This document shows positions 1-64,000 of a DNA stretch of 64,000 bases, piece by piece (positions within the stretch are counted from its first letter, which is position 1; every line of letters begins with the position of its first letter). The notes below the pieces were generated by a model, which worked only from the letters and a program-made list of their open reading frames with translations, ran no database searches and was not told the DNA's origin. The DNA is from Barthelona sp. PCE. Lineage: Eukaryota. The DNA lies in NCBI GenBank assembly GCA_040285745.1, contig JAUFOR010000004.1, positions 1,054,001 through 1,118,000 of the forward strand, given 5' to 3'. The position numbers and the translations under genes were made by a program.

Positions 1-3000
1 TTGAATGAATATTATTTAAGCAATGTAGGTGTTGTTAAAGGTTTTGCATCAAACATCATTACGTTCAACAGCAACATGCATCTTCGAAAGGTTGTATTTG
101 GAGAGTTTCCTAGTGGAACACTTACATTTACTGGTGCTTCACATTATTATTGTGTTGAATTTATTAGCAGTGAGAGTATTAAATGCCAAAATCTTAAATT
201 ACACTCTGTTACATCTGATACAGCTTTTAAGAGCAATTATCCAGTTGCAATTGGTGGAACGGCCAAGATAAAGGGTGGTTCTGTCATTGGATCAGACGGA
301 GCTAAGTTAGTGGTTACAGACTATGCCAAATTCAATTCATTCAATTGTGCTAGTTGTTGGATAGATATCGCGGCAAACAGCGCATACACTAAAACATATT
401 TAGAATATTCGGTAATAGTTTCGTGTCTGCATCACACATTCCGTGGTTCATACACTATTGAGTTTTCATCCTGTCAAACTTTAGATTTTGGCTTTATTGA
501 AGTATATACTGGTGCATCAATAGTTCTAAAGAATGAAGATAATTGTATCAGTGGTGGAGCTGTTGATCATTTTTTTATTCAAGAAGGAGGATTATTCATT
601 CCGGATAACAGTATCGATCTGGCTCCAAATCTGATTGTTACCATTTTTGATGGTGCAATAATACATCTTACCAAATCAAGTGTTTCTTTAGTATCCTCAA
701 ATGTTGCGAGAGACGTAACTATTGTTTTGTACATGCAGACATCTTTAAATGTTATGATACATGGAGGTGATTTACGATTGGTTTGTGCAGAAGGCTTGGA
801 TTGTAACTCTAACGGTGACATAGCTTTCTCCATTCAATCTAAAGATAGTGTAATACTGATTTCAGATGTGCCTCTCAGCATCATCGGTTATGTTTTAGAG
901 ACGGACAACAAACCATCTCTTTCTATCACTGGCAATATAAAGAATGCACCACTAAACAGCCACATCTTTTGTGAATTGCCATCAAATATTGGATTTGAAG
1001 ATTTAAATTCGAATAGTGCAACTGTAGATTGTGTTGACAATACCTTGATCATATACGGCTCTCACGCTGTGGATGTTATTGCGCGTAACGCCACTATATA
1101 TTCTCCTGATTGTGATATTAAAACACTTACATCATATAATTCAACTATAACAGCCAAGAAAGTATCTCTCGTCGATGCAACGGGTAATTTGAATGTGAGT
1201 ACGGATGAAATAGGTGATATTACTTCAACTTTTTTTAATCTCATCACTTCCAATGACGTAACCCTATTATCCGGTTTGAAATACTCAAATACAAACTTTA
1301 ATATAACCTGTACGCGCCAATCTATGTGTCATTTTCCAGTTTCTGAGAACTCAGTTATTACATCATCAACGATCAAGGGAAATAACTTTGTTCACTTCCA
1401 TGGTCATAATATTAATGTTCTTGATAGCTCTATACTGATACATATGAATGTCTCTGGCTCATCAACACTTAATGGAAATTTTAGTAATATTATGATGTAT
1501 GGTGAAGTTGAATTTAACGCAACAATAGATAAACTATGGCTACTCAATTCAGCTGTTGCTAAAGGTGATATTCATTCCAACTCCGTCATGATGTGGGCAG
1601 GTTCTTCAATGAAAGATTGCTCTTTGAATACCGGTTCTTTGTCTAAAGCAAACAGAACAAAGATAGAGTGTGAGTATTACAGCGTAGATTTTTTTTCGGA
1701 TATTGACATTGTCCTTGACAGTGGTATTTCTAATGTGGATCTTATCCCAAATATGGAATCAATTAATTCATTAACTCCCAATTACAAGAAGAACCCAACT
1801 CCTGTTTTCAGCATTGATGATTCAAATGTATATAGTCCAGATCGTTCTTTCAGGAAAAAACGAGGCACTTACTATCATGATGTTACAATCAATCGTCAGA
1901 GGCGCCTCATGTATCGTTTTTGGGGCAATGATTCTGCTATTTTAGATATAGATGATGCACACGTTTTCCTACATGATGTAGAAGTAAGTATTGCACGACT
2001 TTCAGAGACTGTGAGTGTTAGAATGGCTTTTGATTTTATTGGTATATTACAAGCCACAGAGACATACATTTTCCTGGATGAAGATCTGGTTGTCAATGGA
2101 TCAATCATTTGTAATGGTTGTAAGATGTTTCTTAACGGATTCACAATGACCATTTCTGATTCTCTCAGAGTGAACAATGCTAATGATGGTGGGGTTTCGA
2201 ACGGTTTCATTGTTGTTGAAACGTTCGAGGTACGCTCTACCTTTCGTGTGAGTACAACAGAGATCACTTGCACATCATTCATTGTATCTGGTGGTGAAGT
2301 ATACATAGAGCCGACTTCTTTCATTGATACAGAGAAAGCCACACTGAATCAGCCTTATTTTGATGGAACGGTCTATATCCGCGCATCTGTTGTTCTGACG
2401 TCACCACCTATTCAATCATTGAGTCAGAATAGTACTTTGGCTTTCCGTTCACCTTCTCTATATGATGAAATTGATTTTCCATCGCTGTGTACCGTCTTCA
2501 AGAATATCAGAATACAAGGCGAGGCTCCAATTGAAGGTGATTTATCATGCTTCTCTAAAGTACATCTGCTGAATTCGACCAAAAGTGCGGTCATTGCTTC
2601 TTTTGCACGTATTAAAGTATGCGCATCAAAATTAACACTTATTGAAGGAGGTAAGCTAATTATTGTTGATTATGCAGCAACAGTTTCTGTAGAGGAACTA
2701 GTATTTGATGGTATCAATACGCATATGGTTGCCATTCATCCTAATATGCTCAAATTTAATGTTGATCGTCTTATAGTCAATGCAAATACGATTTTAGGGT
2801 TCTTTAATAGAATAATTTTACACGAAATGGATATCAACAATGAAAGCACACTTGAAATCAGATCAGTAGACATTATTCTTGGAACAGTTCGTGGAAGTGG
2901 TCTCGTTTATTCAATTTCACCTGTGACAGTTTTAAAAGATGTAATATCAACTGGTCTTCTAAGTTTTGATATTCCCGTTAGTTTATCAGAAACAACAACC

Positions 3001-6000
3001 ACTACATATGGTAATGTTCAATTCCTCTCCCCGATCAGCACTGAATTTTTAATTTGTTATGATGGACATGTTCAGTTCAAAGATACCTCTGATTTTGATG
3101 ATGTGGAGTTGCATAATTCTACCTTTGGTTTTGGAATTCCAAACAGTATCGAATTCACTGTCATTACATTCCATACTTTAAGCACATTAAAGATGTACAT
3201 TGACGATTCCCAACATCAGAGTTATTTGTTTAAGATTGAAGGTAAAGTATTCCTTGAGTTGAGTAACATCATCGAGTGGAGTAATTCACATGAATCAAAT
3301 AATGTATTATTTATTAAGAGCACCATACCATCTGTAATTTTGCTCAAATACACGCTCGAATCAAATGGTATTTTGGTCTATGACACATTACCTAATTCGA
3401 TTATTTATCGAATTTCTGTTGAAACTGTCAGTTTTACTGAAACTAAACAACTTGAGTGTGTACAGGATATTACATTTACTTTCGAAGAACAAGAATGGAA
3501 GATGCTTTGTTCTCATTCTGGCTCATTAGAGAACAGAATGAGATATTTTGTTCCCTCATATAGAGAAATTACTATGAATATCTTTATCAACACATTAACT
3601 GTAGTTGGTTCAGGGCAGCTTAGTACCTATTTTTCAACAATAACTGATACTTATCTCTCGTTTACTTTGAATGGTGTAATTGCAGGAGGGTTTAAGAATA
3701 CGCATAAAATGTCACTTCATCATCATGATCCTCTACATCCATATTTGAAAGTGCATAGTATGAGAAATATTATTGAACTAAAACATTTTAACTTTATGAA
3801 CCAGCCAAATGTTTTAATTTCTTTTTGCACTACCTTAATTACAGCAGATGTTGTAGAATTTTCTAATCATAATGAAGAACAAGCTACAGTTATAATGAGA
3901 TCAACTACACAATTACAAACAGATTTGACGTTTTATAAGACGAATATTCACTTTATTGCAAGTTTTGCCACGTTCTCAACATTTACGTCTGCTTCTGAGC
4001 CAGTTAATACGATCATTATCACTGGTAACTATATCAAACTGGATTCTATTTCAGTGGATATGAATACTGATAGTGTAGTACTGTTTAAGAAAATGTGTTT
4101 CAAAAATTCTGCTGAGATGATTCCTGAATATATTTCCATGCTTGATTGTCTTGTTCAAACTGGAGAGACTGTTGATGTGCAGACAGACAAAATGAATCAG
4201 GTTGACTTTATTTCCAGAGGTACTGTATCTATATCTAAGTATAGTAATCTTAGAAACGTTACATTCTTTGCATCAAAGAAATTTGTTGTTACCACAAATG
4301 ATAAACCCACACAAGGCCACGTACACTTTAATATAGAACCTTATGGTGGTCTTGTAATAGATCCCACTAGCTTTTGTGAATACCTTACTTTTGATATATA
4401 TACAGGAGCTTCTCTTCAGATCAAAGGGCCAGTCATTGCCATTACCGATGATGATGTGTTGGCCCACTTGTTCAATAATCTTGACACTGTAAGAATCATG
4501 GAAACCATTAGTGATATCGATTTAACGTTTATCAAACACGCGATAACTATCTCAACAGAGTCAACTGGTGCATTACGTAGCATTGTGCTGCCTTCTGACA
4601 CCTTGTCTGTTACAGTTACACAGATAACATCAAATTATAGATTAGATATTCCAGGTGGTTATTTAAACAGTTTTCATTGGATTGGATCCTCTTCAAAGAC
4701 GTATCCCGTTGATTTAAGAGCAGACTCGAGTTTTACTGAATCCCCGGCGTTTTATGCTTCAACTTCAAGAAAGAATTGTGCGAGGATAACCAGATCTACA
4801 TCATCTGGCGAGTTCCAATCAAATCATATGTATCAACACTTTAAAGAGGAAAATCAACAATTAGTAGCATATTCAACGATTTCTGGCACTTCAAAAAAAG
4901 CAATCTGTGATGATAACTATGTGTTTTACTTGGAAAACATTATCTTTACACATATTAGACATGAAAATTGCAATGGCATGTTCTTTATTCTCAAAAACGC
5001 TGAGATGCGGGATAACTACTTCTTGTTCCCTTATGTAAGTGCTTTTGCTGGATCAAAGATTAACCTACCTTCTTATACTGTCTTTACTAGTACAGGAATG
5101 AGATTACCTTTTGCTCACCCACATTCATATCTCAAACAATATCAACAGAGCGAGAATGACATGTTCATATACCAAATGTCTACAATGTCTTTATGGGGAG
5201 CACGCATTGAACTCAATAGACTTACAATTAACGTAGATAGTCCCCCGATATCGCTTGGATTTCAGTTGTTAGGAAATGAGCTGCAGATCAATTGTACAGG
5301 TTGTAACCTTCATTTAGCATTTCCCAGTGAAATCGTCCGTGATTTAGGAGATTATTCTCAATTGGTCTTGGGCACAATCATTGAAGGTATTGTTCCAGAT
5401 TATTACGATAATACACTGTTTTTGTATGAAACAACATTAGTCAATATGGATACATATATGTTTGATGGGATACAGACTCCTGCTTCGCATTCATTCATTA
5501 GCAATGCAGAAATCTCACATGCATTAGATATGTATCTTACATGCGACACATGTTCAATAATATCATCGAGTGTCAGCGGAACAATAACTGGCACTACGTC
5601 ACTTGACCAAACTACCTTCATAGGTTTAGGCGAAGATGCAACGATAACTGCATTGGATTCAACAGTAACAGCACACATTAGGAATTCTGAAATTTTTGGT
5701 TCAACTTACAATGCAACGTGTGATGACTGTTCTGGCACAGCATCTGGCACATTTAATATAACAAGCAGTGTCTCAAATATTGTTCTTGATGGTGATATTC
5801 GCATTTTGACATACTGTGGAGAAAATGACTGCACAGTAAGCGGAACAGTTGTTGTTTCTGGTGGAGGAAAAGTGAATGTATGTGGTGATTCTTTGATTCA
5901 TATCGAGTCCAATACAGTCATAAATAGTTCCACTGATGAATTGATTACTGTAATGCAGCATAGTGGTTCATTAACATTAGAAAACACAAAATCTCTACGT

Positions 6001-9000
6001 TTCTACGGTCCCTTTGACTCAATATTTCAAAACGTGACATATAAAAGTCCAGTGTTGATATCAACTGATCTTGAAAGTATCAACTCTGAATCTTATGTAT
6101 TTCTATCACAAGATATTTCTCCTGTGGAAATGATTGGTTCTGGTGTTCTGTTTGGCCATATTGATGGAAATGTTAGTGTTCTATTATCTCAGAAAGAACT
6201 TACAGAAAACGATATGATGTTTGCATTTCCACATGCGTTTTTGCCTGTCAATGAAACAGACTCATACGGTTATTTCCGAACGAGTATGATGACAGGCATC
6301 AGCTTATCGAACTGCTCAAGAGTATCATTTAGTCGTACTGGTACGTTTGTAGTTTTTTGTAACTTTACTACAAAACAAAAATATTTTCTTGATTCATTCA
6401 ATTTTGCAATTAATGATGCTTGCGGTTCATACCAGATGATTCCTATTTCTTTTGTTGATAATGTATTTAAACAGTTTGAGTTTGAGTTCACTATTGGAAA
6501 ATTTCTACATAAGCCTAGTTTTGGTTACGTTGAAGCAATATCTGGAGAATATACACAGCTGATTAGCATTTCAGTCGGTCCAATCACGTTACAGAATACA
6601 GCAAATATAGTTGATAAAGGTGATGAGGTAACGATATATGGAACGAATATAATCAATGATGATGAATGTTTTGAATACACAGGCTCCTTTTTTGGAAATG
6701 TTCACCAGCTTACGGTTACCTCTTCTTCACTTACATTAGTATTACCTCCTTTTTATGGTTGGAATCACTCTGTTACTGTGTTCGATTTCGGTATAGAAAT
6801 GGGTATTTTCTGCTGTGTATCTGCTGTTGAGCCAGTATTAACCAGTGTCACGTTGTCAGAAAGTGAAATACGCCTCGGTGGCAGTTTTCTAGATTTATCT
6901 GATTTTTCGAGTGGTGATTTCACAGTTTCACTCAGTGAACACACGTTTTCTTCTTCAAGCAATGATGTAACGTGGACTCCCAGTCTTATATCGTTGCATT
7001 CCGCACTTACTTTGTTTTGTGCATTGGATGAGGTACATGTGACAATCAACTACAATGGTTACATATATGATCTGGGTAGTGTTACCTTAAGAAATCCACG
7101 TATCATCTCTTCTTTAAGTGTTAATTTTAATCATCTTCCTTCAATTGCTGCTTTTGCACTTGATCTCAGTTACAATCCAATGTGTGATATTTTTGTTTCA
7201 TATTCCCATGATTATCATGTATTACACCACCATATGTCACCCAATGGTACGATTTTAAACTTTGCAATTAATAACCTAGTTTCCGATCTTCATGTATCTG
7301 TTTTCCAAAGAGTGCTACAGATATCTCCTCCAGCCCCGACTGTTGTTTCTGTTTCCCCAGTTCTTTTACCAACTGTTGGTGGAGTTGTTGAGTATATTGG
7401 TGATTATCTTGGCGATTCTTTATTTCCTCACTTCACTGTTGACCGCTCATCTTTTGGAACCATTCACTTTGTCTCAAGAAAACGGGTCACTGTGCTGGTT
7501 CCAGAGGGTACAGGCGCTGTATTACCCATCGATATGAATACAAGCGGTAGATCTTGGAACGCTGAAGCACTCAGCTATCTTCCACCAGTCCTGTACCCGC
7601 CAGTCATCGGCGCGTGCTACACGAGTCTGCGAGTCCCGCTTATCGGAGCAAACTTCGGGCCGGCGGGCACGGAGGCCACCGCGCGCTTCACATACAACGA
7701 CTGGACACCGTCCATCCCCGTTTTCGTGCTTGGCCACCGAAGCGCTCTGGCAATCCTGCCTCCTGGGCCCGATGACCTGTGCAGCAACCCAGCGTTGCTG
7801 GAAACGGCCGACATCCGCTTTGATGTGTCAGTCGGCGGTCAGACATCATACAGCATCCCAGCACAGTACTCTGTCTTCCCCAGTGTGGAACCAAACAACG
7901 TGCCGTGTGCGCGATTTGCCAGTAGCGTCACGCTACGCGTCGATATGTCGTCGACAGGCATGATTCCGGAACCCCGAATCAGGTTATCGTCAGATATTCA
8001 CATCAGCGTGCACACTTGCGCTCTCGATGGCTACCTGCTGACCTGTGTTGTTCCCGGTCTCGTCTCCGCAGAGTATACTGGCTCCGTTCAGATAGCAGGC
8101 CATTCCGAGTGGATCGCACTGAGCGGCCGAGTTTACGCGTTCGATGTCCCCAACCAGCGCTTCATAATCCCTATTGGGCAGGAGCACCCGGTTTCCGTCA
8201 AGCTATCGCACGTGCACACCAGCGCGATCGGGGTAAGCTACGACGGCAACGCAATGATCACCAACACCACTGACGAAGGCGTCGCGTTCGCGCATGCGTT
8301 TTCGCAGTCAGGAAGCGGCATTGTTGTCACCGTTGGCGACTTCTCGGTTGAGCCATCAATCGTATTTGATGCGGTCAGTGTTGATCCCCAAACTTTCTAC
8401 ATGCCATACGGTGCACCCTATAGGGTCTCTGTAGCAGCAACTGGCCTGCACATGTGCCGCAGCCTGGTCGTTCAGGTGCAGGGCATTGTGTTCCTGGGAT
8501 CGTTCAACGGTGCAACACTCGAATCCGACGTGCACGTTCTTAAGACGGGATGGAGCAGCATGCACGCGTTCTGCGATGACGTGCAGCTATATGTCGGCGA
8601 GGCACGCGTGTTCACACTGGACGCTTCTGAAATCCACGCTTTTGACGATGCGCCGTTCTCAGCCACTCTGTGCGGCATCGGACTTCCCCCGCTCTCCCTG
8701 GGCGTGTGTGCCTCTGAGGCGTGCGGTGACTGCTGGTGTTTCGTTGAATGCGTGACTGAATCTCTCGCCCTTGATCCAATCGGCATAGACATCCCGCTCA
8801 CGCGTGTCGCGCGTCCGGAGTTCTCGCAGATCCTGTGGCCGTACGGCGTTGATCACCAAGCGAAGCTGGAGCCCAAGAATCCAATACACAGCTCGGTTTC
8901 CTTCGCAATGGAGAACATCACGTTCGCACCGTCCGACCTCGCACTCCTCCTTGGAGGCGCCCTGTATGGCAACACGTCGATGCGCGTCGCAACGCCCGCA

Positions 9001-11484
9001 AGCTCGTATTCTCTGTCGCCGGTAACGGTAATCAAGCCTTTACTGGGCGCGATTCTGCCTAAGAAGCTGTCGATGCTGGAGGACAAAGTCATCAAGCTGA
9101 CCGGCATCCACCTGACCGAGTTCGAGGGCTATGTGCTGCGTGCTCGGTACAAGACCACGACTGTGTATTGCCAGCTGCGTGCGGGGCTCGAGTTCGAGTG
9201 CCCGTTCATCGACCCAGGCATGTACACGATGGACCTGAGCACAACGGGCGGGCGCCTGTTCAGCAACGGTCTGGAACTGCAGGTGGAGTTGCCACGCTCT
9301 GAGCTTTGCGACACCGCGAACATACCCGAGACGAGCCGACTCTTCGAGCTCGTAATGAACATCCCGCGTGTAGTGGCGCTCAACGTCGCCCTCGACGACG
9401 CCCGTCTCACTGATGGTCAGCGCTGCGATGTGGGCTGGTCCGAGCTCCGCCGTGAAGTGGTCGACATCGACCGTGAGGCGTTCGTTACTGCAATCAGTGT
9501 TGTGCTGTACGAGCCGTGCGATGTCTCGATGGTTGCGCGAACTGCAAACGAAACATGGGTGTTCGAGCCGGCAGACATTGTTTGTGAGCAGTTTTCGAGC
9601 GGTATTATGTATCACGAGTTGTGTATCATGTTCTTCGACCATGTACGCGCGTCTTCGTTCGACATCGAGCTCGTTGGGTGCAGTGCCGTCACCGAGGTGG
9701 AGCTCTTCGGGCACTACGTCGACCAGGTCGTTGATCTCAGAGTTGTCGGCCCGATGTCTGCTTCCATAGACGCATCTTCTGTGCCGCTCGCGGTTGCGCC
9801 GCTGAACATCCTCGGGCGCCAGCTCGCTGTTGATCAGGGCGTGCTCGTGGACGGCTCGTTCGTTCCCGTCGCGAACCAGCAGCTTCTGCTGAGTGTGCCT
9901 AAAAAACACGGCCTGCAGTGCGTAACAGTCGCGTACTCAGGCGCGTCAACCAAGTTCTGCATCCTCATTCTCGCAGGTCAGGCCGAGTCGTGCGCTGTTC
10001 TCACTATCGACTCGCAGCTCGTTCCCAACACCAGCGTTCCGTTCAACGTCGAGTGCACCGATGCCTATGGAGGCGCTGCCTCCTCGGCAGTCGCGGTGGA
10101 ATGCGATGCGGGGTGCTCTTTCGAGGATAGCACTCTGATACTTGCAGAGCCAGCACGCTCAAACAACGTCACGGTTTCCAGCGGCCGCTTCACAGCAATC
10201 ACCGAACTGGAGCTCATGCCAGTTCCGTACGCGGCGCAGTTTTTCGTCGTTCGCAGCGGCATCGGGCAACCACTCGAGATCGAAGCGCACCTGACCGACT
10301 ACACTGACCAGCCCGTTGCGGATGTTGGCGACGTCGCAGTGAGCACCGATGGCGTTTTGTTGCACGAAGACTCGTGGGAAGCACACATGGGCATCGCAAT
10401 CGTTACGACACCGATCCTCAATATACCGCTGGGTTCGAATGTCACCGTTGCTATAACGGCTAACTCGACCAAAGCCACGTTTGAGCTCACAATCAGCGAC
10501 ATGGAGTGTCCCGCACACAGCATGTTCGTTGGCGACGCGTGTGTGTGCAGCCCCGGCTACACGCGCCGCGACGATGTGTGCTCCGCGTGCCCGGTGGGTG
10601 AATTCAAAACAGCGGAGGGAGATGTGCCATGTGCATCCTGTCCCTCAACAATGATCTCGCCGATCGCTGCGGTATCGCCGCTGCAGTGTCAGTGCGCAGA
10701 CAACTACCGACTGGTCGAGAGCACGTGCGTGCAGTGTCACGAGACGGTGAGCTGTGCAAACAACACCATTTCGTCTGCCATTCCGAACCACTTTTTGGAA
10801 CCGCAGGCGACTGTCGCGCTCACCTGTCCATCTCTAGAGTGTGATGGCGCAACGTGTGTCTCTGCACGCGGATTCATGTGCTCCATGTGCCCCAATGGCG
10901 AGAGTATCGGTTACGATCTGGAGTGCACAGGCACCAAATGGACACCGCTGTTCCACCACCTTCTGGCAACACTGTTGTTGGCAGTCCTCGCGTTTGCGTT
11001 TGACACTGCCACAATCGCCGCTGTTGGCGCAGCCGCGCTCACGCTTCCGTTCTTTGGGTTGCGCTTCTACGCCATCAACATTCTCACACTCAAGACTCCC
11101 ATCATTGTTCCCGTCGCGGGACTGGTAATCGCCTATGTATTGCTTTACTTTGCTCCATCGCGCATGCGCTCGATGTCAACGTTCCTCGTGTGTCACATGG
11201 CAGTTGCACTTGCTGCCCGCACACCGAGTCTGATGAGCACGTCTCTTTCACTCTCGCTGCTGTCTCCTTCGCTCTTCGCGTATGCAGCGCTGGCTGCTAC
11301 GTCCACCCACACATATCTGATGCTTCGCAGAGCCAAGCACCAGGTGGACTTCACGCCAGTTATTATAACAGCATCAGTTTTACTCCTATCGCTCGTTTGC
11401 GGCACACATATCGTCGTGTTCGGGTTCGCAGCCTTTGTCACCGCTGTTCTTGTGGGTCTGCATTTCTTCATTAAAGAACACTAG
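1..11484 (+). CDS. Giant (>3827 aa, 5'-truncated by the window) predicted cell-surface/membrane protein: long beta-strand-rich region, several IPT/TIG-like domains, Cys-rich GCC2/GCC3 (ephrin-receptor-like) repeats, C-terminal multi-pass TM region
   Basis: Uninterrupted frame from base 1 (TTG, not a true start) to TAG at 11482-11484. TIG-like motifs: PTVVSVSPVLLPTVGG, IGANFG, PLLGAILPKKLS..IKLTGIHL. Cys repeats: CSACPVGEFKTAEGDVPCASCP..QCQCADNY. Several hydrophobic helices in the last ~180 aa. Confidence 0.8.
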   Translation: MNEYYLSNVGVVKGFASNIITFNSNMHLRKVVFGEFPSGTLTFTGASHYYCVEFISSESIKCQNLKLHSVTSDTAFKSNYPVAIGGTAKIKGGSVIGSDGAKLVVTDYAKFNSFNCASCWIDIAANSAYTKTYLEYSVIVSCLHHTFRGSYTIEFSSCQTLDFGFIEVYTGASIVLKNEDNCISGGAVDHFFIQEGGLFIPDNSIDLAPNLIVTIFDGAIIHLTKSSVSLVSSNVARDVTIVLYMQTSLNVMIHGGDLRLVCAEGLDCNSNGDIAFSIQSKDSVILISDVPLSIIGYVLETDNKPSLSITGNIKNAPLNSHIFCELPSNIGFEDLNSNSATVDCVDNTLIIYGSHAVDVIARNATIYSPDCDIKTLTSYNSTITAKKVSLVDATGNLNVSTDEIGDITSTFFNLITSNDVTLLSGLKYSNTNFNITCTRQSMCHFPVSENSVITSSTIKGNNFVHFHGHNINVLDSSILIHMNVSGSSTLNGNFSNIMMYGEVEFNATIDKLWLLNSAVAKGDIHSNSVMMWAGSSMKDCSLNTGSLSKANRTKIECEYYSVDFFSDIDIVLDSGISNVDLIPNMESINSLTPNYKKNPTPVFSIDDSNVYSPDRSFRKKRGTYYHDVTINRQRRLMYRFWGNDSAILDIDDAHVFLHDVEVSIARLSETVSVRMAFDFIGILQATETYIFLDEDLVVNGSIICNGCKMFLNGFTMTISDSLRVNNANDGGVSNGFIVVETFEVRSTFRVSTTEITCTSFIVSGGEVYIEPTSFIDTEKATLNQPYFDGTVYIRASVVLTSPPIQSLSQNSTLAFRSPSLYDEIDFPSLCTVFKNIRIQGEAPIEGDLSCFSKVHLLNSTKSAVIASFARIKVCASKLTLIEGGKLIIVDYAATVSVEELVFDGINTHMVAIHPNMLKFNVDRLIVNANTILGFFNRIILHEMDINNESTLEIRSVDIILGTVRGSGLVYSISPVTVLKDVISTGLLSFDIPVSLSETTTTTYGNVQFLSPISTEFLICYDGHVQFKDTSDFDDVELHNSTFGFGIPNSIEFTVITFHTLSTLKMYIDDSQHQSYLFKIEGKVFLELSNIIEWSNSHESNNVLFIKSTIPSVILLKYTLESNGILVYDTLPNSIIYRISVETVSFTETKQLECVQDITFTFEEQEWKMLCSHSGSLENRMRYFVPSYREITMNIFINTLTVVGSGQLSTYFSTITDTYLSFTLNGVIAGGFKNTHKMSLHHHDPLHPYLKVHSMRNIIELKHFNFMNQPNVLISFCTTLITADVVEFSNHNEEQATVIMRSTTQLQTDLTFYKTNIHFIASFATFSTFTSASEPVNTIIITGNYIKLDSISVDMNTDSVVLFKKMCFKNSAEMIPEYISMLDCLVQTGETVDVQTDKMNQVDFISRGTVSISKYSNLRNVTFFASKKFVVTTNDKPTQGHVHFNIEPYGGLVIDPTSFCEYLTFDIYTGASLQIKGPVIAITDDDVLAHLFNNLDTVRIMETISDIDLTFIKHAITISTESTGALRSIVLPSDTLSVTVTQITSNYRLDIPGGYLNSFHWIGSSSKTYPVDLRADSSFTESPAFYASTSRKNCARITRSTSSGEFQSNHMYQHFKEENQQLVAYSTISGTSKKAICDDNYVFYLENIIFTHIRHENCNGMFFILKNAEMRDNYFLFPYVSAFAGSKINLPSYTVFTSTGMRLPFAHPHSYLKQYQQSENDMFIYQMSTMSLWGARIELNRLTINVDSPPISLGFQLLGNELQINCTGCNLHLAFPSEIVRDLGDYSQLVLGTIIEGIVPDYYDNTLFLYETTLVNMDTYMFDGIQTPASHSFISNAEISHALDMYLTCDTCSIISSSVSGTITGTTSLDQTTFIGLGEDATITALDSTVTAHIRNSEIFGSTYNATCDDCSGTASGTFNITSSVSNIVLDGDIRILTYCGENDCTVSGTVVVSGGGKVNVCGDSLIHIESNTVINSSTDELITVMQHSGSLTLENTKSLRFYGPFDSIFQNVTYKSPVLISTDLESINSESYVFLSQDISPVEMIGSGVLFGHIDGNVSVLLSQKELTENDMMFAFPHAFLPVNETDSYGYFRTSMMTGISLSNCSRVSFSRTGTFVVFCNFTTKQKYFLDSFNFAINDACGSYQMIPISFVDNVFKQFEFEFTIGKFLHKPSFGYVEAISGEYTQLISISVGPITLQNTANIVDKGDEVTIYGTNIINDDECFEYTGSFFGNVHQLTVTSSSLTLVLPPFYGWNHSVTVFDFGIEMGIFCCVSAVEPVLTSVTLSESEIRLGGSFLDLSDFSSGDFTVSLSEHTFSSSSNDVTWTPSLISLHSALTLFCALDEVHVTINYNGYIYDLGSVTLRNPRIISSLSVNFNHLPSIAAFALDLSYNPMCDIFVSYSHDYHVLHHHMSPNGTILNFAINNLVSDLHVSVFQRVLQISPPAPTVVSVSPVLLPTVGGVVEYIGDYLGDSLFPHFTVDRSSFGTIHFVSRKRVTVLVPEGTGAVLPIDMNTSGRSWNAEALSYLPPVLYPPVIGACYTSLRVPLIGANFGPAGTEATARFTYNDWTPSIPVFVLGHRSALAILPPGPDDLCSNPALLETADIRFDVSVGGQTSYSIPAQYSVFPSVEPNNVPCARFASSVTLRVDMSSTGMIPEPRIRLSSDIHISVHTCALDGYLLTCVVPGLVSAEYTGSVQIAGHSEWIALSGRVYAFDVPNQRFIIPIGQEHPVSVKLSHVHTSAIGVSYDGNAMITNTTDEGVAFAHAFSQSGSGIVVTVGDFSVEPSIVFDAVSVDPQTFYMPYGAPYRVSVAATGLHMCRSLVVQVQGIVFLGSFNGATLESDVHVLKTGWSSMHAFCDDVQLYVGEARVFTLDASEIHAFDDAPFSATLCGIGLPPLSLGVCASEACGDCWCFVECVTESLALDPIGIDIPLTRVARPEFSQILWPYGVDHQAKLEPKNPIHSSVSFAMENITFAPSDLALLLGGALYGNTSMRVATPASSYSLSPVTVIKPLLGAILPKKLSMLEDKVIKLTGIHLTEFEGYVLRARYKTTTVYCQLRAGLEFECPFIDPGMYTMDLSTTGGRLFSNGLELQVELPRSELCDTANIPETSRLFELVMNIPRVVALNVALDDARLTDGQRCDVGWSELRREVVDIDREAFVTAISVVLYEPCDVSMVARTANETWVFEPADIVCEQFSSGIMYHELCIMFFDHVRASSFDIELVGCSAVTEVELFGHYVDQVVDLRVVGPMSASIDASSVPLAVAPLNILGRQLAVDQGVLVDGSFVPVANQQLLLSVPKKHGLQCVTVAYSGASTKFCILILAGQAESCAVLTIDSQLVPNTSVPFNVECTDAYGGAASSAVAVECDAGCSFEDSTLILAEPARSNNVTVSSGRFTAITELELMPVPYAAQFFVVRSGIGQPLEIEAHLTDYTDQPVADVGDVAVSTDGVLLHEDSWEAHMGIAIVTTPILNIPLGSNVTVAITANSTKATFELTISDMECPAHSMFVGDACVCSPGYTRRDDVCSACPVGEFKTAEGDVPCASCPSTMISPIAAVSPLQCQCADNYRLVESTCVQCHETVSCANNTISSAIPNHFLEPQATVALTCPSLECDGATCVSARGFMCSMCPNGESIGYDLECTGTKWTPLFHHLLATLLLAVLAFAFDTATIAAVGAAALTLPFFGLRFYAINILTLKTPIIVPVAGLVIAYVLLYFAPSRMRSMSTFLVCHMAVALAARTPSLMSTSLSLSLLSPSLFAYAALAATSTHTYLMLRRAKHQVDFTPVIITASVLLLSLVCGTHIVVFGFAAFVTAVLVGLHFFIKEH

Positions 11485-12304
11485 GTTCAATCTCATTACA
11501 AACAATAAAAGACATGTGAATATTCAAATTTCGATTTCGGAAAAAACCATTATTAACTTCAAATTTAACACCAATAAATCTCGTTGCTGGCACGTTATCA
11601 AGCACCCTAAGCCCCTCTGACATTGACACAACACCTTCACATTGATGTCTATGTGTATCTGTATCGAAAACCACCTTAACAAAAATCAAAGGAGAAAATA
11701 AATTCGTTGCTTGAAGATATAGATTAACAAATGACCCCATTGCTGAGGTTCGTGTGTACATTTTCATTAAAAAGGAACATTTTCTGTAAGTAAACTCACC
11801 ACTTCTGAATCCAGAACGCTTTTCTTCACGAATTTGTCTTGAAAAGTCTTTAATACCCCAACAAACGTCGAAATCTGATCCATAAAGCGACGGAGTATAG
11901 TGAGTTAAAGCACTGATTGGAGACGGAGATGGTGGACAACAATCTATACATAACAAAGGAGATTGCTCAACATCACTCAGTTCAATAACGTTTCTTAACT
12001 CGTTCATGACATTATCATGTATATGAAATGGATTCACGGGAATTGCAACTCCGCAAATCTTATTGTGAGTCGAAAAATTAGAAAGTGCAACATTTTTGGA
12101 ACATTTTGAACATTTAATCAACGGAGATTCACGAAAAAACAATTGTTTGCGCCTCAGAGGTGTGAATTTAGCCCCGCAACCATGGTCTATGATGCAAATA
12201 TTACATAAAATGGCATCACAAGCCAAACAACTATGCCCTACTTGAGTAATTTGCCCACCGCATCCCTGGCATCGGTTTTCAACCGGCAAAGACATGAGTT
12301 CCAT
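11471..12304 (-). CDS. TRAF/SINA-like protein: N-terminal Cys/His zinc fingers plus C-terminal MATH-like domain
   Basis: CxxC..CxxC..CxxC cluster, then CSKCSKNV..FSTHNKIC (TRAF-type finger), then WGIKDFS..FRSGEF..FLMKMY..VNLYLQ (MATH-like). Overlaps the giant ORF's 3' end by 14 bp. Confidence 0.6.
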   Translation of the reverse strand: MELMSLPVENRCQGCGGQITQVGHSCLACDAILCNICIIDHGCGAKFTPLRRKQLFFRESPLIKCSKCSKNVALSNFSTHNKICGVAIPVNPFHIHDNVMNELRNVIELSDVEQSPLLCIDCCPPSPSPISALTHYTPSLYGSDFDVCWGIKDFSRQIREEKRSGFRSGEFTYRKCSFLMKMYTRTSAMGSFVNLYLQATNLFSPLIFVKVVFDTDTHRHQCEGVVSMSEGLRVLDNVPATRFIGVKFEVNNGFFRNRNLNIHMSFIVCNEIEPSVL

Positions 12305-12733
12305 TGCGAAAAGGTGGAAAAACAGACTTACGAAGTTTTTTAAAAAACGATTTCAGTACGATTTTTTCAAGCTTCCCATGTGCCTACATCCGCCTGCATT
12401 TGTTTATTTTGATCTATAACAATAACATTACAGAATTTGACCGGCAATAAACACCTTTCAAGAAATTATTCCTGATGCTGGGTATTCCCTCTAAGATATG
12501 CCGACAAAGCCGAGCTACACTCCGCTCTTTCTGCGTTCATCACATTGATATTGAGTTACCTAGAATATCAATTGCTGTTCATAGTATGCAGGGTCACTTT
12601 ATGTTCTTGAAGCGGTAAATTTTGAGCATACAGGACATTACTATTCCAAGAACAGTATTTTGATGTTGTAAATTAGAAGAAATACAGTTAGTTAGGTTGT
12701 AACAAAGTTTCTCACCCTATTCGTTGTTCTTTA

Positions 12734-14959
12734 CTAACATATAGCACCTCTGAGAGACTTTTTGTCCTCGTCTGACAATCCACTGAGAAGATCCTTGATC
12801 GATGAAACCACTCCATTAAGCGCTGCTTGTAAGGTAAGCTTGACCGATGATAACAGTACAATTCGAAGCGGATCTTCCTTGCTATCCATAACACCACGCA
12901 TACGGATGCTGACTCCATGAGCCTGTTCTAACTGCTTCAGGTTACCCCTGTTCAACAATCGACGACGTACAGTAACTGGTAATTCAACAACAGGAATACT
13001 ACCTTCAAAACCATCATTGGTAGAAATAATCTCATGCTCGACGACATCATCCTCCGTCTGGTGCTCTCTGCGCATCGCTGACGTATCTTCTTTGGCTTTG
13101 GAAAATTTAAAACTACGTCCACGTAAACGTTTCGCAACCTTCAGTGATGGATGTTTATCACCCACTCTCTCCACGAACTTGTCGTATAGGGCCTGCACGC
13201 TGCTGTCAATTGCAGTATCACTCTCGTTCATCATATATATTAAAAAGGGTGTGTGCCGATCATCAGCATCAGTTATAAGTGTAACTGCCTCACCTGATCT
13301 ATTTCCACGGCCTGTTCTTCCCACGCGGTGCACATACATCTCAGCGTGGTTAGGACAATCGTAATTAATGATGAAACCAATAGAAGGAACATCAATTCCA
13401 CGACCAGCAACGCTTGTAGCAATAAGAATATTTGCAGTCGTCCTGAACGCGTCCATGTTGATGGATCTGTCTGACTGGTCCATTGCAGCATGTACAGCGA
13501 CAGGATCATAACCAGAAGCTAACATTGCAGAGAAAAGTGCATCTACCTCACCAATAGTCTCGCAAAAAACAACTGCCTTCTTATCAGGGTTGGCGTAAAA
13601 AAACACGCCCAACTCCTTCAACACATGGTCGAGTTTCGATTCTTCTTCACCAACATAAACAACACGTTGTTTGATCTTAGGGTTCACCCGTAAACGTTGA
13701 CCACATAACACCGTGATATGATCAGTCAAATAGGAATGGATCAGCTGCTCCATTGGCGTTGACATTGTTGCTGAAAAAAGAACGCGTTGAGAATGGGGGT
13801 GCAGACCGCGAAATATCATTGTCATTTGTTTTTCAAAACCACGATCAAACATTTGATCAGCCTCGTCCAGGACACACAGGCAGACGTCCCTGAGGGATGT
13901 GAGACGTCCATTGTTCTTTGTGACAATATCAATTAATCTTCCGGGTGTTGCCACGATTATGTCTACTCCTTTGGCTACTGTGCTAATTTGAGGCCGTTGA
14001 TCGACCCCACCCACCAATAACGCGCCACGGAGATGTGTAGCCTCAAGAAAATTTGCCATCACATCATATACCTGCTCACATAGTTCACGACTTGGCAACA
14101 AAATTAAAACACTAGCGTTACTATCCGCAGCAGTTCTTCTTCCAACCCGAGCATGCATCAGGGCGGGAATCACGAAAGCAAGGGTTTTTCCTGATCCTGT
14201 TGGTGCAACACTAACAACATTACGACCCTTCAAGATAATTGGAATGGACTGAGACTGGATAGCAAAGGGTTCTTTAAATTTCTGTTTCTGAAGGATACGA
14301 AGGATGCCGTGAGTAAGTCCCATGCCCTCCCAAGTTGGTTGTGGTGAAGGAATATCGTCACCAATAAAACTGAAATTTTCAGAAAACAATTCTGCACGTA
14401 CTATTGCTGCTTCTTCCTCTGACACCTCGTTTTCCGGGGTGTATATGTCCAAATCAAGCTTTGAAGTTGATCCAACATACACTGGAATTTCTTTTTTGCT
14501 TCCTTTAAGACTGTTTAAAAGTGTTCCAACGGTCATTATACTGTTGGTTCCGCTCAAAGACTTGAGTTCGTTACTGAAAAGCTCCTTTGTTCCCTCATTC
14601 TTCTCAACATCACGCGCAGAAAAGAAATCATCAAGTTTCTTTGCACTGCTCCCGTTGATGAGTGCCGACGCCACAACAGATGGCTGCGATGGCGCAGGCA
14701 AACTCACAACATTGCTTGATGCAATGGAAAATGAGGAAGTTTTCTTCTTTCTTCGAGATTTGGATATATTCTGGATATTAGACTTCAGTTTGCTCAAAAG
14801 ATTCATACCTTCACCACTTTTTGGTGTTTCTATTCTCTGTTCCTTATTAGAATTGTGATCTTGCAAATTTTGATTGTCACTCGCCCTCCGTTTGTGCTTT
14901 TGTGTATGATCAAAATGGCCCTCTTCCGATCCAATATAACTTGAACCGTTTTTTAGCAT
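12734..14959 (-). CDS. DDX46: DEAD-box RNA helicase, Prp5/DDX46-like, with C-terminal KH-like region
   Basis: Q motif (PFAIQSQSIP), APTGSGKTLAF, PSREL, TPGRLID..NNGRLTSLR, DEADQMFD (DEAD motif), FSAT, YVHRVGRTGR. C-terminal LKQLEQAHGVSIRMRG. Confidence 0.8.
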   Translation of the reverse strand: MLKNGSSYIGSEEGHFDHTQKHKRRASDNQNLQDHNSNKEQRIETPKSGEGMNLLSKLKSNIQNISKSRRKKKTSSFSIASSNVVSLPAPSQPSVVASALINGSSAKKLDDFFSARDVEKNEGTKELFSNELKSLSGTNSIMTVGTLLNSLKGSKKEIPVYVGSTSKLDLDIYTPENEVSEEEAAIVRAELFSENFSFIGDDIPSPQPTWEGMGLTHGILRILQKQKFKEPFAIQSQSIPIILKGRNVVSVAPTGSGKTLAFVIPALMHARVGRRTAADSNASVLILLPSRELCEQVYDVMANFLEATHLRGALLVGGVDQRPQISTVAKGVDIIVATPGRLIDIVTKNNGRLTSLRDVCLCVLDEADQMFDRGFEKQMTMIFRGLHPHSQRVLFSATMSTPMEQLIHSYLTDHITVLCGQRLRVNPKIKQRVVYVGEEESKLDHVLKELGVFFYANPDKKAVVFCETIGEVDALFSAMLASGYDPVAVHAAMDQSDRSINMDAFRTTANILIATSVAGRGIDVPSIGFIINYDCPNHAEMYVHRVGRTGRGNRSGEAVTLITDADDRHTPFLIYMMNESDTAIDSSVQALYDKFVERVGDKHPSLKVAKRLRGRSFKFSKAKEDTSAMRREHQTEDDVVEHEIISTNDGFEGSIPVVELPVTVRRRLLNRGNLKQLEQAHGVSIRMRGVMDSKEDPLRIVLLSSVKLTLQAALNGVVSSIKDLLSGLSDEDKKSLRGAIC

Positions 14960-15093
14960 TACTACAACATTGTAAAGCGTAGAAAAGTGTTAAGCGGAAC
15001 TTTCATTTTAAGGAAAAGTTTGACATCTGTATATACAGTGAGACTAATAATTTGAGACACTGTATTGACACATTTTGCCATATAATTATTTCT

Positions 15094-18000
15094 TTATTCT
15101 TCTTCTATAGCTTCTTCTTCAACTATTTCTTCAACAGCTTCTTCTTCTTCAACAGCTCCTTTCTGTTCTTCCTCGAGTACTTCTTCAGTGGTTACTTCGG
15201 GTTCAATGGCTGGAAACTCCTGTTCTTCAGTTAACTCTTCATTAGTTTCTCTTTTCGGTTCCAAATAATCGTCAGGACGAATAGAAACTGTCTTTGTCAT
15301 ATCATCTGTCTTGTAAACACCAATCAAACGATTAGCAAGTTCAAACATGTTATTACGTAAAGAAACAACGATAAACTGTGCATGTTGTGTTTTCTCAACA
15401 AGATAATTCGCAACAATGGAAACATTACGGAAATCGAGTGCAGCGTCAATCTCGTCCATTACATAAAGTGGATTAGGTCTATAAGAATGTAATGCAAAGA
15501 TAAGTGCTAAGGAAGCTAATGTTTTCTCTCCACCTGAAAGATTGACAATTTTCTTCCAAGATTTCTTGGGTGGACGGACAGTAAAGTCAATGCCTTCGCT
15601 GAAAGGATCTAATCGATCACGACGTTCAAGCTCTGCATCACCACCTAACGTTAATGTTTGATACAACTCACGAAGTTTCGCTTTAATCTCCAAGAATCCG
15701 TCCAAGAATATTTTATGACGTGTCAGACGTAGCTGCTCCAATTTTGATGCCATTGTACTTGTGATATTATAAAAAGAGTCATACCTTTCCTGGAATTGCA
15801 TGTAATCACGATAAGCAGCACGATACAACTTTAAAACATTGAGATCAACGTCAGTCATGGCCTCAAACATTGTCTTTGACTTTGCAATGGTCTTCTTCAA
15901 CTCTGCTTGGAATTCTTCAATGTCTGCTTCATCCATCTCACCGAAGGACTTCGCCGTGATCCAATTCTCATCTTCCTCCATGTGCTGCTTCATGATATCA
16001 ATAGCCTTGTCCCTGTCCTCAGCCAACGTGGGGATCTCTGGATTAAGAAAACTGTTTAACTGACAGATGCCTTCTGAGCAACGCAAATTAGTTTGCTTAA
16101 TCTCGCTCAAAACCTGGCTCACCTTCTTCATGCGCGTTGTTTCCTCGCTGCGGCGATCTTTGATGGCCTTTAATACAGCTTCTAGTTTCTTGATCTCATT
16201 CTTCACGTGATCAAAATGTTCTTCCATCTCGTCATGCAACAGTCCAAACTCCCTGTCCTTGGCCTGTAGCGCCTCAAGCGTCTCACTCAACTTGCTAACA
16301 ACAGAGTTTGCCTTCTCATATTTGGCAACAGTACCAGCACGTTTCTTACGAGCTTCCTCCAGTTTAAGCAAACCATCATCAATCCTCTGTTGAAATGAAC
16401 TAATGTACTCGTTGAGCTGAATCAACTGCTTCTTTTGTTCCTTAAGGTTCTGAGATACAGCCTCATATCTCTTGTTCATTGTGTCACGACGATCAATTAA
16501 GATTTGAATTTCATGACCACCAAGACGTATATACTCCTGTTGCAGTTCTAATTTACGGTTTTCTGCTTCCTGGTACTCATTCTCTGACTTCTTCAGCTTC
16601 TTTTGAACCTTACCCAGTTTCTTTTCCGCTGCTGTAAGCATTTTCTCATTGTTACGCATATCGGACTCATTCACGCCCAAGAGACGAATATTTTTTTCGC
16701 ATACAAACATGTTCTCAACTAAAACTTCATTCTTCTTTCTGAGATCACTCATGATTAATCCCTTACTTTTGACTTGTTCATGGATTTCCTTGAGGATTTC
16801 CTGTATTGACTGCACTTGTAAATCACACTCATCAATTGTTTGGCTTGCAGAAGCTTTTTGATTAACAATGCGCTTTATCTTCTTATTCAACGAGGCTAAG
16901 GATGGCCCCTTCTTGTGACGGTTGCTCTTATTATTACCACCGCCTACAGTCATTGCACCGAGTGTATCGCACAGAACACCATCAAGTGTGACAGCCTTGA
17001 CACGACGGTTCTTAAAAAAGGATCCAACAGAGCATGCATGGGCTTCTTCCGTTGTATCACAGACGTGGATATCCTTTAAGACGTCGAAGAATGCTCCCTT
17101 TGCGAATTCATTTTCTGCATTGAAAATCAAACAATCGTACAGTCTCTTGACCGAAGCATTCATGTCCACCTCTTGTTGGTTAAGCCTTTTGCCATACAAC
17201 TGAGTGGAAAAAGACGGGACAAAACAAGAAAAGCCACGAGGTACAGAATTACGATTAGTTTGACGTTGAGAACGAACAAAATTATTTATGTTCTTTGCTA
17301 CTTCATTACTTGCAACCAATAGAGTGTTGAGTTGACCACCAAAAGCACTTACGATAGCAGTCTCATATTTAGGATCAAACTCCACAAACTCCATTATGTG
17401 ACCGATTACTCCCTCTGAGAAATGAATGGCGCACTTCTCATAGAATGAACTTGAGGCGACTGAGTCAATCTGTCTCTGGATATTATCCTCCTCTATTGAC
17501 AGTCGTTGGAGATCTTTCCTTGATTCATTACATTTACCCACAATAGTCTTTGCTTCAGCTTGCATACGTTTTTTCTTTTCCTCAAGCAATTCCTTCTCCT
17601 CTTTCACTTCGTCGTATTCCTTGATTACCTTGTTCAGTTGCTCCTGATACTGTGCTTTCCTGTCAATGCTCTCTTGAAGATCACTGTCACTAACATTCAC
17701 AATGTTGTGCAGAGATTTAATCTCCTGATTCAACGTGCTTTCCTGTACCTTGAGCTCGTTACGTGACTCGTTAAGCTGCAAAGTATCCATTTGTAACTGA
17801 CCAAGTGCTTTACGTACCTCAATTGCTTCATCTGACAACTCTGCTGTCTTCTCGTCAATCTGAGAATTACACAACTGGATCTTCTCACTGATTTCTGTCT
17901 GTTCTTCAACTAATTCGGCATGAGTTTCTTCAATGATACCAACAGAACGTGCTTTATCCTGCATCTCAATCTCAGTTCCTCTAATACTATCCTTCATCTT

Positions 18001-19245
18001 AGCAACGCTTGCACGGTCCTGATCAAGCTCAGTCTTGATACGACTAAGTCTCTTGGACTCAAGCTTATACCTACTATCAGCAGTAAACAAATTCTTTTTG
18101 ATTTCATTAATTGCTTTATCAAGTTTCATGATATTAGTCCTGATCCATAGTGCAGCTTCATCAATGTTACCTTCAAACTGTTCCTCAATCAATTCAAACT
18201 CAATCTTAACAACTTGACTATCCTTGACTTTTTGTTCTTTTTCATCAAGTTGTTGAAGCATCTCCTTGATCTTATTCAGCTCCTGTGTCTTAATGAAACG
18301 ATTCAATCTGTTTAAAATAAAAGATTTCTTCTGATATTCCATCTTTGTGGCAATATAAGTTTCTGCACTTTTTCTCTGATCATTCATTGAATCAACATAC
18401 TTTTGCTTACCACGTACCTCCTGTTTCTTCAACTCAAGACGCCCTACCATCTTACTATGCTTCTCTTCATAATCCTCAATAACACTAATAAAACGATTTG
18501 ATCCAATAACTTCCTCAAGATATTCTAGTAATCCATCTTTGGAACTACTTCCCTTCGGTTTCATCATTGCAATACGCTCGACTTCACCCTGAAGAATTAA
18601 GAAACGATGATTAGTTAAATCTAAACCATATGCATTTTTGAGTTTTTCTTTCAGATCAGCTGCTCGAATGGACTCATTGTTGAAAAAATAATTTGTTGTG
18701 TGTGTTTTTCTGTGTACAACACGCTTGATTGTGAACTCACTGCCCTCTTTGATATTGCAAGTACCATCAGACAAATCTTCGACTTCAGCGAAAAAAACTT
18801 TAACGTGAGCTTTTTTTGCGTCTGTAAGAAGCGCTGAGTTATGAACAAGCTCTCCAACGCGCTTAAGACGAAGACGAGATGCTGAATACCCAAAAGCAAA
18901 GAGTAAAGCATCGAGAATGTTGGATTTTCCAGATCCATTAGGTCCGATGATTGAAGTGAATCTTTTATCGAATGGGCCGATCACGCGGTGCCCCGCGTAC
19001 GATTTAAAGTTGAAAACTTCCACCTGAGTGATAACCAGACGATACTTTTGGAGTGCGGGATCACGAGATGGTAAACTAGGGACTAAAGTCAATGGGTTAA
19101 CGTCGCTTATGACGAATATTTCTTCATCTGACTCTATCTTGGGGATTTCCTCGCTTATTTCAACCATATTTTCAGAATTTTCTTCAACCGCTTCTTCTTT
19201 GGTTTGGTTCTTCTTCTTAGACTTCTTCCTCCTCTTAGATGGCAT
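15094..19245 (-). CDS. SMC4: Condensin subunit SMC4
   Basis: NFKSYAG..IGPFDKRFTSIIGPNGSGKSN; RFLILQGEVERIAMMKPK; coiled coils and hinge; VRPPKKSWK..LSGGEKTL..YRPNPLYVMDEIDAALDFRNVSIVA. Confidence 0.95.
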   Translation of the reverse strand: MPSKRRKKSKKKNQTKEEAVEENSENMVEISEEIPKIESDEEIFVISDVNPLTLVPSLPSRDPALQKYRLVITQVEVFNFKSYAGHRVIGPFDKRFTSIIGPNGSGKSNILDALLFAFGYSASRLRLKRVGELVHNSALLTDAKKAHVKVFFAEVEDLSDGTCNIKEGSEFTIKRVVHRKTHTTNYFFNNESIRAADLKEKLKNAYGLDLTNHRFLILQGEVERIAMMKPKGSSSKDGLLEYLEEVIGSNRFISVIEDYEEKHSKMVGRLELKKQEVRGKQKYVDSMNDQRKSAETYIATKMEYQKKSFILNRLNRFIKTQELNKIKEMLQQLDEKEQKVKDSQVVKIEFELIEEQFEGNIDEAALWIRTNIMKLDKAINEIKKNLFTADSRYKLESKRLSRIKTELDQDRASVAKMKDSIRGTEIEMQDKARSVGIIEETHAELVEEQTEISEKIQLCNSQIDEKTAELSDEAIEVRKALGQLQMDTLQLNESRNELKVQESTLNQEIKSLHNIVNVSDSDLQESIDRKAQYQEQLNKVIKEYDEVKEEKELLEEKKKRMQAEAKTIVGKCNESRKDLQRLSIEEDNIQRQIDSVASSSFYEKCAIHFSEGVIGHIMEFVEFDPKYETAIVSAFGGQLNTLLVASNEVAKNINNFVRSQRQTNRNSVPRGFSCFVPSFSTQLYGKRLNQQEVDMNASVKRLYDCLIFNAENEFAKGAFFDVLKDIHVCDTTEEAHACSVGSFFKNRRVKAVTLDGVLCDTLGAMTVGGGNNKSNRHKKGPSLASLNKKIKRIVNQKASASQTIDECDLQVQSIQEILKEIHEQVKSKGLIMSDLRKKNEVLVENMFVCEKNIRLLGVNESDMRNNEKMLTAAEKKLGKVQKKLKKSENEYQEAENRKLELQQEYIRLGGHEIQILIDRRDTMNKRYEAVSQNLKEQKKQLIQLNEYISSFQQRIDDGLLKLEEARKKRAGTVAKYEKANSVVSKLSETLEALQAKDREFGLLHDEMEEHFDHVKNEIKKLEAVLKAIKDRRSEETTRMKKVSQVLSEIKQTNLRCSEGICQLNSFLNPEIPTLAEDRDKAIDIMKQHMEEDENWITAKSFGEMDEADIEEFQAELKKTIAKSKTMFEAMTDVDLNVLKLYRAAYRDYMQFQERYDSFYNITSTMASKLEQLRLTRHKIFLDGFLEIKAKLRELYQTLTLGGDAELERRDRLDPFSEGIDFTVRPPKKSWKKIVNLSGGEKTLASLALIFALHSYRPNPLYVMDEIDAALDFRNVSIVANYLVEKTQHAQFIVVSLRNNMFELANRLIGVYKTDDMTKTVSIRPDDYLEPKRETNEELTEEQEFPAIEPEVTTEEVLEEEQKGAVEEEEAVEEIVEEEAIEEE

Positions 19246-19302
19246 GGGGAGACAAGTGCGGAATTTGTTGAAAGGATAAAAAAAAGTAAAACAAATTTTT
19301 CT

Positions 19303-20844
19303 TTACATATACATCTCATCATCAGAGTTCTCGTTGTCAGCACCAAGGAATTCAAGCTTATTCTCTCCATACAAGTTCCAAATTTCCACAACTCTCTTGC
19401 GGTTACGTTGATGTTCCTTTTCAACCAATTCATCAATCAAACTCGTACATATCTGCTCTTCTGTCTTGACAAGCCTGTCTTCCACTGACTCAATATAATT
19501 AATACGATGATCTGCTGAAGCAGTTAACGAGGCGACCATTAGATTACGTAAATCATCAGTCTCTACTGCATTCACAACCTCTCTAATCTCATCATCGAGT
19601 TCACGGGAGCACTTAAGCAACTCCTTACTTACTGTGAAACATAATTCTCTTGAAGTTGTCATTAAGGCAGAACGTCGACCTCGGAAATCTTTCAATAAAG
19701 AAGATGTTACTTCATGACATCTAGTCTCTGAACTGAACAACTCTTGTACAAGGTTTTCATTTAATTGTTGTAATTCCATTAAATCTTCTTGTGAATGATT
19801 CAATTGTAGACCCTTAATCCATAAATTTTTTTGAATTAAATGCTTCTTCTTCTCAAACGTCTCCAACGCATTGAGTGAAACTTCTTCGATCTGTTCTTGC
19901 AATAAATCTTGTGATTCTGAAAAATATTCAACTTCTTTCTCCTTCTGTTCTAATTCACCATACATTTTCTCTCTAAAATCGGTGCTGATGAGCTCAATAC
20001 GCTCTCTGAATGACTCAAGCAGGTCCTCAACTCTCTCCAAGTTAGCCAATTCCGGTAAATCTGGGTCGTTCGCCAACAATAAATGATACAGCTCATCTTT
20101 GAAAAAACCCAGACAATTAGCTTTGTTATCAGCGTCTGTTCTCTCCTTCTTCTCTTTGGCCGCCCTCTCCTTTTCCTTAACACTACGTTCCTCTTGTTCT
20201 AGACGTCGAATATCTCCTTCATACAATTCTATAGCGCCTGCTCTCTGATGTTTTTGAACTAATTTGTAGTTAAGATAGCGTAGGTTGGGCAGAAAAGCAA
20301 TGAGAAAGTCGTTGGATGTCTCACCTAACTCATTTTCCTTTGTAATAATAATTCTCAAATTTGGAAATTGTCTAAATTGAAGGAAACTTGATAATTCAGA
20401 TGTGGTAAGCTTGTTCTTGCCCAGATTTAGCACCTCAAGATCATGCAAATTCTCAAGACCTTCAATATGGCTAATTTCATTGTTGAAAAAACTCAAAGTT
20501 TTTAACTTCACTAAAGAATCCAATCCCTCAATACGTTTGATCTTGTTGAAGCTCAGGTCCAGCCATTCAAGCTGTGTGAGAGTCTCAAGGTTCTCGATCT
20601 TTGTGATTGAATTGTTATCCAATTGTAGCTTCTTTAACGATGTAAAGGGACGGAGATTCTGGATTGTCAAGATATTCTTGAAGCTTAGCTCTAGGACTGT
20701 TGTCTCAAAAATGTGAACAGACTCAAGTGCATTCTGTCTTTTTTCATATTCACGGACTGACTTCTCAATAAGCTCGTGGTTGATAACACCCGTCTGAGCC
20801 TGACCCCCTGTCAACGCAGTTTTTGCAAAAGACGTTGATGTCAT
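19303..20844 (-). CDS. DRC3: Dynein regulatory complex subunit 3 (LRRC48)
   Basis: LSFKNILTIQNL..LKKLQLDNNSITKIENL..LEWLDLSFNKI leucine-rich repeats, IAFLPNLRYL, coiled-coil tail ending EHQRNRKRVVEI. Confidence 0.85.
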   Translation of the reverse strand: MTSTSFAKTALTGGQAQTGVINHELIEKSVREYEKRQNALESVHIFETTVLELSFKNILTIQNLRPFTSLKKLQLDNNSITKIENLETLTQLEWLDLSFNKIKRIEGLDSLVKLKTLSFFNNEISHIEGLENLHDLEVLNLGKNKLTTSELSSFLQFRQFPNLRIIITKENELGETSNDFLIAFLPNLRYLNYKLVQKHQRAGAIELYEGDIRRLEQEERSVKEKERAAKEKKERTDADNKANCLGFFKDELYHLLLANDPDLPELANLERVEDLLESFRERIELISTDFREKMYGELEQKEKEVEYFSESQDLLQEQIEEVSLNALETFEKKKHLIQKNLWIKGLQLNHSQEDLMELQQLNENLVQELFSSETRCHEVTSSLLKDFRGRRSALMTTSRELCFTVSKELLKCSRELDDEIREVVNAVETDDLRNLMVASLTASADHRINYIESVEDRLVKTEEQICTSLIDELVEKEHQRNRKRVVEIWNLYGENKLEFLGADNENSDDEMYM

Positions 20845-20988
20845 AAGAAAGAGGAATACTATGCTTTAACACCTTTTAGCATTATATTTACTCTGTTGAT
20901 ACACTTTTAAAGGATCCAATATGAGATCAAGGATAATGTAGAGACAAAAAAAGCACCCAAAATTGTTTTACGTATTTAAACCCATCTC

Positions 20989-21093
20989 ATGATTTCAGAC
21001 AGCAACCTCACATTAGTAATCTCAACCATCGCGTTTGCAGCCATGCTTCTCGTTGTGTTTTACCACAAAAATGAACCTGAAACAGAAGAGTAG
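20989..21093 (+). CDS. OST4: Oligosaccharyltransferase small subunit OST4 (34 aa; below the ORF-track cutoff)
   Basis: ATG 20989 to TAG 21091-21093 reads MISDSNLTLVISTIAFAAMLLVVFYHKNEPETEE. It matches the OST4 pattern MI(S/T)D..L + single TM + L(V/I)V.YH. Confidence 0.8.
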   Translation: MISDSNLTLVISTIAFAAMLLVVFYHKNEPETEE

Positions 21094-21223
21094 AGTTTCA
21101 TTCATCAACATCCAACATAACAATGTGTTCCATGTTTATTTTACGCTTTTGAGCATGATTTTTGCCAGTATACACTATGTTTAATTAATAAAACATCGCT
21201 TTAAAAACACTTTTTTATAAATT

Positions 21224-22117
21224 TTAATGATTATTGTCTGTCATGAGGACGGATAACGTCTTTTTCAAATCCTCTTGCCTTTCTCTTGCGTTCTGGGCAA
21301 CTGTTAAAAGATAATCTAACCTATTAGCAGGCAAATTATCGAAATCTAAAGCATGTAAACCTCCACTACCATTTAAATTTTTGCGTTCTACAATTGGTGT
21401 TGGTTCTGTGATATGGGAGATGTCCATAGGACCTTCAGTTCTTTTAACTCTATCATGTTTCTCAGTTACATCATTATGTTGTTTAGATAACTCATCCAAT
21501 TTTTCCAAAATTTTCACTTGATTTTCTTCAAAATTAGTGGTCATTCTTGTTTGCTCGCTCTCCAGGGCTAATATTCTCTGGTTTAATTCATCATACAAAG
21601 TATACAAGCTGTTAAAATCACCCTTCCTGCGATGTTCGTTCTTGCTCAAAGTTGAAAGCATTTGTTCATGCGCAACTTTAGCTATCTGTGAATGTGGTAA
21701 GTTATGCATGGGTTGCGCTCCTCTATGTTGATCTCTGTACAACTCATTATGTTTCTTTTTTGCTAATTTAATCAAATCATTAACAATACGTAACTTTGAA
21801 TCTGTGTCTGATTCGTTCAGGTCAAGGAACTGTTCGGCAGTCATCAGCGGCCTGTATCCAAACAAGCGTTCTGCTGTCTGAAAACAGTCCTTTGTAAATA
21901 TAATATCATCATCCAGACGAATGTTGACAGAATTCGACTTTTCGATATATTCCGGTAGATATCGCGAGAAGCCCAGGAACGTGTGATGTAAGATCTGAAT
22001 CAATACAGCTGGATGAGCAGTTTGAAGCTGTGAAACTCTAAATCCATCTTCAGGGAAACATAGGCGTCTTAAATCCTTCAATATGGAATCGCAAAAGTGC
22101 TGATTCGTGAGTGACAT
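21224..22117 (-). CDS. CEP44: Centrosomal protein CEP44-like
   Basis: N-terminal LRRLCFP..PAVLIQILHHTFLGFS..DIIFTKD..LFGYRPLMTAEQFL..KLRIVNDLIKLAKKKHNEL matches the CEP44 domain; coiled coil follows. Confidence 0.8.
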   Translation of the reverse strand: MSLTNQHFCDSILKDLRRLCFPEDGFRVSQLQTAHPAVLIQILHHTFLGFSRYLPEYIEKSNSVNIRLDDDIIFTKDCFQTAERLFGYRPLMTAEQFLDLNESDTDSKLRIVNDLIKLAKKKHNELYRDQHRGAQPMHNLPHSQIAKVAHEQMLSTLSKNEHRRKGDFNSLYTLYDELNQRILALESEQTRMTTNFEENQVKILEKLDELSKQHNDVTEKHDRVKRTEGPMDISHITEPTPIVERKNLNGSGGLHALDFDNLPANRLDYLLTVAQNARERQEDLKKTLSVLMTDNNH

Positions 22118-22363
22118 GATAAAATCAACTTCAAAAAAAATAAAATTCGAATGAGATGCAATTCAAAACATAAACCACTCATTATATGGATTTTTTCCAC
22201 TATAGTGAGACCTATATACAACTTTACACCCTAAAAGATTAAGATAAGAACTCATTCAGATGCTTACACTTTTATTTCCTGTACATCAGGCATTTCAAAA
22301 TTTTGGTTAAAATAGCATCATATCGAGCGCAAAATGATATTTTTTTAAAATTTACTGATATAA

Positions 22364-22894
22364 TTACTCCTCAGTAGGGTTCTCGGGCTCCTTTTCTTCA
22401 GTTTCTTCAGTTTCAACGGGATTCTCTTCGGTTTCAACGGGTGGAGCAATGAGCTTCTTGCTTGTCCAACGGTCTTCAAAGGATTCAACTTCCTCTTCAT
22501 TCATATTATCATACTGAATATGAGTTTCAACATTACCATCTTTTTCGGTGGTGGTTGTTGTTTGTTTATGCTCGCCCAGTTGGCGAACAACAACTTCCTT
22601 GCGGAAACCTTGAGAGTTGATGCTTGTCTTGCTATAAAATTTCTTGGTAGGAACAACGGGTTCAGGTTCAGATTCATAGGTTTCTTCAATGAGCTCTTCC
22701 ATGTCTTCCTCTGGCTTACACATGCCGTCACAATGAGTATCTGCAACGAAAGGATGGAAAGTGAGGAATTGTTCAAAGATATTAAGAGGTTCATATGAAC
22801 GACGAACTGGATGAACTGGACGACGACGACGGCGGCGGCGGCGAACAGGCATATAAGCGGGCTCAATGAGGCTAATAAGTGGTGAGTAGAACAT
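22364..22894 (-). CDS. Myeloid leukemia factor (MLF)-like protein, intact copy
   Basis: C-terminal RQLGEHKQTTTTTEKDGNVETHIQYDNMNEEEVESFEDRW resembles the MLF C-terminal motif (G..E....F.NM.E.....F..(E/R)W). N-terminal poly-Arg from a CGC/CGT run. Confidence 0.6.
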   Translation of the reverse strand: MFYSPLISLIEPAYMPVRRRRRRRRPVHPVRRSYEPLNIFEQFLTFHPFVADTHCDGMCKPEEDMEELIEETYESEPEPVVPTKKFYSKTSINSQGFRKEVVVRQLGEHKQTTTTTEKDGNVETHIQYDNMNEEEVESFEDRWTSKKLIAPPVETEENPVETEETEEKEPENPTEE

Positions 22895-23355
22895 TGTTAT
22901 GATTGTTATGAGTTAGGTAAAAAAACAAAATACAAGAATGTAATGGTAATTCAAAATTCAAGACCATTTATGGGCTCTGAATCGACTTTGTAAGCGACTG
23001 TAAAGGGAAAATTTGTTTATATGACCTTTTTGTGAACATAATAAATGGTCCAGCATTTTTAATTAGTTGGGCCCTCTAAGGCTCATGTTCCTTTTCTGCA
23101 AATTCATTGTTGTAAATGGTGATATTACTTCAAATATATGCTTTGTACCGCATGGTTTTGGTGATCAACCAAAAAGAAAGTCATTTTCGGATTCAACCTG
23201 TGTGCTTCCATTACATAATATTTATCTGGTTACACTGTGCATTTTCGCTGCTTGGCTGAGTATTAAGCATGCGAAAACTGCAAATGAAATAAAGTTTCGT
23301 TATCAATTTCCTTACTCAATACACTTTCCCTCTAAAAAGTTTTGTGTGTATCAAA

Positions 23356-23703
23356 ATGGATATAATAATGCTTATCATTTGGTGTTTGGTTGTCTCAGGA
23401 ATTATTTTCTCGATATACCTGGTTGTTATGGATATGCGTCATAAAGACCATTGTCCCAAACTTTTTACATTGCCTGCATGTTACTTTGTTCTGGTATACT
23501 TTATAATGTGCGCCATATCACTTCAGTTTAACGTAAATTATCTTTACAGAATTGGTGCATACTCAGGAGTTATAACTGCAATTTGGTTCAGTGTCAATAA
23601 TATTTTAGGCCGTAAGAAATGCCCTGTCCTCTTCAAAATACCTCTTTGTTACGTTGCTTTCATTGCTTTCGCATCACTCATTATTTTACCTTATTTGAGC
23701 TAA
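23356..23703 (+). CDS. Small 4-TM membrane protein with two CPxLFxxPxCY motifs (DsbB/VKOR-like thiol-redox candidate), copy 1
   Basis: ATG 23356 (MDIIMLIIW). Internal twofold repeat: SGIIFSIY..CPKLFTLPACY and SGVITAIW..CPVLFKIPLCY. Confidence 0.6.
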   Translation: MDIIMLIIWCLVVSGIIFSIYLVVMDMRHKDHCPKLFTLPACYFVLVYFIMCAISLQFNVNYLYRIGAYSGVITAIWFSVNNILGRKKCPVLFKIPLCYVAFIAFASLIILPYLS

Positions 23704-24319
23704 TTTGAAGTAATTGACCATTAATAGTTGGCCCATGTATAGGTTATGGGTCATGGGAATGAGCTAATGTTCATGTAATCGTTTATTGTATATGATTTTG
23801 AAATTGAGTAATTGCAGGTTGTAATAACTTTCTTTTTAACAATAAAATTTGGTTATGTGCCTGCTTTTTCTTGTATTACACTACATTTTCATTCGAAGAA
23901 AGAAAAAGAACGTCATTACTCTTGTAAATAAACTGGATCATAACACATTCACAATCATCCAATCCACATAAAACAGAGCAATAATGCTGAAAGGTTAATA
24001 CAGATGCCTCAAAGAACATATACTTGATATATTTGCGTCTTTAAAAAAAATTATCAACACAAGATACTGATTGATCTACTATGCTTCTTATGCTGAACTT
24101 TTGCTTAATATTATATGCAAAAATTCCGAATAATCCCTCAAATAAGATAAAGTTGTAGAAACAGATAGTCCGGCATCTTCTAAGATATAAGAGCTATATT
24201 CTACGGTAATGCGCATATATTGTGCACATAATGAGCACTTTACATCATAAGAAAAGATCCAAACCTTCTTTCCAACTTGTTCTAATTTTTATCACCTTTT
24301 CAAGCGCATTTTTTGTTAT

Positions 24320-25228
24320 ATGGCGCCAACGTTTAACGTGCAACCGCACAAATTAACATTCAAAGCACATGCAAGCTCTTCCGACGATCCCTATATCGCT
24401 GCCAATTTGGATAGCACAAGCCAGAGCCGCAGAGGGTGGAAGTCTGAGAGGTATGTCACCAAAGGCATGGTCCGCACCCCATTTAAAGGGTAGCGGAACA
24501 ATCCGCATTATTCACCTGTTTTGGTGAAAAATTCATCATTATTAACATTTAGATACGCAAAACATCCCCACACGCTGTACCTGGTCTTCGATGAGCCTGT
24601 TTTTGTAGAAAAATTTGATTTTTTAAGTCACGAGCACGCAATTAGTGCAAAAGTTGATGTCTTTCTCGGTAAACCAAAGCGTAAAAGCATCAGCTACGAG
24701 AATGCGAACTACGACCACCTCGGTTTCTTTACTTTAGCCAGTAATTCTGGCATAGACAGTAATATCAGACCATTAAGAAGTGTAGTTGTTCGTCAAAGTT
24801 TAAGAGTTTTGAAATTAGTATTAAATGAACATCATCATCACACACAGAATATGTTTGACCAGGTGGGCGTGAAGCGCATCGATGTAGAAGGTTGGACAGT
24901 TAAAGAAAAAGTCGAAATGAACAGACTTTTAGAAGCTCCAAAAGAAAATATTAGAAAAGCCTCAGAAGCTAATGAACGTGGTTCCTTAAGGTATGACCAT
25001 GTCACCGCAACACAGATCAAGAACCTCCTTGTCCGCAAGCAACAAGCCGTTGATGATGAGAACTACATGGAGGCAAAACGTTTGAAATTAGAGATCGAAC
25101 GTCTCCATGAGGTTGGAAAACAGATTTCTGTCCTTGAGGAGGAGAAAAAGGCCGCAGTCATGATGGAGGATTATGATAGAGCTCATGATCTGAAGAAGAG
25201 AATTGAGAAGATGAGAAATTTAAGATAA
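24320..25228 (+). CDS. Truncated CEP104 copy (exons 24320-24450 and 24553-25228, 268 aa): N-terminal domain plus UVR-like coiled coil only
   Basis: Same exon 1, intron and exon 2 as the full copy. The frame crosses the duplication junction at 25219/25220 and stops at TAA (..RNLR*). Confidence 0.7.
24451..24552 (+). other. Spliceosomal intron (102 nt) in CEP104 copy 1
   Basis: GTATGT..ATTAACATTTAG. Contains an in-frame TAG. Splicing joins GWKSER|YAKHPH and restores the CEP104 N-terminal GW.S.R...P motif. Confidence 0.9.
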
Positions 25229-25344
25229 GAACTCATTCAGATGCTTACACTTTTATTTCCTGTACATCAGGCATTTCAAAATTTTGGTTAAAATAGCATC
25301 ATATCGAGCGCAAAATGATATTTTTTTAAAATTTACTGATATAA

Positions 25345-25876
25345 TTACTCCTCAGTAGGGTTCTCGGGCTCCTTTTCTTCAGTTTCTTCAGTTTCAACGG
25401 GATTCTCTTCGGTTTCAACGGGTGGAGCAATGAGCTTCTTGCTTGTCCAACGGTCTTCAAAGGATTCAACTTCCTCTTCATTCATATTATCATACTGAAT
25501 ATGAGTTTCAACATTACCATCTTTTTCGGTGGTGGTTGTTGTTTGTTTATGCTCGCCCAGTTGGCGAACAACAACTTCCCTTGCGGAAACCTTGAGAGTT
25601 GATGCTTGTCTTGCTATAAAATTTCTTGGTAGGAACAACGGGTTCAGGTTCAGATTCATAGGTTTCTTCAATGAGCTCTTCCATGTCTTCCTCTGGCTTA
25701 CACATGCCGTCACAATGAGTATCTGCAACGAAAGGATGGAAAGTGAGGAATTGTTCAAAGATATTAAGAGGTTCATATGAACGACGAACTGGATGAACTG
25801 GACGACGACGACGGCGGCGGCGGCGAACAGGCATATAAGCGGGCTCAATGAGGCTAATAAGTGGTGAGTAGAACAT
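25345..25876 (-). pseudogene. MLF-like copy 2, frameshifted (or homopolymer sequencing error)
   Basis: CC in copy 1 is CCC at 25578-25580, which splits the ORF into the 109-aa and 167-aa track entries. Confidence 0.6.
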
Positions 25877-26337
25877 TGTTATGATTGTTATGAGTTAGGT
25901 AAAAAAAACAAAATACAAGAATGTAATGGTAATTCAAAATTCAAGACCATTTATGGGCTCTGAATCGACTTTGTAAGCGACTGTAAAGGGAAAATTTGTT
26001 TATATGACCTTTTTGTGAACATAATAAATGGTCCAGCATTTTTAATTAGTTGGGCCCTCTAAGGCTCATGTTCCTTTTCTGCAAATTCATTGTTGTAAAT
26101 GGTGATATTACTTCAAATATATGCTTTGTACCGCATGGTTTTGGTGATCAACCAAAAAGAAAGTCATTTTCGGATTCAACCTGTGTGCTTCCATTACATA
26201 ATATTTATCTGGTTACACTGTGCATTTTCGCTGCTTGGCTGAGTATTAAGCATGCGAAAACTGCAAATGAAATAAAGTTTCGTTATCAATTTCCTTACTC
26301 AATACACTTTCCCTCTAAAAGTTTTTTGTGTATCAAA

Positions 26338-26685
26338 ATGGATATAATAATGCTTATCATTTGGTGTTTGGTTGTCTCAGGAATTATTTTCTCGATATAC
26401 CTGGTTGTTATGGATATGCGTCATAAAGACCATTGTCCCAAACTTTTTACATTGCCTGCATGTTACTTTGTTCTGGTATACTTTATAATGTGCGCCATAT
26501 CACTTCAGTTTAACGTAAATTATCTTTACAGAATTGGTGCATACTCAGGAGTTATAACTGCAATTTGGTTCAGTGTCAATAATATTTTAGGCCGTAAGAA
26601 ATGCCCTGTCCTCTTCAAAATACCTCTTTGTTACGTTGCTTTCATTGCTTTCGCATCACTCATTATTTTACCTTATTTGAGCTAA
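26338..26685 (+). CDS. Small 4-TM twin-CX8C membrane protein, copy 2
   Basis: Protein identical to 23356-23703 from MDIIM onward. Confidence 0.6.
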   Translation: MDIIMLIIWCLVVSGIIFSIYLVVMDMRHKDHCPKLFTLPACYFVLVYFIMCAISLQFNVNYLYRIGAYSGVITAIWFSVNNILGRKKCPVLFKIPLCYVAFIAFASLIILPYLS

Positions 26686-27301
26686 TTTGAAGTAATTGAC
26701 CATTAATAGTTGGCCCATGTATAGGTTATGGGTCATGGGAATGAGCTAATGTTCATGTAATCGTTTATTGTATATGATTTTGAAATTGAGTAATTGCAGG
26801 TTGTAATAACTTTCTTTTTAACAATAAAATTTGGTTATGTGCCTGCTTTTTCTTGTATTACACTACATTTTCATTCGAAGAAAGAAAAAGAACGTCATTA
26901 CTCTTGTAAATAAACTGGATCATAACACATTCACAATCATCCAATCCACATAAAACAGAGCAATAATGCTGAAAGGTTAATACAGATGCCTCAAAGAACA
27001 TATACTTGATATATTTGCGTCTTTAAAAAAAATTATCAACACAAGATACTGATTGATCTACTATGCTTCTTATGCTGAACTTTTGCTTAATATTATATGC
27101 AAAAATTCCGAATAATCCCTCAAATAAGATAAAGTTGTAGAAACAGATAGTCCGGCATCTTCTAAGATATAAGAGCTATATTCTACGGTAATGCGCATAT
27201 ATTGTGCACATAATGAGCACTTTACATCATAAGAAAAGATCCAAACCTTCTTTCCAACTTGTTCTAATTTTTATCACCTTTTCAAGCGCATTTTTTGTTA
27301 T

Positions 27302-30130
27302 ATGGCGCCAACGTTTAACGTGCAACCGCACAAATTAACATTCAAAGCACATGCAAGCTCTTCCGACGATCCCTATATCGCTGCCAATTTGGATAGCACA
27401 AGCCAGAGCCGCAGAGGGTGGAAGTCTGAGAGGTATGTCACCAAAGGCATGGTCCGCACCCCATTTAAAGGGTAGCGGAACAATCCGCATTATTCACCTG
27501 TTTTGGTGAAAAATTCATCATTATTAACATTTAGATACGCAAAACATCCCCACACGCTGTACCTAGTCTTCGATGAGCCTGTATTTGTAGAAAAATTTGA
27601 TTTCTTAAGCCACGAGCACGCAATTAGTGCAAAAGTTGATGTCTTTCTCGGTAAACCAAAGCGTAAAAGCATCAGCTACGAGAATGCGAACTACGACCAC
27701 CTCGGTTTCTTTACTTTAGCCAGTAATTCTGGCATAGACAGTAATATCAGACCATTAAGAAGTGTAGTTGTTCGTCAAAGTTTAAGAGTTTTGAAATTAG
27801 TATTAAATGAACATCATCATCACACACAGAATATGTTTGACCAGGTGGGCGTGAAGCGCATCGATGTAGAAGGTTGGACAGTTAAAGAAAAAGTCGAAAT
27901 GAACAGACTTTTAGAAGCTCCAAAAGAAAATATTAGAAAAGCCTCAGAAGCTAATGAACGTGGTTCCTTAAGGTATGACCATGTCACCGCAACACAGATC
28001 AAGAACCTCCTTGTCCGCAAGCAACAAGCCGTTGATGATGAGAACTACATGGAGGCAAAACGTTTGAAATTAGAGATCGAACGTCTCCATGAGGTTGGAA
28101 AACAGATTTCTGTCCTTGAGGAGGAGAAAAAGGCCGCAGTCATGATGGAGGATTATGATAGAGCTCATGATCTGAAGAAGAGAATTGAGAGGATGAGAAA
28201 TATGCCTGGTGTTGGTGCACAACGTTCAGAAGCTGAAGAGCTTGCCATGCGTCTCAAGGAAGCTGAGGACGAGCTCCGCAGGAAAGAGAGAGAGCTCATC
28301 GAGAAAGACAAAGAGCTCAAAACCCGTAGAGCCGCTGTTGACGAACGCCCTATTCAACCAGCTCGTGAACGAACACCCTCACCTGCCCCGGAGCCCGTAA
28401 GGTACGCACCAAAGGAGGAGGAGGAAGAGCACGAAGATCCGCTAATCAATCAAGTTCCAGAAGTTAGCAGACCAGTTGGTACTCCAGATAAACAAGCCAT
28501 TCGACCCATGGACCCAAAGAAGTATGAGAAGTACTTTGGTGGCCCCATGGATACACCAGTCTCCAACCCCGATGATCGACCGATTAAACCGAAGGATACA
28601 TCACCCGATAGAGGATTTAAATCTGTCAGTAATTATGATGATTTAGACGCATATCAGGGTCAGTACGAGGTTGAGAAAGTGAACGAGCCCCCTAAATCTA
28701 TTCCAGCAAAGTATTCTGAAATAGCAGGACAAATATCTTCACTCTTTGGAGATCTATTTGCCAGATCTCTTTTTTCAACAAATTTCAAGCACAGAGAAAC
28801 ATGTATTGCAACCTTAAATGAACGTATCCATGATACAATCAATGAGAGTGATAGTGATGTTTGGTTTTCTGTTTTTGAGCATTTGGTCAAGGATAAAAAT
28901 CCAGCTATCATTTCAAAGTTTGGTGATTTAGTTCCTCATCTTTTACATGCTCAAAAGTACTCCCCACCGCTCAAGAAATCTGAGTTGGCCCACCGTATGT
29001 CCAATATTATTGGTGGTGTGCTGAACAGACTCACTGAGACGAACACTCGTGTACGTAATATTATGAATGATTTAGCTGCGCAATTCGCAGATGCTCTTGG
29101 TATTCATTTAATATGGGATTCCTTATTGAAGAAGATTCCTGTTAAAAACACAAAGGCATGGTTGTATCGTTTGCAGCTGCTGCATAAGGTATTAGTCAAA
29201 TCCATCGATTCAATCGATAATAATAAGTGTATGAACCTAATGCAATTTATCAAGGTAGCCTTCGAGTCTTCTAAACATGAGGTCCGTCAGCTCACCATTG
29301 ATATAACATCATTGGTCTATGAACACCACGGACCTGGTAGTGTACGCGCCAGCCTCCCTGCCTTTGATAACATATCCGACCTACCTGCCTTCTACAAGAG
29401 CCTACTTGACCACATCGCACAAGTCAATCAAAAGAATGGCTGGATGATGCTCGGCAGCGATCCTCTTCAAGCATGGGGTGGAAACCAGGGCACAAGTCAG
29501 CATAAATCACCGGGTGCACGTAGGAAACCACAAAGACATGAGGTTGAGGAGTCTATCAATAATATCAAACCAGCATTTGATGAAGATAGTGTAGTAAGAC
29601 ACGATACTATTGAAGATAGTGATTACCATGGTGCAAGAAACGCAACCTCCATCGACATCGACCCAGAAGATGCATTGCAGTACACTGGAAACCTACATGA
29701 TACAGCACGAGAGGGAGCAAATATACCAGCAAATGAATGCTTCTTCTGCGGATTAAAGCACGAGACGCCTGGTCTCGTGGACGTACATTGGTACCAGGAG
29801 TGTCCGTATTTATGTGTATGCCCTCACCCTGACTGCCCTCATCAGGTTCTTCCCATTGATGAATTGAATGATCACCTGTTAATGTCACATCCAGAAGACT
29901 ACGTTGAATGTCCACGTTGTCGTGATGTCGTCGATGCAGCAATCATTGATAAACATCTTGAGTGGGGTGGATGTGGAGACCCTCCCAATGACGATCAGAC
30001 CAGATGTCCACTGTGTCATAAGAATGTTAACCTTGAAGAATGGGGTGATCATGTGGAGGTTATTTGTCCTCGCAATCAATCTCGTCAGAAGAAATTTTCA
30101 AAGAAATTGGAAGAAATGGGGGTTGATTAA
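27302..30130 (+). CDS. CEP104: Centrosomal/ciliary-tip protein CEP104 (exons 27302-27432 and 27535-30130; 908 aa)
   Basis: N-terminal domain (GWKSER..LSHEHAISAKVDVF..LGFFTLASN..NMFDQVG), KQQAVDDENYMEAKRLK / KKAAVMMEDYDRA repeats, TOG-like HEAT region (LFSTNFKHRE), C-terminal zinc-finger array (CFFCG..HWYQECPYL, CPRC, RCPLCH). Confidence 0.92.
27433..27534 (+). other. Spliceosomal intron (102 nt) in full-length CEP104
   Basis: GTATGT..ATTAACATTTAG, identical to 24451-24552. Confidence 0.9.
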
Positions 30131-30190
30131 ATCTTTATTAATTAGTGTTTAATTAATGTATTTTTATATAAAATAAAGTGACAAATTTTT

Positions 30191-31084
30191 TTATCGACCA
30201 TAATTTGAATATGTAGTTGTGAAAGTACTCTCCATATCATCCTCAATTGCTACATTAGAGTCAACTGTAAACTCTCCTTTCACCAGATCTGAATGAAAAT
30301 GCCCAAAAGTGTTCAGACCTCCTTTCAAAATGGCAACCTTTGTAAATCCTTTCTCAATGAAATTCACAGCTAATTTCTCACAGTCCTTGGCCCCGTACAT
30401 GTCATATATACATAATACACGTGCATTACTTTGCGCTAATGGATCAGGAGATAAAATACTACTTCCTCCCTTCTGCTCATTCAATAATGACTGAAGCTCT
30501 GGTGTAAGAACTTGATTTACCCTGGAAAAGTGGGTATATGGGTAGTTAACTGCGAAAAGAATGTGATTATTGGTATATTCTTCTGCTGAACGGACATCCA
30601 CCAATAGTAATTTTTTAAAAAATTTGTTTGATATCGTTTCGACATCAACTTGTGCTGTTGGAATCTCTCCACTCATGATCTCTTCGAAGCTGAAGCTAGC
30701 CGTAGTTCTATTCTTTAGCTCCTGTCTGATATCCTTGTTTGATTGACCCACCTGTACAACTGATTCTCTGCGGTGTGTTTCAATACTTTCCTCGTGCACC
30801 TCTTCCTTACGCCCCTCAAGGGTCTCGATCCCCTCCAATGGTACTGATGGAGTACCTATTGTATTTAACTTATCTTGAATTTGTCTTAAAAGAAAAGTGT
30901 GTTTCATGAATTTGTATGGCTTCCTGACCCCGCTGCTAATGCGTCTCCCTTCTCGGACTGCTTTTGATACAGAACGACCTGTATCAATAACTGCGCGTTT
31001 TGTAACTTTGTGTTTAGGACGCGTCTTATATGAGGTCTGACTCAGAGATTTGCCCTCAAACTGACGTTCAAACTGACTTGGCAT
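30191..31084 (-). CDS. CEP41: CEP41 (TSGA14), rhodanese-like domain
   Basis: AVIDTGRSVSK motif; LLLVDVRSAEEY..HI..AVNYP..FSR; CIYD..FIEKGF..VAILKGGL. Likely start is ATG 31084 (MPSQF). Confidence 0.8.
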   Translation of the reverse strand: MPSQFERQFEGKSLSQTSYKTRPKHKVTKRAVIDTGRSVSKAVREGRRISSGVRKPYKFMKHTFLLRQIQDKLNTIGTPSVPLEGIETLEGRKEEVHEESIETHRRESVVQVGQSNKDIRQELKNRTTASFSFEEIMSGEIPTAQVDVETISNKFFKKLLLVDVRSAEEYTNNHILFAVNYPYTHFSRVNQVLTPELQSLLNEQKGGSSILSPDPLAQSNARVLCIYDMYGAKDCEKLAVNFIEKGFTKVAILKGGLNTFGHFHSDLVKGEFTVDSNVAIEDDMESTFTTTYSNYGR

Positions 31085-31146
31085 TGAATTCAATGTTGGT
31101 GAAAGACGTTGAGTTTTTTTTAACACATTTCGAGTTGTCTTTCAAC

Positions 31147-33021
31147 ATGAAGAATCTTTCAAAGACTCCGCTACGCCTTAGTAAGAGAGAGAGTCGCATT
31201 GCGGGTGCCCCAAAAAGCAATCTCAAACCTCATTTCGATGCTTCTGAGTTTTTAAGACGTTCCAGAACTGTTTCTGAAGGTGGAATCCCCATGAAGGTCA
31301 CCAAGGAGCAGCTTGCCACACAATTCGTAAAGGAAATGCGTCACCAACAAAAGGTAGCTACTTCTAAAGCCAGCACCGATGACAAAAAAACAAAGATGGT
31401 TCAACGAACACGCAAAAGATACAAGATGCTGAGGGTTACCAAGTCATTACGAGGTGCTAAAGTGCGTCCTAGTTTATTGAGTTTCAGGAGTCCTATGGTT
31501 CAGATTAGCAGTGATAAGATGAAGATTATCGACTCTAAGGCAGCGCCGTCTGCGATGAAGATGCCCACAGTGCCAGAATTACCTGAAGAGCGAGAAATTA
31601 ATCCAATTGTCGAAGAAGCTGCTTTACAAGGTGCTATTGGTGGTGCTCGTACCACTAGTGCTCGTGCCTCCCTTGCAAGCACTGATTTACCCTCCAAGAT
31701 GCCTTCTGGATTGCCAAAGAAGATCAGCATGGTTGATGCTGAGTTGGAGGCTATTACGAGGCCAAACGATAATTATGAACAAGTTGCTTTGCCTGAACCA
31801 CGCACATTCAAGTTCAAGCTTACACCCCAGGCTGAGGGAGCAAAGTTGAGTGGATTTTCGTTTAATAAGAACAAGAAGAAGAAGACTACTATTAAACGAG
31901 TTTCTATTAAACCTCCAAAAATCGACAAATCATTAAAATCAGGTCTTCCCCCAAAGAAAACATCTGAAGCAGCACCTGTTGCTGAAGAAAAGGCTGTCAA
32001 AAAGAAATTATCGTTACCTTCTAAGAAGAAATCTTTAGATTTAGGTTCAGCACTAACAAAAAAGAAAACAAATCCTTTCAGTCCTGACAGCAAGGCCAAT
32101 GCCACGGACAACACCACACCGAAGAAGGCTTTGGGTTCAAATCCATTTTCGATGAAGGGTAAGAAATTAAAGAAATCAAAGAGTGATACTGAAGGTGAAG
32201 GTGAAGAAGGTGGTAAGCTCAAGATGAAATTGCCTAAAAAACTTTCACTGAAGAAGAAAACAACAGAGGGTGAAGAACCTAAGGATGAGGACAAGGATAA
32301 GGATGCTAAACCAAAAACGAAACTTTCGCTTGATTTTAAGAAGAAAAAATCATTATCTAAGAAGCCTGAAGAAGAAAAATCTGAAAGTAATACTGAAGAA
32401 GAAAAATCTGAAAGTAATACTGAAGAAGAAAAATCTGAAAGTAATACTGAAGAAGAAAGTAATGAAAAGCAAGAAGAAGAGAAGAAAGTAATGAAAAACA
32501 AAAACCCTTTCTCCAAAAAATCAAAGTCTACACCTAAGAAGAAGGATGAGGACAGTGATGAGGAGAAAGAAGAAGAAAAGTCGAATAAGTTCAGCAAATT
32601 TTCATCAAAGAAAAGTGGTTTCAAGAGCGGTTTCAGTAAGAAAAAAAGTGAAGATGAAGATTCTTCATCAAAGAAAAGTTCTAATCCGTTTTCTAAGGCA
32701 AAGAAGTCTTCTTCTGGGTTTAGTAAGTCTTCTTCTTCAGAAAAGAAGTCAGGATTCAGTTCAAAAAAGTCTGGTTTCAGTAAGTCCTCTTCGTCAGAGA
32801 AGAAATCCGGTTTCAGTAAGTCCTCTTCGTCGGAGAAGAAATCTGGTTTCAGTAAGTCTTCTTCGTCTGAGAAGAAGTCTGGTTTCAGTAGCAAGAGTGG
32901 AGGTTTTTCCAAAAAATCTGGTAGCAATCCTTTCAGTAAGAGTTCTTCTTCTTCTTCTTCTTCTAAATCGAGTAGTTTCAAAAAGACAGGACGAAGCAAA
33001 AATCCATTTGCAAAGAAATAA
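31147..33021 (+). CDS. Lys/Ser-rich low-complexity protein with six NPF motifs
   Basis: Long ORF; likely start MKNLSK at 31147. Motifs NPFSP, NPFSM, NPFSKK, NPFSKA, NPFSKS, NPFAKK*. Internal tandem repeats. Confidence 0.7.
   Translation: MKNLSKTPLRLSKRESRIAGAPKSNLKPHFDASEFLRRSRTVSEGGIPMKVTKEQLATQFVKEMRHQQKVATSKASTDDKKTKMVQRTRKRYKMLRVTKSLRGAKVRPSLLSFRSPMVQISSDKMKIIDSKAAPSAMKMPTVPELPEEREINPIVEEAALQGAIGGARTTSARASLASTDLPSKMPSGLPKKISMVDAELEAITRPNDNYEQVALPEPRTFKFKLTPQAEGAKLSGFSFNKNKKKKTTIKRVSIKPPKIDKSLKSGLPPKKTSEAAPVAEEKAVKKKLSLPSKKKSLDLGSALTKKKTNPFSPDSKANATDNTTPKKALGSNPFSMKGKKLKKSKSDTEGEGEEGGKLKMKLPKKLSLKKKTTEGEEPKDEDKDKDAKPKTKLSLDFKKKKSLSKKPEEEKSESNTEEEKSESNTEEEKSESNTEEESNEKQEEEKKVMKNKNPFSKKSKSTPKKKDEDSDEEKEEEKSNKFSKFSSKKSGFKSGFSKKKSEDEDSSSKKSSNPFSKAKKSSSGFSKSSSSEKKSGFSSKKSGFSKSSSSEKKSGFSKSSSSEKKSGFSKSSSSEKKSGFSSKSGGFSKKSGSNPFSKSSSSSSSSKSSSFKKTGRSKNPFAKK
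32366..32458 (+). repeat. Coding tandem repeat, 27-bp unit x ~3.4 (EEEKSESNT)
   Basis: CTGAAGAAGAAAAATCTGAAAGTAATA repeated perfectly. Confidence 0.95.
32713..32890 (+). repeat. Coding tandem repeat, ~36-bp unit (SGFSKSSSSEKK) x ~4, diverged at synonymous sites
   Basis: Peptide repeat visible in the ORF; DNA units vary at third codon positions. Confidence 0.85.
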
Positions 33022-33087
33022 ACATTATTTTTAGGAAACCAAATTTATTCCAAGGGATCTATAAGATACCCCAGTAAGTAACATGAC

Positions 33088-33984
33088 TTAAAGCTTCTTG
33101 CTACGACGCTCGTTAAGAGAAGCAAGCTTCTGACGAATGCGATCCTTACGCTGGCTAAGAGTACGACGCTGGGCCTTAACGTAGGTCTGCTTGTAGTACT
33201 TAGGATCGTGGGTCTTGCTGGACTTCTCCATCTCAGGGGACTCACGGATGTTCTCGTGAACCTTGAGGTAGATATCCTCGAGATCATCGGCGGAGACGTT
33301 CTTACGGATGTAATCACGGAACTGAACAGCGTACTTCTCAGGATCTTCTTTCTCGAGAAGGCGCATGTAGTCAGCGGTCTTACCACCGAGAAGAGCCCAA
33401 CGGAGCTCCTCAGCATCGAACTCATCACCCTTAGAACCGATAAGACGCTTCATGGAGTGAGGGACGTTGAGACCACCATCGACGGCACCCTTCATAGCGG
33501 CGAAAACACGAGCACCAGTAGAAGAACGACGGAGACCGATATCAAGGAGAACCTTGAAGGGACGACGATCGAAGGAATCCTCTGTGACATCGTATTCCTC
33601 ACCGTTGCACTCTTCGAGACCAACGAATTCCTCATCAAGACCGAGCTTCTTCAAGACACGACGGGCAAGGAGGAGACCAACACAGTAAGCGGAGGCGTAG
33701 TTAGTGAGACCGACCTTAAGACCGTATCTCTCGAGCTCGTGACCGTAAGCGGCACAGAAAACCTTATCACCAGCAATGGTGGCGTAGATGATCTGAGCAA
33801 CGATATCACGGTTGGTGAAACGGACAACAAGACGGTACTTAAGGGAAGCGTACTTGTTCTTGGCCTGAGTTACAAGCTTCTTACGGGCTTGGTAATCGGT
33901 CTGACCGGAACGACGACGTCTAGGCTTGACCTGATAACGAGCGTAAGCAGCGCGGGACTTTTCAAATTCTCCAAACTGGACCAT
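33088..33984 (-). CDS. RPL5: 60S ribosomal protein L5 (uL18)
   Basis: RYQVKPRRRRSGQTDYQARKKLVTQAKNKY..YRLVVRFTNRDI; GLTNYASAYCVGLLLARR; GAVDGGLNVPHS. Confidence 0.97.
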   Translation of the reverse strand: MVQFGEFEKSRAAYARYQVKPRRRRSGQTDYQARKKLVTQAKNKYASLKYRLVVRFTNRDIVAQIIYATIAGDKVFCAAYGHELERYGLKVGLTNYASAYCVGLLLARRVLKKLGLDEEFVGLEECNGEEYDVTEDSFDRRPFKVLLDIGLRRSSTGARVFAAMKGAVDGGLNVPHSMKRLIGSKGDEFDAEELRWALLGGKTADYMRLLEKEDPEKYAVQFRDYIRKNVSADDLEDIYLKVHENIRESPEMEKSSKTHDPKYYKQTYVKAQRRTLSQRKDRIRQKLASLNERRSKKL

Positions 33985-34501
33985 TATATAGATAAATGTG
34001 AGAAAACAATTAGGAGGTTTTAGCTAAATATCTGGGGTTTATTGGGTGCGCTGTGGAAAATTCGCAGCTTCAACAGTGCAGATTTGCATGCACTTTAGTT
34101 AAACAAAGAGAAATTTTTTTAAACAACAGTATCATCAGATATGGTCATTTCAAAACACGCACGTGTATATCAGCTCCATATACTCTCTTCTTCCGAATAA
34201 CAAATCGTCTACAGCAGCAAAACAGTAAGCTAAAAAACTTCAAGAAGCACAGCTCTACAAATGCATCATTGAATAGTTTTACATGGTCAATTAACCCAAT
34301 ATAACATATTCAGCCAACACTAGAATCCTAAAAACCAAAAAATGCGAAAATGTGTGAATACTCTCAACACCAGTATAATTGTGGGTCCATATTCCAGCAA
34401 ATCGCAACAAAACAATCTTTAAGCCGGTATGACAACCATACGAAGTCATCTAATTCATTGGGCCCACTTCAGTCTCTAACTACAAATATTACCTTTATCA
34501 C

Positions 34502-35422
34502 ATGGTTAAAATAAGTCAGCTCCTTGGAGCCATCGAAAAATTCGCCCCCAAGCGATATGCCGAAGACTGGGACAACGTTGGGCTTCAATTCGGCCATCTT
34601 GATACTGAAATCTCTGGCATTCTTTTCGCACTCGATTTGCGGGATGAGGTCATCGACGAGGCCATTGAGCGTGGTTATAATGTTATCGTTACACATCACC
34701 CTGTCATATTTAAGGCTATGAAAAATATTGTCAGTTCAAACCCTACATCTGCACGAATCCTCAGATGTATTGAGAACAGCATTGCAGTACTTTCTTTCCA
34801 CACAAACCTCGACTCTTGCGTAGGTGGACTTTGTGACTACCTCTTCGTACGGTTGTTTGGTTATCCTGAGAAGCCAGTAGTCCCCATCAAAGACGCTCCC
34901 GCGCGTTTTTTCACCCGCACAAAGCCAAGACATGACAGTATCATGGACGAGCACGTACAATTCACCATTGCTGATGAGCTATCACATGGTAGTGATGTCA
35001 TGATGCAACCTGGATGTGGACGTGTTGGGAAACTTAGAGAACCTATGTTATTTGGTGAAATGTGTAATCTGGTTAAAGAATTTCGTAATAATGTGTCAGA
35101 AACTGCTGCCAAGGCTAACCCAATGAGGGTTATTGGTGATCAACAAAGGGTTATTGAGAAGGTAGCGATTATCACTGGTTCTGGAGGTAGTATGCTTTCT
35201 AAAGTCAATAGACATGGTGTTGATGCATTTATTACGGGCGATATCACATATCACGTTGCTCAACAATGTGAGGATGAAGGCATTTGTTTAATTGATGCTG
35301 GTCACTTCATTACCGAGACTGTTTACATGAGATTTTTCTCTAGTTTCATTGGATTCAAGTTTCCTGAGATCAGAAAAGGTATTTCTGCTTTAATTCACAC
35401 TCCCTTTGATGTGTATGAATAA
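34502..35422 (+). CDS. NIF3: NIF3/YbgI (DUF34) family dinuclear metal protein
   Basis: AP..AEDWDNVGL, THHPVIF, HTNLD, GSGG, FITGDITYH, DAGHFITE. Confidence 0.9.
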   Translation: MVKISQLLGAIEKFAPKRYAEDWDNVGLQFGHLDTEISGILFALDLRDEVIDEAIERGYNVIVTHHPVIFKAMKNIVSSNPTSARILRCIENSIAVLSFHTNLDSCVGGLCDYLFVRLFGYPEKPVVPIKDAPARFFTRTKPRHDSIMDEHVQFTIADELSHGSDVMMQPGCGRVGKLREPMLFGEMCNLVKEFRNNVSETAAKANPMRVIGDQQRVIEKVAIITGSGGSMLSKVNRHGVDAFITGDITYHVAQQCEDEGICLIDAGHFITETVYMRFFSSFIGFKFPEIRKGISALIHTPFDVYE

Positions 35423-35425
35423 AAA

Positions 35426-38386
35426 TTAACGCCTACGCTTCTTCTTTTTCTTCTTTGCGTTTTTAGGCGCGTGACGCTTCTTCTTTTCCTTATACTGGAC
35501 ACCGTGTACACGCACTGACCCAATCATAACGTTATGCCATTCAAAATCAGTGATACACGATAGGAAATCTTCACCTGCAGGTAGATCTTCAATTATTTGT
35601 TCAAACATGTGTTGCCTAACAATCTTGATAGCGTTTCCCATTTTCAAACTTCCGTGTGTTAATTTCACTCTAAACTCACTGGAACGCACGGCATCCCATG
35701 GGCCGACCATTGGTATGATTGCCATTATCTCATCAGTTGGTTTGGGATTGAAAATGAGACGATCAATAATACTAATGGAATCCAGTAATTTCTGTACATC
35801 AGCACCCTCGGGAAGATCAAGCGCGGCAAGCTGGCCCTCAATGGAGTTATCAAGATCCATCTGGCCCTGCTTTCTCGTCTGAACAAAATTAGGTTCTGGA
35901 CATTCGGAAACTTCGTGACCAGGAAGACCGCAGTTGAAACAAAGTTTATCGATGCGCTCCTCAATGAACGTGATATCGGCCTTGGCAGGCTCCTCCTGAT
36001 GTTCCTGCTCCTCAATTTGTACTGCAGCAATAGCAGCAGCAACCTCTTCAGCCTCCATGCCCTCTTCCTCCATAGCAACCTCTAAGGCAGCCTGCTTGAG
36101 TTCGAGTTCGAGTTGGGCAATATGGGCGTCCTCGTCTTCATCAGCATCTTCATTCCGCCTCTTTTTGCTGCGCTTATGACGCTTCCCGTCATTCCGTTGA
36201 CGTTGCTGCTTCTTAGCTTTGGCCTGCTCTCTGTGCTCCTGCTCCTGCTCCTCCATGATTTCAAGCTCATCCAAGCTGATACCGAGCTTCTTCGCACGCT
36301 TTTTGCGACGACGTTCTTTTCTCGATAAGTACTTCTTGTCAGCAACAGGTTCACTTGATTCTTCATTGACAACCTCTTGCTGCGGCTCCTCCTCCTTGAC
36401 ATCGACCTGTATCACCTCAGTTGATGTCAATGGCTCGGGTTCAGCCTCTATAACAACACCCTCACCAAACTTTCGTCGATCAAGGATGTGAGATATAATA
36501 CTGTCATCACTAATGATGAATGCAAATGTCACACCCAGATCCAAACCGGGGATATCGATGTAGTTACGCTTTCCACGGATCATAAATGAACCACTAGAGA
36601 TAAACTGACCAGTTGGGGCTGTTTTGGAAACTTGCCAACTGTTGACGTAATATGCCTTTCCGTATGTCTCAGCCTCCCATGCGCGTGTCCTTGCCATACA
36701 ATATGTAGCAGCCTCCACGATTGTCGAATGAGGAATGGGCTCTTGGCTGGGATTCTTAATAACAGTAGCTGGACAACCAGCATCGTCTGTGTGGATGAAC
36801 AGATCGTAATGGGTGAGATAACGACTCACTAGGATTTCATTTTGACGAGAATCACGGCCTAGTAAAACAAGGAAGTTATCACTGGAGACAAACCAGTAGA
36901 ATTTTTCAAAGAAAAAACGATTCCGTAGAGCTAATACGTTACGCTTTGCTGGCATTTTAACTGAACCAATCTCGTCTTCTGCCTTTTTAATCAGGAAATC
37001 AGTGTGCTGCACAGTTTTTTCCAATTTAGTCTCAACTTCTTTACGTTTGCTATGGAAATCATTAAGCAATCCATGAATATTCCATTCATATGATATGTCG
37101 AACTTCATTTTCTCTTTCTTATCATGAAAACGATATGTTCTGTTAATCACATCTAACTTCTCACTCACAAAATTAACGTACGGTGATCCCTGCATTTTAG
37201 CCATCTCCAAAAAGTCACTAAACTCCTCAGGATGACACGATCCCACAAGAGGCTGGATTGCATCTATCAGTTCTTGGATAAATTCGTAATCGGCCTCGAT
37301 GTAATCGATGATTTTCGAATACTTGGCAACCTCGCCTTCGAGACCTCTGATCCTGTTCTGATGGTTCTTGATGGCCTTATCGTGCTTCTTACGTTCCTTA
37401 TTCTTTGCTTTCTCCATGATAAATTCATCTTCGTGGAGCTCAACAACTGTACACACCAAATCCAAAACATGAGAGTACGAAGGCATGGTGATGCACACGT
37501 TCTGCGACAGAGACATGATCTCGTAACAGCTGATCTCCTCTACCTTATCCCAATGTTGAAGAAAATTCTCATGGTTGATATCTTCATTGGGAATATCTTC
37601 AACACCTTCCTTTAGGTAAATGTATCCCGTCCCGTCTCGGTCTGGGTCGATAATCTGATCAACGTATCCTTTAGCAAAGTCATAAACAGCCTCATAATCC
37701 CCTGGTTCCATGGTTTGATCTGTCAATGTATGCGACATATTCAACCTATTCATGATCTCTTCAACGAACTTGCGGTCAACCCCCATGCACTTCATAATAG
37801 CGTGACCGACACTACCAGGTGTAGTAATTTTAATATTAGCATTGGAATTAACAGTGGTCTTATACTTTGTTGTAAGATCCAAAAATCCTTCACGGGTTAC
37901 AAACTGTGTGTCCTGGAGGTAGTTTGGGGGAAGTTGGCCACCAATTTCAATGGGACACTTACGATCATTGTTCTTATGACGTACAGACTGAATGATGTTG
38001 CAATCTCGATCTATTAATATGATGTTTCCCTTTGCAAAGAACTCAAAGATGAGGTGCACCATTGATTCTTCTTTACCAAAACTGATGACAATAACACGAT
38101 CCATACCGGACTGCTGAACTCCGCTCACAATTTTGCTACGGAGCACTGTACGACATTTTTGGACGAATCCGCTTGGACGTGGCGCGTGGTTACGGGAGTA
38201 TTCCGTAATGTAAATGAATTTTCCGAGATCTACAACAACTGATTCTCGATCAGCAATTGTGGTAAATTGGAATAGGAATGACTTGCGTGAGAGGTCGTAG
38301 AGGTTGGTGAGACGAGCTCCCAACAATTTCTTTCTCAACTGTGCTGTTAAAAAACAAACATCGATAAATGATAAGCTTTTCTTCAT
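35426..38386 (-). CDS. NEMF: Ribosome quality control factor NEMF/Rqc2 with CCHC zinc knuckle
   Basis: LGARLTNLYD, PSGFVQKCR, DRVIV, EFFAKGNIILID; FFEKFYWFVSSDNFLVLLGRDSRQNE; QVSKTAPTGQF..GSFMIRGKRNY; CFNCGLPGHEVSEC. Likely start MKKSLS at 38386. Confidence 0.92.
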   Translation of the reverse strand: MKKSLSFIDVCFLTAQLRKKLLGARLTNLYDLSRKSFLFQFTTIADRESVVVDLGKFIYITEYSRNHAPRPSGFVQKCRTVLRSKIVSGVQQSGMDRVIVISFGKEESMVHLIFEFFAKGNIILIDRDCNIIQSVRHKNNDRKCPIEIGGQLPPNYLQDTQFVTREGFLDLTTKYKTTVNSNANIKITTPGSVGHAIMKCMGVDRKFVEEIMNRLNMSHTLTDQTMEPGDYEAVYDFAKGYVDQIIDPDRDGTGYIYLKEGVEDIPNEDINHENFLQHWDKVEEISCYEIMSLSQNVCITMPSYSHVLDLVCTVVELHEDEFIMEKAKNKERKKHDKAIKNHQNRIRGLEGEVAKYSKIIDYIEADYEFIQELIDAIQPLVGSCHPEEFSDFLEMAKMQGSPYVNFVSEKLDVINRTYRFHDKKEKMKFDISYEWNIHGLLNDFHSKRKEVETKLEKTVQHTDFLIKKAEDEIGSVKMPAKRNVLALRNRFFFEKFYWFVSSDNFLVLLGRDSRQNEILVSRYLTHYDLFIHTDDAGCPATVIKNPSQEPIPHSTIVEAATYCMARTRAWEAETYGKAYYVNSWQVSKTAPTGQFISSGSFMIRGKRNYIDIPGLDLGVTFAFIISDDSIISHILDRRKFGEGVVIEAEPEPLTSTEVIQVDVKEEEPQQEVVNEESSEPVADKKYLSRKERRRKKRAKKLGISLDELEIMEEQEQEHREQAKAKKQQRQRNDGKRHKRSKKRRNEDADEDEDAHIAQLELELKQAALEVAMEEEGMEAEEVAAAIAAVQIEEQEHQEEPAKADITFIEERIDKLCFNCGLPGHEVSECPEPNFVQTRKQGQMDLDNSIEGQLAALDLPEGADVQKLLDSISIIDRLIFNPKPTDEIMAIIPMVGPWDAVRSSEFRVKLTHGSLKMGNAIKIVRQHMFEQIIEDLPAGEDFLSCITDFEWHNVMIGSVRVHGVQYKEKKKRHAPKNAKKKKKKRRR

Positions 38387-38608
38387 ATTTCTGTGTGTTT
38401 CTGGATAAAATACGGTGTACAAAGGTGTTCACTGGAAAAAAAATATGAGATACACGAAATGGTATTGAAAAGTGTAAGTAGCCAATGAGCTCAGAGCTCA
38501 AAGCTATATACATAGGTCATAAGACCTAGAATCATAAAACATGATGCTCAGAATGTGTCTTTACTTTCATTCAATACAACTCGAATAATAAGACGAATAA
38601 ATCATCGA

Positions 38609-39002
38609 CTAACGGCGAGCACGAGGGTTGGTACGGACACGACGATCTTCGCGAGAACGGACTCTGACAAGACGGTGGTGACAAGCACAGGAGATGCAGT
38701 AGTGCAACTTGTGATAGGTTCTGGGGATCTTGTAGTTGGTGTAGACGGAAGCGGCTTCGACATCCTTCTTGGAGGAGGCGTCGATCATGTTACGCTGAAC
38801 AGAACGGCGAATGGCTAGGTGTTAGGTTATAAAAAAAATGCTTATGCACAAAACGTTCGAGATATGCTTCTCAACATCGCTCTGTGACATGGGGACACAT
38901 ACACTTATCCTTGGCGACGCAACGACCACAGTTATCGCAGCGAACGATGGGGGTACGACCTCTGTTCTTCTTAGCACGTCCGTTGTTTCTTCTCTTCTGC
39001 AT
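38609..39002 (-). CDS. RPS26: 40S ribosomal protein S26 (eS26); exons 39002-38903 and 38814-38609; 101 aa; absent from the ORF track
   Basis: Spliced translation [101 protein letters not shown]. Confidence 0.97.
38815..38902 (-). other. Spliceosomal intron (88 nt) in RPS26
   Basis: GTATGT..CCTAACACCTAG. Removal restores the conserved KDK.I.R motif in frame. Confidence 0.95.
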
Positions 39003-40061
39003 TATAGATCAAGCAAAGCTGTAAAAAGCTAAAAAAGGGTTCTAAAAGAAGGGAAATAGGTTAATTACCTTAAAGGAAGGTTCTCAACAATGAATGATAT
39101 TATCAACAGTTTATTTGTGTAGGACGCTCGGCAACACTGTGTAAAGTGCGTGTAGCTACATGGTATGTCCATAAATACTTGTAATAAAGACATTTCCAAT
39201 TTTGCTTACGCCTCTGCGTTAAAAACAATAACATGCACCAGTAGTTTGCTTATAACCGTGCCTGCGCTGGTTTAACCTCTATTAATTCTTGAAAAAGCGA
39301 AAAATCATAATTACTGCTTCGTTGTCTTGTATTAGTTGTGTGATCTCGCTGTACTGATCAAAAATCTGCTATCGCACCACGAACCGGTGCTAAATGACCT
39401 CTACTAATTGCTCATAAACAAAGAAATCAATAAAGATGCTCAAATACAATACTCAGCTTCATAAACTTGATTTTACTGGATATTATACCTTAAAAAAAAG
39501 AGTAATATTGAATAAAATGTTCATATACTAATAAAATTTCCTAAACGTATGCAAACCTTCTTCTAAGGTTCAACTACAACCTATTCGTGATTTTCAACGA
39601 TGATCCTGTCATATTGTAAGTAAAACGACAGGACACTTTAAATGGTTAGATATCGAAGAACTTTGGCACACACTCTCACTACCAATAATCACGATCCTAA
39701 TTAGGAAGATACGGCAGTTCAGTTTGATAGAGAATGGTAATAGTGGTCCTGATCAGGAAGATCATGTAATTGATTTAGAATTGAGAATGGAACAGAATGT
39801 ACAAGGTACCATATCCGAACTTAGATCTCTGTAAAAAATCTGTTTACTCTCTCTTACTACCCGTTAACATGGATAAGAATCGGGAAGAAAATCATATAAT
39901 AGGAAGAATTATGATGACGCAAAAGTTGTTGATCCTAATTGGCTGAAAAGGCATGAATTTTTGTTCTAAATCCACATAAGTCCAGCTTTAGTATCGTTCC
40001 TGTACATATTAAATGCATTACATGTGAAAATTCGAGTAAAATGAGGACTAAAAATTTTTTT

Positions 40062-41583
40062 TAGACTTTCAGTATCCGAACTCATTCCAATGTCATCACA
40101 GTTCGAAATTGTGTTCCACACTGGGTGTGGTTCAGACTGAATTTGAAATAAAGCTTAACATGAAGAGAACGTTAAAAATCCAATGTGCAAAGACGTTTAC
40201 ATTCATATTTTTCTGTACATTCTTTGAAAATATAATTACAATGATAAGCAGATGCAGCGAATCAATCAATCTACCACTTGGCGCAATTACTGAAGTGGTA
40301 GAACAGCCACGAGAGCACCAAAATAACTTGTATGTTGAGATTACAACCAAAAATGGAGGGCAGCACCGTGTATCTTGCCGGTATACTGTCTCTGGTGGTA
40401 TTTATGCAACGAATGCAGACTTCAATTCGGAGAAATATTATATTTTCGCCCATCAAGATAGTGTTGATCTCTACAACCACCAAATCAGAGAATCTGGCTT
40501 CAAACTTGGTGAAGGATGCTTGACAAAAGCTCAGGGTCAGATGTGTGGTTTAAACATATTCACAGGGAAAATTTGGATACATCAGCTGGATTTAATGGAA
40601 CAGACAAGGATTATAAGGTCTTTGTGTACTGAAAGAAATCATATAATTAAAAGGAGCTTCCTCCCAGGTGAATATATTAACAGAATTTTGTTGGATAAAT
40701 ATACACAGGGAGTATTACAGCTTTACACACTGATTTTGAACTGGAGATAGGTAATGAATTCAGGAAAATTGGATATTACAAAGGCTTGGTTGCCCATATC
40801 ATTTCCATTCTCTGTTCCAATTTTGATGCATGTTTCTCTGCTTCCTGCGAAAGTCGGGAGAAGGGAGTTGAACATGATCAAACCGTTGAAGAGAGATCAA
40901 ATGGTTCTCCAAGCCAATTTCTTATGAGTTCTGTAGTATCCCCAAGACGAGTAAGACAAACGAGAACAATTGGCGGCACACCAACACGTATTCAAAGGAC
41001 TGAGCAGGATAAGTATGATTTTTCCGATCAGGGTGTACGTGAAAATGATATCCGTCTAGCGCTTGCCTATGGTCACACGAATCCAGCAGTGAAAGGTGTG
41101 GAAAAGATACGGGAATTAGTGCATAAGTACAAAAACACTGTAGCAAGCAATGCTGGTGTTGAGCGTGGGTTTTCCAATTTAAAAAATGCTCATAGTGCAC
41201 AACAAACAAGACTTAAAACGAAATTGCGGTATAGTTGGTACGTGTTCAATAATAGTACTGCAACATCAGCAATTTCCATCAAAGATTTTAGAGCTCTAGG
41301 GTTCAGGAGTGAAGAATAACCAGAAAATGAGTAAGAAGTTCATTGTATTTATTTCGCTTTTACTGTACGTATTTTGGGATATTTGCATAGTACTCTAACC
41401 CTTTTAGGTCTTAAAATAAAAAAGTATTGAACCAAGTTGTCCCATTATTTTTCAAACCTCATTGGATTTTTAACGTTCTCTTCATGTTAAGCTTTATTTC
41501 AAATTCAGTCTGAACCACACCCAGTGTGGAACACAATTTCGAACTGTGATGACATTGGAATGAGTTCGGATACTGAAAGTCTA
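40062..41583 (+). mobile_element. hAT-superfamily DNA transposon, 1522 bp, with perfect 124-bp TIRs and an 8-bp TSD
   Basis: TIRs at 40062-40185 and 41460-41583 are exact reverse complements starting TAGACTTTCAG. ATTTTTTT flanks both sides (40054-40061 and 41584-41591). Internal ORF has the hAT C-terminal motif ASNAGVERGFSNLK. Confidence 0.92.
40241..41319 (+). pseudogene. hAT-like transposase remnant in two frames (apparent frameshift near GGG at 40708-40710)
   Basis: Frame A ends ..PGEYINRILLDKYTQG. Frame B reads GSITALHTDFE..GLVAHIISIL..VASNAGVERGFSNLKNAHSAQQTRL. These resemble the hAT GE.I, VTD, CxxH and S...ER.FS motifs in the expected order. Confidence 0.7.
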
Positions 41584-42466
41584 ATTTTTTTGAATATTCA
41601 ATCATTATCCGTGGTTTTTTATCTCACAATTTACTTGAATTCTACCACAATGAGCTGTTTTTCTCTAATGATTATCCATAAAAAAGAGAAAGAAAAACAT
41701 TCGGCGAGTGTCACGATTTACTTTTTCTTTCCATCTGTATTGATAAGTATTCTACATTTACATTGAATTTGAATATGCTCTTAATGTTTTGAATTTGCCT
41801 AATATTTTTTTTTTCTGCGTATGAACACAATATTACAAATTTAGTAGGATATATCAACTATTATTGTACATTAGTCATTTTGAAAAGCACTTTTTAAGGG
41901 TATATGTGAGCATGGAGCATTTAAAAAAATTTACTTTTCATATTTTAAAAATATTCACCTTTTAGAAGTTTAAATAAAGAGATTCATGATCATTGTTAAA
42001 CGGTACTATATGATTAGTACTAATTACTCTTTTTATAAAACCTGCATATTCTTATTTTTGCTGGCAAAACAGGGTATCATACATGAGTCCTTACACAGCT
42101 ACATATACCCAGATGATGTCCCATCACTCTGCACAGTAACAAGTAGTCATATAAGCAAACATGTGAACATATTGAGAACATGTAAATGTAACTATTTGTT
42201 TCTATTGTAGCTTAGAATCGATTTAAAATGACTTGGAATGTGTGATTAGTTAGTAATAGATGGACTAAAGCCGCTTTATCACTTAAATAACCAAAAAAAT
42301 GTCACAAAGAGCAAAAAATTTGGGTATGTTTCTACAAAGTCATATTTTTATATTTTTTGTCCAATTAGAGCGTCTGTCTCGGCCGTGTCACACACAGAAG
42401 GATGGAAATTCTGAGGGCGATTAGTGGACCCAATGATAGCAACTTCATATTTATAACCCTTATCAC

Positions 42467-44167
42467 ATGACTGGGACTAATTCAACAGCCAAAGTAGCCA
42501 CAAGTGAAGTGGCTACAGACTCAAACAGCACAGATCCTCCGGTTAAGTCAGAGCAAGACGCTATAACACATTGTTCACTTTGCTTTCACGAAACATCATA
42601 TTATTGTATAAGGCCATGTGGGCACTCCAGCGTATGTGCCAAGTGCGTACTACGACTTCGCAAACACTACAAATCTTGTGAATGCCCTATTTGTCGATCA
42701 GAAGAACAGTTATTGATCATCGCAGACACACCAAACCAGGCATTATTGGGCCTGGAGCACAAGGAATCTCTTGTAAGTGATAGACACGATTCGGATTTGT
42801 TTTATTCATCACAAGAAGTTAAGCGTGGTGTATTACGATGGGATCATCCTCTTTGTCCGGAATGCGGCCAACACTGCCGAAACGTCAGTGGGCTCAAGAA
42901 GCATCTATGGAAGGAGCATCAACTAAAATATTGTAATCTATGTCTTAATCACAGAAAAAAGTTTTTATGTGAATTAAGCGTATATTCAGAGGATGATGTC
43001 CGCGTACACATGACTAAGGGGCTCGAATCAGAGATTCCTTTCACTGGTCATCCTCAATGCAAAGCATGTTATAAATTTTTCAGTGATATGGAAGCACTCA
43101 AGAAGCATGTTCGTGAAAAAGAGATTTATTGCGAGATATGCATGGAAGAGAACTGCGTGAGTGTATTTAGAACAAGGGAAGAATTGCAGCGTCATTATGA
43201 TTCCAAACATTTTCTTTGTTCTCATGGACAATGTCGACATGATCTTTGTGTGGTTTTCAAGGATGATAGTGGACTTCTCAACCACATCCAGGAGCAGCAT
43301 CCCGGTATATATGAGGATGTTATGATGCATGGTGGTGAATATTTAACAACAGTTAAGCGTCAATTAGTCAAGCGTTCAGAGAGAAAGAATAGGCAGCAGA
43401 AGATGGAGGGAGTCTCAGAGGTGGATAGCGGAAGCGTTCCCGACTCAATTAGGCAAGAGAGAAACCGTATTGTTTTAACAAAGGTATATGATATTCTGAA
43501 CAAGGATGAAATGCTTTTTAATGAATTTAGGGAGCTGTCTGAGGGCCTAATGCACGGCGTTGTGACGCCTATTGAATACTTGACATTCTTTGGCCAGCAG
43601 ATGAAATTATTTTCTGGGTTTGAAACTCAGCATATTAATGCCCTTAACGCTGTTGAGGCGCTTATCAAGACGATCCCCGACGGTGACATCAAAAAGCAAC
43701 TAATTAGCAGGCTGGAAGTTTATCAAACGAAATTTGAGAAATACCCACCGATTAGCGGAGCCCAGAGTGTCATTCTCACCCGTGATCTGGGCCCCAAGCT
43801 ATCGACCAGGCCACCTAAGGAGATCAGAGCGTTCAGAAGTAAGTCAGTTTCACCAATGTTAGTTTCACCAATGTTAGTTGCACAAATCCCAAAATCGAAA
43901 CCTACTTTAGCCAGTGCTATTAAAGCAGGTGGGTCGTTGCGTAACAAGCCCATATTCCCCGAGCTCGAGAAGGTGGAACAGGTGGCTAATGCGCATCGTT
44001 CGTTCAGGTTGCCCAAACCACCGAAGCAAGTACAGAAACGTGAAGTCCAAAGGGGTGCTTTGAATTTAAGTGTGAGAAGCAACGAGACCTTGGAAAGAAA
44101 CGTTGGCAAGAAAAAGAAGAAGAAGAAGAAGAGAGATGAAGAGAATGTCACTGATTTGTTTTTCTAA
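42467..44167 (+). CDS. ZNF598: E3 ubiquitin ligase ZNF598/Hel2 (RING plus C2H2 fingers)
   Basis: RING CSLC..PCGHSSVCAKCVLRLR..CPICR; LKKHLWKEH..YCNLC; FTGHPQC; HFLC..C..VVF. Confidence 0.88.
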   Translation: MTGTNSTAKVATSEVATDSNSTDPPVKSEQDAITHCSLCFHETSYYCIRPCGHSSVCAKCVLRLRKHYKSCECPICRSEEQLLIIADTPNQALLGLEHKESLVSDRHDSDLFYSSQEVKRGVLRWDHPLCPECGQHCRNVSGLKKHLWKEHQLKYCNLCLNHRKKFLCELSVYSEDDVRVHMTKGLESEIPFTGHPQCKACYKFFSDMEALKKHVREKEIYCEICMEENCVSVFRTREELQRHYDSKHFLCSHGQCRHDLCVVFKDDSGLLNHIQEQHPGIYEDVMMHGGEYLTTVKRQLVKRSERKNRQQKMEGVSEVDSGSVPDSIRQERNRIVLTKVYDILNKDEMLFNEFRELSEGLMHGVVTPIEYLTFFGQQMKLFSGFETQHINALNAVEALIKTIPDGDIKKQLISRLEVYQTKFEKYPPISGAQSVILTRDLGPKLSTRPPKEIRAFRSKSVSPMLVSPMLVAQIPKSKPTLASAIKAGGSLRNKPIFPELEKVEQVANAHRSFRLPKPPKQVQKREVQRGALNLSVRSNETLERNVGKKKKKKKKRDEENVTDLFF

Positions 44168-44173
44168 TTTATT

Positions 44174-45715
44174 CTAATTTGTTTGATTGTTTTGATCAAA
44201 CCGTTCATTTCTCCTCTCACGTGCTATTTCAACACTATGTCTTAGATTATCTGATAATTTCTCAATTATCACTTCTTCATGTTCTAGTAAAATGTTCAGG
44301 AAAAATTCATTGTGTGCATCATATTGTCTTTTCGATAACTGAGTAAGAATGAGTGGCTTGTATCTGCACAATAAATCAACTAATTCTAAATCTTCAAGTC
44401 CTTCTGTTTCTTTGTTGATATCACATTCTTTTAGCGCATAGACGAAGGATTTCTCCATCTCTATATCGAACACCTCAGCTGCAAGGCTATGGAGTGCCTG
44501 GTAGTTGACTGTACTTCCAAATGCTTGTACTAATTTTGGTGATTTTTTACCAATCTTCGGGAAATGTCGATCATCGAACGTGTTATGAGTAAAATTCTTT
44601 CGCTGCTCAACACCAAATAGTGCTGCGAAGTGCTTGAGGATCAATACACTCTGTTCATTAAAAAACTGGAGTAATGTATCATGAACATCAACTTTTTTCT
44701 TTTGTATTTTTTTCGAAATCTTCCTCCAACCAGACAACGATTCCAATTTAATGCTAGTCTGCAATTCACCCTCCTCAATGTCAACAACAAGATGAGACTT
44801 GACTGTCATTGGTATTATCGGATCAGTGCACCCATAAACACCAGCTGGTAATGTACTATCGCTTGACACTAATTTATGAGCTACAGTCAGGTATGGGCGC
44901 ACAAGGCCACCATACGGTAGGGGTTGAAGTAATGCTACCAGCGAAATTACAGCCATGCTAACATTATGTGGATTGCAGCCATGTATAATAATCGATAAAC
45001 CACGGAGCAGGGCAACGTAAATAGACGCTAGCAGGGGGACAATGGGTGTGAGGTATGGCTCTACACTGAATGACGGAGGCAAAAAAGGGATTTGTTTTTC
45101 TAAAAAAAGGTCAGAGTCATCTCCGTATAAAAAGAAACCAGGTAGTTGCATAGGACCATTTATGTGTTGTTCTGAAAGGCGGCGTAGATAAGGAGGTATG
45201 CTTTTAAGGACGAACTCAAACTCATCTGTGAATATTCGTAAAATATACTTATTCCCAAGTCTTGGTTGTGTACACTCCATAAAAGACATTGCTACACATT
45301 CAAGGAAGATTGAAAAGTCATCTCTTGGGAAGTCAATCAAAAATTTCACAAGACAAGCTGTAATATCCAGAAAAATTGGAGAAAAATGCTTTGTGATGAA
45401 AATTACTGTTTCTTGTTTGAAATTACGTGCTTCAGAGCTGGCAAAGTAACTGATGAACGTACAGAACCCAAAAAATGTGTCTTTTAATATTCCATCATCC
45501 AATTCTGTTCGCCAAACAAAATTAAGTGTTGATATGGACGAATTCGGACTTATTGTACTTAGAGCCTGGCTATCTGGAAAGCTAAGCCCCCCTACACAAC
45601 TTGATACACTCTCTGTCATTGTTGGAAGTGAAGCTACAACAGTATTGCCCACTAAATCGTTGAATTCTGCAATGGCAATATATTCCACCCATAATTTAAG
45701 GAATTCAAAGTCCAT
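44174..45715 (-). CDS. DENN-domain protein (DENND6/AVL9-like Rab GEF)
   Basis: IAIAEFNDLVGN..LSFPDS; FGFCTF..RNFKQ; VSMAVISLVALLQPLPYGGLVRPYLTV..GCTDP. Confidence 0.75.
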   Translation of the reverse strand: MDFEFLKLWVEYIAIAEFNDLVGNTVVASLPTMTESVSSCVGGLSFPDSQALSTISPNSSISTLNFVWRTELDDGILKDTFFGFCTFISYFASSEARNFKQETVIFITKHFSPIFLDITACLVKFLIDFPRDDFSIFLECVAMSFMECTQPRLGNKYILRIFTDEFEFVLKSIPPYLRRLSEQHINGPMQLPGFFLYGDDSDLFLEKQIPFLPPSFSVEPYLTPIVPLLASIYVALLRGLSIIIHGCNPHNVSMAVISLVALLQPLPYGGLVRPYLTVAHKLVSSDSTLPAGVYGCTDPIIPMTVKSHLVVDIEEGELQTSIKLESLSGWRKISKKIQKKKVDVHDTLLQFFNEQSVLILKHFAALFGVEQRKNFTHNTFDDRHFPKIGKKSPKLVQAFGSTVNYQALHSLAAEVFDIEMEKSFVYALKECDINKETEGLEDLELVDLLCRYKPLILTQLSKRQYDAHNEFFLNILLEHEEVIIEKLSDNLRHSVEIARERRNERFDQNNQTN

Positions 45716-45772
45716 TAAGCATTAAAAACCTTTTAAAAAGGGAAAAGAAAGTACAAACAATTTTTACAATGG

Positions 45773-47982
45773 CTATTCATTCTTCATAATCTTTAATTGT
45801 TCAGCAAACTCCTCACACATCTGCAACGAGTCATCTAAATCATTCTGCAATCGAGTAATTCTCATATCTTTTAATTGAATTGTACGTCGTAGGTCTCGAA
45901 CCTCATTAACATCCATCTTTGAAACGGCACTGGCCTGTTCACGTAGTTTTGCGTTTTCTTCTCTTAAAAGAATCAATTGAGCTTGTACATTACCATCTTC
46001 TGGATGCTTCAGTTCATATTTTAATGCAACAAGTTCATCTTTTAGAGAATTGGCTTCTTGTTCGTAGGAATCCCGCTCCTTTAGCGCAATATCTAGATTA
46101 CTGCGTAAGGAATTCCCTTCCTTTTGTTCTTTGGTCAATTGGGCCCTAAAGTTTCTGGTTTCAGTTTGTGATACTTCTAAAGCTTCTTGAAGCTGTGCCA
46201 ACTTCTCTGTGTTGCTAACCATGGTCTGAAGCTGTTCCTCGACCTCCTTATTACGACGAGAGAACTCTTGACAGTTCACCGTTAATATGTTGTTTCTCCC
46301 TTTCAAATCTGACATTTTTTCTTCAGCACGGGCCTTGAGCTCGTCGTACTTGACCTGGAATGACCTGAAAAGGTCCTTTGCTTGCTCCAAATCTTTCAAA
46401 ACTTTAACGTTCTTTGTTTGCTCACTTTGTAACATCTCCTTTGTTTCATCATATCTCAATCTGATCTTCTTGTACGCGAGTTCGGTATCCTCCAGAAGCT
46501 TTGAACTCTCATCCAGTTTCTGTTCGTATTCCCGCTTCACCTCGTCTCTGATTTTCTTCTTAGTGTTGTGAACCTTTCTGTCATGGCTTGATTCCAACTC
46601 TAGGACAAGACCTTCATACTCCTGCACACCGCGGTGCAACTGTTGGAGAACGTCTTTTTGACGGTGAACTTCTTTCTCTAATTTCTCATTATCTCTGGAT
46701 TTCTCAATGAGCTCCTGTTGCAACGCTTCAACACGTTCGTTCAGCTCAATGATATGCTCGTCGACGCTCTTCTGAGGAATTTCATCCTCGTAAATGGTGG
46801 CTTCTCCAACAGATAATGTGGGGGATCGGCTACCGTCTGACCCATAGGCTACTGCAACGGATAAACCATCAACGTAATCACTTGTTGCTATCGAGCTTGT
46901 GCGATTGATGCTTGTAGCGCTAGCCAATATGTCCGTGGAAGGAGAAAATGAAAGGCGCTTCTCAGTTTTGATTGGTTTCTCGTTTTCAAAACTTTCTACA
47001 CCTTCCAACTCTTCACCAGTTTCGAACGATGTCAGTTTCAGGTGACTTCTCTCATGTGGCGGGGAAAGATCCTCATCAACAGCACCAGGTTGTGCCTCTT
47101 GAAGTTCAATTGGGGGTGTAGCTAATGTTTTTGCCTTTGCAGAAACAGTGTGCGATTTAGAGAGTGAAACTAACGGCGAAATGACTTCTTCCTCAAGTAT
47201 AGAAGTGGTGCGAGGAAGAGGAGTTGATCGTGATGAAGGAGTTTTTAAGTTCAAAATCTCCTTTGTTTTGTTGGGAGTTTGTGTAGGACTTTGGGTAGAA
47301 AGTCGAGATCTAGCTGTTGTTTTGAGAGGTGAACGGCGGTTCTTCTCCTCTTCCTTACGCTTGATGTCATGTAGGAGCTCATTGGCCTCAACTAAGTTGG
47401 GGTTCTGATCTAAGATGATCAAAACTTCGGTTTCGAGCTGAATTATATCAATAGAGTTCAAACAGTTGCGCAAGATCTGTGCCACATCCCCTCTGAGGAT
47501 CTCAGTGGGGGATTGTAGTTGCCTGGCAAGGAAATTGAGCACCTCACTATCAGGCTCACAAACCGCCATCAATTGCTCGAGTGTGGTTCGTGCTGCGGTT
47601 CGCGCATTGGCCGTACCCAGGACCTCGACGATCGCACGAGCATATTCCATTAAATATTCGCTCATATAACCCTTAAGATGATTGCCAAAATTCCCAATTG
47701 CCAACAGTGATGCTTGTAGTAAAGAACTACGCTTGCCCCTCAGTAACCCGCACAGGATGGGCGTTATGTCACCCAGATGGAAGAGCAAATACTTCTGGAG
47801 AGCAGTATGTGAAGCGTAATCGCCAATTTTCCGTAGAGTATCTAGTTTGACCCACCAGTCGACGTCTTCGGCGTCAAGCTTGCGTATGTTGTTGCGGAGC
47901 TCATGCTAAAAATTAGAAAGCAAAAATATTTAAGAAAAATTCATACGGCGCTATCCGATTCAGGATTCATAGGTGAATTCAT
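45773..47982 (-). CDS. TOG/CLASP-N-like HEAT domain plus C-terminal TACC coiled-coil protein (exons 47982-47947 and 47905-45773; 722 aa)
   Basis: After splicing: DVDWWVKLDTLRKI..LRGKRSSLLQAS (TOG-like HEAT). C-terminal TELAYKKIRLRYDETKEM..KYDELKARAEEKM..LQMCEEF resembles the TACC domain. Confidence 0.7.
47906..47946 (-). other. Spliceosomal intron (41 nt)
   Basis: GTATGA..TCTAATTTTTAG. The terminal TAG is an in-frame stop for exon 2, and splicing links it to the ATG at 47982 in phase 0. Confidence 0.85.
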
Positions 47983-48090
47983 GCTATTGCGCTCAATATC
48001 CTCGTAAAAACGGGTAAAAAGAAAGAAAAGGGATAAAAAATGAAAACGAAAAAAAAAACCTGCAATAACACACCTTGTTTATTAATAACG

Positions 48091-51000
48091 TTATTCGCTT
48101 TTTGAACTCATCTGTGACATCGAACTCAACCTTCTTTTCCTCTTTTTAAGTTCTAACTTTCTTAATGGATTGAATGTTTCATCTTTTAAGGTTCTTTTAA
48201 TAGGGGCCGGTGAATGAAACATTCCACCCTTCACTTTCTTCCCTAACTTCCGCTCACGCATAAATTGTTTAAAGTATAGACTGTCAGGGTTTGTGAAAAA
48301 ATCAACCATGATACCAACCCCTTCTTTATACTCTTTCAACAGTTGTTTAAGAAAGACAATGCCAGTTGTTTTGTTAAACGCATCCATTTTGTTCTGAATT
48401 CTAGTTTCACGTTCAGCAAGTACTGCAAGAGATTTTCGTTGCTTTTTTTGAATTGTCATACCTTCATCATATGTGTCTCTAGCGATGTCGTAGAGCATGC
48501 GATACCGCTGGATTTCAGCACCAAATGATACCACAGACAGTTTCAAACGTCTATTTTCAATCTCTAACCTCTTCTTCTCAGCCAACTGCTTCTCATAATC
48601 AAGAACTCGTTCATGTAACATCATGATTGTACGCTCAAGCATCATTGTACGTTCATTCATACTTCTTACGTTAAACATATGTGCTGTCATGCGTGTCACC
48701 AGTTCATTTGATAGTAGAACAAAATGATTAAAAGGATGATGTCTTTCATCAGCATGAAGCATCTCAAACGGAAGCATTCCACTGAAATATCTCTCAACAT
48801 CTTCAAATTTCTGTCCAATAATTGGAAAATCAAATTCAGATTGGCCTTCCGAATCAGAAAATTCAAATAATTCAGAACTTACATTCATTAAATCATTAAA
48901 CTCAGTATCAATCATGCGTGCGATATCTGAGGTGTCAAGGGAATCTACATGAGGTATTGGAAAACGTACAATATTAGACCGGCACTCCTGCTCTGATGAA
49001 AGAAAAGCTTCAGGAATAAATTTTTGAAGTGGTGGTCTTAGCGATGGAATTCCACTGATGTTGCTGATCGGAACATGCTCCAGCACACCCATACTTTTAT
49101 GACTAGTGAGACTTTTATGTAGAACAGAGTAAGAAATTGCCAGTGATTCTGATGTAGCATATCCAACACTTTTCTTGTTATCGATTTCTATGAATGCGTT
49201 TGAAATAGCAACGGTGATGACATCTTCTGCTACCTCACGAATGAAATCCATGCTGACTGGTTTAGGCTCATCACACCTGTATATTTGATCAAGAATATGC
49301 TCGACACGACGGTTACCTCTATCTATATTATGTGTAAAGGAGCTCTCGTTGAGGAGCACCTTCCCAATTTTAATGCGGAAATCAGATAGAACACAAACGC
49401 TGGCGTTGAGTAATCGTTGAAATTTTTCGTTCTTTCCAGTCTCTGAACATAACATTGTATGAAGTTTCTGTGCGTCCTCGTTCAATTCTTCCATCTCCAT
49501 ACGGTGCTCATCCTCAATATCTTCAAGTTGTTCACTGAACATACGTCTGTTCTCATCAATGACCGTTTCATAATGGGAAGTCAATTTCTGCATTCTGTCA
49601 TCACCGTTATCCATCAGCAGCTGCTTTTCCTTCTCATAGCTCTCCACCACGGAACGTCGGACCTCCTGTAATGCTTCAGCAGAAGCAGCATCTTTCTCTT
49701 TCATTTCCTGTTTGTACCTTGCCTTCATCTCAGACATCTCAGCTTGCAGAGAACGGATGATCTCGTCCCTTTGGGCCAAGGCCTCATCACTCTGCTGGGT
49801 GATATGCGATATTTGTCCCACAAATCTAGTTTCTGTTTCCTCCATCAGTTTTCTGTTGCTATCCATAATTTCTGTGATCTCTTCCTCGTACTCAGCCTCA
49901 ATTGCTCTTGTTTTAGATTGAAGCTCTTCCTCATGCAAAATTCTTGCCTCTTCGACATTCTTTGACGTTTGTGCAATCAAGTTCTGAAGAGATTCAAGCT
50001 CATTTGTTAACTCTCCCTGACGCTCGTCCATGCCACGCTTCTTTAGTTCATAGTCAGCTTCCATCTCTGCATTTGCTGCAATTAATTGGGCTTGGCGGTC
50101 TTCTAAAGTCTTGATCTCCACTTCATTTTCCAACTTTTCACGTTCAAGCTCGTCAACCTTTGCGTTTTGGGATGCATATTTATCAACCAACCAGTCATTC
50201 TTTCCTTCAATATCAAAAATTCGTTCCATTAGCTCTTCCTCCTTTTGCTTGAACTGTGCCTCAAGCACCTCGTTCTTACCAGTAGACTCCTCTGCAACTG
50301 CCAACTGATGTTCTAACTGTTTTATCCGCTCATTGTTCTGCTCTCTATTAGATAACTCCACAGTTAATCGTGCCAGTTTCTCTGCTGTCTGATCCAATTC
50401 CAGCTGCAGCTTCTGTGCCAGCGCTTTGTAGTCAACAAACACGTTCTTGCGTGCACGTGTCTGAACCTTACATGCTCGCTGGGCGAATAGAAGAGTGGAG
50501 TACGACTCACTACTGTGTTTAAGCAATGGGCTCAGAGTGCAAATCATCACTGTCCTGCTGTTGCCACCGAGGCAGTCTTTCAACAGACGTGTGAGTTTGG
50601 AATCCCGATATGGAACAAACGCATCAGATCGACCCTGAGACAAGATATTGACAACACTACCGAGAACACTCAATGATTGGTTGATGGCAGCAGCCTCCTG
50701 TTTACGGACACCCGACGTCGCACCGCTCACCTTAATGCGTTCCGAACCAGCTAAATCACAGAGCATAAGACGAGAAGAAACTACTCCGCGATTACCAGAG
50801 ACGTAGTTAGGATCATTGAGTTGATCACGATCAACGTGTTCAAACTTATCGATGTTTACGATTAAAACTGCATGTGAACGAGATGATGTAGCATTCAGGT
50901 GAGTGAATGCAGTAACACGGTTTTCATGACCCATAGATATGAGATTAACGACATCATCAACACTATTGACCTCATGTCGAGACAGGCCCGCCACAAAAAT

Positions 51001-51510
51001 ACCATAGTCTGGATCTTCACGGATGACCAATTTTGAATTTTCAGGAACAAATAGATCTTGGAGCATTTCACAATAAATTTGCACATAGCTCACGGTGACA
51101 AGGGTTTTCCTGTCCAGATCCTTTCGTTTTTCCTGGAATATATGTTTCATTGCACGGGGAATGATACCTTCGTGCTTGGTGTGCAGACCCTCATCGTTTA
51201 ACAGTGTATATGTCTTACCAGAGCCTGACTGTCCGTAACAAAGGACACATGCATTGTATCCAGAGAGGGTATAGTCCACTGCTCGTTGCATTCTCTCGAA
51301 AACTTGTTTCTGGTTTGTGCTTTCTTGTAAAATAGAGTCAAAGCTGAACTTTTTCGAGCTCTTGAACCCATATGACCGATTAATGGTTAGTTCTTGGTTG
51401 TCAATGGTTAAAGCCCTATCAACATCGTTATTTTCCAGTTCTTTTGGCAAAACTGGCCGCACACGTATCACAACATCAACGTTATTTTGGACTGATGCCA
51501 GTGAATCCAT
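48091..51510 (-). CDS. Kinesin with N-terminal motor domain and long coiled coil
   Basis: IRVRP, YGQSGSGKTYT, NATSSRSH, DLAGSER, VPYRDSKLTRLLKDCLGGNSRT. Likely start MDSLAS at 51510. Confidence 0.93.
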   Translation of the reverse strand: MDSLASVQNNVDVVIRVRPVLPKELENNDVDRALTIDNQELTINRSYGFKSSKKFSFDSILQESTNQKQVFERMQRAVDYTLSGYNACVLCYGQSGSGKTYTLLNDEGLHTKHEGIIPRAMKHIFQEKRKDLDRKTLVTVSYVQIYCEMLQDLFVPENSKLVIREDPDYGIFVAGLSRHEVNSVDDVVNLISMGHENRVTAFTHLNATSSRSHAVLIVNIDKFEHVDRDQLNDPNYVSGNRGVVSSRLMLCDLAGSERIKVSGATSGVRKQEAAAINQSLSVLGSVVNILSQGRSDAFVPYRDSKLTRLLKDCLGGNSRTVMICTLSPLLKHSSESYSTLLFAQRACKVQTRARKNVFVDYKALAQKLQLELDQTAEKLARLTVELSNREQNNERIKQLEHQLAVAEESTGKNEVLEAQFKQKEEELMERIFDIEGKNDWLVDKYASQNAKVDELEREKLENEVEIKTLEDRQAQLIAANAEMEADYELKKRGMDERQGELTNELESLQNLIAQTSKNVEEARILHEEELQSKTRAIEAEYEEEITEIMDSNRKLMEETETRFVGQISHITQQSDEALAQRDEIIRSLQAEMSEMKARYKQEMKEKDAASAEALQEVRRSVVESYEKEKQLLMDNGDDRMQKLTSHYETVIDENRRMFSEQLEDIEDEHRMEMEELNEDAQKLHTMLCSETGKNEKFQRLLNASVCVLSDFRIKIGKVLLNESSFTHNIDRGNRRVEHILDQIYRCDEPKPVSMDFIREVAEDVITVAISNAFIEIDNKKSVGYATSESLAISYSVLHKSLTSHKSMGVLEHVPISNISGIPSLRPPLQKFIPEAFLSSEQECRSNIVRFPIPHVDSLDTSDIARMIDTEFNDLMNVSSELFEFSDSEGQSEFDFPIIGQKFEDVERYFSGMLPFEMLHADERHHPFNHFVLLSNELVTRMTAHMFNVRSMNERTMMLERTIMMLHERVLDYEKQLAEKKRLEIENRRLKLSVVSFGAEIQRYRMLYDIARDTYDEGMTIQKKQRKSLAVLAERETRIQNKMDAFNKTTGIVFLKQLLKEYKEGVGIMVDFFTNPDSLYFKQFMRERKLGKKVKGGMFHSPAPIKRTLKDETFNPLRKLELKKRKRRLSSMSQMSSKSE

Positions 51511-51558
51511 ATTCAATGGATGAAAAGGATTAAAAATGTGTAATAACACAAGAATCGT

Positions 51559-52530
51559 TTATTTTTCTCCTTGAATAAGGGTTTGGAGCCCCTCCTTCGG
51601 AATCTCCATCTCTCCTAAAAACGGAAGACATATTTCTTCATCTACACCATGAGCAGGTAAAACAAAAACTTTTCTACCCAAATCTATACAAGCGGAGAAC
51701 TGACGCATGAAGTCAAGACCCAATATAAAGTGTTCAACCGGACTATTTAGGACCATGAGTGGATACATAAAAAAATCTTCGCCAAGCTTTAATTGCGTTA
51801 TATGAATCACACCTAATGAACGTGAATTCCCCACTCCAGACACTAGCGAGGCGAAACGGGTATCAATAAGCTTGGAAATACCACATCTTTCAGCAAGAGC
51901 AGCAGTTATTATAGTTTTTTGTGCTCCAGTATCAACAAAAGCTTTCACTGGAACATTATTAATTGTTATATTAATATAAAGCATGGTTACTGGAACAAGT
52001 GATGATGGAAGCTCGTTATTTCGTATCATATAATCATTATCAATTCTTTGTTTTGCTTCAAGTTCTTCTCTGATTGCAATAGATTCAGGTGTGTTATGAT
52101 TAGAGACAGAACGTGCATGTTTGTTCATGATACGATCGTATGATGGTTGATCATGTTTAGCTAGAGCTTCTGCTAAACGACTATTTCGTGATTGCAATTG
52201 CTCAAAAGCTTTCTCATTGCGCATAATAAAGTTTCTTGACTTGACAAAGTTCTGTGCATCCGCTGGATCAATGTCAGCAAGAGTTAGATCTCCAGGTTCA
52301 ACGTTTTTAACCTGAATAATGATAGGATCTGTTTCGTTGACTCGTACGGGATAATCACTCACCTTACACGAGTCGTGCATCTCTAGGTAGTGTGATGTCA
52401 GCAAAGCTACTTGGTTTGAGCTTTTGTTGACTTGTCGAGCAGCAATTCGTTTAAGCGTGGCTACAGATGATTCTTCTGAAAAAGGAGTGGTGATCTCCGT
52501 TTCAGATCCCATGAACCGCAAGATAAGCAT
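51559..52530 (-). CDS. DDI1: DDI1 (ubiquitin-like domain plus retroviral-type aspartyl protease)
   Basis: VTMLYINITINNVPVKAFVDTGAQKTI..AERCGI..LIDTRF..GVG; FILGLDFMR..ACIDL. Confidence 0.9.
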   Translation of the reverse strand: MLILRFMGSETEITTPFSEESSVATLKRIAARQVNKSSNQVALLTSHYLEMHDSCKVSDYPVRVNETDPIIIQVKNVEPGDLTLADIDPADAQNFVKSRNFIMRNEKAFEQLQSRNSRLAEALAKHDQPSYDRIMNKHARSVSNHNTPESIAIREELEAKQRIDNDYMIRNNELPSSLVPVTMLYINITINNVPVKAFVDTGAQKTIITAALAERCGISKLIDTRFASLVSGVGNSRSLGVIHITQLKLGEDFFMYPLMVLNSPVEHFILGLDFMRQFSACIDLGRKVFVLPAHGVDEEICLPFLGEMEIPKEGLQTLIQGEK

Positions 52531-52845
52531 TAAAATAAGGAAATGAAAGAGGAATAAATTGGAAAACACTTCCCAAAATTGTTTTTCTATATAATAAAGC
52601 CAAGAAAAGGTAATATAAGTGTTTTTTTGTGGTCAAACAACCATTGCATTATAGAACAGCCGGTAAAATAACTTGTTAATATTTTATCTTCCCTTATCCA
52701 AACGTTTTTGGGCTAAAAAGATTTTGCAGCGATTTTAAACAATAATTAACCGCTGTATACACATAATATTCCATCACAAACAAAGCATAATCACCGTTTA
52801 ATTTTGTAGCATATATCAGTCATCCGCACACCATTTATAATCGAT

Positions 52846-53646
52846 ATGAACCGATATTTCCATAAGTTAATCTTTGAAATCGAGACAAGAACGCATAATT
52901 TAGACAGACAACAACAAATACGTATTCGAAAATGGCTTGAAGCATTATCAACTCCATTGACGAGCAAAACATTTAAAAGACATAGGAACAACTATGCAAA
53001 GTTCCTTCTATATCAAATTGTAAGGTACAATCGTCTGGAAGATCCTTTTGATGAACTACCAAAATTTTCTTACAATATACCAAATTTTTTACCATGTTAC
53101 AGGAACATTGTTGGAGATTGGAAGCCCAAATTCCAATCTGAAAGCGCGTTTGAGAAGACTATAGGAGCTCCATTACAGAAGTTATTACCCCAAAATGATG
53201 TACATGGTTTAGTAGATGATTTTCAATCTGTTACGAGTCAGAACATGTATACATTTCTGAACAAAAGAAATCAGAAGAAAAGAAAGAAAGGTAAGGCATC
53301 CACACTTATTAATATGTCATTTAATAATGAAGAAGAGGCATTAATGGCTACTAATACATCATCACAAAGTTTAACAACATACATTACTCCCTCCGTAAAA
53401 GATAATACTATGGACATGGACATGGAAACTCTAAGAATTGAAAATGTTTATCTTCGTCAACAAATACAAATACTAAAGAATGAAGAAAGTCCAATGGTTT
53501 TTTCACCAATGAGTGTACATAAAAAATCTAAAAGGGATGACTGGGAGTTATTTTCTCCTTCAAAAATACCTTTTACACCAGAACCTGATACACCAGAACC
53601 TCAAGGTGAATCTGTTCTGATAGATATGTTGAGTCCAGATAGATAA
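52846..53646 (+). CDS. DUF4485 (CEP112 N-terminal-like) domain protein
   Basis: QIRIRKWLEAL..KRHRNNYAKFLL..LEDPFDELP. Confidence 0.7.
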   Translation: MNRYFHKLIFEIETRTHNLDRQQQIRIRKWLEALSTPLTSKTFKRHRNNYAKFLLYQIVRYNRLEDPFDELPKFSYNIPNFLPCYRNIVGDWKPKFQSESAFEKTIGAPLQKLLPQNDVHGLVDDFQSVTSQNMYTFLNKRNQKKRKKGKASTLINMSFNNEEEALMATNTSSQSLTTYITPSVKDNTMDMDMETLRIENVYLRQQIQILKNEESPMVFSPMSVHKKSKRDDWELFSPSKIPFTPEPDTPEPQGESVLIDMLSPDR

Positions 53647-53689
53647 ATGCAAAAAAAAGTAGTAAAAAACGTTAATTTTTATTTACTAA

Positions 53690-55456
53690 TTAGTTCTCGT
53701 ACATAGACAAGTTAATAAAACTCTCCTTCAGATCCTTACTGAGTTGTTCTAACACTTCCAAACCTGTTTCCATATCATCAGGCATGATCTGCTTTTGACG
53801 TGCAATTCTTTCAAGCAATTCTTCAGTCTCCTCAACGATGATACGCACAGTGACACCATTTGTGACAAGTTTGGTTGCTTCACTTGCCCAGAGTAATAAA
53901 TTCTTGATGATTCCACCTGTTTTCCAGATTGGGGACGAGTAATCAAAAGGTGTGAATCCATTTTGCTGTAAGAAATCTTCCCTGATCATACGTGCAACCT
54001 CTAGGTCAAGTAAATCTGACTGAGGCATGGAATCCTTACCAGCAACCTTAACGACTTCAAGTAAAAGTGCTTCCTTTGCAAGATATTCCTTGACAACATC
54101 AACATGCTCCTCTAGATCCTTAATGTAGTCATATTTAGAATATGACTGCCCCCAACCGATAGCGGGGAAGTGCTTACGTTGGGCAAGAGACTTGTCCAAG
54201 GCCCAGAAAGCTTGGACAATATTCATGGTTGCGACACACACGGGATCACTGAAGTCACCACCTGGTGGAGATACAGCAGCAATAATTGTAACAGAACCTT
54301 CACGTTTTGGTGATCCGATACATTCAACACGACCACCACGCTCATAAAACCCTGAAAGACGAGTGCCCAGGTAAGCAGGGAAGCCACCATCCGCAGGCAT
54401 TTCACCCAGACGACCAGAGATTTCACGGAGTGCTTCAGCCCAACGCGATGATGAATCAACCATGATAGAAACATTGAAGCCAATGTCACGGAAGTATTCA
54501 GAGATAGTAATACCACTGTAGATTGATGCTTCACGGGAAGCAACAGGCATATTAGAAGTATTAGCCATGATTACAGTACGGTCCATGATGGGAATATCTG
54601 AGTTACCGACCTTGAGCTTTGGGAAATCACGGAGCATTTCTGCCACCTCATTACCACGTTCACCAGCCGCTACATACACAATGATATCTGAATTAGAATG
54701 CTTAGCCAAAGAATGCAAGAGCACAGACTTTCCATTACCAAACGCACCAGGGATAGCGCAAGTGGCACCTAACTTCAAAGGGAAGAGCGCATCGAGGACA
54801 CGTTGGCCAGATACAAGTGGTTCTTTTGCAACAAGCTTCTCGATTTTAGGTCTAGCCCTTCTCACAGGCCATTTCTGACACATTGTGTGTTTTGTCTCAA
54901 CGCCGTTGTATTCCGTAACAGCGATCACTTCGTCTATTGTATACTCACCTTCAGGAGCGACGAACTTTAAAACACCACGGTAATCGGGATGCATGGGAAT
55001 ATTGTGTTTGACAATTGGTGTCTCTTGGACCCAACCGAGGTAGTCACCACCAGAAACTACGTCGCCGACCTTATATTCACCAGGGTGAAAGAGCCACAGT
55101 TTATGATGGTCGAGTGGGGGGACATCAATACCATTAGGGATGAACACAGACTTTGCAATGGCCTCAATACGGGTAAGAGGGCGTTGGATACCATCGAAAA
55201 CCGTAGAAACAAGACCAGGACCTAATTCAACTGAAAGAGATTCACCAGTTCTGAAAACAGGATCTCCTACAGAAATACCTGCAGTTTCCTCATAACACTG
55301 AATGGTCGCCTTGTCAGCTGAAAGCTTGATGATCTCACCTACAAGCTTTTCGTGACCACATCGAACAACTTCATGCATAGTACAACCTCTAATACCACCA
55401 GCAATAATGACAGGGCCTGAAATACCCTCAATAACACCGGGTTCGAACTCAACCAT
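53690..55456 (-). CDS. ATP6V1A: V-type H+-ATPase catalytic subunit A (divergent)
   Basis: SGPVI, LVGEII, YEETAG, SVELGPG, IPGAFGNGKS, GERGNE, ANTSNMPVASREASIYSGITISEYFRD, SRWAEALREISGRL, AVSPPGGDFSDPV, FLQQNG. Likely start MVEFEP at 55456. Confidence 0.95.
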   Translation of the reverse strand: MVEFEPGVIEGISGPVIIAGGIRGCTMHEVVRCGHEKLVGEIIKLSADKATIQCYEETAGISVGDPVFRTGESLSVELGPGLVSTVFDGIQRPLTRIEAIAKSVFIPNGIDVPPLDHHKLWLFHPGEYKVGDVVSGGDYLGWVQETPIVKHNIPMHPDYRGVLKFVAPEGEYTIDEVIAVTEYNGVETKHTMCQKWPVRRARPKIEKLVAKEPLVSGQRVLDALFPLKLGATCAIPGAFGNGKSVLLHSLAKHSNSDIIVYVAAGERGNEVAEMLRDFPKLKVGNSDIPIMDRTVIMANTSNMPVASREASIYSGITISEYFRDIGFNVSIMVDSSSRWAEALREISGRLGEMPADGGFPAYLGTRLSGFYERGGRVECIGSPKREGSVTIIAAVSPPGGDFSDPVCVATMNIVQAFWALDKSLAQRKHFPAIGWGQSYSKYDYIKDLEEHVDVVKEYLAKEALLLEVVKVAGKDSMPQSDLLDLEVARMIREDFLQQNGFTPFDYSSPIWKTGGIIKNLLLWASEATKLVTNGVTVRIIVEETEELLERIARQKQIMPDDMETGLEVLEQLSKDLKESFINLSMYEN

Positions 55457-55967
55457 ATTTAGAAAACTTATAGAATGATGAGAAAAACGATAAAACAAGT
55501 GTTTGTTTTTTGGATCCATATCCATGTATATTTCCGAGACCTAAGGGTTAATTAGCGTATTTTGAACCAAAAATTTGTTCTTTTGAAAAAAAAGTATGCT
55601 CTGGTTCAAAAAGCAACTGCACAATCATCTTAATGTGTTTCACAAATATATTTACACTTACTTAACAAATGAATCCATGGAAATTATTATGAATAAAGCA
55701 AAAAATTTTTTATCGAAGATAGACACACCGATCGCCTCAGGGAAAAGTCATGAGGCAATTGTCTAGCATCTAAAACGATGTCTTGGCAAATGAACAAACT
55801 CATAAAAGAGAAATACTCAAATGCAAGAAAACTCCACATTTACTATTGAACTTGAGCAATGAACCACCTGCTCATGATGTCATAAGCACTAAATTGCTGT
55901 TCAAGCTCCAAATACTGAACTATATTCAGACTATAAAAAAAGAATCATACATATCCTTTAAACCCAA

Positions 55968-56255
55968 TTATAGTTGACCAAACCGCTTTACCTCATATTC
56001 AACTAGGAACCTGGCACAGTTAAAATATTTAAAAGTAAGTCTTTGAACTAAAGCCTGCTGTGAGGGGCTTAACGATTTATCGTTTGTTAACAGCCTACGT
56101 CCCGTTTTCTTCATGATTAAAGCTGAAATATTTGTCGCAGACTGATGAAATGTTTGTCTATTGTTGGAACGCACAACCAATTGCTCCATACGTGCTTGTT
56201 CGTTGTTTTTTCGGACCCTACGCTTATGCACCCACTGTTTCACTCGGTTAAACAT
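55968..56255 (-). CDS. 95-aa protein resembling a small Tim (Tim9/Tim10 family) chaperone without the CX3C cysteines
   Basis: IMKKT-(17 aa, ..KSLSPSQQA)-LVQRL-TFKYF aligns by eye with the small-Tim pattern CxKKC-(~16 aa, ..L...E..)-CxxRC-xxKYF. Confidence 0.45.
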   Translation of the reverse strand: MFNRVKQWVHKRRVRKNNEQARMEQLVVRSNNRQTFHQSATNISALIMKKTGRRLLTNDKSLSPSQQALVQRLTFKYFNCARFLVEYEVKRFGQL

Positions 56256-56304
56256 TGTGCAAGTGTAAAAACAGAAAGAATTGAATGAGATTTCTATTTA
56301 CAAA

Positions 56305-57306
56305 TTAGTCAAGGTGAGATTGTTTCAGGGACTCGGCTAACAACTCCTTTGCAGCATGCATCGAGTGTGAGCACAATGAGGTGTTCAAAAAACGTTCACC
56401 ATCAGCACAAAGAATACCCACAACCAACTTACCTTCTCTTGCTCTCGGTCTTTTTGCAATATTTGAACAAGCATGGAGGACAGCGCCGCCACTGGCAGAC
56501 GGGAATATACCCTCTATCATTGCAAAGTCACGAGCTGCAAGAATGGCTTGACGAGTAGAAACCTGAAAGACTTCATCAATATTCTCAACTCTTAATAAAG
56601 GGGGAAAAAAGGAGGGGCCCAGTCCAGGAATAGAATGAACACCGGGGCATCCTCCAGAAATTACAGGAGATTCAGCAGGTTCAACCACAATTATGTCAAC
56701 ATTAGGATCAACTCTTTTAAAAAATGCTGCAATTCCACTGGCTGTTCCTGCAGTACCTGACCCCACAACAATGGCATCTATCATACCCTGTTCCTCACCC
56801 ACAGCTCTCCATATCTCTGTTGCTGTTGTGGCAAAAAAGGATTCACTATTAGAATTATTATGGAACTGATCAAGGTGATAACAGTTCTTATTGTTCATCA
56901 TGTACTCAGACAGCGCATCTTGTGCCCCCTGCATGCCTAATACACCTCTAGAAAGTTTGACGATAGCACCATATGAAAGAAGCAACGTTAAGTGGTCTAT
57001 ATTAACTGAATCTGGCATAAAGAGTACAAGTCGGATGCCTTTAGAGGCACACACCGAGGAAAGAGAGATGCCAAAACAACCAGCAGTTGCTTCTACAACT
57101 GTTGTGATACCTGGTAATATTTTTCCCTCATCCATTGCCTTTTCGATCATGAAAAGGGCAGATCTATCCTTGTTTGAATGACATGGATTCAATTGCTCCA
57201 TTTTAACTACAATTGGTGCATGACAATTATGATGTTCCTGATATCGAGTAACTCGAACCAGTGGTGTGTCGAGTTTGATTGTTTCTGAAAGCCCGTCCAA
57301 TATCAT
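56305..57306 (-). CDS. cysK: Cysteine synthase (O-acetylserine thiol-lyase, CysK-like, PLP-dependent)
   Basis: TPLVR, KMEQLNPCHSNKDR (PLP lysine), DQFHN, GSGTAGT, VVEPAESPV..PGVHSIPGLG..F, EGI..SGG, DGERFL. Confidence 0.88.
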   Translation of the reverse strand: MILDGLSETIKLDTPLVRVTRYQEHHNCHAPIVVKMEQLNPCHSNKDRSALFMIEKAMDEGKILPGITTVVEATAGCFGISLSSVCASKGIRLVLFMPDSVNIDHLTLLLSYGAIVKLSRGVLGMQGAQDALSEYMMNNKNCYHLDQFHNNSNSESFFATTATEIWRAVGEEQGMIDAIVVGSGTAGTASGIAAFFKRVDPNVDIIVVEPAESPVISGGCPGVHSIPGLGPSFFPPLLRVENIDEVFQVSTRQAILAARDFAMIEGIFPSASGGAVLHACSNIAKRPRAREGKLVVGILCADGERFLNTSLCSHSMHAAKELLAESLKQSHLD

Positions 57307-57355
57307 AAGTCAAAAAAAGTGACGAAAAAGTAGAAAAAAAAGCAAACGCTTTTTA

Positions 57356-58447
57356 CTATGAATAAAATGCCTTAGTACGAACACTGAACCCTTTTTTATC
57401 GTTCTTATTCGCCATAACAATAGCTTTCATTGATGGATAAGGCTTTGATGTTACAGGACGTGCAGTTAAATGTCTTGGAGAATCTCTTGCAGATTTTCTG
57501 TTCGATTTTCGAGCACTCCTAGCACTTCTCTGCTGTGCCCTCGACACCTTTAACTCAGCTAACTTCTGTGGATCAAGCTGTAATCCTTTAACTTGGGCAG
57601 ACTGAGCTCTCTTCTTTCTTCTAGACCTCAATCTATCAGATTTGGACATCGAATAGTGGGCAGGCTCTGAGTGTACAGTTGCACCCGATAATAACTCAAT
57701 AGGGAATAAATTTGAAGGTGTTAATGAAGAATACAGTTGCTCTGAAGAAACATTTTGTACAGGTCGTTGTCTTCTACTAAATTTTGTATTTTTGTAGAAC
57801 CTATGCTCGCTTTGTGTCGTTTCCATTTGTTTTTTAGGTACTTTTTTTTCTTCTACAATTAATGGTTTCGGCTTTTCTAATTGTACTGGTTTAGGAGAAT
57901 TTAAATTCGTAAATGATGTATCTTCTGAATGTTTTTTAATCTCAGCATCATACTTTGGTGATAAAGGAATGGGTTTGTTAATGATTTTTTCTTCATTAGG
58001 TTGTATTCTAAATTTGGGTATTGTCATGGGTACAAAAATTGGTTTGTCATCATATTTCTTTTCATTATAAAGCGCAAGTCTCTTCATTTCAGCCTTTCTC
58101 TTGCGCACCAACTGCTTCCTACTTGTTACAGGCTGTGTTTCATCAAATTCTATGGTAGCTTTTTCTATTTGACGTTCTGTCAAGCATTGTGGAGGAATAG
58201 CGAGTGGATCCGAGTCTGGGGAAGAAGGCCTGAACCTTTCAATCCATTGTGGGTACTCTTTATGCATCTTATCAACTGTAATTTTTGCTTTTGTTCCTTC
58301 TTTCTTTTCTAACTTAGATATATCGATTGTTGGTACCCTGTCTTGGTGGTAGTGCTTTAAAAGCTCCTTTTGAGAACGAAAACGAGGAGAGAAGTCCCAA
58401 TCGTAACCATCAACTAGCCCCTTGTCAATCATAGCTTGTCTATTCAT
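57356..58447 (-). CDS. Hypothetical basic, low-complexity protein (363 aa)
   Basis: ATG-initiated long ORF filling the gap between neighbours; no domain recognised. Confidence 0.65.
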   Translation of the reverse strand: MNRQAMIDKGLVDGYDWDFSPRFRSQKELLKHYHQDRVPTIDISKLEKKEGTKAKITVDKMHKEYPQWIERFRPSSPDSDPLAIPPQCLTERQIEKATIEFDETQPVTSRKQLVRKRKAEMKRLALYNEKKYDDKPIFVPMTIPKFRIQPNEEKIINKPIPLSPKYDAEIKKHSEDTSFTNLNSPKPVQLEKPKPLIVEEKKVPKKQMETTQSEHRFYKNTKFSRRQRPVQNVSSEQLYSSLTPSNLFPIELLSGATVHSEPAHYSMSKSDRLRSRRKKRAQSAQVKGLQLDPQKLAELKVSRAQQRSARSARKSNRKSARDSPRHLTARPVTSKPYPSMKAIVMANKNDKKGFSVRTKAFYS

Positions 58448-58553
58448 GGTTATGTGTGTGTGCCTTGGAGGCGATGCGTTTAGCGTGGAAAGATTGAGGT
58501 TGAAAAGTTGAAAACAATTGTTCTGCTCTTTCCATTTTCAAAATTTGCTTCTT

Positions 58554-59432
58554 ATGTCTTCCAACTCACCATTTGCACAAATAGATAACGGGCATTCAGG
58601 AACAGACGGGGAAATCCAGCAACCATCAACCGAAGATATTGGTCAAGCTATCTCTGAAGAATTTTCAGTTAAGGATATTAAATTGAGGTCTTATCGCAAT
58701 TTTCCGCGGATAGACACTCCTAAGCAGATTGCGGGAGGTTTTGAACAGTTACAATTGCTTATTGATACCAAATATGGTGAATCGATAAAACTCTATAATG
58801 AATGTCGTAAAATAACGGATAAATTCAGAAGGGAAACATTGGAACACATTCAAAATATTGAAAAAGAGAATTTGGAACTAAAAACTAGGATAAATGAACT
58901 GACTAGAGAAAATGCTGAACGTGAAGAAAAAATGGCCTTTGACGTTCAACAACTACAAGAAACCAATGAAACAGTCCAGAAGACACTAGAACAAAGGTTT
59001 ATAAGTGTTATGGAAGATCAAAATGCTAGATTAACCCATTTAAAGTCTGAGAATCAAGAATTGTTTCAGAAATACAAGACAGAAAAACAATCAAACACTT
59101 GTTTTAAGAATATGTTTAAGGCAATGGGTATTGACATATCTTTATTTGCAGAAGAAAAAGAAGAATCACAAGACGAGGAAAAGAAAAAAATTATTGCTCG
59201 TTTAAATGTTCCTTTAGAAACCGGTAAATATACTTTTGAATTAAAGAAATTCCCTAGCGTTGCTCCAGATGAAGATACACTGAATGAAATGGTTGTTTTT
59301 GCACCTATTGGTGGGAAAGTTAATAGTGAAGAACTGGCAAACCCAAATATTATTCCTTATGGTTCTTTACCTTCTTTGTTCAATGAGATCTTCTCATTCT
59401 ATTTCACAGAGGACGATGTAAACATTAATTAG
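58554..59432 (+). CDS. Coiled-coil plus RWD-like protein, Csm1/Pcs1/TITAN9 (monopolin)-like
   Basis: Central coiled coil, then MFKAMGIDI..GKYTFEL..VVFAP..LPSLFNEI, the layout of a kinetochore RWD domain. Likely start MSSNSP at 58554. Confidence 0.5.
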   Translation: MSSNSPFAQIDNGHSGTDGEIQQPSTEDIGQAISEEFSVKDIKLRSYRNFPRIDTPKQIAGGFEQLQLLIDTKYGESIKLYNECRKITDKFRRETLEHIQNIEKENLELKTRINELTRENAEREEKMAFDVQQLQETNETVQKTLEQRFISVMEDQNARLTHLKSENQELFQKYKTEKQSNTCFKNMFKAMGIDISLFAEEKEESQDEEKKKIIARLNVPLETGKYTFELKKFPSVAPDEDTLNEMVVFAPIGGKVNSEELANPNIIPYGSLPSLFNEIFSFYFTEDDVNIN

Positions 59433-59805
59433 TTAATCCAAGAGCTTTTTCAAGAGTATTTGCGTACTGATCTATTATTACTGCTTCATCACCAATAGAT
59501 TTTGTCAACAATGAAGGGTTGTTCTCTCCCTCAAAACTTGTGTTTGTCCCATTAAGTAGCTCTAAAACTTCATTTAGAAAACCTACAGATAGCCAAGGTG
59601 TCGTTTGCGCATTTGGAGTCTTTTCTTTCAAAGCATCAAGGTGTTTTGAGAGCATGCTGACTCTCTCGTGTACACCATCAATGTTAAATCTCCCAGATTC
59701 TGTTTGTTTGTAAAGCTGTGCAATATTTGGTAACATACCACGATTTCTGTTAACAAAGAAGTCGATAATTCGCTTCAGATATGTTTTAAAAGGGTCCTGC
59801 TGCAT
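59425..59805 (-). CDS. Hypothetical helical protein (126 aa); weak resemblance to Mediator Med10
   Basis: ATG-initiated ORF whose end overlaps the neighbouring gene's end by 8 bp. Similarity (VHERVSMLSKHLDAL..NEVLELLNG.N) is weak. Confidence 0.5.
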   Translation of the reverse strand: MQQDPFKTYLKRIIDFFVNRNRGMLPNIAQLYKQTESGRFNIDGVHERVSMLSKHLDALKEKTPNAQTTPWLSVGFLNEVLELLNGTNTSFEGENNPSLLTKSIGDEAVIIDQYANTLEKALGLTN

Positions 59806-59868
59806 TAAAAAATATACAGCTTTTTTAAAGAAAGAGATATGAACAAAAACAAACAGAAATGATTAATT

Positions 59869-60855
59869 TTACTCTTCAGTTTTTTGAGACTTTTCACCCT
59901 CTTCCTGAACCTTTCTCTTTCTAGCTCTGATTAAAATCTTCTTCCAATAGTTGATCTCTTCTTCTCCTTCAAGGATTTCCAAAACCAAATCATCACTTAA
60001 ATCACTCTTGTGCTCATCGGTGATGTCACTAAGCATACGTTTGGGAGCGTCAAGGTCGTACTGACTGAAACGATAGATAACAGAATTGTTTTCTGCAGTG
60101 AAATCGACAAAGCGTACATCACCATAGCTCTTAGGAACGGTATTCAGAGTAGAACGGCTGATACCAGGACGGAGGTTGCTTGCCCTGACCAAGAGACCAA
60201 GAACTACCTCGACTTCAACATTATTAGGGTTATCAAACTCAGCCTCTTTGTCGGTGTTTTTGTACTTCTTTGTTTTCTGTTGCTTGCTAGCTCTCTTTGC
60301 TTCGCGACGCTGCTTCTTTTCTTCTCTCTTGCGTTGCATATAGACTACACGTGATTCAAGCTTAACTTCTTCATCAAAATCGGGGAATGTGACGGTTTGC
60401 TCAAGGACGGAGTTGGCAAGCTCTTCACTCTCAAATTCAACGAAACAGGCATCGGCAATCTCGTTTCTGATACGGGCACGGACACTAAGGACGTTACCGT
60501 ACTGAGCAAAGTGTACCTTAAGGGATTCTATGGTTGAGGTAGCGGGAACGGGTTTAACACGGATGGAACGACGGAAGATCACATCAGGGGCGGGGATAAC
60601 ACCGTTCTTACGGGAAATACGGGTCTTATCTTCAGAAACTTGAACAATTTCACTGTCAGCGATGGATTCGGTGATTTCCTCAATGGTAGTATCTAAGGCC
60701 TTGATACGGGGGAAACGGAGGAGTAGGGAGATGTCCATAGAGTTATCATTGGAAGATCTGAGTTGGTCCTTGAGCCACTTGTCAAATACAACGTTTGAGT
60801 CGCTGAAGTAGAAGTCTACCTGGTTACGGATGCTTTCCTTGCGGTTTTCTGTCAT
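59869..60855 (-). CDS. SSB: La autoantigen homologue (La motif + RRM + second RRM)
   Basis: IRNQVDFYFSDSNVVFDKWL..LLRFPRIKAL..VQVSEDKTRISR; FAQYGNVLSVR..CFVEFES; YGDVRFVDF..LEGEEEINYW. Confidence 0.9.
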   Translation of the reverse strand: MTENRKESIRNQVDFYFSDSNVVFDKWLKDQLRSSNDNSMDISLLLRFPRIKALDTTIEEITESIADSEIVQVSEDKTRISRKNGVIPAPDVIFRRSIRVKPVPATSTIESLKVHFAQYGNVLSVRARIRNEIADACFVEFESEELANSVLEQTVTFPDFDEEVKLESRVVYMQRKREEKKQRREAKRASKQQKTKKYKNTDKEAEFDNPNNVEVEVVLGLLVRASNLRPGISRSTLNTVPKSYGDVRFVDFTAENNSVIYRFSQYDLDAPKRMLSDITDEHKSDLSDDLVLEILEGEEEINYWKKILIRARKRKVQEEGEKSQKTEE

Positions 60856-61245
60856 GTTTTAAATGCTTGAAAAGGTATAAAAAAGAGAAAGTACTTGGTT
60901 ACAATTCCTTAACATTAGGTATTGTGAATGGTGCTTTTTCGATAAATAAAGTCACATATACTGAGTGAAGAATGTGAATAGTAAGAAATTGGTGTGATGC
61001 TAGATTTTTTGACACTTTAAGGATTTGTCATAACAACAAACTTTTTGTGTGGGTTATTAATAAAAATAACCCTGAAAAAGGCTCCTAAATTTATTTTTAG
61101 CGTTCTAACGAAAACCTGTGATAGAAAGATGATGAATTGAAATTTCAGCAACAGTTTGCGGTGTAAATCCTTAAAAATATTTCTAATCACATCCCAAAAC
61201 GTGCAGAAACGTTAAAAGAACGTATTCAAGTTTATATCCGTTTCC

Positions 61246-62307
61246 ATGGACAGTAGTGAGTTAAATCTGGACGCCTTGTGTCTTGATTATCTTCACAACC
61301 GGGGATACAGCACGCAAGAACTTGCACAGGAAATGAGACTGCAAGTACCATCATTTGCACCATTTACGCACGAGCAAACAGAGCTAGAATCATACATTTG
61401 GCGGTCATTGGAGTACCTCCAAACGGGAGAGGCACAAACGCAACTTGAAACAACCATGTCAAATCTGCAAGAAGTTTTTACAGATTCAGACTTCCCTGTT
61501 CAATCAGATAATCCTCTTAAGGAGGTGAAATCCAGCGCACTTCTACCATCCACGTGCTCATCAGTCCTTATACACAATGAGAACGAGATATATGTAGGTT
61601 GTGAGCATATTTACAAAAGCGAGCCTTCACTTTTATCGCTCATGTCAGTTTCACCTGTTGAGATCGGGGCCATGGCGAACGCAGGCGACCTGGTGACATT
61701 CTCAGTTGGTCCTAAAGTTCATTTCATGCGAAACGATAACATCATCAATTCCATATCTTTACATCTTTCACCTGTCGTTGAGATGATCACAGCAGGACCC
61801 ACCCACCAGTATGCAGTGTCCTGTGCACAGAATGACCCTCTTGCAGTAGTTTGGGACTATGGAACAGCATCACCATTGCACTCAATTTCGTTAGACAGTC
61901 AATGTACAAGTTTGGCAAGTAATGGTCATTTGGTAGTCTGTACAACTGATAAGAGCACGACATTATGGGATTTGAGGATCAGGAGACCCTTCTTTGTGAT
62001 CAAATCACCAGGAATCTCTTCAGCATGTAATGCACAATATTTGACTTTGGGTACTGAAGACGAGATAACTTTTGTTGATGTAAGACAACCTGGTACCGTT
62101 GCACATCTTTCTATCCCCAATTTGACACCAAGGATGTTAAGAACAGATGGGAAACATACTTATGGAGCGAGTAATGATAATGAGTTGTTTTGCCTTCGGG
62201 GAACACGTATCATTTCCAGGATACGGTTAGGTAATTCAGTTAACGCAATGCATTGTAATGCTGGGCTGTTTTCAGTAGCTTGTGATAATGAGTTGTATTT
62301 GTTCTAA
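61246..62307 (+). CDS. LisH plus WD40-repeat protein
   Basis: SSELNLDALCLDYLHNRGY (LisH-like); VVWD, TDKSTTLWDLR, FVDVR WD-like repeats. Confidence 0.7.
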   Translation: MDSSELNLDALCLDYLHNRGYSTQELAQEMRLQVPSFAPFTHEQTELESYIWRSLEYLQTGEAQTQLETTMSNLQEVFTDSDFPVQSDNPLKEVKSSALLPSTCSSVLIHNENEIYVGCEHIYKSEPSLLSLMSVSPVEIGAMANAGDLVTFSVGPKVHFMRNDNIINSISLHLSPVVEMITAGPTHQYAVSCAQNDPLAVVWDYGTASPLHSISLDSQCTSLASNGHLVVCTTDKSTTLWDLRIRRPFFVIKSPGISSACNAQYLTLGTEDEITFVDVRQPGTVAHLSIPNLTPRMLRTDGKHTYGASNDNELFCLRGTRIISRIRLGNSVNAMHCNAGLFSVACDNELYLF

Positions 62308-62342
62308 GCTTGTGTGTTTGTAAATTGTATGAATTTTTTTTT

Positions 62343-62978
62343 TTATTTCTTGCTGAATAATTCATGTTCATTGAAAATTAAAGCACCAGTACCTTCAATG
62401 AATTCACGTGTGTTAACTTTGATCTTCAAATCTACTTCACCACCACCCATAAAAAATGAACTATGTGGTATATCCAAGACCTTTTGATCAATAATTATTG
62501 GAACAGGTTGTCGCATGCCGAATACTGTATGTGCATTGAATTGATATCCAGTAAGTTCAGCGGCTGTCTCAGGTTCTACTGCACGCAATTTAAAATTTGA
62601 TTTAACTGATCTATTAAAATTTCCTGGATGATAACCTATGAAGTTACGCAATTGTTGTGTGTTTAACTTTGATGTGTATTGAGTGATTACAGCGTAGTAT
62701 CTGCACCAGTGGGGATGTTCCATGAAGTCTTCATCTCCATTATATAAAACGTTTTCGAAAAACAAGGTTTTGCACAATTGCACTTCAGATTGTGCCTTTA
62801 ACGATTCTTTACGCCATGAGTATGGCATGTTGTAGTATATGCTGGGGACTCTGTACAAACGGGCACTTGGAACCTTTGCTTTTGCGTCCTGGATAGCTCG
62901 AAGACCATCTCCGTTAATAATGTATTCCAAATCTTCAATTCGTTGATCAATGGTGGATTCTCGTACTGGATCAGTCAT
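62343..62978 (-). CDS. YbaK/ProX (aminoacyl-tRNA deacylase)-like protein
   Basis: RVPSIYY..QLCKTLFFEN; YYAVITQY; ELTGYQFNAHTVFGM..PIIID..FFMGGGEVDLK. Confidence 0.82.
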   Translation of the reverse strand: MTDPVRESTIDQRIEDLEYIINGDGLRAIQDAKAKVPSARLYRVPSIYYNMPYSWRKESLKAQSEVQLCKTLFFENVLYNGDEDFMEHPHWCRYYAVITQYTSKLNTQQLRNFIGYHPGNFNRSVKSNFKLRAVEPETAAELTGYQFNAHTVFGMRQPVPIIIDQKVLDIPHSSFFMGGGEVDLKIKVNTREFIEGTGALIFNEHELFSKK

Positions 62979-63297
62979 TACAGTGGTTAAAAACTTAGTG
63001 AAAGAGGTGATTTGTGTAATTTCAAGAAGGTAATGGGTAGAGTTTTTTGTGTTCTAGTCACATGCTTCAGCCCCTTCTAAATGATGTGTTCTCCACAATA
63101 CTGAACGAAATTTTAATATTTATTCAAAAAAGTACTCTTTTTTTTGAATGTTTTGTTATTGTACAGATTTAAGGTACATTTTTGTTGAATGTTCCAGATA
63201 AAGTTATTATACTATGATTAGAAGTGTGTGTATACGCAATGTATATTATGCATACGTTTTTTTCATTCTTACCCATATCACAGATTATTCAACAAAA

Positions 63298-64000
63298 ATG
63301 ACGTTTAGGGGTCAGTCAATGAATATTTCAGACCTCATATCTCATTGTAACAAAATATTGCAGGCAGATCTGTCGACAACATCACACTTTGCTGATGGTG
63401 TAGCATTAACACAACTCCTGGACTCAGTAGTGTGGATGCGCGGTGATAAAACTTTGATGCGTCTGCGTGTTCCATGTCAGAGCGATCAGCATCGTCGACG
63501 TAACTTCATGCAGCTTTTCTCTTTGATGATGGCTCTTGATATTAAAGCACCATCAGTTGAAGTCGACGACTTAGTGTCTCATTCTAAGCAGAAGAAGGCA
63601 ATTCCACTCTTGGGTAGTATTTTGTTAAAATTTGCAGTCCAGCATCAGCATAACGTCTTTTATCCTGCATTGCAGCGCCGTATGGAGCTGTATCAGAAGC
63701 GAAAGGCCACATTGCCGACCTGTTTTGTGCCAAACGATCCATCTATGACTGAATTGGCAGCTAGTAATCTGGAAAACGGCATAACAACTGATGAACTACG
63801 AGAAGAAGCCATCAACCGTTTCACTCGTGATGTTGAAGAGTCTCTTTCTGAAGAGTATGAGTCTGAAGAGGAAGTTGTTGTTGTGCCGAGGAATGTAATC
63901 AATTCACCGGATAAGATTGCTACACCTGTTAGCACAGAACTCAAACCACCACACAACCCTCAACAGAATGAGATATCACCCCACAGCGCCCTATCCAAGC
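63298..64000 (+). CDS. Calponin-homology (CH) domain protein, 3'-truncated by the window; absent from the ORF track
   Basis: Frame open from ATG 63298: ..DLSTTSHFADGVALTQLLDSV..HRRRNFMQLFSLM..VEVDDLV..KAIPLLGSILLKF. Confidence 0.7.
   Translation, partial: MTFRGQSMNISDLISHCNKILQADLSTTSHFADGVALTQLLDSVVWMRGDKTLMRLRVPCQSDQHRRRNFMQLFSLMMALDIKAPSVEVDDLVSHSKQKKAIPLLGSILLKFAVQHQHNVFYPALQRRMELYQKRKATLPTCFVPNDPSMTELAASNLENGITTDELREEAINRFTRDVEESLSEEYESEEEVVVVPRNVINSPDKIATPVSTELKPPHNPQQNEISPHSALSK

Follow-up and report, generated by a model that had tools for sequence, protein, structure and literature searches.

An 88-nt RPS26 intron with a predicted spacing hairpin in the free-living metamonad Barthelona sp. 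PCE: a possible counterpart to the stem-shortened introns of diplomonads and Trichomonas

In Giardia lamblia, the trans-spliced and long cis introns (Rpl7a) are said, following Roy et al. in 2012, to have 5' and 3' portions that pair with each other and bring the splice signals together, and this pairing was reportedly proposed as the step allowing the intron to split. As described by Hudson et al. (2019; PMC6679479), long cis and trans introns of Giardia fold to a donor-acceptor distance of 35-45 nt, which is the length of the short introns. In Spironucleus vortens, the short introns cluster at 40-42 nt and the longer ones carry stem-loops, the Rpl30 intron of S. salmonicida folds to 41 nt compared with 43 nt for the short introns, and the introns of Trichomonas vaginalis fold to 25-44 nt (PMC6679479). 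In the same article, long internal pairing is proposed as a step enabling fragmentation into trans-spliced halves (PMC6679479). The initial annotation of the DNA considered here had given stem-shortened cis introns and base-paired trans-spliced introns as already described in diplomonads and parabasalids (Giardia, Trichomonas), as this article bears out, and the present analysis compares with these systems an intron from a lineage branching outside the Fornicata.

Barthelonids and skoliomonads together form the 'BaSk' clade, sister to Fornicata, and Barthelona sp. PCE, with 10.2 Mb in 8 contigs, 40.3% GC and 5064 proteins, has the smallest genome reported for any free-living eukaryote (PMC11316075). 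Regarding barthelonid introns, no description was found in the papers searched, of which those naming both Barthelona and introns touch on introns no more than incidentally; in the accessible text of the genome paper the word 'intron' occurs once, in the methods (PMC11316075), and supplementary files may hold intron statistics. The window, i.e. the whole stretch of DNA analysed here, covers 64 kb of this genome. Among its genes, V-ATPase A (53693-55525, minus strand) and uL18 (33091-33984, minus strand) were compared with 5.8 billion clustered proteins and show no relative above 55-58% identity; as both proteins are normally highly conserved, such low values indicate an isolated and fast-evolving lineage. 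For V-ATPase A, uL18 and the PDB ribosome chains, matches of 50-58% are found across eukaryotes, without special affinity to Giardia. Some diplomonads use a non-standard code in which TAA and TAG are read as Gln; this code was rejected for the window since the standard code gives long ORFs filling it. One ORF on the plus strand (76-11484) encodes 3802 aa without any Pfam family, and its 3' third (8-12 kb) has a GC content of 51-58% compared with about 40% elsewhere in the window, whose GC profile agrees with the value given for the genome.

The RPS26 gene is encoded on the minus strand by two exons. Exon 1 (38903-39002, with the ATG at 39002-39000) comprises 33 codons plus one base and matches positions 3-34 of the Pfam family Ribosomal_S26e (E 9.7e-11), and exon 2 (38609-38814, with the stop codon TAG at 38611-38609) matches positions 36-99 of the same profile (E 3.4e-23). 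They are separated by an 88-nt GT-AG intron in phase 1 (38815-38902, minus strand), reading GTATGT...CCTAACACCTAG, whose last nucleotides form a fused branch-point/3' splice-site motif, CTAACACCTAG (38815-38825, minus strand), with the presumed branch A located 7 nt before the 3' G. Excision of the intron brings together the S26e profile positions 34 and 36, and the split codon supplies position 35 (Pfam). Because the protein is conserved across both exons, the intron and its boundaries are as good as proven and this homology marks it as a true spliceosomal intron, combining GTATGT at the 5' splice site with a branch-point motif fused to the 3' splice site. A perfect inverted repeat with 125-bp arms (40061-40185 and 41460-41584) is found roughly 1 kb upstream of RPS26. 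The arms are 1274 nt apart, and the arrangement resembles that of an element flanked by terminal inverted repeats; neither of the ORFs between them (196 aa and 131 aa) has a Pfam match.

Within the RPS26 intron, RNAfold predicts a 47-nt hairpin on the minus strand (38844-38890, i.e. intron positions 13-59), in which AUG.CACAGAGCG and CGUUUUGUG-CAU form the outer pairing, two of its pairs being G-U, and UUGAGA and UCUCGA form the inner one. The initial annotation had proposed an 88-nt RPS26 intron with a 47-nt hairpin at these positions, with outer arms relying on G-U pairs and an inner TTGAGA/TCTCGA pairing; RNAfold returns the same pairs, and the S26e match supports the intron itself. It had also counted 12 + 29 = 41 unpaired nt outside the hairpin, a figure that stands when the splice motifs are held single-stranded but not in the unconstrained minimum free energy (MFE) structure, where an extra outer helix of 4 bp joins positions 5-8 to 62-65 and covers part of the 5' splice site. 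With this outer helix present, fewer than 41 nt are left unpaired, so the exact value of 41 depends on leaving it aside.

As to stability, the whole intron folded without constraint has an MFE of -19.5 kcal/mol (z -2.26), and 3 of 200 dinucleotide shuffles do as well. When the first 7 and last 12 nt are kept single-stranded, as if bound by snRNPs, and only the interior is shuffled, the hairpin is the sole helix, at -18.4 kcal/mol (z -4.0), and none of 500 shuffled interiors is as stable. Taken in isolation, the hairpin folds at -17.6 kcal/mol (z -3.5; 1/200 shuffles as good) and its antisense at -8.2 kcal/mol (z -0.7; 42/200). The helix contains three G-U pairs and, given these pairs and the weak antisense fold, this is a structure of the transcribed RNA strand, not a DNA palindrome; the asymmetry between sense and antisense suggests that selection acts at the RNA level, on the strand that is transcribed. 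Compared with genomic background, 8.1% of 509 GC-matched 88-mers fold as stably as the whole intron and, irrespective of GC, 17% of 1280 sampled windows do so. The RPS26 fold is thus above shuffle expectation, yet not extreme against the genomic background.

Similarity searches around the hairpin were negative within their respective scopes. No second copy of the hairpin sequence is found in the window when up to 3 mismatches are allowed; Rfam gives no match at the gathering score over the whole window and none at E up to 1 over 38700-39050, and a tRNA scan found none. An exact 37-nt intron pattern has 0 matches in the genome contigs and 0 in metagenome contigs, and the search with RPS26 exon 2 gave 595 pattern matches in the metagenome contigs, 0 of which was confirmed by tblastn.

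The window was scanned for introns by pairing each 3' motif, YTAAYNNNYAG, with any 5' splice site located 30-250 nt before it. The scan gives 6 motif pairs compared with 2.55 ± 1.63 expected, and the 3' motif alone is not enriched (16 sites vs 16.6 ± 4.7 expected). In all three introns with coding support, the presumed branch A precedes the 3' G by 7 nt, as it also does in a 121-nt candidate, and the 5' splice site is GTATGT in RPS26 and in a CEP104-like gene, and GTATGA in a TOG-like gene. One 38-nt candidate (14771-14808) was rejected as an intron, as it lies within a continuous DEAD-box helicase ORF and its excision would shift the frame.

The shortest of the three is the 41-nt intron of a gene for a TOG-like and coiled-coil protein (47906-47946, minus strand; GTATGA...TCTAATTTTTAG). 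The initial annotation had called it unstructured, and its fold agrees with this, with an MFE of -0.8 (z 0.40) attained by 117 of 200 shuffles. Its first exon (47947-47982, minus strand), identified by a frame-consistency scan, consists of 12 codons with an in-frame ATG, and in this gene 80 open codons precede the first ATG, reaching back exactly to the 3' splice site. The N-terminal 300 aa of the protein resemble TOG domains (score 0.90), a resemblance to be taken as a lead only. Several genes related to centrioles, cilia or microtubules are found within 30 kb in this part of the window, namely CEP44 (21227-22117, minus strand), CEP104 (27302-30127, plus strand), the TOG-like gene with its TACC-like coiled coil (45776-47982, minus strand) and a kinesin gene (48094-51510, minus strand).

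The second long intron, of 102 nt, is structured and interrupts the CEP104-like gene (27433-27534, plus strand; GTATGT...TTAACATTTAG), whose product matches the Pfam families CEP104_N, TOG and ZnF. The database protein P0241 (908 aa, PCE1_002114) spans exactly this junction (...GWKSE-R-YAKHP...); the Barthelona gene models were trained on RNA-seq (PMC11316075) and the database model of CEP104 uses the 102-nt intron. An identical copy of the intron is present at 24451-24552 (plus strand), in the upstream unit of a tandem duplication and, the two copies being identical, they give no covariation signal. Under the constrained fold, z is -3.5, and 1/500 and 0/500 shuffles are as stable for the two copies. 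Both long introns with coding support therefore fold better than dinucleotide-shuffled controls (RPS26 z -4.0 with 0/500; CEP104 z -3.5 with at most 1/500), as the initial annotation had expected of long introns. Against genomic background, 2.3% of 576 GC-matched windows are as stable as the CEP104 intron. The tandem duplication itself is head-to-tail and about 2.98 kb long (22239-25219 and 25220-28201), with 6 mismatches and 3 one-base indels over 2980 aligned bases, 4 of the 6 mismatches falling in exon 2 (24583-24628). It contains the 5' part of the CEP104-like gene with the 102-nt intron and a minus-strand ORF, the upstream CEP104 copy being truncated, and could be either a recent event or a long-read assembly artefact.

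A third long intron is a candidate only. It is 121 nt long (55541-55661, minus strand; GTAAGT...TTAACCCTTAG) and ends 15 nt before the start codon of V-ATPase A; its TAG provides an in-frame stop just before the V-ATPase A ORF. Since it is frame-incompatible with the upstream ATG, it would be a 5'UTR intron, if real. It contains a perfect 10-bp stem, and its overall stability is not significant (z -1.2, with 12% of 500 shuffles as good). For the same gene, an alternative 5' site, GTGTGT, giving an intron of 188 nt, was rejected: it is frame-compatible but without homology support.

Regarding the spacing of the splice signals, the initial annotation had proposed a near-fixed distance, based on the unpaired length of the folded RPS26 intron being exactly that of the 41-nt intron, and had allowed that this match could be partly due to chance. 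The number of unpaired nt after folding is 41 for RPS26, 31 for CEP104, 38 for the 121-nt candidate and 41 for the short intron; in shuffled interiors, 32-35 ± 8-9 nt are left unpaired and 26-34% of the shuffles land in the range 36-46. Because so many shuffles fall in this range, the unpaired count has little power and the exact 41 is partly luck, in keeping with that caution. The spacing was also expressed as the structural branch-point distance of Rogic et al. (2008), for which each base pair counts as a single step and the shortest route between the 5' end and the branch A is taken; here, its mean was calculated across Boltzmann-sampled structures in which the splice motifs stay unpaired. 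The ensemble-mean distance from 5' splice site to branch point is 34.0 nt for the 88-nt RPS26 intron (80 nt in linear sequence), 33.2 nt for the 102-nt CEP104 intron (linear 94 nt), 34.0 nt for the 121-nt candidate (linear 113 nt) and 31.1 nt for the short 41-nt intron (linear 33 nt).

For shuffled sequences these distances are 26-29 ± 5, and 81-95% of the shuffles are shorter than the real long introns. With 400 shuffles each, 14.2% (RPS26), 14.5% (CEP104) and 21.0% (candidate) fall within 31-35 nt, and the joint chance of the clustering is 0.02 when only the two supported introns are taken and 0.004 when the candidate is added, the range of 31-35 nt having been chosen post hoc, after the short intron was known. 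As the long real introns are at the long end of the shuffle distances, the pattern would fit a lower as well as an upper bound on the spacing. The clustering also depends on how the fold is constrained: the path distance in the MFE structure of CEP104 is 27, not 33; when the motif constraint is removed, the distances drop to 20.0 (RPS26), 26.2 (CEP104) and 16.2 (candidate) and the clustering is lost; and under weaker constraints the candidate gives 25-26. In favour of the near-fixed spacing is the agreement of the path distances at 33-34 under the motif constraint, and against it are the unpaired count, 31 for CEP104, and the loss of the clustering when the constraint is removed. On a sample of two coding-supported long introns and one unverified candidate in a 64-kb window, the ruler would be a plausible and moderately supported reading for Barthelona, restating a model already published, now for a newly sampled sister lineage.

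How the hairpin is to be explained can be considered in this light. On balance, though with guarded confidence, it probably acts as a zipper-type stem on the pre-mRNA, which would bring the splice signals to short-intron distance. As predicted, the stem would start 12 nt from the 5' end and end 21 nt before the branch A, and the folded RPS26 intron would then present the same distance from 5' splice site to branch point as the unstructured 41-nt intron. Such a mechanism has been put forward before to explain long introns in Giardia, Spironucleus and Trichomonas, and would have its analogue in the zipper stems of yeast; it implies that the hairpin would form in vivo and that splicing would depend on it. 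The main competing account, to which we give an appreciable but clearly minor share of belief, is that the intron interior is unconstrained and happens to form a hairpin of about -18 kcal/mol that plays no part in splicing, the 41-nt match being a coincidence among three introns. It draws on the 8.1% of 509 GC-matched genomic 88-mers that are as stable, on the 26% of shuffles that leave 36-46 nt unpaired, on the value of 31 that the CEP104 intron gives by the same unpaired count, on the outer helix of the unconstrained MFE structure, which spoils the count of 41, and on the presence of just two or three long introns to compare. Chance alone fits less well with the constrained RPS26 energy, reached by 0 of 500 shuffled interiors, with the strong strand asymmetry brought about by the G-U pairs, with the structured state of the second long intron, CEP104, with the joint probability of 0.02-0.004 for the clustered structural distances, and with the repeated report of the same pattern in sister lineages.

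Two further accounts concern what else the hairpin may be. A gene-specific regulatory element, bound by RPS26 or another factor to control its own splicing, or else a stable small intron RNA, is improbable in our estimate: comparable stems occur in the unrelated CEP104 intron, the geometry is that needed by a spacing stem, no Rfam family is matched even at E up to 1, and 47 nt is too short for a snoRNA. Yet the host is a ribosomal protein gene and several yeast ribosomal protein genes autoregulate, the hairpin is specific to the sense strand, autoregulatory pre-mRNA structures are cited for yeast, and stable intron RNAs are raised as a possibility in a re-analysis of Giardia (PMC10711314). Still more improbable is an origin from a palindromic DNA element, MITE- or introner-like, whose insertion would have lengthened an ancestral intron of about 41 nt and left the hairpin as its relic. 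Removing the 47 nt does leave exactly a minimal-length intron, and the perfect 125-bp inverted-repeat element 1 kb away indicates that such elements exist in the genome; the hairpin sequence is nevertheless single in the window at up to 3 mismatches and, in contrast to a recent DNA palindrome, it needs three G-U pairs and its opposite strand folds poorly. Moreover, a later role as spacing stem would be compatible with such an origin.

Beyond the zipper-type stem in RPS26, a wider proposition can be formulated, namely that the reduced spliceosome of Barthelona, and perhaps of the ancestor of BaSk and Fornicata, accepts only a spacing of about 33 nt, bounded below and above, that longer introns would all need a stem, that the ruler would be an ancestral metamonad trait and that the genome may hide split, trans-spliced genes. 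We regard it as tentative and, taken as a whole, rather doubtful. Regarding signs of trans-splicing, 5 of the 16 sites of the 3' motif abut the start of a long open frame, the duplicate copy being counted, and for each of these 5 a 5' splice site is present in cis; the remaining sites are inside read-through ORFs or in closed frames. No orphan 3' half-intron before a long ORF is found among the 16 motif sites, 64 kb being far too small to judge. If the few introns of Barthelona obey the metamonad spacing rule, then this rule and the fused motif would not be by-products of parasitism. If true, the spacing rule would be either old in metamonads or recurrent as introns and spliceosomal parts are lost, and Barthelona would offer a free-living reference for reduced spliceosomes relying on intron structure and for the route from cis to trans-spliced introns.

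Compared with the zipper stems of yeast, which shorten the branch-point distance and have been tested by mutation and DMS probing (RPS17B; PMC2536676, PMC12350175), the RPS26 stem is a predicted fold. Like them, it belongs to a ribosomal protein gene, a class of genes in which zipper stems are common (PMC2536676, PMC12350175), and it agrees with the position rules established in yeast, with 12 nt before the stem, 21 nt to the branch A and 18 nt to CTAAC. Its linker of about 33-34 nt, however, lies outside the geometric definition of yeast zippers, for which 42-85 nt is given (PMC2536676, PMC12350175). Besides, the introns of yeast far exceed those of Barthelona in length and keep the branch point apart from the 3' splice site.

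The likeness to the systems of Hudson et al. (2019) is closer. As there, introns occur towards the 5' ends of genes, some of which encode ribosomal proteins, and, much as introns of about 40-43 nt are found in those species beside longer, stem-shortened ones (PMC6679479), the 41-nt intron of Barthelona is found beside longer introns with predicted stems. The 3' motif of Barthelona combines the spacing of Giardia, with the A at -7, and a TAG end as in S. vortens (PMC6679479); in Giardia, with the published motifs [G|C]TATGT and CT[A|G]ACACACAG (PMC10711314), the branch point is as far from the 3' splice site as in the Barthelona introns. With at most 18 bp, the short Barthelona hairpins resemble the stems of Spironucleus, judged by Hudson et al. 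to be too short for keeping two separate halves together (PMC6679479); unlike in Giardia lamblia, no split gene is seen in the Barthelona window. Here, the introns are identified from genomic sequence. Since Hudson et al. (2019) state the same spacing model with nearly the same numbers, the mechanism is not new. What sets this locus apart is its lineage, Barthelona belonging to the BaSk clade, sister to all Fornicata, and its host gene, RPS26, the name 'Rps26' having 0 occurrences in the text of PMC6679479: both lineage and host gene are new for an intron of this kind.
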